From assembly GCF_018977255.1 (NCBI RefSeq), contig NW_024704742.1, positions 87,856,001-87,920,000 of the forward strand: a stretch of DNA of 64,000 nt, in the 5' to 3' direction. Positions 1 to 64,000 of the stretch are shown here, piece after piece. The translations under genes and the position numbers were made by a program. The notes under the pieces were generated by a model that was not told where the DNA came from, did no database searches, and saw nothing but the letters and a program-made list of their open reading frames with translations. Position 1 is the first letter of the stretch; every line of letters starts with the position of its first letter. Source of the DNA: Callorhinchus milii. Its lineage: Eukaryota.

Positions 1-2014
1 CAGTTAGCACATCTTGTTTGTGCTGTCTGGTGGCTTCACAGCTGGAGTTTTAGTCTGTAGTTGTAAATAAAATCATCTACAATACATTCGGTGCTTTAGG
101 GGCAATTGTGTCACAAATGGCTGTATCCAATGCATTCCCAGCTCTCTGTATTTATTCATTGCCCTTTTCCTTGATTAACTTGAATGTGAATTAAATCATT
201 GCAATTTGATTATACGTATCTGTCTGTGCCTTTCATCTCTGCATCAGTCGCTAATCTTTGAAGATACTCATTAATTATAAATTCTTATTTAATGCCAATT
301 AAACAATTCTGCAGCACCCAAAATAAGAGGGCTTCAACATGCCAAGACGAGTTTATTATATACTCTTGCGGAAACCCATGGTATTGATGTCACGGTCAAT
401 TAAATCCAGGATTAAATCCAAGTAATTAAATGCTTCCTGTAATCTTGTAGTAATGCATAGTAACACAATTACAAGTAATCAGGTCCCAGGTTTGAAGAAA
501 CTCATGAACACCTCATAGCCTGAAGTGGAGTAGTTTCAAAATCTGAATCTCCAGAATTTAAACCTAATAATAATAGTAATAATCCTTGTATTTGATGTAG
601 CACCTTATCACACTGTTATTATAACATAATATTATATTAATTGTTATGTTATAAGGAATTGTGAGGGATGCCCCAAGAAGGAAGTAAATATAAAATGATG
701 CGCTAGTTTGTAAATTGACAACAAATATTTTGATATTCAACGTTTCTTTAGAAAATGAAAAATCCAGGCCAGTGATTGGATTATAATTTATAATTCGCCT
801 GTATTGGCACAAAGTAAGTTAGAAAGTATAGAATGAGGCTAGATTATTTGGCTCACACAATCCAATGCTTTTGGACTTCAGTATAAGTAATTTATATTGT
901 CATGAATTCTTCCAAAATGCGTTCCCCAGGGAACCAGGCAAAAATCCATAAAAACATTAGTTGATTTTTAAATTCCCACAAACATTCACTTCCTGGTTGT
1001 TTGTGGGACATTCCTGTGCGCAAATTGACTGCTGCAATTGCCTAGAAAATAATCACTTCACTTTACTGTATATCCTGTGCAACGCTTTAAGACGTCCTCC
1101 TGAAGTGAAAGGCTCCATATTGGATGAAATTGAATGAAAACCCCAGAATATCAATATACATGATTTGTCCCTGACTGGTCAGATTCCACAGATGACACAG
1201 TTCTCTTACATAGGAATTAGGAGCAGGAGTAGGCCATTCGGCCCCTCGAGCCTGCTCCTCCTGCCTCTTGCAACAGTCCTCAATATACATTGTGTGCTAA
1301 CACCATTTGTATTTTAAAAATATCGATATGGGTTGAAAAGGATTACATATAATTTCTGCAGTATTTTGTTACATGCATAATAATGCTCTCCTCTCTGCAT
1401 CTTTCACCAAAATAATGTGCCACGGCACAAGGCCCAATACCTTCATGATATACTTAACACAGAAAACAAATCATAGACTGGTAATATCAACCTCTCTTTA
1501 CGTTAATGGCCTGACTGGGCCTCAAAGCTCCTATACTCTCGAATGATCTTTGATTTCACAGCCAAACTGATGTGAATACACTCTAGAACCTCACATTAAC
1601 CTGTTCAGCCTAACTACAACTAAACTACTACTACTAATAATAATCCTTGCATTTGATATAAAGTCTTTTTGCATTGTTGAGATGTCTCAAAGCCCTTCAC
1701 AGAATATACTGTAAAGTGAATTGATTGTATATTTTCTGGGAGAAATGCAGTCGCCAATTGCACACAGCAGTGTCCCACAAATTGTTGTGGACTGAGCGAC
1801 CAAATTATTTTTCTTTTATTCCCTCCGGAAAGTGATCTGCCAATGACTAACAACTGGGTTCCTACTTACAGTAGGAACCCTTACTGCTTCTTCCTCATAC
1901 AGATAGGAACTTATTTCATTCAATAGCACCTTGGAATATTGCTTAAAAAAACATGGCTATACAATAATATGACCGCCCACTTCACCGCATATCCAGGCTC
2001 TGTGAGCCTATCAC

Positions 2015-2402
2015 TCCCATCCTCACTTGGCTCTCCATTCTCCAGCAGATCAAATTCAAGATCGTCCTTCGCGCACCAAATCCCTGCACTGCCTCACCCT
2101 ACTTCTAGCTCTACCGCCTCTTGTAGACCAAACAACCCAGCTGTTCTCATTGCTCAGCAAACTCATCTTGCTTCATGTCCTATTTCCAAATTTCTGCCCT
2201 GCTCTCCTGAACTCCATTCCGGAGACCCTGACTCACCTCCTCCTCTCCCCACCACTATCAAACTCCACATCAAGACTTGCCTCTTTGACCACACTTTCAG
2301 TCATCTGCCAACTCCCCCTAAGGGTTGACTACCCAGCCAGCTGTGTAAAGCTCTTTGAGATACATGTTTTACTGACGTAAAAGCCGCTATATAAATGTAA
2401 AT
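2015..2402 (+). mobile_element. L2 LINE 3' fragment
   Basis: Degenerate LHWLP..RIKFKI...LF ORF2 C-terminus plus GCGCTATATAAATG-type tail. Confidence 0.7.
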
Positions 2403-2989
2403 TGTATAAGCCCTTGTTCCAAGCTCCACTATTTGGTTTCTAACTTTGGCAGCGAGCAATGTAAAAAAAAGTGTAAATCAGTATATATGATTTATATGTT
2501 GGGTTCCTTTGATGTTTTATTGTTCCTTGCTTCACTACCGTCTGTTACCTCTTCAGAGTAGCTCGTTCAGATGCATCACTTATGCATGAAAGCTTCAAAG
2601 TAATGCTCTAAGGCTGAGTCACCAAAACCATGGTAGTTTCAGCTCATTGCAACCTACCTTAGGGTGATTGCATCTTATCCTCAACAGATGGCAGCTCCTA
2701 AATTTATATTTACATTAATTATTATGGATCCTTCCAGTTATTCTTCTATCATCACGGACACACCACCCCCTCCCTCCTTCCCTCCCTCCGTCCGACCAAT
2801 CTGTATTGTCTATTGCAACAAGAGTTTTCAAATTTCAAAGCCAATGTAACCTTACAGTCTGTCACCACTATAATAATGCTGAAGTCTAATTGCTCTGGTC
2901 ACAAAGAGATACTGCATTCTGTTTTGGCACTGAAACGCTCATTACTCCCAGGTTAGATTGTAAATCAAATACTATCAATAATCATAAAA

Positions 2990-3460
2990 ATTCTTGCATT
3001 TGATATAGTGCCTTTTCACATCATTTAGATATCTCAGAGCTTCACGGCAATTCCTGGAAAGAGCAGCAGCCAATTTGCGCTCAGTTTCTCACAGGATTTA
3101 CGATAAAGTGTACTTTGCATTTGTAGGTGAACATGGCAGCCAATTTACACACAGCAATGTCCGACAAAAAGCCATGAAGCACGTGATCAATCTTGGTTGG
3201 GGGATTGTTGGCCGGGCCATCGGGAATAACTCTTCACATTTTGACTAGTGCCATGGAATCTTTAACATTCACCTGAACTGGCAGACAGGACCTCGGTTTA
3301 ATATCTCATCTGGAGGACGGCATCTCCAACAATGTCGCACACCCCTAGCACCGCATTGAGTATCAGCCTAGCAGAGGGGAGTTCCAAGTTCTGAAGTGGG
3401 GCTTGGACCCACAACCTTCCAACTCTGAGGTGAGAGCGCTACCAACTGAGCCAGGATGAC
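2990..3460 (-). mobile_element. Older Deu-domain SINE (SacSINE1/AmnSINE-like)
   Basis: GCTCAGTTGGTAGC...GAAGGTTGTGGGT head; CAGATGAGATATTAAACCGAGG...CATGGCACT central domain; similar copies at about 8565-8975(-), 21770-22050(+), 34850-35255(-), 37297-37556(-), 54400-54650(+), 59070-59330(+). Family name from recall. Confidence 0.7.
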
Positions 3461-4158
3461 ACAAACATGAAGAGTCTGGACCATATGCATGTTCCACGTA
3501 TTGGCGTGAATGAATTGTGCCACTCCGTTTGTTACAAGTAAATGGCTGGAAATCCTGATACAAGTTGAAATTATGTCTTACACCAACATATATGGAGTGT
3601 AAAGGATTGCCACGCTAGACTCAGTAGGCTGGATTATCAACAGCACAATGCCTTGTATTTATAGTGCCTTCATGTAGGATAATGTCTGAGCTCTTCTCAG
3701 TGATGAGGTTGGACGCAACCTCATTTGTTCCTATTCCAAGGGCGAATACCATGGAGAGAGGCGGTACGACCCTCAGCTGTTATCTATTTTTAGTATTATG
3801 CTTTAGTTTATGGCAGCTCAGATACCAGCACGGAAAGGTGTTTGGATATATACTTGAAAAGAAAAAAAGGCGGGAGGTGATGAAAGCATGGACAGGGTTT
3901 TTTTTCGGCATCTTTAGGAGTGCGATATGGACGGAGGCACTCCTATATCAAATGCAAGGATTATTATTATTAATTCATAATAATCTGTGCAGGCAGTATC
4001 ATCAAAACATTTCACAGCACTTCAAAGGATTTACTGCCAAGTGTTGTGACTGGATTTGTAGCCAAACATGGCAACCAATTTGCTCACCTCAATGTCCTGC
4101 AAGCAGCTATGAAACTTCCCTCTCTCTCTCTGAGAGCTGAAACATCTGTGTGTTTTGT

Positions 4159-4530
4159 GTAGTCCTGTAGCAGTGCTTGAAGCACTCCCCTGGCAAGTGA
4201 GAGGACCTGGGTTTGATTCCCAGGACAGGGCGAAACCTTAGGCAAGTTTCCTTACTCCACACACACACACACACATGCCTGTTTACCAGCAGTATGTAGG
4301 AACCCGCTTGTTAGTCAATCGGCGGATCGGTTTCTGGGGGTAATAAGCCCTTCAAAATAATAATAATGTGGTCACTCAATCCACGACTGTTTGTGGGACG
4401 TCGCTGTGCGCAATTGGCTATTGTGTTTCGCCCAAAAAACAGTCAGTACACTTTACTTGTATTCTGTGAAGCGCTTTGAGACGTCTTGAAGATGTGATAA
4501 GGCGCTGTGGAAACTGCAAGGATTATTTTT
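4159..4530 (+). mobile_element. tRNA-derived SINE, long subfamily (extra GCCTGTTTACC...GGATCG...GGGGTAATAA segment)
   Basis: Shares head, core and tail with the short subfamily; related copies at about 28458-28748(-), 33155-33478(+), 41219-41568(+), 41785-42058(-), 53421-53801(-), 55252-55497(-), 60858-61190(-). Confidence 0.8.
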
Positions 4531-4704
4531 GACCAATTTTACCTAGGGGATTGTTGCCTAGAATGGGATCGTTAACGTCAGTCTGAACAGGAAACAAGAT
4601 CTCAGCACCTCCAACGAGATTCTCCCCCAGCACTGCCAGCCTGGAACATGAATGGTGGCTGTACCTTCAGCCACTGTGCCCCGAACCTCTGGAATCTCTT
4701 CCTC

Positions 4705-5024
4705 AATAATAATAATAATCCTTGCATTTGATATAGCGCTTTTCACGTCGGGAGGACGTCCCAAAGCGCTTCACAGAACACACTGTAAAGTGAATTGACT
4801 GTATATTTGTGGGCGAACGCGGCAGCCAATTGTGCACAGCAATGTCCCACAAACAGTCGTAGATTGAAAATGACCAATTTATTATTGNTTTTGGTTTTGG
4901 AGGGATTATTATTAGGCTCTATGTGGAGTAAGGAAACTTGCCCAAGGTTTTGCCCTGCCGGGAATTGAACTCAGGTCTCTCACTTGCAAAGCGAGTGCTC
5001 TAACCACTGAGCTACAGGACTCCA
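4705..5024 (-). mobile_element. Young tRNA-derived Deu-type SINE (short subfamily), inserted into an L2 fragment
   Basis: Head GGAGTCCTGTAGCTCAGTGGTTAGAGCA (A box)...GTTCAATTCC (B box); core GTTTGTGGGACATTGCTGTG; L2-like tail ending in (ATT)n; near-identical to copies at 19018, 42550 and 61197. Confidence 0.9.
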
Positions 5025-5432
5025 GCCTCTGCCTTGCCCCCTCCCTCCACACCTTCGTTTTTGATGGTGTCAGATTCTCCTCCAGTCGAGCACTCTGGGA
5101 TGTTATCTGCTTGAAGGCTCTATATAAATGCAGGTTGTTGTTAAATTCTACATTCTGACGTGTGGGGTTTGAACCTATAGTCTTCTGCGTCACAGCCGGG
5201 GGGAGTGGACTCACTATAAATAATAAATGAAAGCTTTGATGATAAATTAATACTGTGTATTGTTCCCTCGCTGAAGCCAGTGAAATTAATGAGTTCAGAT
5301 CAATGTAAGATTCTATTTCTGCTTGAGAAAGAATTGAAGAGGAAAAAAGCAATAAAAGTATAGTCAACATAGAAGGCATTAGTAAAGAATTGCAAATTCT
5401 TTTGCAGTTCAGATCAAGTGAGAAATACATAA

Positions 5433-5438
5433 TTTATT
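5433..5438 (-). terminator. Candidate PUM3 polyadenylation signal AATAAA
   Basis: tttatt on + strand about 260 nt downstream of the PUM3 stop codon. Confidence 0.6.
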
Positions 5439-5699
5439 GCATAAAAACAAAAACTTCCTCCAGGTTTACTTACTAACATTAACGCCAGTTTCAGCCTTCA
5501 CACCCCCTTCCCCTTAATAATCGCCTGCTGCGATGGCAGATTCCTCAATTAAATGTATTTGGGAGCTGGTGCTTGAAGCATCTGAACGTATAGGACAGTT
5601 GGTTAGTAATAAAACATCAATTAATTATTTGGACAGCTGACTGAAGCCCTGTGCCTGTAGTTTCCTCAGGTGCAGCAGGGTCACACTCCTTTGATTCAC

Positions 5700-5829
5700 T
5701 TAAGCAGTCAACTTTTCTAACAACATTTCCACGCCCTTCAAACTCTTTGTCTTCTGGAGCTTTGGAACAAGACTCTTGAGACCTTTTTTCATTGTGTTGG
5801 CGACATCCTCGTCTTTACTCTGAAGGAGG
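5700..5829 (-). CDS. PUM3: PUM3 exon 18 (last coding): (C)LLQSKDEDVANTMKKGLKSLVPKLQKTKSLKGVEMLLEKLTA*
   Basis: tttttaaag acceptor, phase 2, TAA at 5702-5700. Confidence 0.95.
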
Positions 5830-8361
5830 CTTTAAAAAGAAAAAGGAAATGTATTAGGTCTTGCATTGACTAACTGCAAGTGCTTGGTAGAGTCCAGCAC
5901 TAGGAGTCAACCTTTGGGTTTCCATTGAGAAATTGGTTACATACCAATTGTTAAACTACATTTAATGTTGCTTGAATGATTTCATATCTAAGAGGTACAA
6001 CTATACAAGAATTATTGGGCCTGTGTATGCGTGTGGGGAGGAGGGAGAATAAAGAGAAGGAACATTGTTAAAATAATTTGGTTACAAGAAACAGCAATAC
6101 ATGATCAAATAAAAGCAATATACCCTGAACTCGGAATATTCTTCAGAAATTTACAGAACAGAATGTCATTCGGCCCATTGTGCCATCCTCTTTGAAAGAA
6201 TCTTTTCAGGCCTATTTACCTGCCTTTATTCCTGCAATTTATTCCTTGAATAGTTACATGGAAAAAAGGATACACTTCATGGTACGCTGAAAGGCCATAA
6301 TGAGCTTTCAAAACTATTCGGTTTCCGTGGGTCTGAAACTTGATGCCTTGGGTTTCTTTTTCATCCATTTTGATACCATCAAAGAAACAAAACTTACCAA
6401 CAAGCCAATACTTCTGCATGCATACAGTTGTCAGATTTTTTTTATAAACAGAAACCAATAAGGGCAACATATGCAAGGGCATATACTACCCACAACGTCA
6501 AGAGTCCACTGTACAGTGTTAAATCTGTTTTGCTTCACTGCATGGTTTTGTAAGCTTTGCCAAAACAGCTTTGCACTTCAAATTGTGTATTTTTCACTTT
6601 CCCAAATTCCCCCAGATAACATTCATCAGTCATTTCACAGCTGTTTGTGGGACAATTGCCGTGTGCAAAATTAGCTGCCGGGTTCACCTGCAAAATGCAG
6701 TCACTCCACTTCACAATCAATCCTGTGAAGCACTTTGGACGTCCTCACAATGTGAAAGTAAGATGACATCAAATGTAAGAATTATTAGTATTATATAAAC
6801 TTTTTTCCTCTGCCACTCTCTCCCACTTAAATTCACTATTTAAATTGGGACACCTCCCTGACATGAAAGGCGTCAAATATAATTTTGTGTTGTATTGCTG
6901 TGCTCACTCCCTCTGATCTACTGCACGTACCCCACCCTTTCTGTGCCACTATCAGTAGATGAGCCTTCGTCGCCCCTAAGATTGGAAATTCCCTGTCTCT
7001 ACCCCTCACAGGTGCTACATAAACACAAGTTGTGGATCTGAGGGATACTGAGCAGCCATGATAGCAGAAGGTCGGGGATTAAAGGAGTTAAACAAAATGC
7101 GGTCACCATATGTTCAATTCACAGACCAGTGCAATTAATGTATGGTTAAGGTAGTTTCACTGTCTTAAAATAGCGTACTGGAATAAAACTGGCTGGTTTT
7201 AGATTGATGCAGCACATATAAATCCAGTTCTTATTGCTGCTTACAGTGTTGCTAAGGATTACAAGCGGGTAAAGTATGCAGCTCAGGAAGGAAAGGAATT
7301 AATCTGAAGCTTGTGGCCTGATTAAAATCTACTGCTCTCTCTGGCTATAATTGAGAATGACCTTAAACAGTGACCTATCGAGATGCAAAGGAAAACATCG
7401 AGATTTGGCTTCTGTTTCTCTCTCTCTACAATTCACCAATAAATAGATAAGAAAATTACCTTTTGATCAGCATAAGTAAAGCTGAAATTGCATAGAATTT
7501 TATATCACAGAAGTCCGCGTGGCCTATCATGTCTGTGCTGGTTCTTTGACACAGCAATCCAATCAGTGCCATTTAACTGCCATTTCACAATTTCATTGCA
7601 AATTGCATCAGGAAGCTTTTAATTACTCCAGAGGTTTAGAGCCTTATCACTTTATTGAGACGTCTCAAAGCGCTTCACAGAATATACTGTAAAATTAATT
7701 GACTATATATTGTGGGCAAAACGCAGCAATCAATTGCACACAGCAGTGTCCCACAAACAGTTGTGGATTGAATGACCAAATAATAATTTTTTTGTCGGTG
7801 ATTATTGGTATTAACAACTATTTACATTTATACAGTGTCTTTCATGTATAATAGCAACTTGGAGCGCGGGACAGTGGTGGGGGTTGGATACTGTGCAAGG
7901 GAGAAGGGGGACGTGACCATTGACATGGCCAAAGAGTTAAGTCTTAAAATGGGATTTAAAGAGAGTGCGAAGTGGAGGGATTGAGGCAGGGAGTTCCAGA
8001 GGTTAGTGCTATAGTGGCTGCAACCGATGGTGGTGTGGGAAGAGAATGGGGGAATATTTAATCTGTAATTGTTTAGTGCAAATTAAGATGACGGACTGGA
8101 CCTCAGGCCAATTATTCCTAGTTTAAGTGTTCTAGGAGGCTACCCCGCGCAAGTTGTTGCTGTTCTGGGTACGTTTTGTGCTGTATTTATTCAAACACTT
8201 AAACGTTTCTGAAATGTAATAAAACTAGAAAATCTACTACCAGTGTAAAAACAATTGAAAAGGCCCAGTGAGGATGCTGTATGAGCAGAACTATTAAAGA
8301 CTCAGAGAAAGTAAAGTTGCAATATACTGAGTTAGGTGAAATAGTATTCTTTCTTACTCAC

Positions 8362-8452
8362 CAGCAAAGGACAATGGCTCCACGGTTTACTTGTGCCCAG
8401 GTCTTTAGATTCTCAATCCCGACACACTCTACCAAGGTCCTCGCAAAGCATT
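8362..8452 (-). CDS. PUM3: PUM3 exon 17: (E)CFARTLVECVGIENLKTWAQVNRGAIVLC
   Basis: tttgcag acceptor, GTGAGT donor, 91 nt, phase 1->2. Confidence 0.95.
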
Positions 8453-10959
8453 CTGCAAAACAGATTCAAGAAACTATCACCCAATTGATTCTGAATTTTC
8501 TCCCACAATACAACAGAAAAGGAAGGAATTATCATAATTCATCATTCACTCAAGTATAAAATAATAATCCTTGCATTTGGTATATTGCACGTGATTACAT
8601 CTTCAAAATGTCTCAAAGTGCTTCACAGGATTTACTGTAAAGTGTAGTGACTATACATTTGAAGGCAATCATGGCAGTCAATTTGTGCACAGCCATGAAG
8701 TGAAAGATCAATTTTATTATTGGAGGGACTGCTGGCAAGGATATCAGGAGAAACTCCCTTTTCGTTTTGAATAGTGCCATGGGATGTTTAACATCCACCT
8801 GAACAGGCAGACTGGACATGTTTAAATCTCATCTGAAGGAAGGAACTCTGACAACGTGGCACTCACCCAACACTGCATTGGAGTGTCAGCCTGGACGATG
8901 AGCTCAGTCATGTCATTCTGAACCCGCAACCTGACTCAGAGACGAGAATCCTACCAACTGAGTAAGGTTCACACCAAATGTTACACTCTGCAGGCTTTGG
9001 ATCCAACCATTGATAATTGTCTGGATTCAACCGCAAATTTTCAAGGATTCAATCACATATGAAATAATTTTCATCCCTTATTATGAGTTTCTAGCTGTAA
9101 CATAGTTTGATGAAATAGAGAAGTGCCTTATTAGTAATTCAAAGACTCTGCCTAATTCAAGGATTCAGCTGCCTACACCCTCTCCTTATGCCATGAGCCT
9201 GACCTGAAACGGTATATACACACCTTGGAAAATAAACAATTAGTGTATTCATCCAGATTCCAGACAAACTAGTTTCTAATGCTCCTCAAGGGTGCATTCT
9301 ATTGCTTTTCATACAATACACGATCAGCGCTCAGGTTTTACTTCAAGTGAATACTCAAATGGATTTCATACTGTTCATACTACTGCAAACGAGCTGGTTG
9401 ACTAAAACTCTTTCCCTGTTCATTCAATCTGAATACAGCTGCAACAGTGTAAAAGATGTCCCTTTTCTTCTGCATTGAAGCTAAATATAACTTTCCAAAC
9501 TAGCTGAAACAAGGCATGATTATTTATCAAAGGCAACTTTTATAAAACGTTAAATGCAACAGAGACAAGTAACAGCACTAACTTGAGCAGTAAAATTCTC
9601 TCATTTTGGCCACTTGCCACAAGATACAAATGCCTACATGTCAAGAATGTTAGTTTGGATTATAAAACAGAGATTCACAACGATCTAAAGATATGTAAGT
9701 GAAAGAAAGCAATGGCAGTCACAGTTCAACAGAAAGATTGATACGTCGCTGTTTAACACGGATTTAACACCGTCGAAAAGGATAGTTTAACCTCTCATCA
9801 CACCCAGGATCCAGTACCACAGGGCAAGCCCAATCTATGATAACATTTCCTCTCCACCCTCCTTATTCCCATGTTAACAACAACTGATATCACAAGCAAA
9901 TAGTAAGAGAAACATTTGGCTACGTAACGAAGTACAAGCCAGAGAGAATAAAGAGAAATTTATTTCTCTTCTTCTTCCACCAGCTCTCAATAGAACATAA
10001 TGTGCTAAAACGTTAAGTCCATATCTCATTTCCTCCCCCTTTTTCATAAAGCCCAATTTTGGCAATGAATGTGCACTGAAGCTTACCAAACTGGATAAGG
10101 AGCTAAATGGGAGTTTCCCTTGTAAATAAAATGTTTTCTGCACTTCTAAATTCACCTTTTGATTTCATGACCAAATCTGTGACTAAACACTTCACATTTA
10201 TATAGCACCTTTCAGTTCGGGAGGACATCACAAAGCGCTACACACAGCTGACTGGGCACCCGAGCTGGAGGGGGTGGGGGTAAAAAGATGACCAAAAGCG
10301 TAGTTGAAAAGATAGATCTTAAGGCGGGTTTTAAAAATGGGGACAGAGGGTTTGTGGTCCGTATGTTTCTGTACTTCACAGCCTTACCTATGTGACCTAC
10401 TAACCCCTTATCAACCTGTCCGCTCCCTCCCCGACTCACCCTACCATCAGCAGTCGGGTCTTCAGCCTTTTCACCCCCACCCTTTGGAACTCCATCCCAC
10501 ATTCCCTTTGCCTCCTCTTCGACCACCCCCCTACCTACAGCCTTCCACCCTCGCTTACCTCTCGGATCCAAATACCTGACTGTCCAGTGCCTTGGGACAT
10601 CCCACCGATGTGAAAGGCACAAATGTAATTTTATATTGTACTCAGTTTTAGAGCAGGTTGAAGGACGACTCCTCCCAGGTTTCTCTTGAAGTCAGAATTT
10701 TGCTGCTTCTAAGAGGTGCACAAAAGTGATCCAAGGTCTATCTCCCTCCCTCCTTCTAAGCTCCCTGGGCTCCATGTTGAGATCAGGAACTCTTGGTGAA
10801 CATCTGCAGGTATGAAGCCTTATCCCACCAGCCCAATGCACACTTAGCCAGCAACACACAGTGCCACTGAGACAGAAAGGCAGCCTAAGTTTTTTCCAAC
10901 AACGTTTCAACAAGCTTTGAGAAACATATGTTATTACTGATTTATGCAATCTCCCCTAC

Positions 10960-11047
10960 CTGGTTTTCCAAGTTCCTTCAACTTCCCATCCTGTTCTATT
11001 AACCATTTAAGAACCAGGTGGCCTGCAGGGTGCTCTGCCATGTGAAG
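10960..11047 (-). CDS. PUM3: PUM3 exon 16: LHMAEHPAGHLVLKWLIEQDGKLKELGKP
   Basis: atttag acceptor, GTAGGG donor, 88 nt, phase 0->1. Confidence 0.95.
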
Positions 11048-12826
11048 CTAAATGTAGAGAAAGGAAAACGTCACATTTCTAAATAATACTTGCATTTGAT
11101 ATAACCCCTTATCATGTTGTTGAGACGTCTCAAAGCACATCACAGAATATATTGTAAAATGGATTGACTGTGTATTGTGTATGACACAATCACTGTGTAA
11201 ATGATTGTGTATTTTGTGGACGAAATTTTGTTCTACAACCATTGTACAAGTCAAGCAAACATGCCATTCAGTATTTATGTTATGCAAAATTATAAACAGG
11301 CAGAAGAATAGAGCTCTTTGGAATTCTCTCCCCAAATCCTAGCATTTCACAGCACAGGAGGAGGATGTTTTGCCAATTGTGCCTGAGCTGTTTGAAATCC
11401 ATTTAAGTCCTCTATAATCAGTGCTCAAAAGTCAGTTCTATGAGGGAGCTGGAGAGAGATTAACAAATGAAAAAACATCAAAATTACTCCAAGAGAGAAG
11501 GGGAGAAAAATCTTTCTCTGAATGAATAATAATCCTTGCATTTGATATATTGTTTTATCACATTGTTGAGACGTCTCAAAACGCTTCACAGAATATATTG
11601 TAAAGTCTGTGTATTTTGTGTCAGCCAATTGCACATAGCAGTGTCCCACAAACAGCCGTGGATTGAATTACTAATATTTGTTTTGATGACTCAAAGCGCT
11701 TCACAGGATGTACTGTAAAGTGCAGCAACTATGTATTTTGTGGGCGACAATGTCCCATAAACAACTATAAAGTCAATGAACAATTTTATTTACCTCTAAG
11801 ACATCGTGAGTAATTTGATGGAATGAAATTGTGTCATATAATCGGAAAGGTCAATCCATTAATACGGAGCATAAGAACCTCAGTGTATAAGGGCAGATCG
11901 AGTTCATGAAAGATATTCCTGGGCAGAATTTAAACCTGGAGCAGTAATAATCTTTAAACATATCTCTTGGTCTTGTAAGGTTAATATATTTGAATAAATC
12001 TGTTTCGATCCAAATTTAAAATACAACGACATCAAGAATCAGTAGGAGAGGTTTAAATGGAACATTGTAACCCTGATTAGGAGACAATGTATTCCCAAAT
12101 TTTGCATTTGATTTTGCACTTTTAATACTAAAACATCTTGAAGTGCTTCAAAGGAAATTACTGCCAAGTGTAGTGATTGCTTTTGAAGGCCAACGTTACT
12201 GTCAGTCTGCATACAGCAGTCTCATGAAGTGGCCAGGATGTCGGGAGAAAGTTCCTTTTTTTTTGCCATAGGATCTTTAATGTCCATCTGAACAGGCAGA
12301 CTGGACTTTGGATTAACATCTCTTTTGAAGAACAGCATCTCCAACAATTAACTACTCCCCAGTACTGCCTTGGAGCGTCAACAAAAGCAAATTACATTTG
12401 TATAGCGCCTTTTGCGTCGGGAGGATGTCCCAAGGCGCTGGACAGTCAAGGATTTGGACCCGAGCTGGGGGTTGGGATCAGGAGGGGTGGATGGCACGGA
12501 AGGTAGGGTATGGAACTTCAAGGAAGCAAGTGGGAGGGACTGTAGGATAGAGTTCCAAAGTGTGAGGGCAGAAAGAAGGCCCACCCTCCGATAGTGAGGC
12601 GGGCAGGTCAGGGGACATGAAGCAGACCAGAGCCTACTAAGCGGAAAGCAAGAGCAGATTGGTATGGAGATAGCAGGTCAGAGACAAGGAGGAGCTGTTC
12701 AGATGGACAGTGAAGGGTCAGCCTAGGCTGTGAGCTCAAGTCCTAATGTGGAGCTTGAACCCACAAGTTGCTAACCAGAGAGAAGAGTGAACCAAGCCAA
12801 GAGATAAACTAGACTCTACACATTAC

Positions 12827-13049
12827 CTTGCCTTCCTGACCTCCAGGAACAAATGTTTCTGCAGCAACGTTAGCTATAGCCTTGATCACAGGTTGCACAT
12901 CACCAAGAGCACAGCCCAGAATATCTGCTACGATGACACTGGTTGCATTGTTCATCACCACTTCACGAGCATTCTCCTGCAGGTATTCCAGTAAAGCTGG
13001 TGAAATGGCCTCCAGCAGCTCATGCCGGCGGACTTCTGCATCCTTCTTA
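12827..13049 (-). CDS. PUM3: PUM3 exon 15: (S)KKDAEVRRHELLEAISPALL...FVPGGQEGK
   Basis: Within ORF 12809..13120; actag acceptor, GTAATG donor, 223 nt, phase 2->0. Confidence 0.96.
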
Positions 13050-14183
13050 CTAGTGTAACAAAATAAATACACTATGAGAGACGCTGCAGTTATTTCTACC
13101 CTGTGCCTCAAATAAAACACACCTACAAATTTTATTACATTCTTTGGTGTCAGCCAGCTCAGTTAGCGGCACTCTCGCCTCAGAGTCAGACGGTTACGGG
13201 TGAAAGCCCCGTATCAAAACTTGGAGGTCATAAGAGTCTAAAGAGCACTGCATTGTTGGAATTGCAGTCCTTCGGATAACACATTAAACCGAGTGCAAGT
13301 CAAAGTCCTAACATGGAGCTTGACCCCACAACCTTATGATTCAAAGTCGAGAGCACTACCAACTGAGCCGGGTTGACACATCCCTTAGGCTGAAAAATAG
13401 AAAAATATAAAAAAAACAATACAAATAATCTGAGGATTCACTTGACAATTATTAAATAGACTATTTCTCAAGATTTTATCAATGGAAACATCAAAATATT
13501 CAGAAATAATTCACAATAAATGAAAGGTTCCAGATATTAAAATATACAGTGTTTGCTTTTGCAGAAGCTGCAATTTTTAATTTGCTCTTACTAACTAAAC
13601 ACCAACATAAAATAGCAAACCAATGTGATATCTGAATTAAATTACACCGGCAAATTTCAGAATTGCCATGGTTTCATCCTATTATGACTCGAAGATCTTA
13701 CAAATCTTTGTATTTAATACACAGTAACCTTATTTTAATGCGATGTTTTGGACCCAAACAATTAAGACAACCGGTCCCAATAACTGCTTCTGGGTCGTCA
13801 GGTGCTCCTAATATTCCTTCCTGTGAGACGCACACTTCCTTTACAAAGTAACATCAGCTGTGCTTCCTTCACATAGCAAGTAATGCACAGGAAGTGATCT
13901 CAGCAGAGCCCAGACAACTTTGAAGGTGGCCATTTTTAGTATTGGAAGTTGGGAGTACTGTGCCTCCAGGGAAGTGTGCAGTGCAGACAACTGTAGGCAA
14001 ACCTGAATTCAGCCAAAGCACATTCAAACGGGGGCAGGGGTGTCTGCACATGCACAATCCTCAAGTTAAATGATCGTTTCAAAACAGTTCCATTAAAACT
14101 AAGAGAAAATCCTGAGATTGAAGATCAGAAGTACTTGTCCCTCGTTTGCTGCCACAAGAAATATAACGAATACCCACCCTTAC

Positions 14184-14326
14184 CTGTAAGCATTGCCATC
14201 ACCCTCTTGTAGAAGTTTAATAATCTCAGGCACAATATGCCCAGGATCCCTGGGGCTTAGTAGATACAGCAGTACCTTCTTCCCATATTTATTGTTGATC
14301 AGGGAAGGCAAAGAACTGATGATCTC
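14184..14326 (-). CDS. PUM3: PUM3 exon 14: EIISSLPSLINNKYGKKVLLYLLSPRDPGHIVPEIIKLLQEGDGNAY
   Basis: tttacag acceptor, GTAAGG donor, 143 nt, phase 0->2. Confidence 0.96.
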
Positions 14327-14807
14327 CTGTAAACACAGGGAAACTTAGCGGTAAGGAAACTACAAAAAGGCTTTGGCGAATGGTGCCTGGAGGAGTGCTC
14401 TGCAGCATGAGCTACTACTTTCAGGGGTAGATCTCAAGATGAAAAAAGGAAATTAGATACCAATAAAAGATAGAGTTTACGCACAGGTTTAAGGTTGTTG
14501 CGCCCCAAAATAAACTGTAGCCAGTCACTTAATGTGCGAGTTAGTTCAGCAACTTACTTGGTTTCTTTTCTATCAAATGTTCTTTCCCCTTCCCCTTACC
14601 TTCTTTTCATGAGGGCAAAACCTATAGCTTAGGTATGGCTCGCAGTGTCAATCAAGTAGCGTCACGAGTGAGCCTGGACAGTGACTGTTGATTGGTAATT
14701 CAGCTACAGAAACCACCCTGTTCTGATCCAGTGTATGTTCATACACACATACACACACACACACAATACCCTTGACCTCCAATATTTCACAGGTCATAAC
14801 CCACACA

Positions 14808-15345
14808 ACAACAAATTACACTTGTATAGCACCCTTCACGCCAGAAAGACGTCCCAGGACGCTGGACAGCCAGGCGCTTTGGACCCGAGCTGGGAGTTGG
14901 GCTCGGAAAGGGTAGAGGCCAGGGGGATGGGGATGGGAGGGTGGCTGAAGGCACAGTCAAAGAGGAAGGTCTTTAGACGGGACTTGAAGAAGACAAGAGA
15001 GGGCGTGAGGTGAAAGGATTGCGGGATAAGAGTTCCAGAGTGTGGGGGCAGAGATGCTGAATCAATGGTAGGGTGGGACATGTGGGGGACTTGAAGCAGG
15101 CCAGTGTCCGCCAGGCGGAGGGAACAAACAGCCTGATATGGGGTTAGGAGGTCGGCGAGGTAGGACGGAACAAGACCGTGGAAGGCTTTGAAGGTGAGAA
15201 CAAAGGTTTTGAACTCAATTATCTGAGGGATGGAGAAGCTGGGCAAGAACAGTGAAGCCGGGCAAGAACAGGGGTGATTGGTTCGCGGAGCCTGGTGTGG
15301 GAAAGGACATGAGCTGCAGAGTTCTGAATAATCTGCAGTTTGTGG
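14808..15345 (-). mobile_element. L2 LINE 3' fragment
   Basis: ORF 14836..15402 contains IEFKTFVLTFKAFHGLVPSYLADLL...FKSRLKTFLFD. Confidence 0.85.
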
Positions 15346-16026
15346 AGGGAAGAGTTGTCCATATAGTAAATTTACACACAACACACTTATACACATACAC
15401 ACATACTTTTCAAAGTAACCTCTTTATGTCTGTATCGATTTTTTTAATTACTCAATCACTCTCAGTTCCCAAGGTGTCAAGTCCACCTTAGCTTGTCACG
15501 GTCTCGTCTCTGTATGAGACATCTGTGGGTTCAAGCTCCACACCAATATCTTGGCTAATACTCTGAGAGCACTGGAGGTCCTGTTTGGATTGGACATTAA
15601 TCCCAAGGCCCAGTTTGCTTGATTCAGGGTGAACATTTTGCATTCAGTAAATTGCACTTGTGTATACACTGGCTCAATAGCACTTAACAATGAGTGTCCT
15701 GGATACCAAGCAAGACGTGTGAGGAATTTAGAGGTAGCAAAAGGTGCACTCAAAGCGAGTATGGTCGTGAGCAAGTGTTTGAAAGCCAGGCAGCAAACAA
15801 AAGTAGTTTGAGAAATGATTTCCAGAGGCAAGGTCATGTTTTCCGTTTGCATTGTTGTTACTTAGACAATGACTCCACAGATCCACATAACTGTAACTCA
15901 CTGCATCCACATTTGCAAAATAAATAACATTCAGAGCTACAGTTCAGTGTTTTTTTTAAGGAGGCAACATCAACAGGACACAGTCCCAATTTTAGTTCAA
16001 CAACACAGAATTAGCTTGTTCCTTAC

Positions 16027-16107
16027 CGAGATTATGATCTGTTTTACAAGCTTTGTGTCATCTATACAGTCAAAGGCAGCAAGAAGAACCAAGTGGGAGA
16101 ATTCACC
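16027..16107 (-). CDS. PUM3: PUM3 exon 13: GEFSHLVLLAAFDCIDDTKLVKQIIIS
   Basis: tttacag acceptor, GTAAGG donor, 81 nt. Confidence 0.96.
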
Positions 16108-16511
16108 CTGTAAAAGAGATCATTTATCAGTTGCACGACTAAGTCAACCCTGCAGAATTCCACATTTATCATCTTCTGTGCCTGCCACATTGCAACACCA
16201 ACTATGTGGTGGAAAGGAGAAGGGGGGGGGGGGGGGAGGAGAGGGGGTGGGAGGGAAGAGGGAGAAATGAGGGACCTCCAGGGCTTTTGAAAAGAATTTA
16301 GTGTTAACCAGTAGTCAGTAACACATCTTTGAATTGGTTTATTATATTCTCCTCCTTTTACAAACATTTGAAACATAAACTAAATGAAGTTTGAAATTAA
16401 TTAATATTTATTAATATATCAATTAATACATGAGGAATTTATTACTTAATAAACCAATATAGGGTTAACTTGTTCAATTGTTCAGCAAGTAATAAGGATC
16501 ACGTGGCTTAC

Positions 16512-16565
16512 ACTGGCTGATTTCTCTACAAAAGTCTTCATCGTTTTCACAATCACTTTTCTGTC
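16512..16565 (-). CDS. PUM3: PUM3 exon 12: DRKVIVKTMKTFVEKSAS
   Basis: ttctag acceptor, GTAAGC donor, 54 nt. Confidence 0.95.
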
Positions 16566-17617
16566 CTAGAAAGAAAGCAGATCGTTAAAGAACTGTAATT
16601 CTGCTCAACTGAGACTGGTTAAACACACATCGATACAATGCAATTAATAAATAAATAACCCTTGCATTTGACATAGTGCCTTATCACGTTGTCGAGATAT
16701 CTCAGTGCTTCACAGAATATATTGCTAAGTGGATTGACTGTATAAATTTGTTTTGCCCACAAAATATAAAGTACCTCTTTTACACCGGGATCACATCTCG
16801 CTGACTCTACACTGCTAGCTGTGCACCCACATCAAACAGAATTAGCCGGTTTCTTAAACAAAATGTGAGACACTGTTGTATACAAATAGGCTTCTGAGTT
16901 TGCTTATAATTATACAGTCTCTATCACAATAAATCCTGTGAAGCTCTTTGAGATGGCCTCCCAATATGAAGGATCCTATATCAAATGTAAGGATTATTAT
17001 ATTTTTCTTTTTCAAATATTTATCTAATTCCCTTTTAAAAGCTATTACGTATCCTGCTTCAACCATGGATTTAAGTGGGATATTCCAAGTCCTAACACCT
17101 CTGAACTTAAAACAAACCCTAACGTGTTTTGTAATGATCTTAACTTAATGCCCTCTAGTTACTGACCCACAATCACTGGAAATAGAATAGTTGTTACTTA
17201 TTCACCTTAACTAAACCTCTCATCGTTTGAAACACCTCTACCAGGTCTCCTCTCAACCTTCTTTGTTTCCGTGAAAACAGCCCCAGTTTCTCTCGTCTTT
17301 ACCATCAATCAATGGGAACATCCAGATCCTTTCACAGGACATTCCACGTTCTAATGAACAAGGCTAATAAAATGTTTCAGGGACAAAAGGAGATGAATGT
17401 CACCAGGGAGAAATCTGGATATCTGCCAGTTGATTCAGATATTGCAGTTACTATATAAAAAAATTATAAGGAAAGCACAATCTTATTGGTTTATGCACTG
17501 GACACCAAAGTAGAGCAGCTACTTTGCCTGACTTCCACTCCATCTCTGTAAAGCCCTTTGAGCCACTCGCCTAAGTGACAAGTGCTGCAAAAGTGCAAAT
17601 CGCTGTTAACGACTTAC

Positions 17618-17716
17618 TTTAGTGGTGCCGTGCCATAAGCAATGCATGGCAACTCTGGCTCCATCGTGTGTGTGTGCCAGGTAGATGACTGCTTCCCTCA
17701 CTGCTTCAATCATTTC
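17618..17716 (-). CDS. PUM3: PUM3 exon 11: EMIEAVREAVIYLAHTHDGARVAMHCLWHGTTK
   Basis: ttcag acceptor, GTAAGT donor, 99 nt. Confidence 0.96.
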
Positions 17717-19017
17717 CTGAATTCAAAATATAAAAGAGTTTTCAAAAGTATATAGAACATAAACAGTAATAACACAGTGGGGAACCACCATTAATCTACT
17801 GGTATACTAGCACAGTACTAGGTATAAACAAAAAGATCTTCACAGTGTGTATCATAAAATAATACGTGCATTATAGAATTATAGAACAGCCACGGATCAA
17901 ATGGTTATGAACTGCTCAAACTTTATTATCAGCATTTATCAAGTCATCAAAGACTCAATAACATCAACACCTTCCCAGCTACTTAATATTCTTCAATGCG
18001 GCCCTATATAAATTAGAAACATACCACTTGCAAGTGATGTATTACCAGTGCACAATAATAAACTTGCAGCATTGGTGTCAACACATCAATTCTCCAGTGT
18101 GAATGTCAACATGCAACAAAGAGCACACTAGTTGCTAGTCTCTCCAAATACAATCAAAACTGTATAATATCACCATAGCAGTTCATATTGTGAAGGTGCT
18201 TTACAAATGTAGTTTTGTATCATATATTAAAAGTGTAGGATAACAAAGAATAACGCCAAGAGAAATAATCAACTTCAGAGCTCAGATTGGGTTTGTAAAC
18301 CACTCAAGATTTGGGTTATCTTTAAAAAGGATAAATGGGATTGCTCTTAAACTTATAACTAAAACAGCTATCTTTCATTAAATAAGAACATATTGTGAAA
18401 AGATTTGCAATGATTAGTGGAAGCTAAGTCCCACTGAGATCACCAGATCACAATCAATTCTGGGCGTGCAATATTCTCTTATAATAGCTGCATCAGCATT
18501 TTTGCAACAAATCGAAAAACAGAAGAGTAGAGCAGGTCAAAACAGCTCCGTATACCAGACCGACACTTTCTTTCCATAAATGTTTACGCGACGTACACAA
18601 ACAGAGACACACAGACAAGCACATACACACACACACAATCACAACAGCAGGTACTCCCGAGTGAAGCCCATTTGCCGCTTGCGCCATGCATGTGCGTCTG
18701 GAGCCGCTCCGCCCACAGCGATGACAGTTAAACAGCGAGAAGCCAGAAACTACAATTGTAACAGGTTTGTAGCGGAGGAGTGTGTTTGAAGTGGAAGAGG
18801 GCGTTTGTAGCAGATTCCGCAGCAGAGGTGCAGCTGCACTTTTGCTGTTGGCTCAGTTTATAAACAACAATTAGACAAGCAAGGGCTCTTGAAGGATGTC
18901 TCAGAGAAGATCTTATAAAGGTATATCAGATTTTAAATGGGGTTAAAAATGTAAATTCAAAACAATACGTTTGGATTCACTGAGGCAGCAGAACAGGAGG
19001 ACACAGGTTTAGTGTTG

Positions 19018-19344
19018 TAATAATAATAATAATAATCCTTGCATTTGATATAGCGCTTTTCACGTCGGGAGGACGTCCCAAAGCGCTTCACAGAACACAC
19101 TGTAAAGTGAATTGACTGTATATTTGTGGGCGAACGTGGCAGCCAATTGCGCACAGCAATGTCCCACAAACAGTCGTAGATTGAAAATGACCAATTTATT
19201 ATTGGTTTTGGTTTTGGAGGGATTATTATTAGGCTCTGTGTGGAGTAAGGAAACTTGCCCAAGGTTTCGCCCTCTGCCTGGAATTGAACTCGGGTCTCTC
19301 GCTTGCAAAGCGAGTGCTCTAACCACTGAGCTACAGGACTCCAC
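19018..19344 (-). mobile_element. Young tRNA-derived SINE (short subfamily), inserted into a CR1 fragment
   Basis: Same structure as the 4705 copy. Confidence 0.9.
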
Positions 19345-20166
19345 AAAGTTGTAAAGGGCAAGTTAAGGACAGACACCAACAGGTATTTATTTACCAAGAC
19401 AGCAATTAATAACTGGAACAGATTACCAGGAAGGGTTTTAAGGTCAGGCCAGAACACTGGATTTATTTAAAATACAGCCTAATGCTGTAATGGGAAGATG
19501 GTTGGGTGTGTATCCTGCACGAATGAGATCAAATGAGCCAAAGGGCGTTTCCTCATCCAAACTGATCTTGTGAAACCGGGAAAGTGCCACGTGATGGCTT
19601 ACAGGCAGTGATTAATACCAGTATACTTAAGCTTAGCTAAGTCACCTTCTCCACAGTGTAGGTTTAAATTGATGGGCTTATTGTTCCCTGATAAAACAAT
19701 GGTGGAAGCTAGGACTATTAGAATTGATTGGCAGGGACAAGGTTCAATTCCTACAGGACCCACTTACTATGTACTGAAACAGACCAATTAATACCACTGC
19801 CCGAGGTGCATTCAAGCTGAACAGGTTCTTTGGTTACTGGCATTCACTGAAGAATTTCAAAAAAAACACATATTACACAATTGCCTCTGTACAAAATCAG
19901 AGGAGTTGCAAAATATAAAAAAAATGAAGAACAAAATTGCTGGTTGAGTGGAACTTTCTCTGTAAACTGGTTAGAAAAAAAGAGTTGTTCAGAAATGTTC
20001 TCTACAGAAATGCATATCGGGGTCAGTTTAGAGGTACATTTGATATTTATCACTCCAAATTTTACCCAAATATGCAGGATGTGCCTCTAAACTGATCCCT
20101 TTGTGAACTTTAAGACGATTAAATGGAGTCATGCTGAACAGTTTGAAAAGAAAAACAATCATTTAC

Positions 20167-20245
20167 CGATCTCAGCTTTGCAGGACAGTGCCTGAAGAAG
20201 TCCAGAAATACTTTGTGAACCAATGAGTGTTTTATCACAGCTTCT
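20167..20245 (-). CDS. PUM3: PUM3 exon 10: (K)EAVIKHSLVHKVFLDFFRHCPAKLRS
   Basis: gacag acceptor, GTAAAT donor, 79 nt, phase 2->0. Confidence 0.95.
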
Positions 20246-20382
20246 CTGTCAGGAGCAGAAAGAGATCACTTAAGCAGGCTTAAAACACTAGAAATTTTAT
20301 TTAAAAGCACTTTGTGCGTAACGTTTCATTTATATACTAATGACCGTTGCCTCTCCCCTATGGCCACCGAGACTCATCTAGG

Positions 20383-20930
20383 CCCAATTACGCATCTAGG
20401 CCCAATTACGCTAACTCCCTGCTTGTCGGCCTTACTATCTCTTCCCTTTACAAGCTGCAAATCATTCAGAGCTCTGCAGCTCATATCCTCTCCCACACTA
20501 GGCTCCGTGACCCTTTCATCCACACACTCGCCTGGCTTCACTGGCTCCCCATCCCCCAGAGGATAGAGTTCAAAATCATCGTCATTGCCTTCACAGCCTT
20601 ACTCCTTCCTACCTCTGTGACCTGTTAACTGCATAGTGCCCTATCTACTCCCTCTGCTCAGCAGGCTCCGGCCTGCTCCATATTCCCGTCCTGCTTGCCC
20701 CACCATCGGCTTTTCAGCCTCTCTGCCCCCACCCTTCGGAACTCCACCTCCCAGTCTCTTCGCTTCATTCCCTCCCTTGCCTCCTTCAAAGCTGTCTCAA
20801 GACCCTCCTCTTCAACCACGCCATCAGTCACCCTCATACCTCCCTGCCCTCAACCCGTTCTGATCCCAGCTTGGGTGCAAATCCTTGAATGTCCTGCACA
20901 TTGGGATGTCTTCCTGACGTGAAGGCACTA
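20383..20930 (+). mobile_element. L2 LINE 3' fragment
   Basis: LDYANSLL-like...LQIIQSSAAHILS...LHWLPIPQRIEFKI in frameshifted ORFs. Confidence 0.85.
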
Positions 20931-20944
20931 CACATTCTGCTTAC

Positions 20945-21048
20945 TTCTGCGCCATGGGAGCGAGAATCTGTTTCATTTCCTCCAGTATGCCTTCTCGCCA
21001 ATCAGGATTAGACTCGAGAACCTGGTCTAATGTTGGACAAGCTGCAGA
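20945..21048 (-). CDS. PUM3: PUM3 exon 9: SAACPTLDQVLESNPDWREGILEEMKQILAPMAQ
   Basis: ttttgtcag acceptor, GTAAGC donor, 104 nt, phase 0->2. Confidence 0.94.
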
Positions 21049-22424
21049 CTGACAAAAAAAAGCAGATTGTTTTTAAGTATTTTACATTTCACTCCATATG
21101 GGGTCAAAAAAGTAAAAGAAAAAGCGGTTAATCAGAGCTTTCCCTTCCTGTGAGGAATCACCTGGTCTCCAGTCAGAGCCTCTGTAACAGGCCAGGTCAA
21201 CTGAAATCAGCAGGAACAGGCTCAATGGGCTGAATGGTCTCTCCTGCTCCTGTATTCCCAATGTTCCCAGCAAACACAAAGAGAATGGAGACAAACCTAC
21301 ATTCATTCTACTACTCCACACACTGGTGCTCCAGTGCACTGCACCATGTCTGAATACTTTGTGAGTACATCTCAAAATACTTCACAGAATACAAAGTGTA
21401 GTGACTGTATTTGTAGCCCAACGCGACAGCCCATTTGCAACAACAATGTCCCACAAAAACCCAAAGAAGTGGATGACCAATGTTATATGTTGGGTCTAGG
21501 ATACCACATGAAACTAATCAAGTTAACTTGTTACTGCTTGTGCAGTCTGCACTACAATATCTCTTTGACCAGAATTTCAGTCATCATTCCCCTACCCATC
21601 CCCTTTCGCTTCTATTCCCAGCTCAGGTGCCCAGCCAGGATTGCTAAGCACCTTGGGACTTCCCCCCCCCATGCGAAAGGCGACATATGAATGTTAATTA
21701 ACATGCAATGTACAACTATAAAATCAGGCAGTGTACGCCTGATAAAAAAAAGTTAATGTTTACATGAACGGGCAGACCAGACCTCGGTTTAATGATAAGT
21801 TAAACCGCTCAGGCGGACCTTAAACATCCCATGGCACTATTCGAAAAGCGAAGGGAGTTTCTCCATGTGTCCTGACCAAGTAAAATTGGTCACTCATTTC
21901 ATAGCTGTTTGTGGGACTTTGCTGTGCGTATTTGTGCTGCCGCATTTGCCTAAAGTACAGCCTCTCTATTTCACAGTAAATCCTGTAAAGGTTTTTGAGA
22001 CATCCTTCCAAAGTGATAAAGCACTTTACCAAATGCAAGGATTATTATAACTTAAAAATAGCTGCAGAGATTAACCAACAAATCAGTTCTGAATAGTCCT
22101 CAATTAAAAATTGATAAATCCCCAAAAATCACATTGTATACCAGGAAGTTTTTCTTCACACTGAGTGCAATTAACAACTGAAATGAGTTACCATGAAGGG
22201 CGGTTGAAGCCAAGACACTGGACTCATTCAAGAAGCAACTTGTATGCTGTGATGTGAGGACAGCATGGTGGGTATTCTAGAAGGATGAGATCAAGTGGGC
22301 TGTAGAGCCATTTCATCCAGCCAAACAAATCTCGAGATACAGTGCAATAGAATGGCTCAGGAATGAGCAGTGCAAACAACTGCATCAGTGGTAAACAGCC
22401 AAAGAAAGAAGATTAACAACTTAC

Positions 22425-22599
22425 CTTGCAAATCATAAACTTGGTGCCGTATAGCTCTTCTGTTAACAGGTTCCTCTGCTCTAACACTGCTTTGTCGTTG
22501 TATGCAAACTCAACGATCGACGAGGCTTCCGAATGGCGCAACATCTTTTTTACTTCACCTTTAAAACTTTTAATTATTTCTGCCACTTGCTGCTTATTT
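22425..22599 (-). CDS. PUM3: PUM3 exon 8: (G)NKQQVAEIIKSFKGEVKKMLRHSEASSIVEFAYNDKAVLEQRNLLTEELYGTKFMICK
   Basis: Within ORF 22413..22694; ttgctag acceptor, GTAAGT donor, 175 nt. Confidence 0.96.
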
Positions 22600-22834
22600 C
22601 TAGCAAAAAAAGAAAAACATGAAAACTTAAAGTAGTCCGTTTTAAAAAAAGCCAGGAAAAAACATGCCGACATCTGTTTTTCCCCTTTGAACACTCAGAT
22701 TGTGATAAGTGAATATCTGTTTAGCAAGCGAATGTGTAAGTGAATAAGCAACACGTTGGCAGAGAATCCTCAATTCCGTATCGTAATGGACTCTCATTGT
22801 CTTCCAACTTGCCAGTTGTCAATGTTTGACTTAC

Positions 22835-22901
22835 CCATACATGAGGAATTTTTTCACGATATGCCTGCCGTATTTGGACTTACTCAGCTCAATCAAGTGT
22901 T
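22835..22901 (-). CDS. PUM3: PUM3 exon 7: (E)HLIELSKSKYGRHIVKKFLMY
   Basis: tttccag acceptor, GTAAGT donor, 67 nt, phase 1->2. Confidence 0.95.
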
Positions 22902-23057
22902 CTGGAAACAAAGCACAGAATTAGTACCAAGTGAGACACAGCCGGCCACCAAACCTTTTCATAGTGTAACGATGGTCGCACAAACAATTCAAAAATAACA
23001 ACTTGAACTTATATAGTGCCCTCCACGCAGGGTACCATTTGAGAGTGCTTGAAATAC

Positions 23058-23151
23058 CTTTCAGTTCCTCAAACACTTCTTTCCTTTGCTCTTCTTCTCC
23101 AAATTGGATGTAACACTGAATGACTCGGGTAGAATCGTGCGCAAAGGCAAC
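23058..23151 (-). CDS. PUM3: PUM3 exon 6: VAFAHDSTRVIQCYIQFGEEEQRKEVFEELK
   Basis: ttttcag acceptor, GTATTT donor, 94 nt, phase 0->1. Confidence 0.96.
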
Positions 23152-23261
23152 CTGAAAATACATAAGGATTTGCACATCAGGACCACGGCCGAAACCCCTT
23201 AAGGCATAGAAGCAATGCTATACGATATTACATTAATGTGGCACATCAAAAGCACGTCCCA

Positions 23262-23680
23262 ACAACAACAACAATTAGGATTTATATAGCGCCCTCCACG
23301 CCGGACGGCGTCTCAGAGCGCTTCACAGTAACGGATCCCGGGGCCGAGTCGGGGGGGGGGGGGAGGAAGGTGACCAAAGGCGCATTCAAAAAGAAAGGTC
23401 TTCAGCTGAGAATTGAAAATAGGAAGAGAGGGGGCGAAGCAAAGGGAATGAGGAAGGGAGTTCCAGAGATTCGGGGCGTAGTGGCTGAAGGCACAGCCAC
23501 CGAGGGTGGAGCGGAGGATTCGGGGGACAAGGAGGAGGCCAGACCCGGTGGAGCGAATAGTCCAACCGAGAGGTGACAAAGGCATGGACCAAGGTTTCAG
23601 CGGCTTTTGGAGTGAGGTATTGGCGGAGACGGGCGATGCGTCGGAGGTGGAAGAAAGTGGCACTGGTGAGGGACTGGTGA
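23262..23680 (-). mobile_element. L2 LINE 3' fragment (internally deleted)
   Basis: VHAFVTSRLDY joined to GGCAFSHYAPNLWNSLP...LKTFLFE. Confidence 0.85.
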
Positions 23681-24377
23681 AGTACTGACTCACATCGGAA
23701 AGGAAACGTGGTACTTTACTCTGAAGGAAATTTGTGCTGTGAGAGCAGCGAGATACTACCAAAGTGAAGTACACTTGCTCAGGTAGACTGAGATTTTTTT
23801 ACGTTAAGTTGGGAGCTGGCACTGAACGGTTTGACACGGCTCTGCCAGAATCATCAGCCACCTGGAACAGACCTGGACTGGGCAGGCAACTAGGTCCCAG
23901 ACACCAAATGTGGCTGCCTGTTCAAAGCTGCTTTTGTAATAGCACAAGTGACAATATCTATAAACAACAAATTACATTAGTATAGCGCCTTTCAAGTCAG
24001 GAGGTCACCCCAAAGTGCTGGACAGTCAAGGATTTGGACCCGAGCAGGAGATTGGGAGGGTAGGGGTAGGAAGGTGACTGAAGACACGATCGAAGTGGAG
24101 GCCCTTGAAGGAGGGAAGCGAGGGGCCAAGGCAATGGGACTGTGGGCGAGATGAAGTAACTGTGGATGGAGTTCCAAAGGGTGGGGGCAGAGAGGCTGAA
24201 GGTTAGACTGCTGATGGTGGGGCAGACATGGAGCAGATCGGAGACTGCTAAGCTGAGGGAGCGGATAGGTCAGTATGAAAAGCAGAAGATGCTTTGAATA
24301 TTATTTCAGGTAAGTTTTTTTAAAAGTTTAAAGCAATCCGCTTCCTCTTCCAAAAAATCCCTTTAATTAATTGATTA

Positions 24378-24880
24378 AGTAGGAAGAGAGGGAGCGAGGC
24401 GAAGGGAGTGAGGAAGGGAATTCCAGAGCCTCGGGGCATAGTGGCTGAAGGCACGGCTGCCGAGGGTGGAGCGGAGGACTCGGGAGACAAGGAGGCCAGA
24501 CCCAGAGGAACGAAGGCAACAGGCACTGTCCCTCCACTCCTCCGCAACCCCCTACCTCTCTGACCTCCTCTTGCCTCAAAACAGTGCCCGTTGTCTTCGT
24601 TCCTCCTGGTCTGGCCTCCTCCTCATCCCCCAAGTCCTCCGCTCCACCCTCGGCGCTCGTACCTTCAGCCACTATACCCCGAGGCTCTGGAACTGCCTTC
24701 CTCACTCTCTTCGCCTCGCCCCTCTCTTCCTACTTTCAGGTCTCTGCTGAAAACCTTTCTTTTCGACCGTGCCTTTGATCACCTTCCTCCCCCTCGCTCG
24801 GCCCCGGGATCCATTACTGTGGAGCGCTCTGAGACGCCATCCAGCATGGAGGGTGCTATATAAATCCATGTTGTTGTTGT
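24378..24880. mobile_element. Two L2 3' fragments in inverted orientation
   Basis: 24378-24530 (-) and 24540-24880 (+). Confidence 0.85.
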
Positions 24881-25427
24881 AAATTCAACAGATTTTATTT
24901 GGGGTTTTGGCTGTATTGATCTTAGGAACAACCAACCCACCAAAGGGATTCCTGAAAATCCTCCTTCCACTATGCAAATTGGCTACTGAGTTTGTCAAGA
25001 AATATAGAGTCACTACACTCATCAGAAATTCCCTGTGTCATGTGTTCAGATGTTTTGATGTTATAGGTGCTCCTTGAAATGCAAGCATTATTATATTGTT
25101 TCTCCAAACCAGAAAAGTAAATTGGATTTACATAGTCAGGTGGGATCTTAAATGTCCTATATTAGATATTGGAGCCAAGCACTCAAACACTCAGTGATGG
25201 CTAACTGGGTACTCGACTAATTCAAGGTTGTTGTTTTGCAACTCCCCCCTCCAATATTTTTAGAGTCTGGGAACAAAATACACATGGATCACAAATGCCA
25301 AATGATGCACTGTGAATTCTTTATAAAGAACTACAGATTAACACAATATGGACTATATCAAAAATCTGCACACCATTTAACGAACCTCTGTTGAAAATGT
25401 CATGTAAGAGGGAAGAACGTCACTTAC

Positions 25428-25503
25428 ATCTTTAATTTTCCCATGGAGGAGCTTCTGCAATTCTTTCATCAGTTCTGCTCGCTTTTCTTTAGTACAGTCT
25501 TTC
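25428..25503 (-). CDS. PUM3: PUM3 exon 5: (R)KDCTKEKRAELMKELQKLLHGKIKD
   Basis: tttctag acceptor, GTAAGT donor, 76 nt, phase 2->0. Confidence 0.95.
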
Positions 25504-27845
25504 CTAGAAACAAAATAAGACCCATTTGACCAAAACCTGCAACTTTACAGGTGCTCCAAATTGCCAAGAATTTGCGGCTGTATAAGGAACATTGCTGTGC
25601 GCAAATTGGCTGCCGCATTTGCTTACAAAAATACACTGCAGTTTACATTATATTCTGTCGTAAAAATTGGTGTATCAGACATCAGGATTATTATTAATAA
25701 TTTCACAATTCAGCACAATCCTGGCCTCATCTAACCACATAACACAGAACACGCACCTTCCTGATCTTTGGATAGTGAAGCAGTGGGAATCTTGTCTGAT
25801 TATCTCTTCTAGTCATGGGTATAGAGGCACCCTCCAACTGTTGCCCCGGATAATGTAAATTGCCCAGTTTAATAATAATAATCCTTGCATTTGGTATAGC
25901 GCCTTATCATGTCATCAAGACGTCTTCACAGAATATACCGTAAAGTGAATTGACTCTATATTTTGTGGGCGAAACATGGCAGCCAATTGCGCACAGCATT
26001 GTCCCACAAACAGTCATGGATGAGTGACCAAATTGTTTGGCAATTTCTTTTTCTAAAATAAATTGTGCAAATAAAAATAGACCCACAACTGAGTGATCAA
26101 AGTTGTTTGTCAAAATCAGTAACCAGATTACAGACGGAAGGGCATGCTCAAATCTCACAATGCTTTACAAAGTGTTTATTTTGAAGCAATAGATAATAAA
26201 AAAACATTCATCACTTTAACACAACTAAATTACGATATCAACTGAGCGTGCATGATGGATAGGAAGACTAACAGCTTGGGATTTCTGTTCCATAAACAGA
26301 TCAGATCTGCAATCTTTCATTATACTTTTTCATTTCCTCTCACTTCTTCTATTTCTTCTCTACATTTTTCCAAATTACAATTCCTGTTTCTTTTGTGTAG
26401 CAGCAGATTAGTCCATATAAAGAACAAAAGTGGTTGCCATGTCAAATGATTCACAAAGTGATTGAGGTCTATAGTTCTTTTGTTAGGTAAGGGCATCAAG
26501 GCTATGGAGCAAAGGCGTATAAATGAAGTTGAGGTACAGATCAGCCATGATCTAATAGAATGGCAGAATGGGCTCGAGGGGCTGAATGTTCCTTAATGAA
26601 TCTGTAATTCTGTCATAATAATTGCTAATTAGAAGCTTTTTTTAAAAAAAATTCCCTGTGTTTTGTTGTTCTGTCCTCATTTTGGGTGTACAGCGGAGTC
26701 TCAGTACAACTTGGTAGCTGGCACTCTAAAATCTTGTTGGGGTTGTGAGAGCTGGCTTCACTATCCCATGTGTGTGAAACTATATAGACGGATACAAAAA
26801 CAACCCAACTACTCGACTTGGGAGACAACAGCTGTTTTTTTTAATGTGAATCACTGGATCAGCCTTGGGTTAGTCATGATTTTAACATCATGTCTAATTG
26901 GTAATACATTGCAGCACTGTTATATTGCATTTCTTTAATGAGCAAAATAATAATCCCTCAAAAAAACAATAATAAATTGGTCATTTCAACCCACGACTGT
27001 TTGTGGGACACTGCTGTGTGCAATTGCCTGCCGCATTTCGCCCACAAATATACAGTCAATTCACTTTATAGTCTATTCTGTGAAGCACTTTGAGATGTTT
27101 AGAAGACGTGGAAAGCGCTATATCAAACGCAAGGATTATTATTATTATTTTGTTATAATGCAATTGCACTGTAGACCCCATTCATTGTGCATATTTTCTA
27201 ACTCACTTCCAGGTCTTGCACTAAAACGTCTCAGCCTGGCCCAGTTGGCAGCATTCTCACCACCGAATCAAATGGGTTCAAGTCCCATACCAGGACTTTG
27301 AGCTCAAACTCTAGACAGGCACTGTACATTGTTGGGGGAGCGCTGTATGGTGCTGTGGTTCAGATGAAACATTAAACTTTGCCTGCCTGTTCAGATGAAC
27401 ACTGAAGATGCAACAGCACTGTGATAAATAGGATTATAGAAATTACACTTTAGGATGAGACCATTCGTACCATCGAACTTATATTGGTGCCAGCTCCGCA
27501 ACTGGAGAAAAACTCTAATCTCAATAATAATCTTTGCATTTGATATAGTGCTTTATTACATCATTGAGACATCTCAAAGCGCTTCACAGTAAAGTGGATT
27601 GACTGTGTATTTTCTGGACAATCAGTGTTTCGGACCCGAGCTGGGGGTTGGGATCGGGGAGGATGGAAGCCGGGGGGCGGCGGGGGGGAAGGGTGACCGA
27701 AGGCACAGTCAGAACTTGTTCGCATTTCGCTTTGTGTCTGGGACGCACAAATCTGGACAACAACCAGATTTTTCTTCTATGATCTAACGCCAAGTTTGTA
27801 TCTCAGAACAGAAACGTATTAAAAGTTGAACTATTTTGACAGTAC

Positions 27846-27978
27846 CTTCTTACACTTTCCCAGATCTGCTTTGATCGGATGACTAAATCAAAGTGGGTTT
27901 TCCGATCCTGTTGCTGCCTATTCTGCTTTAGTTCCTTCTTTTGCTTTTTAAATTCGCTCCATTTGGGTTTCTCCCCCT
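27846..27978 (-). CDS. PUM3: PUM3 exon 4: (K)GEKPKWSEFKKQKKELKQNRQQQDRKTHFDLVIRSKQIWESVR
   Basis: ctcttatag acceptor, GTACTG donor, 133 nt, phase 1->2. Confidence 0.94.
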
Positions 27979-29249
27979 CTATAAGAGAAAACAAAAGCAC
28001 TTTACAAAACATCACAAGACACTCGACTGGAGGTTGAAACTTCTCTTTTGAAAAGTTAAAAGGAAAAGGTATTGAAATACTACTTGAAAGCAACATTTGA
28101 TAAAAAGCAATGCATTCATCAATCTGCAATCTTCAATCCATCTATCAATCTATATACATTGCCATCCGCATATATCTATTAGTTTAACATAAATCGTCTG
28201 TTTCCATTGGTTGGGGAATTTATAACCAAGGGACATAAATATAAAATAAATTAGGGCAGTGGTAGCCAACCTTTTTGGTCGGCCAACCAAATATATTTTA
28301 CTTTATTGAATTTTTCTTCATTTATGGCCTAGCCGTGAGTATCGCGGCTTGGTAGCTACTGGAAACAAAGTGTGGATTCGGCACAGAGTTAAAAGAGAAT
28401 TTAGGATGAGCTAGACCTTCACATAAGGGAGAGGGGAATTGAACAGTATGGGAGGGAGTAATAATAATCCTTGCATTTGATATAGCGCTTTTCACTTCTT
28501 CGAGACGTCTCAAAGTGCTTCATAGAATATACTGTATATTTGTGAGCGAAACGCAGCAGCCAATTGCGCACAGCAGTGTCCCACAAACAGTCGTGTATTG
28601 AGTGACCAAAATTTATGTTTTTTCTTGAGGGATTATTATCAGACATGTAGAGTAAGGAAACTTGCCCAAAGTTTTGCACTGCTGAGAATCGAACCCAGGT
28701 CTCTCGCTTGTGAGGCGAATGCTCTAATCATTGAGCTACAGGACTCCAAGGAGTAAGGAGTGGATGTAGACATGTGGTGGAGTATAAACATCGGCACAGA
28801 TTAGTTGGGCTGTTTCTGTGCTGTACATTCTTTATAAATCTTTGGGAAAGGATCAGCAAGGTTTGAAATAATTAACGTGGGAGCAAATTTCAGCCAATAA
28901 CTTCAGGATATTTGTTGTATTGTTCTCCTGCAAAACAGTCAATATTTTACAATAAATCCTGCGAAGCTCTTTGTAAGATATACTCCTGATGTGAAAGGCA
29001 CCATCTCAAATACAAGAATAGTTTATTTGAACGAATAGATTTCTGGAATTCCATTAAAAAAAGCCAGAAAAAAATCTATTTCCACGCCATCTGATGCTTT
29101 GGCGAATGAACCCCCCCAAAATATAGATATACAATATTAATAATTATAAATAATAACATAAATACAATATAAACCATATAAGCATTTAGTAATTGTAAAT
29201 AAATAAGTTTAACAAGAGAGAAATACAATTCAGAATATTAACTACATAC

Positions 29250-29459
29250 TCTCTTCATTCCCTTCAGATTGCTTTCTCTTCTTCCCAAACGCACCCACAG
29301 TCTGTTGCTTTCTTTTCATCCCTGCTACATATGCTTTTCCATCAGGATTTTCATTCCGTTTTGAGACAAACTTTTTTGGCCCCTTTTCATACTTTTGAGA
29401 TCTGAACTTTGGCTTCCCTTTCCCAGCTTCACCTCTGAATTTTCTGGGAGCATCAAAAT
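29250..29459 (-). CDS. PUM3: PUM3 exon 3 (basic low-complexity N-terminus): (D)FDAPRKFRGEAGKGKPKFRSQ...KKRKQSEGNEE
   Basis: ttaatag acceptor, GTATGT donor, 210 nt, phase 1->1; Lys-rich like the PUM3 N-terminus. Confidence 0.9.
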
Positions 29460-29899
29460 CTATTAACAAAAAACTACATTTATTATCAAACATTTACTGT
29501 ACAGAATACAAACAATGTCAACTTTGAGAAATTGTTACATGACACAAAATGGTGCAAGACATTTAATTCCACAAAGGGATATGGAGAAAAAGTTGAGAAA
29601 GATGGAGCTGTCAGGATCTAACTGAATGATGGAGAAGCAGACATGATGGACTGGGTAGTCTAACCCTCTTCTTAAGAGTTTTGTTCTTCACTAAAACTGG
29701 TGAACAACTGCTGTGATTAACCTATTCTGCCAAATATAGCAAAATTCGCATAAGTCTGATATGTATAATTATGTAATTATATGTACAATTGCCTAAGTCG
29801 TACATCTGCCAAATCCTGTTCCAAGTTTATATTCTATGCAAGTTTGAAATATTTTTTATAAATCATTAAATGGATGATCCCAACTAACACAACTTATGA

Positions 29900-30295
29900 C
29901 AACAACAAATTACACTTGTACAGCTCCTTTCATGTCAGAAAGACGTGCCAGGGCGCTGCTCAATCAGGGGCTTTAGATCCGAGCTGGGAGTTGGGGTCAG
30001 ATGGGGAGGGGGACAGGGGGGTGGGAGGGTAGCCAAAGGCAGGTTCAAAGAGTAAGGTCTTCAGAGGGGACTTGAAGGAGGCAAGAGAGGGGGTGAGGCG
30101 GAGGGATTGCGGAATAAAGTTCCAGTGTGTGGGTGCGGAGATGCTGAATGCCCGACACCATCGATGGGGTGGGACGTGCGGGGGACCTGAGGCAGGCCAG
30201 TGTCCGCCTAGCGGAAGGAGCGGAGAGGCTGATATGGGGCTATGAGGTCAAAGGGGTAGTGGGGAACAAGACCATGGAGAACCTTGAAGGTAAAA
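29900..30295 (-). mobile_element. L2 LINE 3' fragment
   Basis: Same 3' end as the 14808 copy. Confidence 0.8.
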
Positions 30296-30400
30296 GATAA
30301 CAACAACTTGTATCTATATTGCGCCCTTCATGTGGGGTAGTGTCCCAAATCACTTATGTGACGTTTACTGTGTATGTTCCAACAATGCTGTAGTTTTTAC

Positions 30401-30488
30401 CAGACGTGGTGTGCACAGATCCTTTAAATTTGTTTTTTCCAGGGGAATTTGTGGCCTTTGCCTCAAACCTTTTCTTTCCAACCACCAT
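30401..30488 (-). CDS. PUM3: PUM3 exon 2 coding part: MVVGKKRFEAKATNSPGKNKFKGSVHTTS (exon starts at 30511)
   Basis: aaaATGG start context, ctttccag acceptor at 30513-30512, GTAAAA donor, phase 1 fits exon 3. Confidence 0.88.
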
Positions 30489-30545
30489 TTTCAGACGGTA
30501 CCTCAGACAACCTGGAAAGGCAACGCAAACACTTAACAGTATTTT

Positions 30546-30912
30546 ACACACACACTCTCTCTCTCTCTCTCTCTCACACACACTCTCTCTCTCACTGTCA
30601 CTCTCTCTCTCACTGTCACTCTCTCTCTCACTGTCACTCTCTCACTGTCACTCTCTCTCACTGTCACTCTCTCCCACACTCTCACTCTCTCTCACACTCA
30701 CTCTCTCTCTCTCTCTCTCACATTCTCTCACTCTCACACACTCTCTCTTTCACACTCACTCTCTCACTCACTCTCTCTCACACTGTCTCACTCACTCTCT
30801 CTCTCTCTCTCTAACACTCTCTCTCTCACACTCACTCTCTCTCACTTTCACACTCACTCTCTCTCTCACTCACTCTCTCACTCACTCACTCTCACTGTCT
30901 CTCTCTGTCTCT
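30546..30912. repeat. Compound (CT)n/(CA)n microsatellite filling PUM3 intron 1
   Basis: Direct reading. Confidence 0.95.
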
Positions 30913-30915
30913 CAC

Positions 30916-30990
30916 CTCAGTTGCTGTATCACCACGCGGCTCCTTCACGCTGTGCATCACCAGTTCACGCCGCACGTCTTGACGTCACTT
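30916..30990 (-). other. PUM3: PUM3 non-coding exon 1 (5' end approximate)
   Basis: GAG|GTGAGA donor at 30916/30915, immediately downstream of the CpG-rich promoter. Confidence 0.7.
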
Positions 30991-31230
30991 TAGGCCACGC
31001 GCTCTCATTGGTTAGAAAAGCAGCCGCCACCACCAACAACGGCCGTGGAGAGAAGTAGCCAATGAGAGCGGCGGACACTGCAGGGTGCAGCCGGGACGGC
31101 CGGAACCGGAAGTCTGTCACCAGACTGGAGCGGAAGCGTGTCCGTCAGTGCCGCGGGTCCGGCCCGGGCTCGTGTCCGGGCGGCACCGTCTGCCCGCGAT
31201 CAGGTTCCGGATCCGAAGCGGAAAGTTATA
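30960..31230. promoter_or_regulatory. CpG-rich TATA-less PUM3 promoter
   Basis: CRE TGACGTCA 30980-30987; CCAAT boxes at 31007-31011 (-) and 31059-31063 (+); ETS/GABP-type CCGGAACCGGAAGT ~31100-31113 and GCGGAAG ~31130; high CpG density. Confidence 0.85.
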
Positions 31231-31244
31231 GACTGTGTATTTTA

Positions 31245-31732
31245 TAGTAGTAATAATCCTTGCATTCGACATAGCGCCTCATCGCGTCTTCCAGACGTTT
31301 CCAAGCGCTTCACAGAATATAGCGTAAAGTGAACTGACTGTATATTTCGTGGGCGAAACGCGGCAGCCAATTTATTATTTTTCTCTTGCGGGATTATGAT
31401 TACGCGCGTGTGTGTGTGTGCGTATGTGTGTGTGTGCGTGCGTGTGTGCGCGTGTGTGTGCGTGTGCGCGCGTGTGTGCATGTGTATGCGTGTGTATGCA
31501 TGTGTGTGTGTGTATGCATGTGTGTGTGCGTGTGTTGCATGTGTGTGTGCGTGTGTATGCATGTGTGTGTGCGTGTGTATGCATGTGTGTGTGTATGCAT
31601 GTGTGTGTGTGTATGCATGTGTGTGTGCGTGTGGAGTGAGGAAACTTGTCCAAGGTTTGGCCCTAATGGGAATCGAACCCAGGTCTCTCGCTTGCGAGGC
31701 GAGTGCTCTAACCACTGAGCTACAGGGCTCCA
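31245..31732 (-). mobile_element. tRNA-derived SINE with an internal microsatellite, bordering the PUM3 promoter
   Basis: Head at 31632-31732, tail at 31245-31400. Confidence 0.85.
31405..31632. repeat. (TG)n/(CG)/(TATGCA) alternating purine-pyrimidine tract inside a SINE
   Basis: Direct reading. Confidence 0.95.
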
Positions 31733-32057
31733 CATCCCCATCTCCTCTCCTCGGAGTCCGAATGCATCGTTGTAAAGCGCTCCGGGGCGTTACCCTCTAC
31801 GAAGACAGTTATTTTGAATCCTTGCCTTATCGCGTCTTTAAACGTGTGGCCCTTTCCATAGGAACTCGCAGAAATGATACTAAACTGTTAATGAAGCCCT
31901 CATTAAAATGTATTATGTTTTTATATAAAAAATATAAATAAAATTTAAAAAATGAAATGTTAAATAAAGTAAAAAGTGAAATCTTCGGTCGGGTGGACGT
32001 TAAGGAGGAGGGGGTTTCTCTCTCCCCGTGTCCCAGCCAACAATCCTCCAAATAAAC

Positions 32058-32197
32058 AAAAACAGAAGTCGCTGGGAACACTCAGCAGGTCAGGCAGCAT
32101 CTATGGAGAAAGGAAAGTGAGTCAACGTTTCGGGTCCACGACCCTTCGTCAGAACCATTTAGATTTCCGGCATCTGCAGTATTTTGCGTTTTGTTTA
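32058..32197. mobile_element. Penelope-like non-autonomous element with a hammerhead-like core
   Basis: CAGCAGGTCAGGCAGCATCT...AACGTTTCGGGTC...GACCCTTCGTCAGAAC; related copies at 40266-40455 and 46245-46345. Confidence 0.6.
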
Positions 32198-33477
32198 TAT
32201 TCAATCCTCCCAAATAAAATTGGTCAGTCAATTCATGGGGGTTTGTGAGACATTGCTGTGCGCAAACTGGCTGGGGCTGTCGCGTTTCACTCACAAACAA
32301 GAGCTTGCAAGGAAAACGCACAAAAGAAAATGAAGGCAACACGACCAAGAAATTTTGAACAAAAATGTGCTCCGCCACTGGGTGGCAATACACTCACTGA
32401 CTGAACAATCAGTTCCTGGAAACCAATAGCTGTCGTCACCCGCAGAGGCAGACGAGCGCAAGTCAGAGGAGGCTGAGGGGCTGACGCTGCACAGGGACTA
32501 AATTGAATTGTGTCCATCAGTCTAGTAATAATCTGTACCGTACCCCGGTTCCACTCCCAGTCCGTGGTGTGAATACTGATCTCAGATGGAACATCAATGG
32601 GGGTGATGGGGGCGGGATGCAAATTGTCTTCTGCGCTCTTTACCGTACATTTTATACAGTGGCTTACGTGTCGGGAGGATATCTCAAAATGTTTTATGGG
32701 CACACAAGCCTGGGGGTTCGGGGGTGGAATGGGGGGAGGCAAATCAGCAGAAGGTTCACACTGGTTGTTGTTCCTTGCTGCAGGTTCATGTGTTGTTGTC
32801 TGGAGTGAAGTAATAGAAGTCATTCATGAAACAGTAACCTGGAACGAGTCAGTAGATGACAGAAGAGGAAATTGGAGGAGAGAATAAAAAATTAACCTTG
32901 CGGAATAGCGCAAGCTCAGCGAAGGGAAATACTGCATTTAGCAAGAGGCACTCTGTCAAATGATCCTATTATATTTACCAATATCTAGTTGCATTCTCTT
33001 TTTTTTAAGTCTATACACAAAGCTGCAGTTGGTGAGGGGCTCTGTCGGCATGAGCTGACAATTACATTCCTTCTCATAGTCCCTTCACTATGGGGCCAGT
33101 CACTGGAGTGTGTGTGTGGAAATGCCAATGTTAAGGAATAAATAATAATCATTTGGAGTCCTGTAGCATATTGGTTAGAGCACTCGCCTCATAGGCGAGA
33201 GGACCTAGGTTCGATTCCCAGGGAGGGCAAAACTTTAGGCAAGTTTCCTTACTCCACCCGCCTCTATTTACCTTGCAGTAAGTAAGAATTTGGTTGTTAG
33301 TCAATTGGTGGATCGTTTTTACAGGGATAATAATCCCTTCAAGTCCTCTAAAAAAATGTTGTCACTCAATCCACAACTGTTTGTGGGACATTGCTGTGTG
33401 CAATTGGCTGCCGTATTTCACCCACAAAAATATACGGTCAATTCAATTACAGTATATTCTGTGAAGTGCTTTGAGAC

Positions 33478-34270
33478 AACAACAACAAAATTACATTCAT
33501 AGATCGCCTTTCACGTTGGGAGGATGTCCCAAACCACTGAACAGTCAGGAATCAGGGCCTGAGAATTGTGGGAGGGGTGGGGTAGGGGTGAGGGAAGGCA
33601 GAGAGGTGGGAGGAAGACCAAAGGCACAATCGAAGAGGAGGGTCTTGAGACAAGTCTTGAAGGAGGCAAGGGAGAAAATGGGGCAAGGGGACTGTGGGAT
33701 GGAGTTCCAGAGTGTGGGGGCAGAGAGGCTGAAAGCCCGGCCACCGATGGCAGGGTGGGTCGGGCAGGAGACATGGAGCAAACCGGAGCCCACTGAACGG
33801 AGGGACCGGGTAGGTTGGTAGGGAATCAGCAGGTCAGAGGGGGCATGGCCATAGATGGCCTTGAAAATGAGGATCTTAAACTCGATCCTCTGGGTGATGG
33901 GGAGCCAGTGGGTCAGGCGAGGGTGGGAGTGATGGGGTCATGGAGCCTGGTGCGTGAGAGTACATGAGCTGCAGAGGTTTGGATGATCTGCAGCTTGTGA
34001 AGAGAAGAGTTGGGAAGGCCGATGAGGAGGGAATTTCCATAATCGAACCTTGATGTGACAAATGCGTGGGTGAGGGTTTCGGTAGCCTGAGGGGTGAGGC
34101 AGTGGCGGAGTCTGGCGATATTGCAGAGGTGATGGTAGGCAGTGCCGGTCATGGCGTGGATGTGGGGGAGACAGGACAGTTCAGGGTCAAACAAGACACC
34201 CAGGTTCCTGACTGGCTTAGTGAGGAGTGACTGGCGTGCAGCCGTGGAGGCTGATGCTGCCAGCGCCCGA
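33478..34270 (-). mobile_element. L2 LINE 3' fragment
   Basis: ORF 33913..34344 VRNLGVLFDPELS...HAFVTSRFDYGNSLL; ORF 33545 GGRAFSLSAPTLWNSIP. Confidence 0.9.
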
Positions 34271-37200
34271 GACGTCTCAATGACGTGATAAGGCGCTAAA
34301 ACAAATGCAAGGATTATTATTGCATCATATACAGTGCTTTTCATTTTAGGAGGTCATCTTAAAGAACTTCGCAGATTTTACTGTAAAGTGCAGATGAATA
34401 TGGCAACCAATTTGTGCACAGCAAAGTCCCACAAACAGCCAGAAAGTGAATAACCTGTTTTCTTTAAAAACTTTATTTAACAATACCAAGCCTTTTTGGT
34501 CAGATATCATTATTATTAAAGTCAGGTTGCACATCAATGTGACAAAGAAATTCACTCGTAATCCATAAGACATAATATCATAATAATACATAAAATACAT
34601 AGCAATTGGTCATTCACTTCATGGCTGTTTGTGGAACATTGCTATGCACAAATTGGCAGCTGCGTTCACCCGAAAATACATAGTCAGCCACTACACTTTA
34701 CAGTATATCCTGCGAAGGGCTTTGGGACAATTGCAATCTAATTGCTAGCACATGGGTTTGATTCAATTAAACTTACAGGAACCTTTGAATATCCAGTATT
34801 TAATGAAGATGTGCATTCTCGATGTATGTGTTTAACACACACACACACAATAAATAATCCTTGCATTTGGTACAGTGCCTTTCACAATGGGAATAAGTCC
34901 CAAAGTGCATAACAGGATTTACTGTGAAGTGTAGAGACTCTATTTTCTAGGTGAATGCAGCAGCCAATTTGCGTACAGGAATGTCCCACAAACAGCCACA
35001 AAAATTCCATGAAGTGAATGGCCAATTATATCTGGGGGTTGTTGGCCAGGACACCAGGAGAAACCCCCTTCTCTTTTTGAATAGTGCCATAGGATCTTTA
35101 AATATCCACCTGAACAGGCAGACAGGACCACAATTTTAACGTCTCATCTAAGGGACAGCATCTCCGACAATGCAGACCTCCCACAACTCTACACTGGAAT
35201 GTCAGCCTAGACTAATAAGCTCAAAGTCTCCAACTCCGGGACTTGAACCCACAACATCACCTGGAGGGAAGAACTAAAATGTAAAATATCTTTGTTTTGT
35301 GGAAAAAAAAGTGAATGTTTCAGATAAAGCTACATGTAGATTCATCATAAAACAGAGCATTCCAGCTTTTGATTGCCTATTTTGAAGAATAAGGAAACTG
35401 TAAACAATGTCAATAAGCTAATCTATACTTTTATGGTTGTTGCTGATCATTGTTGACATAACATTGCATTGCTCCAGGCATTCTGCTAAACAACAGGAAC
35501 ATTATCAATGTTCCTGACTGAACAATGCACTTATTACCTCCTTTATACCAGGCTTCAAGCTGCACTCTTAACGTTGCAAAGTGAAATCCCTGCCTTTACC
35601 TTGAAAAATCTGTCTAGTGTTCTCTATTTTGTTCTGCACATCATAATAAATGATAATAATATTAGCATTCAATACAGTTCCTATCATGCTGAAACATCTC
35701 AGATTGCTTTACATTGTAGTGATTATGTCATCGTAGGCAAATGCGGCAGACAATTTGCATGTGGCAATGTCCCACAAGCAGACATTTGCCAGGAGAGGTG
35801 CTGGCCAGGAAAATGCATGGGACACGTCACTTGCAGAGAATCAAATCTCCACCCAGTCATAGCCTGGAAAGACCACTTTCCCTTATAATAATAATCCTTG
35901 CATTTGAAATACTGCCTTATCACATCGTTGAGAGGTCTCAAAGAACTTCACAGAATATATTGTAAAGTGAATTAACTGTGTATTTTGTGGGCAAAACGCA
36001 GCAGCCAATTGCACAGAGGTGTCCCACAAACAGTCATGGTTTGAGTACCAAATGTTTTTTTGAAGGGATTGTTACCTCCGGAAAGCGATCCGCCAATCGA
36101 CAAACAACCAGGTTCAAGATCCTCATCCTCACCTACAAGGCCATTCATGCCCTTGCTCCCTCCTACCTCTCTGACCTACTATCCCCCTACTTACCTGCCC
36201 TTAGGACTTCCTCCCGACGTGAAAGGCGCTCAATAAATGGAATCTTGTTGTTGCCCGTACTCTCCATTCCTCTGGCTCCATTTCTGCTCCATTCCTGCTC
36301 CACATCCCCCGCCCATCCACCCAGCATCGGTGGCAGGGCTTTCAACCTCTCAGCCCCTAGTCTCTGGAACTCCATCCCCCAGTGCCTTCGCCTTGATTCC
36401 TCCCTTTCCTCCTTCCCGACGTGAAAGGTGCTCTATAATTGCAATCTTGTTGTTGTTGTTGTTCCTACTTCCTGCTAGGTAAACAGGTGTGCGGAGTAAG
36501 GAGGGAATCGAGCGGGACAAAACTTTATAAAATTTGATGGTAGAAAATTCTTAAAATTTAGTCCCAATTTGAAAGCCGGTTCCTTTTTTTAGAAGCTTGG
36601 GGGATGGTGGGGCAGCTTCCATATTAAGGCTGAAATTTACCGCAATGGTTGCAAAGCTCTACTAAAAATACCGGCCAGGAATTTTTGGTCTGTGTAAAAA
36701 AAATGTTTTCAGGTGAAACAAGCTCACATTAAATTAAATCTCTGCTTTGAAAACCACACGTTTATTAGGATCTTGAAGTGGCCTTAGGCCTGGATGACAG
36801 CATGCTGAGATCAGCCATCCCTTTTCTCCCCCACCACCCCCCACCCGGAACCACAGATACATCAATTTACAACAACAAAGTTCATGACACGTTCATTTCA
36901 TCTCTTCCCAGAGGCATATTTACTGGAGGAATACGTCACATTTTGGTATTGGATGTGCCCCACAAGAAAAATGTCATCGACGCTAACTGTGTGTACAAAC
37001 AGAACCCTCTCCTGACGATTGGTGCTAAACTTGGATTTTGTGTATCTACAAAAAAGCTGTCCCCCTCCCCCTTTTTTCTGCTGTTTTCGAATTCAGTCTC
37101 TCCTCCGTGCTGAATCCTTGTAGAATTTTCTTTTGCCTATTTTCTCTCTCCTCTCTCGAATGTGCTTGTTGTGCTAGGATAATCTTACACTGACAGCATA

Positions 37201-40200
37201 CAGTGCCCATGGGTATTGATTCCAGCACAAGCCTGGGAGGCAAACGCTAGTTCATTCCATTGCACAGGCAATGCAGCAGGGAGCGAGTCAACAGGGGAGG
37301 GGTTGTTGGCCAGGACACTGGGAGAGAGAAACTCCCTTCTCTTTTCGAATAATGCCATGGGATCTTTAACATCCACCTGAAAAGGCAGACAAGACGTCAA
37401 TTTAATGTCTCATCATGAAGGACAGCACCTCCAACAATGCAACACCCCCCCAGGCATTAGAAGGTCATCTTGGACTACGTGAATTCAAGTCCCGATGCAG
37501 GATTTGAACCCATAATCTCCTGATGCAGAGGGCTATCACTGAGCCAAGCTGACACACTTTTGTAAATAATAATAATAATCCTTGCATTTGATATAGCATG
37601 TTATCATGTTGTTGAGACATCTCAAAGTACTTCACGGAATATACTGTATATTTTATGGGCGAAACGTACCAGCCAATTGCGCATAGCAGTGTCCCACAGT
37701 CATGGATTGAGCGACCAAATTATTATTATTTTGGGGGGGGGGGAGGATTATTATCCCTGGAAAGCAATTATCATTATTAGCAAGGTGCTCAGCACAGGTA
37801 AAGGTGCTCTGCGCAGGCAGACGCAGTAAATACCCAGCAAACAATTAAAATTAATTGTTTGAAGCATTTGGTAACTTGCTCAAAGGAAATGTTTTGTAAT
37901 GCAAAGTGGGTGTTGTCAGGAAAGATTTACTTCAGCTTACAAAAAACAAAGAAATTAATAAAACAGTCTGAGTCAAATCTTGACTGGGCTGAAAGGGGTT
38001 AGGTACAAGTCACAGGGATATCTACCTGGAGACAATGCTGGAGAGGTACGTACATGGATAGCAAACAGCATAAACATGCAGCAAACATTTTGTGTACAGA
38101 GTTTAAAGCGTCATCACTAATTCGGCTTCTTTAATGTACTAACTGTCTGATGTTCCAACACTTCAGACGGGCTTACAACAAGCCATTAATACTGGCTGAG
38201 ACTGAAGGGATCACACTGCGATGCAAACAAAAGAGTTTTTCTTAAACGGTTCAGCTAATACCATATCTAGCTCAGTCACTGGCCAACAGGACCTTCACTG
38301 ACTGAACCTCATAGCAATTTTCAAGTCACCAAAGCAAGGCTGCTGTATAATTATAATAATAATAATCCTTGTATTTGATATAATGCCTTATCACATTGTT
38401 GAGATGTTTCAAAGTGCTTCATAGAATATACTGTAAAGTGGAGCGATGGTATATTTTATGGGCGAAACGCGGAAGACAATTGCGCACAGCAGTGTCACAC
38501 AAACAGTCGTGTATTGAGCTTGTCTCAGCTGAAGGTTAGATGGCTAAGTCAATTGCCTGGATTGAAAAGGCTTGAACACTAATGTACCATTTAACCACTG
38601 TAGCACTTAATCTCCACCTTTATATTGAACATTCCCTCTCAAGATTTGCTGCACAATGTCACTCTTCGCACCACACAGTTTGGGGGCTAAATACAGCAAG
38701 CACTTAGGCAGCAATCATGAATTATACACTTGCTGGTGAACACCTCACCCTGACAGTGATACTCAGCACCAAAGTCTTGTCCGGGCAGTGCAGTCTGGCT
38801 CCTGCTTGCAGGTTAGCAGATAGTGGATTGACTCCGGAGTATCAGTAAACCCACGAACCCTGGTAACCACAGCCAAAAGCTGCGATCCACAACACGGAAG
38901 ATAGCCAGATGCCAGAGAGAGGCAGCTCCATCATATAGGGAGAATCCATGCTCAACACTTAAGGAATCCCTCATTGTAAACCACACATTAGACCCCACTG
39001 TATGGCTGCCGTTTCTCTTACAGGGTTTTCACAAATCCTGTCAACCCCCAACCCCCCCCGCCCGTTTTTTTTCTTACAATGATTTTTTATTTTCTGTTGC
39101 AGATGAGTTGAGTTTAACAATATCTGTTACCAGTAACTTCCTCGTCACTCCATCTATGTTACGGGATGTTACACTGAACTTGGCGACGGATCATTATCTG
39201 CCATGAAAATTATGGCGCTCACACACACACTGGCATTTGAAGATCCTCAGGACGTCTAAATACAGTTAAACATTTGTACTGGAAACGATGAAGTAATTGT
39301 AAATACAATTAACATCATTCTTCCACATGTTTCAGTTGTTGGTGAGTGCACTGTGTAAAAAGAACATGGGGTTGGGGGGTGGAGTGGGTAACAGGACTTT
39401 AACTGTGGACACGCTATATAATCCTCTCAATTGCAGATAAACAGAAAAGAAATCACCCTATGAAGAGGGTTACATTTTACCGATCAATAATTTGAAGAAG
39501 AAATGTTACCAAAGACGTCCGATCATTCAATAACATCTATTTCCTGAACACTAAATGGTTAGTGTGGATTCCCGAAATTTTCTATTAAAGTGTTAAATTA
39601 AATTAATATTTATTCACAATGTTACCACCGAAAATAAAAAGTGAGATTTTCCATACATGTATCACATTGACAAAAGATATCACAAAGCAGCTCAGTCCAG
39701 TTTCCTGAGGCTCCCAAAACATCAGTCAAGGTTCACCACCCGTGCTTGTCCCAACAGATTAAAGTCAGTGCGAAAAGTTGTTTAATGCAACACCGTACTA
39801 AATCATAGCTTCTCTGGTCGGCTACAAGAGAGGAGTCACTTACTGATGAATATATCATTATTTTTTTAAAAAAAGGCTTTTAGTTAACTATTACAAACAA
39901 GTAACAAAAATCACTATTTGCAACGATTAATAATAAGTTACATTTGAAATTGCGCCTTTCATGACAGGAGGATGGCTCAAAGCACTTCACAGGATTTACT
40001 ATAAACTGGAGTGACTGTGTGTTTTGTGAGCAATTGAGGCATGATTGGGCTCTATTGTATCAGAGTGACACATTGCAACCTAAATTTGCAGGTTGGGCCA
40101 ATAGGCTGTGGGCTATCCATGTTCTAACACAGACAGCTGTTATTGTGTAATAAACCACCAATGAAACACAAATAGCTTCTGTAATCCTTTTTATTGGTGA

Positions 40201-40265
40201 CTCCTTACACCTGCAGGTATTTGAAGATGGTTAGTCCACGGGCAATTAGCCCAACCTAGTATTTT

Positions 40266-40455
40266 ATAAAAGGCAAAATATTACAAATGCTGGAAATCTG
40301 AAATAAAAACAGATGTTGCTGGGAACATTTCAGTTCGATGACCTTTCATCAGAACTGAGTTCTGTAGGTCATCGACTTGAATTGTTAACTTACTTTCCTC
40401 TCTCCATAGATGCTGCCTGACCTGCTGCGTGTTCCCAGTGACTTCTGGTTTTATT
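40266..40455. mobile_element. Penelope-like palindromic element
   Basis: Inverted arrangement around AGAACTGAGTTCT; homologous to the 32058 copy. Confidence 0.6.
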
Positions 40456-42549
40456 CCAGCATTTTAGATCCTGATCTAGCCTCTGAACAGCATGAATTAT
40501 GCTGGTGACCAGCAATTCTTTTGACTATTCAAAGTCACCCTCCTACCATTTTTGCCACTGTGTCAGAATAAACAAGTTTCTTTAAAAACAATTCAGTACA
40601 CTCCACATTTTATTTAAAAACAAAACTGCATCCATGAACCCGACGCAGCTATCAGCTCCATCTCTGGGCTAGAACCCACTGCTTGTTAAAGGAGGGAGGG
40701 TTCGTAAAGGTACTATGTGCCTGCACATACACACAGACACATTCATATAGAGCATCTCCAAGCACTAAGGTCCCACCACAACATTGGTTTTAATTCATAA
40801 GCTGCCAAAGAGGCTGCTCAGAGAAGCTCAACTAATAATACTAATCTTTGCATTTAATAAAGCGCGTTATCATGTCATTGAAACGTCTCAAAGCGCTTCA
40901 CAGGATATACTGTAAAGTGGATTGACTGTATTTTCTGGGTGAAAAGCGGCACCCAATTGCAAAGTAGCATAGTTCACAGTTTGCACACGATTCACACATC
41001 ACTGAAGGTGCTGCTGGTTTTGTACCATGCCCATCACACCTGTCATGAAAAACAAAATGTACACTCTGTACTAAATCAAGTCAAATCCAAAACGAGGGAG
41101 AGGGCTGCAAATAGGAACCATTTTTTTCCCTGCTAAGAGGAAATGACCCAACTCTCGCTGACAATGTTATTTTAGATTTGCCCTCTGAAAATTTTCATCG
41201 ATAGTCACTTTTATTATGTGGAGTTCCGTCGCATAATGGTTAGCACGCTCGCCTCACAAGCGAGTGGGCCCAGGCAAGGTGAAACCTTAGGCAAGTTTCC
41301 TTACTCCACACGCCTCTGTATACCTAGCAGTAAAATGAAACCTGGTTGTAAGTCGATTGGCGGATCCTTTTGCAGAGGTAATAATCCCTTAAAAAAAGTG
41401 TGGTCACTAAATCCACTGGTGTTTGTGTGACATTATTGTACGCTATTGGCTGCTGCATTTCGCCATGTAATACACTGTTAATCCACTTTACAATATATTC
41501 TATGAAATGCTTTGCGATGTATTACGACGTGATAAGACGCTATATCAAATGCAAGGATTATTATTATTTTTGAAAAATTCATCCTCAAGTTTAAAAAAAA
41601 GGACACAATAATTTTGAATTGTATTTTGTTTTCTATGCTCCACTTCTGCCTCACTCACACCTAGTGAAAAGCATTTTATGTTTCCCTGGTCTTTTCACTT
41701 TACCAACCACTTGTTCCTTAAACACTTGTTTCAATATCTTAGTCTACTGCAACAACAACTTGCATTTATATAGCACCTTTCTAATATAATAATCCTTGCA
41801 ATTGATATAGCGCCTTATCACGTCTTCAAGACGTATCAAATTGCTTCATAGAATATACTGTGAAGCAAATTGAATTTTACATATTTTGGGCGAAACGCGC
41901 CAACCAATTGCGCACAGCAAGTGTCCCACAAACAGTCGTAGATTGAGTGATCAATTTTATTATTATTTTTTATTGAAAGAATAACTACACCCGGAAAAAT
42001 GATCCACCAATCGACTAACAATCAGGTTCCTACTTACTGCTAGGTAAACAAAGGCGTGTTTACGTGGGGTAGTGCCTCGGAGCACACAACAATAGAGTAC
42101 AGTAGCTTAACGCCAAGCCAGGGAGGTGACCATAGACACTATGGAAGAGGAAAATCTTCAGGTGCCATCTGAAGATGGGCAAAGGGGGCACAAGGCGGAG
42201 GGATTGAGGCATAGACATCCCGAGTTTCGAGGCGTAATGGCTGAAAGCATCGCCCCCAATCCTGGAGCAGAGGAAATGAGGAACATTTGGAAAGCCCAAG
42301 CCAGCTGAGCAAAGGGAGTGGGTAGAGCAGTGGGATATGAGCAGGTTGGAGAGATAGAGAGATGCTAGGACAGATGCTAGTGCAAACTCAGCACTGGAGA
42401 TTTTAGTTTTAAGCAGCACTGACAGAGAAGTGCAAAAATAACCTTTACCAAATTCCAATGTTTTCTCAGAGAATCTCAACCCTATTAACATTCTTTCCAT
42501 GTGGAAAGCTTAAAGATCATTCCTCCTGCAGCCGGCAAGAAAGTCAAAC

Positions 42550-42870
42550 GTGGAGACCTGTAGCTCAGTGGTTAGAGCACTCGCTTTGCAAGCGAGAGAC
42601 CTGAGTTCAATTCCAGGCAGGGCGAAACCTTGGGCAAGTTTCCTTACTCCACACAGAGCCTAATAATAATCCCTCCAAAAAACAAAACAACAATAAAATT
42701 GGTCATTTTCAATCTACGACTGTTTGTGGGACATTGCTGTGCGCAATTGGCTGCCGCGTTCGCCCACAAATATACAGTCAATTCACTTTACAGTGTGTTC
42801 TGTGAAGCGCTTTGGGACGTCCTCCCGAATTGAAAAGTGTTATATCAAATGCAAGGATTATTATTATTAT
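42550..42870 (+). mobile_element. Young tRNA-derived SINE (short subfamily)
   Basis: Same structure, (TTA)n tail. Confidence 0.9.
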
Positions 42871-44234
42871 AACTGGACTAAATCCAATTGCAAGCGCAGG
42901 TTTGCTTCAGTCAAACTTGCAGGACCCTTCGAGTATCCAGTATTTAAGGAGAGATGTGTATTGTGTTTAATACACGTAAAAAAAATCTTGCATTTATTAT
43001 AGCGCCTTACTTAAGAACCAATGAAGAGGATAAATCCCACTAAATTTGCACATGGCTTACACATGGGGCATAATAGAGCACAATGTAAAGAGAAGCTCAT
43101 ATCAATATATTCGTTAACAAATACCTGCTACATAACTATTCTTCTTCTACTAGGGCACATTATTATTATGATTATCATAGCCACAACATCTTCACTCTTA
43201 CACCATGTGGCTTGGTGAATATAACACAAAATGACAACCAACTTTATCCCTGACTAAAGAGTGGCAACTAGGTCAAAATTAGACAAAACAATTTCCACTT
43301 GCACAGCGCCTTTCACACTGGGAGGATGTCACAAAGCGCTCAACAATTCTACAAAGTCTTTACAAAGAATGTGCAGCACGGAAACAAGCCGCTCGGCCCA
43401 ACCAATCCTTGTCAGTGTTTATACTCCACACAAGTCTTTCATGCATTCCTTTACTCGCTCCCATTCCCTTCTATTGCCCTCTCCCTGGTGTGAAGTTCCA
43501 GCTTCCTCTTGAATGTATCTACACCATCTGATTCAACCACCGCTTCAGGTAGCGAGTTCCACAATCTCACTACACTCTGTTGGCACCTGAGTCTATCACA
43601 AGTTCAGCTCCTCCATTCCCTAATCAATGCTTAACAATGAAGTTCCTCCTAAATTCTCTTCTCTAGTCACTATCGTATATTTGATGCCCTTGGTTACGAG
43701 ATGGTGAGAACCATTGTGGGGGATGAGGGGGTGGGGGGGTTGTGGGGGGATGGAAACATGTTTTAGGACATACCTTTAACCAAGCTCAGAACAAAATCAT
43801 TTTGCTCAGCACAGGTGAAGGAAAGAAGAAGCAAAAACAACAGGTAGATTGTTCCTCCTTCCTTTGGATAACCCAAGCAAACAAACTTATGAGGTAGCTT
43901 GTTCATGAATCCTTCAGGTTAAAGTAATGTCACAATCAGACCCTAGGGCGTTGAAGTATAACTCCAGAGAGCAGCAATGGCCGGCAGACTCAAGAGTGAG
44001 AGGTGTTGGCACCCAATTAGCAACAGAGGAACAAAGGGAAGCCATTTAGCCATTGATCCTGTTTCACCAACTGGGTTTCTGGGCACCACTGAGTCTCTCA
44101 AGCTTGCAAGCTGTGTGGTTTTAGCTGACATCCTCCCCGAGCTCGGGGTCAGACTCCGCCACTGTCAAGCATTCCGGGAAGCTATCCCACGTGAAGGGAA
44201 CTATATAAATGCAAGTTGTTGTCATAGTAGTAAG

Positions 44235-44490
44235 ACTTCAGCAGTTACCCCAACGCACATGCTGGGGTCCCCAAGCCTTGGCTCCTGGCAACCTGCCTCT
44301 AATACTTTCCGGAATTAGGTAAGCAGAATGCGTCCCTCCGGGGAGAGAGTGCGCATTCCATTCAACCAATCTTTCTCTGGGATTTCCATGCGTAGGTGGG
44401 ATGCATGGAATTCTCAGTTTGGTTTGGATACTCTTAAGCATGGTGATGGGTTTCTGCACGTGTCAAGACACCCGGCTGATCCCAAAAAAC
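44235..44490 (+). repeat. Unclassified interspersed repeat (also 49240-49490 -, 62277-62382 +)
   Basis: Near-identical core GTAGGTGGGATGCATGGAATTCTCAGTTTGGTTTGGATACTCTTAAGCAT in three places. Confidence 0.85.
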
Positions 44491-46773
44491 AGTCTCTCAC
44501 AATCCCAGCTCCTCCAAGCCCTAAACAATGCTTAAAAATGTGTTGCCACAGAAACAGATTGCTTCTAACTATGTTTTTTTTAACAGACACATATCACAGA
44601 ATGTCCCTAATTCTGCACTTGCTAAAAAAAAGTAAAGCGATTTATAAACTGGGATTATAAACAAAATTTAATTTTTCAGAAAAAAAGCAAAACTCCTCCA
44701 TATGCAAAATGCAACAAGTCAGATTTTGTACAGAGTGTGAAATTCTGTCAGAGAGCGAGTGACTTGGAGGCTCCAGGAGCCTTGGATCATGGGAGATGCT
44801 TTGGTTGTGTCAATTTGGCAAGTGCCATGAAGCGTGATCTCCAGGCAAACCTGGACACCTCAACTAAAGACTTGTCCAATTTTCCCAATCCCTCATTCTG
44901 CTCTAAACTTCGAGGTACAATCCTGAATCTCTGAGTAATCAACAAGTTGCATTTATACACCACCCCTTAGGCAGGGTAGCGTCTAAGAGCGCGAGTCGTT
45001 GTCTCTTTCGCAAGGACTCGCATACCTACACCCCCTAGGGACCCGCCCCCTCCCCATATCATATGTGTGTCTGTGTCCGGGGTGGGGGGCAGTTAATGTT
45101 TGATGAAGCATTTAAAAAAAAACAGGACAGAACAAGAGTAAATTTTGAAATTGCGGAAAGAGATTCTTCAGGAAAAGACTGCTCCGTTCCATGTAAATTT
45201 ACAGGAATCAAGGCAGTTCCTGGCAATAGGCAACAAAACAGCTCCAAGCGATTATGAGCTTTTCAATCATTTGGTACGGTTTACTGACTCCAGACTGGTC
45301 TGATGTGAAAGTGTGTAATGTCAGGCAGTCCCACAAGAACATAAGAATTACAAAACAAAAGAAAAATAAGGTCCATTCTACAATCCTGGCAGTCGCATTT
45401 ACATGTCATGTCCCAAACTCAAAATACTGTATCCCGAGATATTATTTCCTAAAAGAAATCTATTTAATTTGCTTTTGAAAAAAATCCTAACCCAACATCT
45501 CACGACCTCTGGGCACAATTTTTCCCAGTATTTAGCGCTCGTCGGAAACCTCCCTCTGAGATCCCAGAGGATGGCTAGGGTGACTTGAATAGTCACACTG
45601 GCTCCACAGATCTAGTAGCTCCTCTGAAGTTGGGGGTGAGGCATACTCTTGGGTCAGAGGAGAAAAAGCTTTGTTCTACAGCTACTTGAGCTAACCTTGA
45701 CCTGGGAAGGCGTGATCTAAAGGAGAATGGCTTCACCATTCGCCTTAATGAAAATAACTTTCTCGCCCGACCCCCCACTATCCCCCACCCCCACCCAACA
45801 GAAGGTGAATTCTATGTGTTTTTTCATGATATTTAAATTTTCCAACATCAGTAAGGAATGACGTCTCGGGCTCAATGCCAAAACAGTGAGCATCATCCAA
45901 TAATAATGAGTTTGTTCTACTGTGTTTTTCCTCATTTTCTCTACTCTTCCAACCCCTCCTCTCTTAAAGACATCAACTCCCCACAGTACTATTCCCCATG
46001 GGTGCCAGCAGTACCTGCTCCCCCCCCCCCCCCCCCCCACCAACACACTGGCCGCTGATGAGCCACCAGTCAACTGGCTGGTTCAAGACCAATCTCGACG
46101 TCACCTGATATTTGCTCCCTGGGTGGCGACCAGGAAGGAGAACCCTTGCGATTTCCCCCTCTTGAGGTACAACCCACCTCTCCCATCCCCCCCCCATGTC
46201 AAGGGTGCTAAGGTCTATTGCACTCACTAATGCATCTTACTCACTGCTGATGAAAGGTCATTACCCTGAAAAGTTAACTCACTTTCCTCTCTCCAAAGAT
46301 GCTGCCTGACCTGCTCAGTGTTCCCAGCGACTTCTGGTTTTATTTTACTCACTGCCGTCCTGGCTGAGATCAGCTAACTCAGCATGTATCATACCCACAA
46401 AACCTCTTGGCCTGTACAGCTCAGCGATATGCCCAATAGATTGTCAGCCTAATCTAAAACATTCTTCTATAAGGAAAGCAAGGTTTGTTCTACTGAGGTT
46501 GCACGCTATTCCTGACCTTCATCCACTGCTTAGTCGAACAGCAATAAGACATCCGCACAATGTAAGCCAAATGTGCGATGTAGTAAATTTCTAGCAATAT
46601 CCTAATAAATGCAGATTATTATAACAAAGTTCCAGCTCCGCTGCTAGTTTGGTAGAGCTCTCCAGTTAACATTCAGGAGTGGATTTCTCCAGCTCTTCCC
46701 TCTTCCCTTCCCCCCCACCACCGCCACCACCATGAATGATCATGCCTTACTGCACATATAATAGCATTTCACT

Positions 46774-46862
46774 GTGTATATATAAATATATATATATATG
46801 CACATGTACATAAAATATATAGATATATGTATATTATAAAATTGTAAAATATGTATTTATAT
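46774..46862. repeat. (TA)n-rich low-complexity tract
   Basis: Direct reading. Confidence 0.85.
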
Positions 46863-47211
46863 TACTCTGGGAGGCTTCCGCAGACGCAGGTGCCGGCTGG
46901 TAGTTTGGCTGTCAGTCTTTGGCCATTGCCAGGCGTGGTGGACCTGTATCTGACATGCCGCATGAATGTGGAAGAAATGTTGAAATTCACACACGGTGCG
47001 TTCGTTTATTTGCCGGTTTGAATACAGGCTCACCGAATGTCCAAGAAAAGGGAGATACGGTGGGTGACCAGGAGACCAGGTCACCAAGAGAACGGATTGC
47101 TTTCCGCCTGGATCTGGTTGGGTTGCAGTCCCGCCGCTGCCAGTTCTTTGCGAGTCTCTTGATCGTGAGATGTGCTGGTGTTGGTTCACATTGGGCTCTT
47201 TCGTTGGGGAG

Positions 47212-47224
47212 TCACTCGTAAGAA
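47212..47224 (-). CDS. CARM1L: Candidate CARM1-like terminal coding bases (S)SYE*, followed by 3' UTR with AATAAA at 47010-47005
   Basis: catcaacag acceptor after a pyrimidine-rich tract; phase-2 join gives FFSSYE*; alternative endings exist. Confidence 0.4.
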
Positions 47225-48225
47225 CTGTTGATGATAAAATAAAATGGAGAGGGGAAAGAGAGAGAGAGAGAGTGAGAGGGTTGAACTATTTTCACCTGAT
47301 TCCTACTCAAAGGTTTATTCTACTAATAGAACAGGTTTTTGAGGGGGTTTTAAAGCCCTTTTGCCATTGGAAAAAAAACCTTTCTTGACTTTAAAACAAC
47401 AACGAAAATCACATTTGTACAGTGCTCTACAGTCATGGATGCGCACCCAAGCTGGGGGTGCACATCTTTGACTGTCCCAACAACAAAAAATACTCAATTC
47501 ATCGCTGTGCACAATTGGTTGTCGGGTTTCGCCCACGAAATATACAGCCAATCCACTTTACAGTATATTCTACAAAGCACTTTGAAACATCTCAATGTCA
47601 TAATAAGGCACTACATCAAATGCAAGGATTATTATTATTATTATTGTTGACAAAATTACTTCCCTTCCTCCAACACCGCACCTGGAAAAGTCTCATCTGT
47701 AAGGACTGCTAAAGCATCTTAACTTGTGTTTTTTCCTAACAGGATTCCCACCGGCCTCTGTAAGAACTGGCAGGGAGCACACTTCCACACTTCCAGATTA
47801 ACACTTCCTGTTAATCGATTCATATTGTTTTTTAAGGAATCCTGGTAGAATTTCCGCAAATTCGATTCCACTGATTCTCTCTTGAGAACCCCATAGATCT
47901 GTACTCTTGCTCTCAGGTTTCTGCTTTCACCATCTCCCCAGGGATGCCTGTTCCATAAGTTTACTACTTACTCACTGAAGTAGTGTCAGCTAACCACTAT
48001 TTTTTCACAGAGCTCGTTTTGCTTCTCAGTCTTTTGGTGATGTCCCTCCATGACACACCTTGGCTTGTCACCTGTTTCTCAATGAACAAATATGCCGCGA
48101 CAATCCACTCTTAATGCTTCTTTTATATAAGCCAGCCAGGAGCAGCCCTCCTCCCGCACAGCCCAGCCTGGCGTTCTCACCCTGCATGCTCACATTTTAA
48201 GCAAATACACCATTGGAGTGCTCAC

Positions 48226-48315
48226 CTGAAGAAGGGATTCTTTAAGTCTAGTATGTTGCCAGACTTGAAGCCCGTCTGGTCCACAATAGCCATGATGTGA
48301 ATGTCGTAGCTCTGT
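48226..48315 (-). CDS. CARM1L: CARM1-like exon: (R)[29 protein letters not shown]
   Basis: gtgatag acceptor, GTGAGC donor (unspliced read-through gives AGG TGA = R stop), 90 nt. Confidence 0.94.
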
Positions 48316-49815
48316 CTATCACACAAAGCAGAGGGAGACAAGGGTCAATTATAGTCCACTTTCCACTCAGGGTTTCCACATATATTCCACATATTTGCCG
48401 GTCAGAGAGGGAGAGGTCATGGAACATTTGCCAGGAAGGGTGGTTGAGGCCATGACACTGGACTCATATGAAAACAGCTTGATGCTGTGATCTGGGGATG
48501 GTAGGGTGGATTTTCTGGAAGAATGAGAAAAGGGCCTTCTTCATTCAAACTAATCTTATGATAGGAAGGGACCATTCAGTCCCTCAAACCTGTTCTGATG
48601 GTTTACTAGATTATGATTGATCTTTTAATACCATATTCCCCTCCCTCCCCACCCAACATACACCCATTTATCTGTTCCCTTATTTTGCAGGTATCTAACA
48701 AGCTGCTTTTTAAACATCCCAATTGCTTCTGTGCCCTTCCAGCAATGGACGGCTTTTGTGGCAAACCACAAATACACCGTCACTACATTCTGCAGCTATG
48801 TAACCATTCTTATTACAGCAACAACAACAATTTGTTTAAGGTTTCGGGGGGTAGCGGCTGAAAGCACGACTGTCGATAATGCCCATCATCATTACAGTAA
48901 ATGCTACAAAATGCTTTGAAGTCTTTTGACAACATGATAAGATCCTAAGTCAAATTAAAGGATTAATGTTAATAAATTATATTTAGATTGTAGCTTTGGA
49001 AGTGTAGTAAAGTGTTGATGGATTACAAAGAAATAATGTAGCAGTGCTTCTAGGAATATCTCGGTGCCTCCTCCTCCTCCCCTCCCTACCGGGAAGGGGG
49101 AGGAGTTAATTTAGGAGCCCACCCATTCTATTCCCAAATGAAACTCACATGCCCCTCCTTCACAAACCCAGGAACGTGATTCAAACGTGAAATTCTCTGT
49201 CACTAACTACTGTTGAGATAATCTGTAAATTCCTTTGATTTTTTGGGGGAAGTCAGTCGGGTGTTTGACACGTGTGGAAACCCATCACAATGCTTAAGAG
49301 TATCCAAACCAAACTGAGAATTCCATGCATCCCACCTACACGTGGAAATTGTTGGAATGGAATGTGCACTCTCTCCCTGGAGGGAAGCATCCTGCGAACC
49401 TAATTCTGGAAAGTATTTTGCCAGGAGCAGGTTGCCAGGAGCCAAGGCTTGAGGACCCCAGAGTGTGCGTTGGGGTAACTGCTGGAGTCTAACCAGCTAA
49501 AACCGCATCACTTGCAATTGATATTGGTTGTCCAGCTAGGATCACCCTACCAGTTAGGGCTTTGGCTTGCAGAAGTTATGAACTTGAAAACGAGGGATGT
49601 GAAATGGTCAGGAGCCTGGCGTTAGAACAACTGGTTTGTGAAGATCTTGACGTTCAACTGCAGTAATACCGTGCTGCCCTGCGTGTGGATAATTATAAAG
49701 GAGCCATTGTCCAAACCTTTACGTCTCTCCGTCCAGAGGCAAACACGGAGACAAGGCTCGGTGGCGGGGGGTGGGGATTGGTGAGATTGGCTACAGTTGC
49801 CCTTTCAGTTCTTAC

Positions 49816-49953
49816 CTTTTATTGGCCACCAGCAGGACTCTCCCTGAGAATGTTTCTCCAGCTTTGGCAAAGAGCGGGGTCTGGAGCAGGCAACGAACCT
49901 GATACCAGTGTGTCAGGGGTTCTGTGGGAGATGTGGAAAGCCAGACTGTCTTT
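49816..49953 (-). CDS. CARM1L: CARM1-like exon: (Q)[45 protein letters not shown]
   Basis: Within ORF 49812..50030; cccatcag acceptor, GTAAGA donor, 138 nt; THW loop. Confidence 0.96.
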
Positions 49954-51107
49954 CTGATGGGGGTAAAGAAAACAAAATAAGATATTATTTTAGGGGGAAA
50001 ATGCATTCCGCTATAAAACAACTGCAACATAAGAACTCCCTTCGATCGGTTGCTTTTTAACGTGTAAAGGAGGGAAACTGTTGTTCAGATAGACAATGTA
50101 CCTCTTTAATTATACACAATTTCTTCATGTAAAATAGGAGAGAGACAGAGTGTGTGTGTGTGTCTATGAATCAGAGAGTTTTTGATTATTAATTTTTTTT
50201 TAGATAACATTCGTAGAGTGTGTAGCTATTACAGGAGATGTCTTTCATCATATTTGTAAATATTTTTGTCATCGATATGTGTAAACGTCTATATGGTTTG
50301 TAGTTTGAACATCTCGTATAGACGTATGAATAAGGACTTTTGATTCACCCTGTATTTGAGCGCGTGTCTGTGTATGTGACAGATAGAGCATGTGACTGTG
50401 TGTGAGTGTCAGTGTGTGTGTTTGTGTGTTGGAGAACATGTGTTTGTTTTCAGAGTGTGAGAGAAAGAAAGTGTTTTTGAGAGTGTACGTGCAAGATAGA
50501 GTGTGAGAGAGTGTGAATGAGTGTGCGCCAGTGAGCGTGTCTATCCATCAACATATGTTGGACTTTTCACCCCAGCAATTCCTCAGCTGCCATCATATAT
50601 ATTGATTCGCAACCCACACTGTGCTGACTTGGTCTCAGCAGCACAACCTCAATGTGGGGTCCATCTGGTTTCACTCACACCAGATACACTGAAGATGACT
50701 GAAGGAAGGTTTGGGGTAATTGCACACAACCTAACGCTAAACGTGGACCCCACTCGTCTGGGCAACTTCAGTGATGAAAACTAGGGGCGCACAAAGTTCA
50801 TACCGAGTAAATCCCTCGCGGAAATGATCCGTATCCTACTCCTTTCCCTTCCCCCATGTGCCTGGAAACAGAATGTCAATCGAGCCAGCCCTCTTTGGTG
50901 GTCTCGGTAGTCCGGTTCCTGAGCCAGGCGGGTCCGCAGTACTCCAGGGCACTGCTGATCACAGCACAGCCAGGCTGGCTCATCGGCAGGACGTGGAAAG
51001 GTAAACCAGTCATTGGTAGCCCGGAATTATCCCACTCAACTCCTGTTAACCCTCCAAGTTATTATCTCAGGGGCCCCCGGCTTCAGAATAACTAAAGATC
51101 TCCACAT

Positions 51108-51450
51108 TTCTCTCTTTCTCTGTGCCTCTATCAATCTGTCATGAACTCTCTTTGTGCCTCTCAATATTTCTCTCCTGCTCTTTAAGTGCCTCCTTCAATC
51201 TGTGTGCATTTTTGTGTTTTCTCTGTCTACGTTTCTTCCACCCTCTGTGTCTCTCTTTCCCCTTGTCTCTCTCTGTTTCCCCTCAGCTCTCTCTGTCTCC
51301 CCTCATCTCTCTTCCCTTGTCTCTCTCTCTCTCGCTCTCTTCTTTCCTTGTCTCTCGTTTTCTCCCTATTTCTTCATCCCTCTCGGCTCTTTCCTCTTCT
51401 TCCGCTCTCATTTTTCTCCTCTCAGTGTTTTGTTTCTGGCTCTCCCTGTT
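51108..51450. repeat. CT-rich polypyrimidine low-complexity tract
   Basis: Direct reading. Confidence 0.85.
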
Positions 51451-51593
51451 GTATGATGACATGTTTGGGTGGGGAATCAATTCGATGCGTTTGCCATAAA
51501 TCCTATTCAATAAATCCCATAAAGACAGACAGCTAAGTGACCACAGGGGGGAGGGGGGTGGGGGGTGTCATAGAGAATATTTACTACACTTAC

Positions 51594-51683
51594 TGTGAGC
51601 CCACAAAGGCTACATCAAACCAGAAAGCCAAGCCGTGGACAAGACCAGACTGGAGAATGTGGAAAACAAAGGGAATCTCCATT
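51594..51683 (-). CDS. CARM1L: CARM1-like exon: (R)[29 protein letters not shown]
   Basis: ttctgcag acceptor, GTAAGT donor, 90 nt, phase 2->2. Confidence 0.95.
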
Positions 51684-52333
51684 CTGCAGAAACAAAGTGA
51701 AACAAAATCTTTGTGAAATACTTTGCACCGGAGACAAGAGACCCTGGAGAGCCTATTTATTCTGAATCACACTTCATTCCCCCCTCCCCCCACTTCATGA
51801 CTAACGCTCACACTCAACATTCCCAGCCTCTTGGGTTATTGTGCTGGGTTTTCCTGATTTTTGTTCAGTGCTATCCCCGCCCGCCTGTCCTTCAGGGGGA
51901 CAGCAATGCACTTTCTTCTTCCATCACACCATAGCTTTGTTTTATAGGAATGGCGGAAAAGGCAGGTGTGATTAATCCATAAATAAATAAAGAGAGGCTG
52001 AAGCAGAAGGACTGAGGCAGGAAGTTCCAGAACACGTTTTGATGCGATCTGTAGTCTGAAATTAAGATGCATCTAATTTCTATTTCTCCCACAAAAATAT
52101 GCAGTGAATCCACTTTACAATATATTCTGTGAAGCACTTTATGATGTCTCAACGATGTGATAAGGCAATAATATCAAATGGAAAGATTATTATTCTTATT
52201 TTATATGATACAGTGTACATTACAAAGGTAACTAGCTATTATTTAGTGTAGTATACAGCCTGGAAACTCACCAAGTCTGTACCGCATTTTCTTATCAATC
52301 AACAAAAGGTTCCTCCACCCATCATTTACTCAC

Positions 52334-52419
52334 CGGTGCAAATCGTCTTCTTTGGATTCCAGGAAATTCACAGTGTACTTGACAGAGCGCGCCATCAGAA
52401 TGACCACGTCAAAGGTATC
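52334..52419 (-). CDS. CARM1L: CARM1-like exon: [28 protein letters not shown]
   Basis: tgtttcag acceptor, GTGAGT donor, 86 nt, phase 0->2. Confidence 0.95.
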
Positions 52420-52511
52420 CTGAAACAGAAGAGACAAGACACCTTACACCCACAGGCCTGGGAACTTCGGGTCACTTCCCTACAAGAGTATGAGTCAATG
52501 GGATTGGAGGC

Positions 52512-53030
52512 TACAACAACAACTTGCATTTATATAGCATTCGGGGCAGTGTCTCGGAGCGCTTAACAGTGGTAGAGTTTGATGGTGAGCCAGGTGGAGG
52601 GAGGAGGAGACTGTAAACACGGTCAAAGAAGGTTTTCAAGTTGTGATCTAAAAGAGGTGAAGGAGGAGGCAAGGTGGATGGATTGGAGGAGAGAGGTTCA
52701 GAGTTTTGGGGTGTAGTGGCTGAAAGCATGGCTGCCAATGGTGGAGCACAGGGGACAAGGGACAAGCATGAGGTCAGAGCCAGCCAAGCAGAGGCAGTGG
52801 GTAATGGAGTGGGGAGAAAGCGGGTCGGAAAAATAGGGAGGTGACGTGAAGGGATTTGTAGACAAGTGAGAGGATCTTGAAATCGATCCATTCTGTGATG
52901 GGGAGCCATTGGAGCCTGGCAAGGATTGGTGTGATGGGGGTGCAGAGTTTTGTGCGGGTGAATATACGGGTGGCTTTTAGAGGTGAGGTGCAGACTGAGA
53001 TGATGGATCACACCTTAGGCGATGGTGGCT
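52512..53030 (-). mobile_element. L2 LINE 3' fragment
   Basis: TIGSHAFSHYTPKL and L2 tail. Confidence 0.8.
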
Positions 53031-53105
53031 TCTGAGCTGGATGAACAGGAGCGGGACATTTACCGTCCTGGGACTAATTCCCATTCAGTCAGTGGTCAGA
53101 CTTAC

Positions 53106-53187
53106 TACGATTGGCTGCTTGAAGTACTCTTCCACAGCCGCACTGCGGAGACTAGAGAGATTAATCCCGTGGAAACACTGTTGGTAC
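53106..53187 (-). CDS. CARM1L: CARM1-like exon: (W)[27 protein letters not shown]
   Basis: ctccgcag acceptor, GTAAGT donor, 82 nt, phase 2->0. Confidence 0.95.
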
Positions 53188-53420
53188 CTGCGGAGAGAGC
53201 ACAGAGATCATCAGGCAAGGCAGCTTTTAGTGCAGGGATATAATACTTGCATTTATATAGCGCCCTTCACGCAGGATAGCATGTCAGAGCACTGCCCACT
53301 GGCGATGCTGCATGATGAGCCAGGGAGACGGGAGAGGGGGAGACATGGTCGAAGAGGTAGTTCTTAAGGTGGGGCTTAAAGCAGGATCAGAGCTATTAAC
53401 ATAACTAAGCCCATTCAGAC

Positions 53421-53801
53421 CCAATAATAATAATCTTTGCATTTGATCTAGTGCCTTATCACGTCTTCGCGATGCCTCAAAGCGCTTCATAGAATATATT
53501 GTAAATTGAATTGACTATATATTTTATGGGTGAAATGCGGGAGCCAATTGCACACAGCAGTGTCCCACAAACAATTGTGGATTGAGTGACCAAATTATCA
53601 TTATTTTTTTAAAAGAAATTATTACCCCTGGAAAAGCGATCCGCCAATCAATTAACAACCGGTTACTGCTTACTGCTAGGTAAACAGTGGCGTGTGGAGT
53701 AAGGAAACTTGCCCAACGTTTTCCCCTGGCCAACCCAGGATTAAAACCCAGGTCTCTTGCTTGCGAGGTCAGTGCTCTAACCACTGAGCTGCAGGACTCC
53801 A
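53421..53801 (-). mobile_element. tRNA-derived SINE, long subfamily
   Basis: Full head-core-tail. Confidence 0.85.
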
Positions 53802-55134
53802 TGGTTAACATAATACTTGCAGCTTAACATCCAAACTGCCACTGAACTGGTTAGCCCCGAATTGGCCTCCTCTGTTTCGTGTCTATGATTCCTCTCTGAG
53901 GAATGTTTCCTCATGTCCTCTCTCAGGGGACGTGAGGAAACTAGAGGAAGGAGCACAGCAGCGTGACTGTGGAAGCAAACAGATCTGAAGCAGCTCTGTG
54001 TACCTCGGCTCTTCTCTCTAGCTCTTGTTTGCTTTCTGTCACGGTGCTGGGAGAACACACCAAGAGACTGCACCGACCCTGTGTTATTGTTGGGAAGTTT
54101 CCTTGAACAATCTTGAAGCTGCTTTCAGTGGGGCTCTCCTCAGATCAGCTTTCAGTCAGGCTCTATTCAATCTCCCAGTTGGCACTGGGTTCACTCAGAG
54201 TCTGTCAGTGTGATGGCACTCGGCACAGTAGCGCCTCCCCCTTCACCCCTCCGATCCTCAATCCCCCCCTCCGTTCGACCATAAATGGCCCTCACTTCAA
54301 CCCCTAGACACCTCTCCGCCCTTATCACTCAGCCCCCTCTCGACACCACTTTTCTGTTGACACCACTTTCCCCTTCCCCCAATTCCCCCTCCCAGTCCAA
54401 CACTGGGGCAGCACTGCATTGGTGGATGTACCATCCTTCAAATGAGACATTACACTGAGGCTCCCGTCTGCCTGTAGCGTTACTTGAAAAGGGACGTGTG
54501 TTTTGTCCCGGCCAACAATCTCCGCCCATGTAAACTGTCCACTTACCTCAAGGCTGTTTGTGCGCGCAAAATTATTGCCGTATTTGCCTGCAATATACAC
54601 AGTCACTACACTGGACAGCAATTGCCTGTGAAGTGCTTTGAAATGGTTTGACCTTACAGCCACCATAGACATGGGGTGATTCAGAGCGCAGTGAACGCCA
54701 GGAGCCTGTCTCTTACTGTGTCTTGGGGTATTTCATTGCTGTAAACATTTGTTTGGCTTCAAAATGAAGCTCCTCTATTCATGGACTGAGTACACTTTTC
54801 CTACCAAAGGGGTGGGGAAAAGGGACCACCCAGAAGGCATCCCTTATCCTGACGTTACCTACAGGCATGTTACGACTCAGTCCTCGTAATTTCCAAAATG
54901 CAGTGGACCGCAACCTTAGCGAGAAATCAGTTGCACAAAGCGTTCAGGCAAAGCGAGACAGATCATTCCTCTCTCCCACCTTATGTATTTTAGTGAAACG
55001 TTACCCAATTCCACTCAGTAAACAGCAGGCTGGCTTCCAACCATTCACAGAAAGGGGAACAACAAGCTTAACCAGATTTCTCTCTGTGCCCCTTCCCGTC
55101 ACCCCACCCCACATACACACACACAAGAACATAC

Positions 55135-55225
55135 CAGAAATTGGCCCTGGTGTAATGTTCCATGTAAAGCTGCTCGTCGGAAAACGGGGCCAAATGAACA
55201 TCACCGAAGGTGGGAAACATCATCC
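55135..55225 (-). CDS. CARM1L: CARM1-like exon: (G)[29 protein letters not shown]
   Basis: ttcctcag acceptor, GTATGT donor, 91 nt, phase 1->2. Confidence 0.95.
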
Positions 55226-55839
55226 CTGAGGAAATATACAGAGAGCAGAGTATAATAATAATAATAATTATAATAATAATCCTTGCATTTGATATAGCGC
55301 CTTATCACTACGTTGAAATGTCTCAAAGAGTTTTTTTTAAGGGATTATTACCCTGGAAAGCGATTCGCCAATTGACTAACAACCGGGTTCCTACTTCCTG
55401 CTGGTAAACAGAGGCATGTGGAGTAAGCAAACCTGTCTAAGGTTTCGCCGTGCCGGGGAATCGAACCCAGGAGCTGACCCATATGCTACAGGACTCCAAG
55501 AGTAAAGAAGCTGCCCCTCTGCTTAGCATCTGGACTGATTGCAAGTCAGTCAGGGTAAAACAGTGCATTGATCTCAATGTACAAGCCAACTAAAAGTTTG
55601 ACAAATTGACAAGCATAAAGTGTGCGAGGGCATTGCCCCCACTCCATCAGGGCTCTTAACCTTCGGCCTCCCTCCCCCACTCTGACACTTTGTGATGAAG
55701 AAATTACCTTCGATGGAATTATAGAGGTGATCTGTGTCCTGACACTAACAGAAATTCAGGATTTGCTCTATGTACCCAGCCTATTGGAGCATCCAAGAAT
55801 TTAGCAAATTAAAGTTGAATTTGGTCTTAACTCTGTATG

Positions 55840-56025
55840 CGTTGTGCTTACATGTGTCTGTGTGCGTGTATGTGTGTCTACGTGACTATGTGATGTGTGT
55901 TCGTGTGTGCACTTGCGTGTCTGTGTGCAAGCGTGTGTACATGTATCTGTGTGTGTATTCTGTTGCGTGTGTGTGTTCTGTGTGTATATGTCTGTGTGTA
56001 TATCTGTGTGTGTGTATATGTGTGG
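55840..56025. repeat. Degenerate (TG)n tract
   Basis: Direct reading. Confidence 0.85.
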
Positions 56026-56029
56026 GTCT

Positions 56030-56450
56030 CTCATCACACAGAGGATACAGTTCAAGATCGTGGTCCTCACCATCAACGCCCTCCATGGCATTGCTCATCC
56101 TTACCTCGGCGACTTTCTAACCCCCTACCAACCACCTGATCCCACCACTCAGCGGGCTCCAGCCAGCTTCACGTCCCCGCCTCGCCGGCCCACCTATTGG
56201 TGGGTGGGCCTTCTGCCACTCTGCCCCCACCCTCTGGAACTCCATCCCGCAGTCCCTCCACCTCGCCTCCTCCCTTGTCTCCTTCAAGACTCGTCTCAAG
56301 ACCCTCCTATTTGACCGTGCTCTTGATCACCCTCCTTCCCTCCCTGCCCTCCACCCTCCCCAACCCCGACTCCCAGCTCGGGTCCAAAACACTGACTGTC
56401 CAGCGCCTTGGGACGTCCTCCCGACGTGAAAGTAATTTTGTTGTTGTTGT
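56030..56450 (+). mobile_element. L2 LINE 3' fragment
   Basis: ITQRIQFKIVVLT...PYLGDFLTPY. Confidence 0.85.
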
Positions 56451-56507
56451 ATCTGGATATTTGCGTGTGTCTGTATATTTGTGTGTGTCTATATATATGC
56501 GTTTATT

Positions 56508-56539
<32 letters not shown>

Positions 56540-56782
56540 CGCAGGAAGCTGACCTGTCAGCACCAGACGTGTAATGACCGGTTTCCTGTGGATCCTCGGT
56601 ACGCCCGGGACACCAGCATACACCGGTTATATCCAGACTTGTGCAGTACTGTATAACGGGTTCTGAGTGTGTACCATCATAATCAATCTCACCCGCTCAC
56701 CTGAACTTGAATCAGGTGTCATTGACCCCCCACACAGGCCTGCCGTTTCGCGACGAGTAGAGTTAGGTCCGAGTGCACCTAC

Positions 56783-56960
56783 CGTTTGGCTTCAACCACT
56801 TTTTGGCGTGGAGATAACTCTCAATCCTCCTCTCGTGAAATAACAAATAGCCCATAGGTTCCGAGATAATGATGTCCACCTTTTCGGGGATAGAAATCTC
56901 CTCGATTTTCCCTTCCAGCACCATCACCTGTTCGGAAAGGTTATTGCTTTTCACCAGTAT
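56783..56960 (-). CDS. CARM1L: CARM1-like exon: [59 protein letters not shown]
   Basis: Within ORF 56763..56987; tcttcag acceptor, GTAGGT donor, 178 nt; double-E loop. Confidence 0.96.
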
Positions 56961-57819
56961 CTGAAGACATGAAGAGAAGAACAGCATCTCAGGACAAATA
57001 GGAGATCACAATGTCTGTTGACCAACTCACACTGTGCCGATTATAATATATAATACTCCTTGCATTTGATATAGCGCCTTATCACGTCTTCTAGATGTTT
57101 CAAAGCGCTTCACAGAATATACTTTAAAGTGAATTGACTATATATTTTGTGGGGAAACAGAAGCACAGCAGTGTCCCATAAACAATCATGGATTGAGTGA
57201 CGAAATTATTATTATTATTTTTTGGGGAGGTATTATTACTACTGGAAAAACGATCTGCCAATTGTCTGACAACCGGGTTCCTTTCTCACATTTGGTCTAC
57301 TTACATAATTTCAGTCACATTTACACTGCACCACAATAGACATTTATACTGCACCACCACTGACATACTGGGAGGCACATATACGATAAACAAACAAATA
57401 TACTACAAACAAACAAAGACTGAGAATACAAGCAAGAACATTTGAATCTCGCTCAACCTATCGCGAGTTCCTTGTATAAGATATTCACCGTCCTCAAGTA
57501 GCCCTACCAAAGTAGACCTGATATTGTAATTGTGGTTTATATAGAGCATTGACACTCACAATAAGGTTGAGTAACACACCCTGTCCGAGCTTCAGTAATT
57601 GCTCCAAACTACAAGAAGGACCATCATGGACAGGTCAAGTTACATTTCAAATCACTTTTCTCCTGAACTTTGCTCAATTATATAACCTTCATTTTCTAAA
57701 CAAAGTTACTGCTTCCAACATTTAATTCCTTGACACTAACACCCCATTTAATAACAGCACTTGCGTTTGATGTAGCGCCTTTGAATGTTCAATCGACTTG
57801 AAGTGCTTCACATTAATTA

Positions 57820-58650
57820 ACAACAACAAAATTACATTTGTATAGCGCCTTTCACACTGGGAGGACGTCCAAGGCGCTGGACAGTCATTGTTCGGACCCG
57901 AGCTGGGAGTCGGGATTAGTGAGGGTGGAGGGTGGGGGGGAAGGAAAGTGATCAAAAGCACGGTGGATTAGGAGGGTTTTGAGATGGGTCTTGAAGGAGG
58001 AAAGGGAGGGGCGAGGCAGAGGGACTGCGGGATGGAGTTCCAGAGGGTGGGAGCAGAGTGGCAGAAGTCCTGCCAATGGTGGGACAGGGGAGCCAGGGGA
58101 CATGAATCAGACCAGAGCTCGCTGAATGGAGGGAGGGAGCAGGTTGGTAGGGGGTTAGGAGGTCGCAGAGGTAGGGAGAGCAAAGCCATGGAGGGCTTTG
58201 AAAGTGAGATCCAGGATCTTGAACTGTATCCTCTGTGTGATGGGAAGCCAGTGGAGTCGGATGAGGATGGGGCTGATAAGAGTCACGGAGCCTGGTGCGG
58301 GAGAGGACACGGGCTGCAAAGTTATGGATGATCTGCAGCCTATGGAGGAATGAGTTGGAGAGGTCAACAAGCAGGGAGTTTGCGTTGTCAAGCTTGGATG
58401 TTATCAATGCGTGTATGAGGGTTTTCGCAGCCTGTGGTGTGAGACAGTGGTGGAGTTGGGAGATGTTGCGGAGGTGGGGGAAGGCAGAGCGGGTCATGGT
58501 ACGGATGTGGGGTAGAAAGGACAGTTGAGGGTCAAACAAGGCGCCAAGGTTCTGGACTGGCTTAGTAAGGTGGAGTGTGCCACTATGGATGGTGATGCTG
58601 TCAGTGCCTGAGTTGTGGAGGCGCTGACGGGAGCCAAGCAGGAGGACCTC
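57820..58650 (-). mobile_element. L2 LINE 3' fragment
   Basis: ORF 57952..58539 FDPQLSFLPHI...LIHALITSKLDNANSLL; LHWLPITQRIQFKIL. Confidence 0.9.
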
Positions 58651-61196
58651 CTAATTGGACCGAGGCCAACAACAAAAACAACTTATTATAGCATTTATAT
58701 AGCGCACTTCATGCCGGACAGGGTTCTCAGAGCACTTAATTATTAATTGCTGAATGTATATTTTTGTGGGCAAAGGCAGGAGCCAAGTAATGTCTCACAT
58801 ACAGCCTTGAAGTCAATTACTAATTTTTCTGGGGTGTTGTTGGCCATTATGACTTGAGAAATTTTCTTCTCTTTTCGAACAGTGCCATGGGATCTTCAAC
58901 ATCTACCTGGACAGGCAGATGGGACCTCAGTTTAAAGTCTCATTGAAAGGATTTTACAATCCTTTGAAAACAAAAAGCTACTAAGCTAGTCAACAATAAC
59001 TTGCACTTATTAGCTGTTTTTCAAGTTGGATGAACATCTTGAAGTGCTTAAATGAGAGACTAAACTAAGCATTGGCAGCCTGGCAAACTCAGTAGCACTC
59101 CCACCTCGGAGTCAGAAGGTTGTGGGTTCAAGCCCCATGTTGGGACTTTTAACTCAAACTCCAAGCTGCCACTCCAATGCAGTGCTCGGGGTGGGGAGGT
59201 GCTTATCGGAGGTGCCATCCTTTAGATGAGATGTAACAAATACACAGTCACTGCACTTCGCAGTAAATCCTGTGTAGTGCTATGAGATGTCCATCCCGAC
59301 ATGAAAGGCACTATATAAAAATGCACGTCTTAAGCATTGTCATCCAGAGTTGACATCTCTTTATAAAGCAAGAATGAAAAGAGGGCCTGACAGCCACCCT
59401 AGTTACAGCTTTCTCAGTAATATCTGAAGTGCAAAAAGTAATAAACAAAATAGCGGTGGGGCCAAGCCAGCAAGCTGCCTATAGGGAGAAAAGATCTTCT
59501 GTGGGATTATAATAATAACAATCCTTACATTTGAAAGAGCGCTTTACCATGTCACTGAGACATAAAATAAATACAACAAAGAAATTTTGGTGAGGCTAAA
59601 AATGTATGAAAATATATCTCAAAGTTCTTCACAGGATAGACTGTAAAGTTATGTTTATTAGATTATGGTGGTGTGAAGTACGTTTAATAATTCTTCCAGG
59701 AATGATTTCTGGCAATAAACTACAGCCTCCTTTATTCACAGTGCTGAGTGAGCCACTACATCAACCAAATGAGACAGATGTTGATATTATAAAACAGTGC
59801 AGCTGCCACAGACCAGTGCAGTCAAACAGACGACTGTGAAAACCACAGAGAAACTAGACACCGGGTGAACAGCTGCTGGCAGCAGCTAAAGGAGGCAGCA
59901 ATATCTTCACCAACTTATTGCACTAAAAGTTAAACATTTCCTTATGATATAAAACAATAATCATTGTATTTGATATTGTACTTTATTACGCTCTCCACAG
60001 CGATGAAGTGAGTGACTGATTTTATTGGGGTGATTGTTGGCAAGGACACTTCCTTCACTTTTCAAACAGTGACACGTCCACCTGAACAAGCATACAGGAC
60101 CTCGGTTTGAACCCAAGACCTCTGACTCAGAAGTGAGACTGTTACTAACTGAGCCATGCGACCATCTGCATATTTGTGTGTTTAAAGCATGTGCATGTAT
60201 ATATGCGCTTGACAGCAATTGCTCAAGACAAAGTTCTGTACGAAACGCAAGATATATCGTCAGCCGATATCCAAAGGTCTTTTGTAATGAGTTCAGTCAG
60301 GTAACTGATTTATTTCCCACCATCTCCTGCACTCGAGTGGAACAATGCTGACCAGCCAAGCTTGTTGGTATTAGTGTGATACCTGTATGTACAAAACATC
60401 TGTGAAATTTGCTTTCTTTTTAAAAAAATCGAAAACTGCAAGCCTCAAAACACACTGCGGTATCTTTCTGGAAAGGCTAAGGTCTTGGCCTGGACATCTG
60501 GAAAAGGTTTATCTTACTTCACCTTGTTGGCTGACGGCTGACAGGACTTGCCTGACCGTGAAGCCCCCTCTCCTGTAGGGCATCGGCTGCTTCCTGTTTA
60601 TTCACGTGCTCTGAGTACACGTGGTTGTGCTCGGGTTGTGGATGAGTCACATTGCTGATTCACTTGAGCAGTAGAGTGGCCAGTCCAGGCATCTAAAGCA
60701 ATGGGCTGAGAGAGGCCAGTAAACCCCCAAACTATAGTACAAGCTACAAGTGACTGCACAAGCTGTAAACCACAGCACCAGCTACTGTGGCCATGACCCT
60801 TTATAACACGGTGCTTTAAGTCCACAAAAAGAGACCTCGTGCTACACAGGTCATTTTATAATAATAATAATCCTTGCGTTTGATATAGTGCCTTATCACA
60901 TCGTTGAGATTTCTCAAAGCGCTTCACAGAATATACACAAGTGAATTGACTACATTTTGTGGGTGAAATGCGACAGCCAATTACGCACAGCAGTATCCCA
61001 CAAACAGTCATGGATTGAGTGACCAATTTTTTTTTGAAGGGCTTATGACTGACCCCCGGAAAGCGATCCATCAATCAACTAAGAACAGAGATTCTATTTA
61101 CTGTTAGGTAAACAGAGGAGTAAAGAAACTTGCCTAAGATTTCACCCTGCCTGGGAACCAAACCCAGGTCCTCCCGCTTGCTAACCACTACGCTAC

Positions 61197-61522
61197 GTGG
61201 AGTCCTGTAGCTCAGTGGTTAGAGCACTCGCTTTGCAAGTGAGAGACCTGAGTTCAATTCCAGGCAGAGGGCGAAACCTTGGGCAAGTTTCCTTACTCCA
61301 CACACCTAATAATAATACCTCCAAAACCAAAAACAATAATAAATTGGTCATTTTCAATCTATGACTGTTTGTGGGACATTGCTGTGCGCAATTGGCTGCC
61401 GCGTTCGCCCACAAATATACAGTCAATTCACTTTACAGTGTGTTCTGTGAAGCGCTTTGGGACGTCCTCCCGACGTGAAAAGCGCTATATCAAATGCAAG
61501 GATTATTATTATTATTATTATT
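61197..61522 (+). mobile_element. Young tRNA-derived SINE (short subfamily)
   Basis: Same structure, (TTA)n tail. Confidence 0.9.
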
Positions 61523-61638
61523 ACAGGACTCTATATCAAGTTGCTCCAGGACTACAGTCCGGTTCCTCAAGTCGCCAATGATCACATTAACGTGTTGCGG
61601 GGAGACTGTGTTAAAAGGTATTGCACGTGTCCGTGTTA

Positions 61639-61854
<216 letters not shown>

Positions 61855-62422
61855 TTACTGTGTGCCAGTTTACACACCGGATAGAAGGGCAGAGGAGAGC
61901 TTTGCACTTTTGTTGGCAGTTGAGGGTGGCGCTATTATGTACCTCATCTGGGCACCAACAGATGGCAGTAGAGTGATGGGGCACAGGTCTGAGGAATTCT
62001 CCACCTCAACCACAATGCTGGGCTGCTCCCCTTCATCCCACTGGTGGATTGGTAGCCCCAAAGGCTTGTGGTATAAAATAGGGGCACTGGGGAGACAATC
62101 ATGGGGACGCTTCAGAGTCAATCATGAGGGATTGTTGGGAGCCAATCATCGGGGTGCAAGACAGATAATCATGGGGTCCCTCAAGAAATGTCCCGATTTA
62201 TATAGCCAGTCCACCACTGACCACTGAAACCCCTCCGAAGAAGCTGCACTCTTTTCTCCCATCCAACAATCTATCGGTGGAATTTCCACGTGTAGGTGGG
62301 ATGCATGGAATTCTCAGTTTGGTTTGGATACTCTTAAGCATGGTGATGGGTTTCCGCATGTGTCAAGACACACTACTGACCAGATTTTTTTCCCCTCTCC
62401 TGTCAAGCTCTCCCAAACTCAC

Positions 62423-62527
62423 CTTATCTTTGAAATCCACATGGTTCTCCAGTATAGCTCTCTGGTACGTGGCTGTCCCGATATAGTCCTGCAGCGTGTT
62501 CTGTTGTTGTGATAAACAGCCATGAAA
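62423..62527 (-). CDS. CARM1L: CARM1-like exon: [35 protein letters not shown]
   Basis: ttctcttag acceptor, GTGAGT donor, 105 nt; aligns without gaps to CARM1 [35 protein letters not shown]. Confidence 0.93.
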
Positions 62528-63312
62528 CTAAGAGAAAAAGAGCATTGCCGTGTGGCATTATTTCCTGCAGGATGAGACAGGACATTCAGGGTTGTTTGGT
62601 CTTGTGGTTTTGACAAAGCCATAGACACATGAACATTTACGGAAGGAAGTCTCTCTGCCCAATGGAGCCTACTGTCCATTCAATCCCACTGCCCAGCCCT
62701 ATCCCTGCAACCCTTCAAGCCTCTATCTTTCATGTACTTGTCTACTACCCTCTCGAAACCCGCAATGGATTCTGCTTCTCCCATCTTACTTGGAAGAGCA
62801 TTCCACGACCCAACAACAATTTGAATGAAAGAGAATCCTCCTAAGCTCTCCTTTCGCTCCTTGCCTTTATTTACTTACCAGTAACACTGAGAGCTTGAAT
62901 TTCCGAGATTTCCAAAAGGAATTGGTAAACAGGGAACATACAGATACCAGATCTGTCACAGGCTGACCCTCCTCCTCAGTTTCCACTTCTGGATTGCAAC
63001 TGCTGGGACATCGTGTCCGACCGGAGGTTCAGATCCCTTATTTACCAATCCACAGCCGATCACAGATCTGTACTTCTTCGCTTACCTCACACTGAGCTGT
63101 ACGCTCCCAGTCCCAAGCTCTCCACTGTTAGCTCATTCGAAGTCTGCAACTTGCATTTGTATAGTGCTATCAAAATGAAAGAATGCCTCAAAGCACTTTT
63201 TTAAAAAAAAACAAAGAATATGGAGCTAAAGGTTATTCGTAAGTAAGAGGAGATAAATTATAAGATAGTCAGTCGGATTTCTAATAGGAAGTTTAGGAAG
63301 ATAAAGTTTCAG

Positions 63313-63690
63313 TTATATGGAGAGACTAGAGAGGATGGTATTGTTCTCCTTAGAACAGAGAAGGTTAAGGGGAGGTTTAATAGAGGTGTTCAAACTTATG
63401 AGGGGTTTTGATAGAGTAAATAAGGAGAAACGGTTTCCTCTGACGAGGACCAGAGAGGAGTCAAGGAGAATTTTTTTTACCCACAGAGAGTTGTTATGGT
63501 CTGGGATGCATTGCCTGAAAGGGTGGTGAAAGCTGATTCGATGGTTGCTTTCAAAAGGGAATTGGATATGTACTTGAAAAGGAAAAATTTGCAGAGCTAT
63601 TAGGGTAAGAGCAAGGAGTAGGACTAGTTGGATAGCTCTTTCAAAGAGCCGGCATAGGCACAATGGGCCGAATGGCCTCCTTCTATGACT
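63313..63690 (+). mobile_element. CR1 LINE 3' fragment
   Basis: LFSLEQRRLRGGLIEVFKLMRGFDRV and CR1 3' UTR ATGGGCCGAATGGCCTCCTTCT; smaller CR1 pieces near 17010-17290(-), 22140-22330(+), 43370-43600(-), 48400-48560(+), 62640-62850(-). Confidence 0.85.
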
Positions 63691-64000
63691 GTATGGTTGG
63701 TGAAAGGGTGGAACTTGCTTCAGGAAGCTGCAGATGAGGCAAAAAGTATCAATGTATTCAAGAGAAAACTTTATGCATACTTGAGGGAGAGGGTATAGCA
63801 GGGGTGGGAGCTCTCTTGTAGTATAAACCCCAGCATGAACGAGTTGGACTGAACAGTCTGCTTCCGTGCTGTATCACTATGTAACTCTTTGTAAGATGGT
63901 AAATAGGACGTAGAAAATAAACCCAGAATAGTTGCACATAAGCCAAGACAGTATGACCAGAATGTGCAGGTTCAGGGGTTGTTAAACGTAATCTTTGGGA

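Follow-up and report, generated by a model that had tools for sequence, protein, structure and literature searches.

Several methyltransferase folds have lost catalysis and been kept as regulatory partners, among them the C-terminal pseudo-domains of PRMT7 and PRMT9, DNMT3L, and METTL14, as the accessible part of PMC10908127 describes. The PRMT7 and PRMT9 modules are old and fused in cis. A second comparison is the Trypanosoma brucei PRMT1 prozyme (TbPRMT1-PRO), a PRMT paralogue that occupies a whole gene, with its AdoMet-binding residues altered and its dimer surface kept; the available portion of its description presents it as a chaperone on which an unstable enzyme strictly depends, without the 3-10 helix (bioRxiv 10.1101/776112). 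Here we describe a candidate vertebrate case, the CARM1-like protein (CARM1L, gene carm1l) of the elephant shark Callorhinchus milii. In contrast to the PRMT7 and PRMT9 modules, it is a free-standing, lineage-restricted paralogue of a type I PRMT4, and in contrast to the prozyme it shows no deletion relative to CARM1 at that helix, carries point changes only, and has a whole motif I.

The residues at issue have assigned roles in the accessible text of the papers cited here, and we number them as in mouse CARM1, anchored on rodent CARM1, in agreement with those papers. R169 is the residue that engages the cofactor carboxylate (PMC6917500), and R169A is without activity (PMC9339313 and PMC3203945, both citing Kim 2010). 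M269 is among the main contacts of the cofactor adenosine (PMC9469100), and Met137 of TbPRMT1 is the equivalent cofactor-contacting methionine (bioRxiv 10.1101/776112); both sources bear out a preliminary description of this locus, which had placed this methionine at the cofactor pocket. Y154 packs against the cofactor and sets the orientation of E267, the substrate guanidinium is braced by M163, and the helix forming the substrate site is thought to be ordered by cofactor binding (PMC4655611).

The window that we analysed is a stretch of 64,000 nucleotides of C. milii (contig NW_024704742.1), and all coordinates below are positions within it. Its minus strand holds ten carm1l exons, all joined by GT-AG introns, which as a single solution give residues 135-461 and the stop of the C. 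milii CARM1-like record P0001. In the direction of transcription these are 62423..62527 (gene model and contigs), 61666..61776 (gene model and contig joints), and the 178-nt exon with the double-E loop, 56960-56783, which is bounded by AG and GT and has a splice joint at 56960 in three contigs. The remaining exons follow from the gene model: 55135..55225 (end of the Rossmann fold and start of the dimer arm), 53106..53187 (dimer arm), 52334..52419 and 51594..51683 (beta-barrel), 49816..49953 (with the THW loop intact at 49913-49905, read also from the codons), 48226..48315 (end of the barrel), and 47212..47224 (last coding exon, with the stop). P0001 carries PF11531 and PF22528, the CARM1 PH domain and PRMT core, with the PH exons located outside the window, and it ends in a short C-terminus with no CARM1-type tail. 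Many of the introns, with 57040-57213, 60854-61035, and 61197-61518 as examples, contain abundant dispersed SINE/LINE-like repeats of very high contig depth, which is ordinary for this genome.

The gene is a second CARM1 copy that adjoins PUM3. The translation of the double-E exon is 100% identical to the C. milii CARM1-like records P0001 and P0002 and 88-93% identical to shark and ray proteins, and in the PDB it matches CARM1 best (E about 5e-25). In trees, C. milii carm1l is sister to elasmobranch CARM1L (support 100) and apart from CARM1, of which C. milii has a separate, canonical, and intact copy (P0134). A PUM3/KIAA0020 exon (12809-13162, minus strand; match E 1.4e-23) is found downstream as the syntenic neighbour, and gar carm1l likewise adjoins pum3 according to the accessible part of PMC8042750. 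Tree grouping, PUM3 adjacency, and a PH domain and PRMT core with a short C-terminus thus all place the gene in the carm1l group. The orthologues of sharks, rays, coelacanth, gar, and tetrapods share this PH and PRMT core without a C-terminal tail, and C. milii CARM1L is 87-90% identical to the intact shark orthologues. Outside the window, the annotated C. milii model P0002 differs from P0001 in its N-terminus and in 54 extra residues that interrupt the YFxxY helix, probably a gene-model artefact.

Within the double-E exon, reading the codons confirmed that both glutamates of the loop are kept, as the preliminary description had claimed: Glu258 is GAA (56859..56861) and Glu267 is GAG (56832..56834). 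The description had also called M269R and N266H, and both codons are present, with Arg269 encoded by AGG (56826..56828) and His266 by CAC (56835..56837). Beside M269R is a change that it had not stressed, Ile270 (ATT, 56823..56825), a position at which 99% of the other 126 CARM1 and CARM1L sequences in the alignment have Leu. The exon at 62423..62527 carries Y154H (CAT, 62524-22), M163T (ACG, 62497-95), M164L, and R169G (GGG, 62479-77), and the exon at 61666..61776 carries an intact motif I (DVGCGSG, 61767-61747), E215, and A216G (61692-90). The GCGSG motif and the THW loop are intact, as had been noted.

The preliminary description had allowed that AGG might be a single-base error or a rare allele of ATG, a reading to which the single-base nature of every change lends itself. 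The exon is present in 14 of 24 listed C. milii sequencing runs (4 studies), and we compared four runs in detail, one per study, three of them picked for lowered word shares that could have marked an ATG allele; the assembly itself may derive from one of the four studies. Neither the AGG nor the CAC codon was changed in any of the four, and three further runs contain all 28 sampled words. The sole variant listed for the exon, found in three of the four compared runs, is G>A at 56808, a synonymous His change (CAC>CAT) that explains the lowered word shares. M269R is real and fixed in the runs compared, and with four studies in agreement at both codons, against the suggestion of an assembly error or a rare allele, we regard that account of Arg269 as having almost no chance of being right. 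The upstream exon showed no differences in the contigs of X6 and X14 and, in part, of X12. Contigs from three runs of three studies, which we guess to be RNA and which are not recorded as such, join 56960 to 61666 and 61774 to 62421 across GT-AG introns, and carm1l is therefore spliced. The depth of these contigs is no guide to expression level or tissue.

We then compared C. milii CARM1L with its relatives over the whole protein. An alignment of 127 CARM1 and CARM1L sequences has 162 core columns that are at least 97% conserved, and C. milii departs from only five of them: Y154H, M163T, R169G, M269R, and L270I. These five also set it apart from CARM1/PRMT4 (PDB 3b3f and 5dx0; P0134), with which it shares the fold (Foldseek E about 1e-48, 76% identity), the double-E loop, motif I, and THW. 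Four of the five departures are among 16 literature-derived pocket columns (P=3e-4), a list that is partly post hoc, as its source papers were found via these residue names. A list not chosen by these residues, the nine TbPRMT1 AdoHcy-contact columns, takes up three of the five (P=1e-3). Across the other 126 sequences, the pocket accounts for 7 of 124 departures. When the TbPRMT1 AdoHcy contacts are mapped by motif spacing, 4 of 12 are changed in C. milii CARM1L (Y154, R169, A216, and M269). As for the features of an active type I PRMT, the protein has motif I, E215, E244, the double-E glutamates, and THW (H415 and W416), as well as D191 and S272; YFxxY reads YFxxH, the cofactor-carboxylate arginine R169 is Gly, and the two active-site methionines, M163 and M269, are Thr and Arg. 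AlphaFold2 gave a CARM1 fold for C. milii with a pLDDT of 79.0; the intact shark control P0006 scored worse (71.9, with the double-E region below 50), so these models are uninformative about the pocket.

To place each change, we examined 453 fetched relatives (isoforms included), 438 of which have a residue at position 269. It is Met in 431, Leu in 3, Ala in 1, and Gly in 1, the last two being distant unnamed PRMTs (P0421 and P0447), and Arg is found only in the two C. milii records. An active orthologue with Arg269, which the preliminary description had said would count against it, was not seen in this set. All carm1l orthologues of sharks, rays, coelacanth, gar, and tetrapods keep Y154, R169, and M269, in contrast to C. 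milii. Ile270 occurs in 38 of the 438. His266 is the part of the preliminary description that did not hold as evidence of inactivity: it occurs in 49 of the 438, including three ray orthologues with an intact site, the active human PRMT6 has His at this position, and SAH binding persists in CARM1 N265Y (Kd 1.49 vs 0.77 uM), the last two as given in the accessible text of PMC7054760. The rays in question (P0003, P0004, and P0005) share N266H with C. milii and three sharks keep Asn, which indicates a parallel change or a reversal. A216G, which is also found in carp and Xenopus CARM1L, and M164L were likewise rejected as evidence, because they occur in orthologues with intact sites.

We also measured branch lengths from the chondrichthyan node for C. 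milii and five sharks and rays. The Rossmann branch is 0.098 in C. milii vs 0.012-0.044 in the sharks and rays, and the arm and barrel branch is 0.017 vs 0.046-0.102. The PH-domain branch is long (0.307 vs 0.125-0.327, with rays at 0.25-0.33). Relative-rate counts for the Rossmann part are 10-13 vs 0-4, with p<0.05 in 8 of 9 triplets that overlap and are not independent.

These rates bear on the possibility that carm1l is in early decay, that is, that selection was recently relaxed and the gene is becoming a pseudogene. Each of the five changes is a single base step from the ancestral codon, as deduced from the residue. Signs of decay are also seen in other CARM1L copies, namely Mergus P0148, whose 9 departures are scattered, and Athene P0137, and the putative human orthologue of carm1l is the pseudogene CARM1P1. 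Decay, however, predicts scattered changes, and none of the 88 conserved arm and barrel columns is changed in C. milii, in a region that has evolved more slowly than in sharks. The frame and splice sites are intact, and the one exon polymorphism is synonymous, although with n=1 it carries little weight. The slow arm and barrel thus argue against decay, which we consider unlikely, and the pattern fits a loss of catalysis with the rest of the protein kept rather than gene-wide decay as in Mergus. Catalytic changes are present in individual CARM1L copies elsewhere: E215H and H415R in Mergus P0148, E215D in Anas P0126, M163I and E267G in Athene P0137, and E267D in Xyrauchen P0146. Waterfowl CARM1L may be decaying. 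In searches at the level of 90% clusters, within which a chimaera orthologue may be hidden, we found no other holocephalan sequence among 85 hits, the best 120 of 2128, and the best 120 of 760, and all 24 listed runs are from one organism; with only one holocephalan species found, the changes are undatable.

A profile search of 50% representatives, in which we considered the best 150 of 18273 matches, identified three unnamed teleost-type proteins (P0316, P0333, and P0419) that are closest to eel and tarpon CARM1L and form one clade among teleost CARM1L. P0316 is changed at all five of the C. milii positions (Y154H, M163L, R169T, M269L, and L270M; P=7.5e-5) and P0333 at four of the five (P=0.004); P0419 is incomplete and shows no significant enrichment in the pocket (P=0.18). 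Y154H is identical to that of C. milii in two of the three. These proteins differ from C. milii in having Leu rather than Arg at 269 and in going further, as G193 of motif I is Cys in all three and THW has become TRW (H415R) in P0316 and P0333, the two that cover it. They are also more diverged, with 26/162 departures in P0316 and 29/162 in P0333, 10 each in the arm and barrel. A single origin of the C. milii protein and two of the teleost-type proteins was rejected (p-AU 0.0033), in a comparison of 14 rows with long branches under a simpler model. Judged from these alignments and trees, a fish lineage is separately changed at the same positions as C. milii, which suggests that a pseudo-PRMT state is a repeated fate of the CARM1L gene. 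A search of the ESM Atlas with P0316 returned generic type I PRMT clusters only.

Our main reading, to which we assign a probability of roughly 0.7, is that C. milii CARM1L is a retained pseudo-methyltransferase that has lost or nearly lost methyl transfer, while selection maintains its dimer arm, barrel, and PH domain, through which it would do a non-catalytic job. An intact, spliced gene in which the methyl-donor residues are changed, and in which the same positions are changed separately in fish, is probably now a non-catalytic partner protein; the pseudoenzyme idea of the preliminary description thus gains from M269R being joined by Y154H, M163T, and R169G. R169G would remove the arginine that holds the cofactor carboxylate, at the very site of the enzyme-dead R169A. 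R269 would put a positive charge in the adenosine and sulfonium subsite, which would disfavour SAM, and one of the glutamates kept close by may be its pairing partner. Against the pseudoenzyme reading, a methionine change alone need not kill a PRMT, to judge by PRMT1 M48L and M155A, which are still active with changed product ratios (accessible parts of the review PMC8619983 and of PMC10620831), and with motif I, D191, E215, E244, S272, E258, E267, and THW kept, residual SAM binding is possible.

The same kept residues could speak for a rebuilt working enzyme, in which R269 stands in for the missing R169, or in which the pocket has come to fit a different cofactor or type of product. The pocket has given up one arginine and acquired another, every acidic cofactor contact is in place together with motif I and the two catalytic glutamates, and PRMT1 M48 changes can switch product type, as PMC8619983 states in its accessible part. 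M269, however, is located at the adenosine end of the cofactor and R169 at the carboxylate end (PMC9469100 and PMC6917500, in the portions available), and Y154H and M163T would also remove catalytic geometry, given the roles set out in the accessible text of PMC4655611. The teleost-type loss of G193 and of the THW histidine points to loss rather than rebuilding, and we think a rebuilt enzyme improbable. We hold as slightly less probable still a sub-case of the main reading that the preliminary description had considered plausible, in which the old active site binds substrate arginines or methylarginines without catalysis. E258, E267, H415, and W416 are all kept in C. milii, but the idea is weakened because Y154 and M163, which build the arginine pocket and lock the substrate, are both altered, and the pocket helix is believed to become ordered when the cofactor binds (PMC4655611, accessible part). 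Arg269 may also repel or compete with the substrate guanidinium, and the teleost-type copies have lost H415.

Under the main reading of a retained pseudo-methyltransferase, the protein might form catalytically inert dimers or scaffolds, either on its own or together with canonical CARM1, and might tune or compete with CARM1 at its substrates; this is the step of which we are least sure. In PRMT1, a dimer in which one subunit is dead retains about 90% of its activity, as reported in the accessible part of PMC13571421, and a CARM1/CARM1L heterodimer therefore need not be inhibitory. C. milii CARM1 (P0134) has no pocket-residue change and no sequence sign of needing a partner. A bolder version, which we put forward only tentatively and as doubtful, is that on at least two occasions, among chimaeras and within a sublineage of teleosts, changes at the same five pocket positions made CARM1L a SAM-independent pseudo-PRMT4 and a dedicated regulatory partner in the CARM1 dimer, with R269 plugging the empty cofactor site in the elephant shark.

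In our searches of the open-access literature we found no free-standing vertebrate pseudo-PRMT4, and the accessible part of PMC5715347 has nothing on a CARM1L paralogue. What is new here is the set of separate changes at the same five positions in teleost-type CARM1L, which bears on the annotation of fish carm1l. Inactive methyltransferase partners such as DNMT3L, METTL14, and the trypanosome PRMT1 prozyme are key regulators. With 87-90% identity to intact shark orthologues and changes at five conserved positions, C. milii CARM1L is a clean natural experiment, on which one can directly test which CARM1-family roles persist once catalysis is gone and whether a CARM1 dimer is tuned by a dead subunit. 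If the bolder version above were true, the protein would be the vertebrate equivalent of DNMT3L or of the trypanosome prozyme.

What the first reader, a model, noticed from the sequence alone, without database searches (positions are those of the whole stretch)
62423..62527. CARM1 paralog with substituted SAM-binding helix residues (Y154H, M163T, R169G): candidate PRMT pseudoenzyme
Seen: the exon reads [26 protein letters not shown] versus CARM1 [26 protein letters not shown]. The changed codons are CAT (62524-22), ACG (62497-95) and GGG (62479-77). Established: in mouse CARM1 numbering, Y154 is the second Tyr of the YFxxY lid, M163 corresponds to PRMT1 M48, and R169 corresponds to PRMT1 R54, which binds the SAM carboxylate; R169A is the standard enzyme-dead CARM1 mutant. 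Inference: the changes fall on catalytic positions while neighbouring structural residues, splice sites and reading frame are preserved. That pattern fits a protein kept under selection without methyltransferase activity (scaffold, reader, or dominant-negative heterodimer partner for CARM1) better than random decay.
Basis: partly seen in the sequence, partly recalled or inferred. Interest (0 to 1): 0.85.

Follow-up and report, generated by a model that had tools for sequence, protein, structure and literature searches.

The report
Catalytically degenerate CARM1 paralog, elephant shark
The elephant shark's second, short copy of the arginine methyltransferase CARM1 has uniquely lost several residues that hold its cofactor and substrate, while the rest of the protein is well conserved, so it is probably an inactive enzyme kept for another job.

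Summary
Exon 62423-62527 (minus strand) reads [18 protein letters not shown]... with CAT, ACG and GGG exactly where stated.

The gene is the short "CARM1-like" paralog (carm1l) of Callorhinchus milii. The canonical CARM1 lies on another contig and keeps Y, M and R.

The changes are specific to this lineage. Y154 and R169 are unchanged in every one of 118 other vertebrate CARM1/CARM1-like cluster representatives that has a residue there, and M163 in all but one. All three are unchanged in 56 further CARM1-type proteins.

Five of the six changes at 150 near-invariant core positions hit 15 literature-named cofactor or substrate-pocket residues (P about 3e-5; 0.001-0.03 under stricter lists).

The gene is otherwise intact. 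All splice sites are AG/GT, the GxGxG motif, double-E loop and THW loop are kept, and contigs with exon-only alignments exist in two studies. Its protein branch is no longer than those of sharks and rays.

Best reading, at about 0.5: a methyltransferase-dead or severely crippled CARM1 paralog kept under purifying selection. Neither selection (dN/dS) nor enzyme activity was tested. Other chimaeras could not be examined.

The parts
62423..62527 (-). The coding exon of the finding, CARM1 residues 153-187. It covers the end of the YFxxY lid and helices alpha-Y/Z. It carries Y154H (CAT 62524-62522), Y156C, M163T (ACG 62497-62495), M164L and R169G (GGG 62479-62477).
   Evidence: AG/GT flanks. Phase 0 at both ends.
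61666..61776 (-). Exon with SAM-binding motif I ([13 protein letters not shown]), intact, and YAVEGS (E215 kept, A216G).
56783..56960 (-). Double-E-loop exon, [19 protein letters not shown]258 and E267 are kept. N266H is CAC 56837-56835, M269R is AGG 56828-56826 and L270I is ATT 56825-56823.
   Evidence: M269 is M in 118/118 and 56/56 other sequences.
55135..55225 (-). Coding exon ([31 protein letters not shown]), start of the dimerisation-arm region.
53106..53187 (-). Coding exon ([26 protein letters not shown]).
52334..52419 (-). Coding exon ([28 protein letters not shown]).
51594..51683 (-). Coding exon ([29 protein letters not shown]).
49816..49953 (-). Exon with the THW loop ([12 protein letters not shown]), intact. 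H415 and W416 are kept.
   Evidence: An exon-only contig piece in run X11.
48226..48315 (-). Coding exon ([29 protein letters not shown]).
47212..47224 (-). Last coding exon start: it completes S and encodes SYE plus the TGA stop. The protein ends here, without the long C-terminal tail that canonical CARM1 carries.
   Evidence: polypyrimidine tract plus AG acceptor. P0002 ends ...FFSSYE.

Best explanation
This is an exon of carm1l, the short (about 460 aa) vertebrate paralog of CARM1/PRMT4, in Callorhinchus milii. In this lineage the protein keeps the CARM1 N-terminal domain, the Rossmann core with GxGxG, E215, E244, both double-E glutamates, the THW loop and the oligomerisation subdomain.

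It has replaced six otherwise near-invariant residues that form the cofactor lid and the arginine pocket:
- F138I lines the cofactor site.
- Y154H is the second Tyr of YFxxY, which fixes E267.
- M163T and M269R are the two active-site methionines.
- R169G removes the salt bridge to the SAM carboxylate.
- L270I is adjacent to M269.

Most likely mechanism (inferred): SAM is bound weakly or not at all, and the substrate guanidinium is no longer positioned, so methyl transfer is lost or strongly reduced. The folded, dimer-competent protein persists under purifying selection for a non-catalytic role. Candidate roles are substrate or partner binding through its PH-like N-terminal domain and beta-barrel, and/or homo- or hetero-oligomerisation with canonical CARM1 in the manner of a pseudoenzyme or prozyme.

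Shown: the substitutions, their uniqueness, their clustering, gene integrity, and contigs that look spliced. Inferred: loss of activity, selection, and the non-catalytic role.
For: **The substitutions are real and unique**

**What the residues do, from papers (passages read)**
- R169 makes an ionic bond to the ligand carboxylate (PMC6917500).
- R169A is inactive in vitro and in cells (PMC7722926).
- YFxxY (Y150, F151, Y154) hydrogen-bonds E267. M163 is a steric buttress. F138, M164 and A216 line the cofactor site (PMC4655611).
- The adenosine moiety interacts with Y150, E215, E244 and M269 (PMC9469100).
- The two conserved methionines M48 and M155 of PRMT1 position the target arginine (PMC8619983). 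Their equivalence to CARM1 M163 and M269 is my positional inference.

**Clustering**
- Six Callorhinchus changes fall on 150 core positions that are at least 99% conserved in 118 other sequences. Five fall on the 15 conserved pocket positions (hypergeometric P = 2.9e-5).
- No other sequence has more than two such hits.

**The rest of the protein is constrained**
- The Callorhinchus end branch is 0.13, against 0.064-0.18 root-to-tip for five elasmobranch orthologues.
- Relative-rate counts are 15 versus 6-16 in the core and 4-5 versus 5-9 in the N-terminal domain. None is significant.
- Apart from E431A and S218A, the changes outside the pocket are conservative: Q140E, Q179E, V189I, D333E, R337K, K438R.

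**Gene integrity**
Ten in-window coding exons all have AG/GT boundaries and reproduce P0002 exactly. Pfam finds CARM1 N-terminal, methyltransferase and PRMT_C domains. The AF2 model matches CARM1 structures, with TMt up to 0.90.

**Transcription and splicing**
- A 2016-letter contig of run X9 lies on the window only at 56782-56960. Contigs of 1241 and 516 letters of run X11 lie only at 56782-56960 and 49816-49953.
- The same depths appear at exon positions and zero at adjacent intron positions. The two runs come from two studies.

**Orthology**
The carm1l clade has support 100 and the chondrichthyan subclade 99. A PUM3-type CPL-domain ORF lies at 12809-13162(-), matching the gar gene order pum3-carm1l (PMC8042750).
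Against: - No direct test of selection was possible. No orthologous coding DNA was available, so there is no dN/dS.
- The pocket list is partly post hoc: F138 and M269 were looked up after I had seen them change. With stricter lists P rises to 0.0012-0.026, and to 0.0089 without those two.
- GxGxG, E215, E244, E258, E267, H415 and W416 are all intact, so residual SAM binding or catalysis cannot be excluded. His at 154 could still hydrogen-bond E267. A new Arg at 269 might partly replace lost contacts.
- Only one holocephalan sequence was available, so the age of the changes is unknown.
- The run kinds "RNA?" are guesses.
- AF2 confidence does not distinguish this protein from an orthologue with intact residues.
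- There is no protein-level or functional evidence.
Confidence: 0.5

Rival explanations
1. Early-stage gene loss. Catalysis was lost recently and the whole gene is now drifting. The reading frame and splice sites are intact only because too little time has passed in a slowly evolving genome.
For: - The changes are seen in a single species.
- carm1l has picked up hits on conserved pocket residues in other lineages too: 7 of 69 carm1l-type representatives against 0 of 50 canonical ones, P = 0.019. This suggests weaker constraint on this paralog.
- No dN/dS is available.
Against: - Uniform decay should hit the 150 near-invariant positions evenly. Observed: 5 of 15 pocket positions against 1 of 135 others.
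- Five independent hits on 15 codons imply a long period of relaxation there, yet the rest of the core shows no excess over sharks and rays.
- The frame and 20 splice junction sites are intact.
- Contigs that look spliced exist in two studies.
- Of six listed exon differences from the related organism B, five are synonymous. That list is incomplete.
Confidence: 0.2
2. Still an active methyltransferase with a remodelled pocket. The loss of R169 is compensated, for example by the new Arg at 269 or by water and backbone contacts, possibly with altered cofactor affinity, product type or substrate range.
For: - Loss of Arg at 169 and gain of Arg at 269 co-occur. Both are unique among 118 + 56 sequences.
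- All residues usually held to do the chemistry are retained: E258, E267, H415, plus GxGxG, E215 and E244.
- Purifying selection on the rest of the core would also fit an enzyme.
Against: - R169A alone abolishes activity in the assays read (PMC7722926).
- M269 is described as contacting the adenosine end of the ligand, not the carboxylate (PMC9469100; S272 one turn later bonds adenine). Direct replacement is therefore not obvious.
- Five simultaneous hits on lid and pocket are hard to reconcile with a preserved mechanism.
- A deposited isoform inserts 54 aa inside YFxxY.
Confidence: 0.17
3. Assembly or sequencing artefact: the true codons are canonical.
For: Contigs, not raw reads, were laid. 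The difference table is cut.
Against: - There are six separate unique changes in three exons.
- The same residues appear in three deposited protein models.
- An X1 contig covers the exon with one other letter in 996.
- Word shares of nine runs from three studies fit full exon content.
Confidence: 0.02

Closest known systems
CARM1 / PRMT4 (canonical type I protein arginine methyltransferase)
   Same: - About 75% identity to solved CARM1 catalytic domains, with TMt up to 0.90.
- Same CARM1 N-terminal domain, Rossmann core and PRMT_C subdomain.
- Same exon structure at this exon as the canonical copy on C29.
   Different: - Ends right after the catalytic core (...NPFFSSYE) and lacks the long C-terminal tail.
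- F138I, Y154H, M163T, R169G, M269R and L270I.
Vertebrate carm1l ("CARM1-like") orthologues in sharks, rays, gar, teleosts, coelacanth, amphibians, sauropsids and many mammals
   Same: - Orthologous by tree (clade support 100 and 99) and by the pum3 neighbour.
- Same length class, and 81-87% identity to elasmobranch orthologues.
   Different: The orthologues keep Y154, M163, R169 and M269. Exceptions at other pocket residues are listed under Noticed in passing.
CARM1 R169A, the laboratory enzyme-inactive mutant
   Same: Loss of the same arginine side chain.
   Different: This is a natural allele fixed in the reference genome and accompanied by five further pocket changes. Its activity has not been measured.
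TbPRMT1 prozyme (PRO) of Trypanosoma brucei
   Same: A PRMT paralog that keeps the PRMT fold and the dimer interface but cannot bind cofactor. It works by heterodimerising with the active paralog (abstract of 10.1101/776112; PMC10908127 passages). This is the model for how a dead CARM1 paralog could act.
   Different: - PRO lost cofactor binding through loss of the eta2 3-10 helix in the Rossmann fold. Here point substitutions hit the lid and pocket.
- A different PRMT subfamily and kingdom.
- No evidence here that canonical CARM1 needs or binds carm1l.

Membership tests
CARM1/PRMT4 subfamily | CARM1 N-terminal (PH-like) domain plus class I methyltransferase core plus PRMT C-terminal oligomerisation subdomain | tested here: met
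   Pfam PF11531 (E 1e-27), PF13649/PF06325 and PF22528 (E 3e-20) on P0002. Best structural matches are CARM1 chains.
carm1l orthologous group (short CARM1 paralog of jawed vertebrates) | Groups with the short CARM1-like proteins rather than canonical CARM1, with conserved gene neighbourhood | tested here: met
   carm1l clade support 100, chondrichthyan subclade 99. A CPL-domain (PUM3-type) ORF lies at 12809-13162(-), against the gar order pum3-carm1l. The canonical copy sits elsewhere, on C29.
Catalytically competent type I PRMT | Motif I GxGxG and the acidic residue that binds the ribose (E215) | tested here: met
   VLDVGCGSG and YAVEGS are present.
Catalytically competent type I PRMT | Double-E loop (E258, E267) and THW loop (H415, W416) | tested here: met
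   [11 protein letters not shown] and LTHWYQ are present.
Catalytically competent type I PRMT | YFxxY motif (Y150, F151, Y154) | tested here: not met
   It reads YFQFH. Y154 is Y in 116/116 and 55/55 other sequences. The motif definition is from PMC4655611. One deposited isoform also inserts 54 aa between Q152 and F153.
Catalytically competent type I PRMT | Arginine that salt-bridges the SAM carboxylate (CARM1 R169) | tested here: not met
   Gly (GGG 62479-62477). R in 117/117 and 56/56 others. Role from PMC6917500. R169A is inactive.
Catalytically competent type I PRMT | Two conserved active-site methionines (CARM1 M163 and M269; PRMT1 M48 and M155) | tested here: not met
   Thr and Arg here. 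Role from PMC4655611 and PMC8619983. The PRMT1-to-CARM1 equivalence is my positional inference.
Pseudoenzyme / prozyme of the PRMT family | No cofactor binding and no methyl transfer | not testable with these tools
   Inferred from the substitutions only. It needs SAM-binding and methylation assays.
Pseudoenzyme / prozyme of the PRMT family | Retained under purifying selection and acting through binding (for example to the active paralog) | tested here: inconclusive
   Protein-level rate and clustering support retention. No dN/dS was computed. Binding to CARM1 was not tested.

The most novel reading that the evidence does not exclude
Callorhinchus carm1l would be a vertebrate PRMT pseudoenzyme: a SAM-blind CARM1 paralog kept for tens to hundreds of millions of years in chimaeras. 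It would act as a regulator or partner of canonical CARM1, or as a decoy for its substrates. More broadly, the conserved job of the unstudied carm1l paralog across vertebrates would be at least partly non-catalytic. That would explain why ducks, an owl, a frog and a sucker fish also show hits on catalytic residues while canonical CARM1 never does.
Probability: 0.2. Interest if true: 0.7.

Novelty: new variant of a known kind. Interest (0 to 1): 0.5.

Why it matters
Dead paralogs that regulate live enzymes are known for PRMTs only in kinetoplastids, as the TbPRMT1 prozyme. A natural, lineage-specific enzyme-dead CARM1 paralog in a vertebrate would separate the scaffolding functions of the CARM1 fold from its catalytic functions. 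That question is otherwise addressed with the engineered enzyme-dead knock-in (PMC10474102).

It would also draw attention to carm1l itself. This second CARM1 gene is present in most jawed-vertebrate groups, including many mammals. One full-text search for "carm1l" found 10 papers. In the two I opened it appears only as a synteny marker and as an RT-qPCR target. I did not open the other eight; at least some seem to use the string for other things.

If instead the protein is active, it would show that the carboxylate-binding arginine of PRMTs is dispensable. That would interest enzymologists.

Tried and rejected
- I used the 59-aa double-E-loop exon instead.
- A search for short fragments (32-104 aa) of that exon, meant to catch other chimaeras, listed 43 hits, all at most 78% identical. 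No other holocephalan was found. Searches likewise show nothing between 100% and 93% or 86% identity except Callorhinchus itself. Whether the changes are shared by other chimaeras stays open.
- The cluster members are Callorhinchus models, plus two unrelated short Salmonella fragments that look misclustered.
- Earlier findings of this scan returned nothing.
- No RNA holder is listed. The kinds "RNA?" are guesses.
- ** (crude selection test).**
  - Organism B (run X16) differs from the window at six listed places in exons 48226-48315 and 49816-49953. Five are synonymous and one is R to K.
  - Only 9 of the 23 differences of the relevant contig are listed.
  - I therefore do not count this as a dN/dS estimate.
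- ** (coverage).** The intron repeats swamped the joint and loose-end tables, and no exon-exon joint is listed.
- ** (AlphaFold2).**
  - The model of P0002 has low confidence (below 50) at residues 115-139 (the lid), with dips at the double-E and THW loops.
  - The control orthologue P0007, with intact residues and the same alignment, shows the same pattern (110-141, 238-242, 390-393).
  - So this says nothing about the substitutions.
- The better fit of the model to apo CARM1 (rmsd 2.6-2.9) than to liganded CARM1 (4.3-9.2) is for the same reason not evidence.
- **Not run.** I did not run complex prediction for a carm1l-CARM1 heterodimer.
- **Rejected readings.**
  - I considered that the substitutions are a general trait of carm1l. 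Searches rule that out.
  - I considered that the exon belongs to a processed or decayed copy. Introns, AG/GT sites and the full frame rule that out.

Full report
**1. The observation**

On the minus strand, window 62423-62527 is a 105-nt exon bounded by ...ctcttag| and |gtgagt. It translates to [35 protein letters not shown].

Against the Protein Data Bank it matches only CARM1 chains (21 distinct sequences, E about 2e-12). These read [35 protein letters not shown] over the same 35 residues.

Each is one base away from the canonical TAT, ATG and CGG seen in the second copy of the same genome.

**2. Which gene this is**

The window is G000:C1:87856001-87920000 of a 991-Mb genome. A search with the neighbouring 59-aa exon returns two 100%-identical proteins named for Callorhinchus milii: P0002 (461 aa, "CARM1-like") and P0003 (473 aa). 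It also returns orthologues of 457-460 aa in rays and sharks at 88-93% identity over that exon.

The canonical CARM1 of the same genome lies on contig C29, in about 6 kb. It reads [35 protein letters not shown] at this exon. Its protein is P0135.

A maximum-likelihood tree of 35 proteins puts the window's protein in a clade of short CARM1-like proteins (support 100). It is sister to five elasmobranch orthologues (support 99) and apart from canonical CARM1.

A PUM3-type CPL-domain ORF lies at 12809-13162(-). In gar, carm1l is listed next to pum3 (PMC8042750, passage).

The paralog is widespread. Coelacanth, amphibians, turtles, squamates, birds, monotreme, marsupial and many placental mammals all have 455-520-aa "CARM1-like" entries.

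**3. Anatomy**

Residues 135-461 of P0002 are encoded in the window by ten exons, all with AG/GT boundaries, and they reproduce the protein exactly:
- 62423-62527
- 61666-61776
- 56783-56960
- 55135-55225
- 53106-53187
- 52334-52419
- 51594-51683
- 49816-49953
- 48226-48315
- 47212-47224 (TGA stop)

Residues 1-134 lie upstream of the window, at C1:87920574-87920714, 87928031-87928180 and further.

A 162-nt cassette exon with AG and GT flanks lies about 1.7 kb upstream of the finding's exon, just outside the window (L003, about 238-399, minus strand). It encodes 54 residues (RRSG...EEALSQ). In P0199 (= UniRef V9KQS5 / XP_007890798) and in P0003 these are inserted between Q152 and F153, that is inside the YFxxY motif.

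Pfam finds the CARM1 N-terminal domain, methyltransferase domains and PRMT_C.

**4. What is changed and what is not**

I aligned P0002 with 118 other cluster representatives plus the orthologues. By my rule, 68 are carm1l-type and 50 canonical: carm1l-type means residue 156 is not Y, or residue 171 is A or T.

Retained in Callorhinchus: Y150, F151, F153, Q160, N162, G193, E215, E244, E258, M260, E267, S272, H415 and W416.

Changed, with a residue seen in no other sequence, at positions at least 99% conserved:

| Change | Others with the usual residue | Total with a residue there |
|---|---|---|
| F138I | 117 | 118 |
| Y154H | 116 | 116 |
| M163T | 116 | 117 |
| R169G | 117 | 117 |
| M269R | 118 | 118 |
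| L270I | 117 | 118 |

M269R and L270I are AGG 56828-56826 and ATT 56825-56823.

Other changes are shared with some taxa: M164L, A216G, and N266H (the last shared with the three rays).

In 56 further CARM1-type proteins of at least 250 aa (CARMER-named invertebrate entries and unnamed eukaryotic ones), the counts are Y154 55/55, M163 56/56, R169 56/56 and M269 56/56.

They are part of a larger set of six, and they belong to this lineage, not to carm1l in general. Five elasmobranch orthologues, gar and carp read FYG...NM[ML]...[IL]RT. The sixth elasmobranch model (P0008) lacks this exon.

**5. What these residues do (papers, passages read)**

- The ligand carboxylate forms an ionic bond with R169. 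The alpha-amino group bonds the G193 backbone, the ribose hydroxyls bond E215, and adenine bonds E244 and S272. Y154 and E258 bond 6'-substituents (PMC6917500).
- R169A is used as the enzymatically inactive mutant. It fails to methylate Pontin in vitro and in reconstituted knockout cells (PMC7722926).
- Y150, F151 and Y154 form the YFxxY motif. It stacks on the cofactor and hydrogen-bonds E267.
- M163 buttresses the substrate guanidinium.
- F138, M164 and A216 line the cofactor site (PMC4655611).
- The adenosine moiety interacts mainly with Y150, E215, E244 and M269 (PMC9469100).
- In PRMT1 two conserved methionines, M48 and M155, position the target arginine (PMC8619983). By position (two residues after the second double-E glutamate) M155 corresponds to CARM1 M269, and M48 to M163. 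That equivalence, and the PRMT1 numbering of the glutamates, are my inference and recall.

**6. Is the pattern decay or selective loss of the pocket?**

*Clustering.*
- Of 343 core positions, 150 are at least 99% conserved in the 118 other sequences.
- 15 of the 21 pocket residues named in the passages above are among those 150.
- Callorhinchus differs at 6 of the 150, and 5 of the 6 are pocket residues (hypergeometric P = 2.9e-5). This is the same as Fisher 5/15 versus 1/135.

*Sensitivity.* I looked up F138 and M269 after seeing them change, so I repeated the test with narrower lists:
- the passage only: 2 of 6, P = 0.026
- the passages only: 3 of 6, P = 0.0012
- all residues without F138 and M269: 3 of 6, P = 0.0089

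*Leave-one-out.* No other sequence has more than 2 pocket hits.

*Rate.*
- The Callorhinchus end branch is 0.13 substitutions per column. Root-to-tip for the five elasmobranch orthologues is 0.064-0.18.
- With seven bony-vertebrate carm1l proteins as outgroup, Callorhinchus-only versus elasmobranch-only changes are 15 (14 against Heterodontus) versus 6, 9, 10, 11 and 16 in the core, and 4-5 versus 5-9 in the N-terminal domain. None is significant; the lowest P is 0.078.
- Of the 15 core changes, 7 are pocket or adjacent: F138I, Y154H, M163T, R169G, A216G, M269R and L270I. The others are Q140E, Q179E, V189I, S218A, D333E, R337K, E431A and K438R.

Whole-gene neutral drift long enough to replace a third of the invariant pocket positions should also have replaced many of the other 135 invariant positions. 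Only one changed. This is the main argument that the fold is still under selection while the pocket is not, or that the pocket was actively remodelled.

It is a protein-level argument. No dN/dS was possible, because no orthologous coding DNA is reachable with these tools.

**7. Reads**

No run is on record as RNA. Nine runs of organism A from three studies are guessed to be RNA and hold 0.20-0.26 of the sampled words of 61666-62527. Four runs hold 0.76-0.95. Runs of a second organism B hold 0.11.

I laid four runs on 48000-64000:
- **Run X9.** A 2016-letter contig lies on the window only at 56782-56960.
- **Run X11.** Contigs of 1241 and 516 letters lie only at 56782-56960 and 49816-49953.
- **Depths.** The depths of the X9 contig (63) and of the 516-letter X11 contig (56.2) recur at positions in exons 48226-48315 and 49816-49953. 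Depth is zero at the adjacent intron positions listed. This is what spliced cDNA contigs look like.
- **Run X1.** A 996-letter contig covers 62342-63337 with one other letter.
- **The finding's exon.** No difference within 62423-62527 is listed for any run. However, 1095 rows of that table are not shown.
- **Organism B.** It differs at six listed exon positions, five synonymous and one R to K, and far more densely in the introns. Only 9 of 23 differences of that contig are listed, so I treat this as a hint only.

**8. Structure**

AlphaFold2 on a 41-sequence alignment gives mean pLDDT 79. The catalytic domain matches CARM1 chains (Foldseek E about 1e-46, TMt 0.80-0.90).

Low confidence at the lid and the active-site loops is equally present in the control orthologue with intact residues. 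It therefore carries no information about the substitutions.

**9. Mechanism proposed**

Shown:
- a structurally complete CARM1 paralog that looks spliced
- no carboxylate-binding arginine
- a broken YFxxY motif
- both active-site methionines replaced, one by arginine
- an altered adenine cap
- an isoform that inserts 54 residues into the lid

Inferred: poor or absent SAM binding and no productive positioning of substrate arginine, hence little or no methyltransferase activity. The protein would persist for a binding role. Candidates are partner or substrate capture by the N-terminal domain and beta-barrel, or homo- or hetero-oligomerisation through the conserved arm, by analogy with the TbPRMT1 prozyme (abstract; passages).

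My odds:
- about 0.5 for dead or crippled and retained
- 0.2 for early decay
- 0.17 for still active with a remodelled pocket
- 0.02 for artefact
- the remainder unassigned

**10. Comparison and novelty**

By domains, tree and synteny it is a member of the CARM1 subfamily and of the carm1l orthologous group. It fails three sequence features of catalytically competent type I PRMTs (YFxxY, the carboxylate arginine, the methionine pair) and meets three others (GxGxG with E215, the double-E loop, the THW loop).

A dead PRMT paralog acting through heterodimerisation is known in kinetoplastids. I found no description of a catalytically degenerate CARM1 paralog in a vertebrate. The one full-text search for "carm1l" gave 10 papers. 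In the two I opened, the gene is only a synteny marker or an RT-qPCR target. I did not open the other eight.

I rate it a new variant of a known kind and of moderate interest. It is a clean natural enzyme-dead candidate in one lineage, with the key tests (other chimaeras, dN/dS, biochemistry) still to do.

Noticed in passing
just outside the window: L003 about 238-399 (minus strand) = C1:87920238-87920399: A 162-nt in-frame cassette exon with AG/GT flanks encodes 54 Gly/Ser/Glu-rich residues (RRSG...EEALSQ). In P0199 (UniRef V9KQS5) and P0003 it is inserted between Q152 and F153, splitting the YFxxY lid motif. It is skipped in P0002.
   Followed up: partly
proteins P0149, P0127, P0138, P0126, P0147, P0112: Other carm1l lineages also carry hits on near-invariant pocket residues:
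- Mergus: N162I, E215H, H415R
- Anas: N162I, E215D
- Athene: M163I, E267G
- Pseudophryne: F138V, F151T
- Xyrauchen: E267D
- Pezoporus: S272T

Counting Callorhinchus, that is 7 of 69 carm1l-type representatives against 0 of 50 canonical CARM1 (P = 0.019). Some may be annotation or sequencing errors. N162I is shared by the two duck genera.
   Followed up: partly
protein P0008 (Stegostoma tigrinum isoform X2), alignment A1: This predicted shark isoform lacks exactly the orthologue of the finding's 35-aa exon. The skip of 105 nt is in frame.
   Followed up: no
one search hit list: The short CARM1-like paralog is annotated in many mammals (pangolin, cat, shrew, sloth, orca, bats, seal, rabbit, mouse lemur, naked mole-rat, armadillo, echidna, dunnart) as well as in birds, reptiles, amphibians, coelacanth and ray-finned fishes. 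It appears essentially unstudied in the library searched.
   Followed up: no
window 12809-13162 (-): An ORF with a CPL (NUC119) domain, E 7e-23. This is an exon of a PUM3-type gene downstream of carm1l on the same strand, and it matches the gar gene order pum3-carm1l.
   Followed up: partly
window 53340-53873, 56010-58679, 60816-61883: The introns of the gene hold very high-copy repeats. Summed contig depths reach 1e5-1e6 in all four runs, including organism B. Loose-end consensus near 61268 contains a tRNA-like GGTTCGATTCC-type box, which suggests a tRNA-derived SINE.
   Followed up: no
own genome, G000:C5:29795417-29795584 and C5:29824884-29825051, with C5:29791729-29791869 and 29821197-29821337; also C5:13777004-13777930: Two sets of PRMT-like exons about 29 kb apart have identical scores. 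They are either a tandem duplicate or an assembly duplicate of another PRMT gene. Separately there is a 450-aa open frame without introns, 33% identical to carm1l over residues 174-483, which would be a single-exon PRMT gene.
   Followed up: no
runs X16-X20 (organism B): A second organism holds 0.11 of the sampled words. Where laid, its contigs are close to the window in the two carm1l exons with listed differences (3 differences in each) and much more diverged in introns. It is therefore a close relative whose carm1l could date the substitutions.
   Followed up: partly
window 4888: A single N in the window.
   Followed up: no
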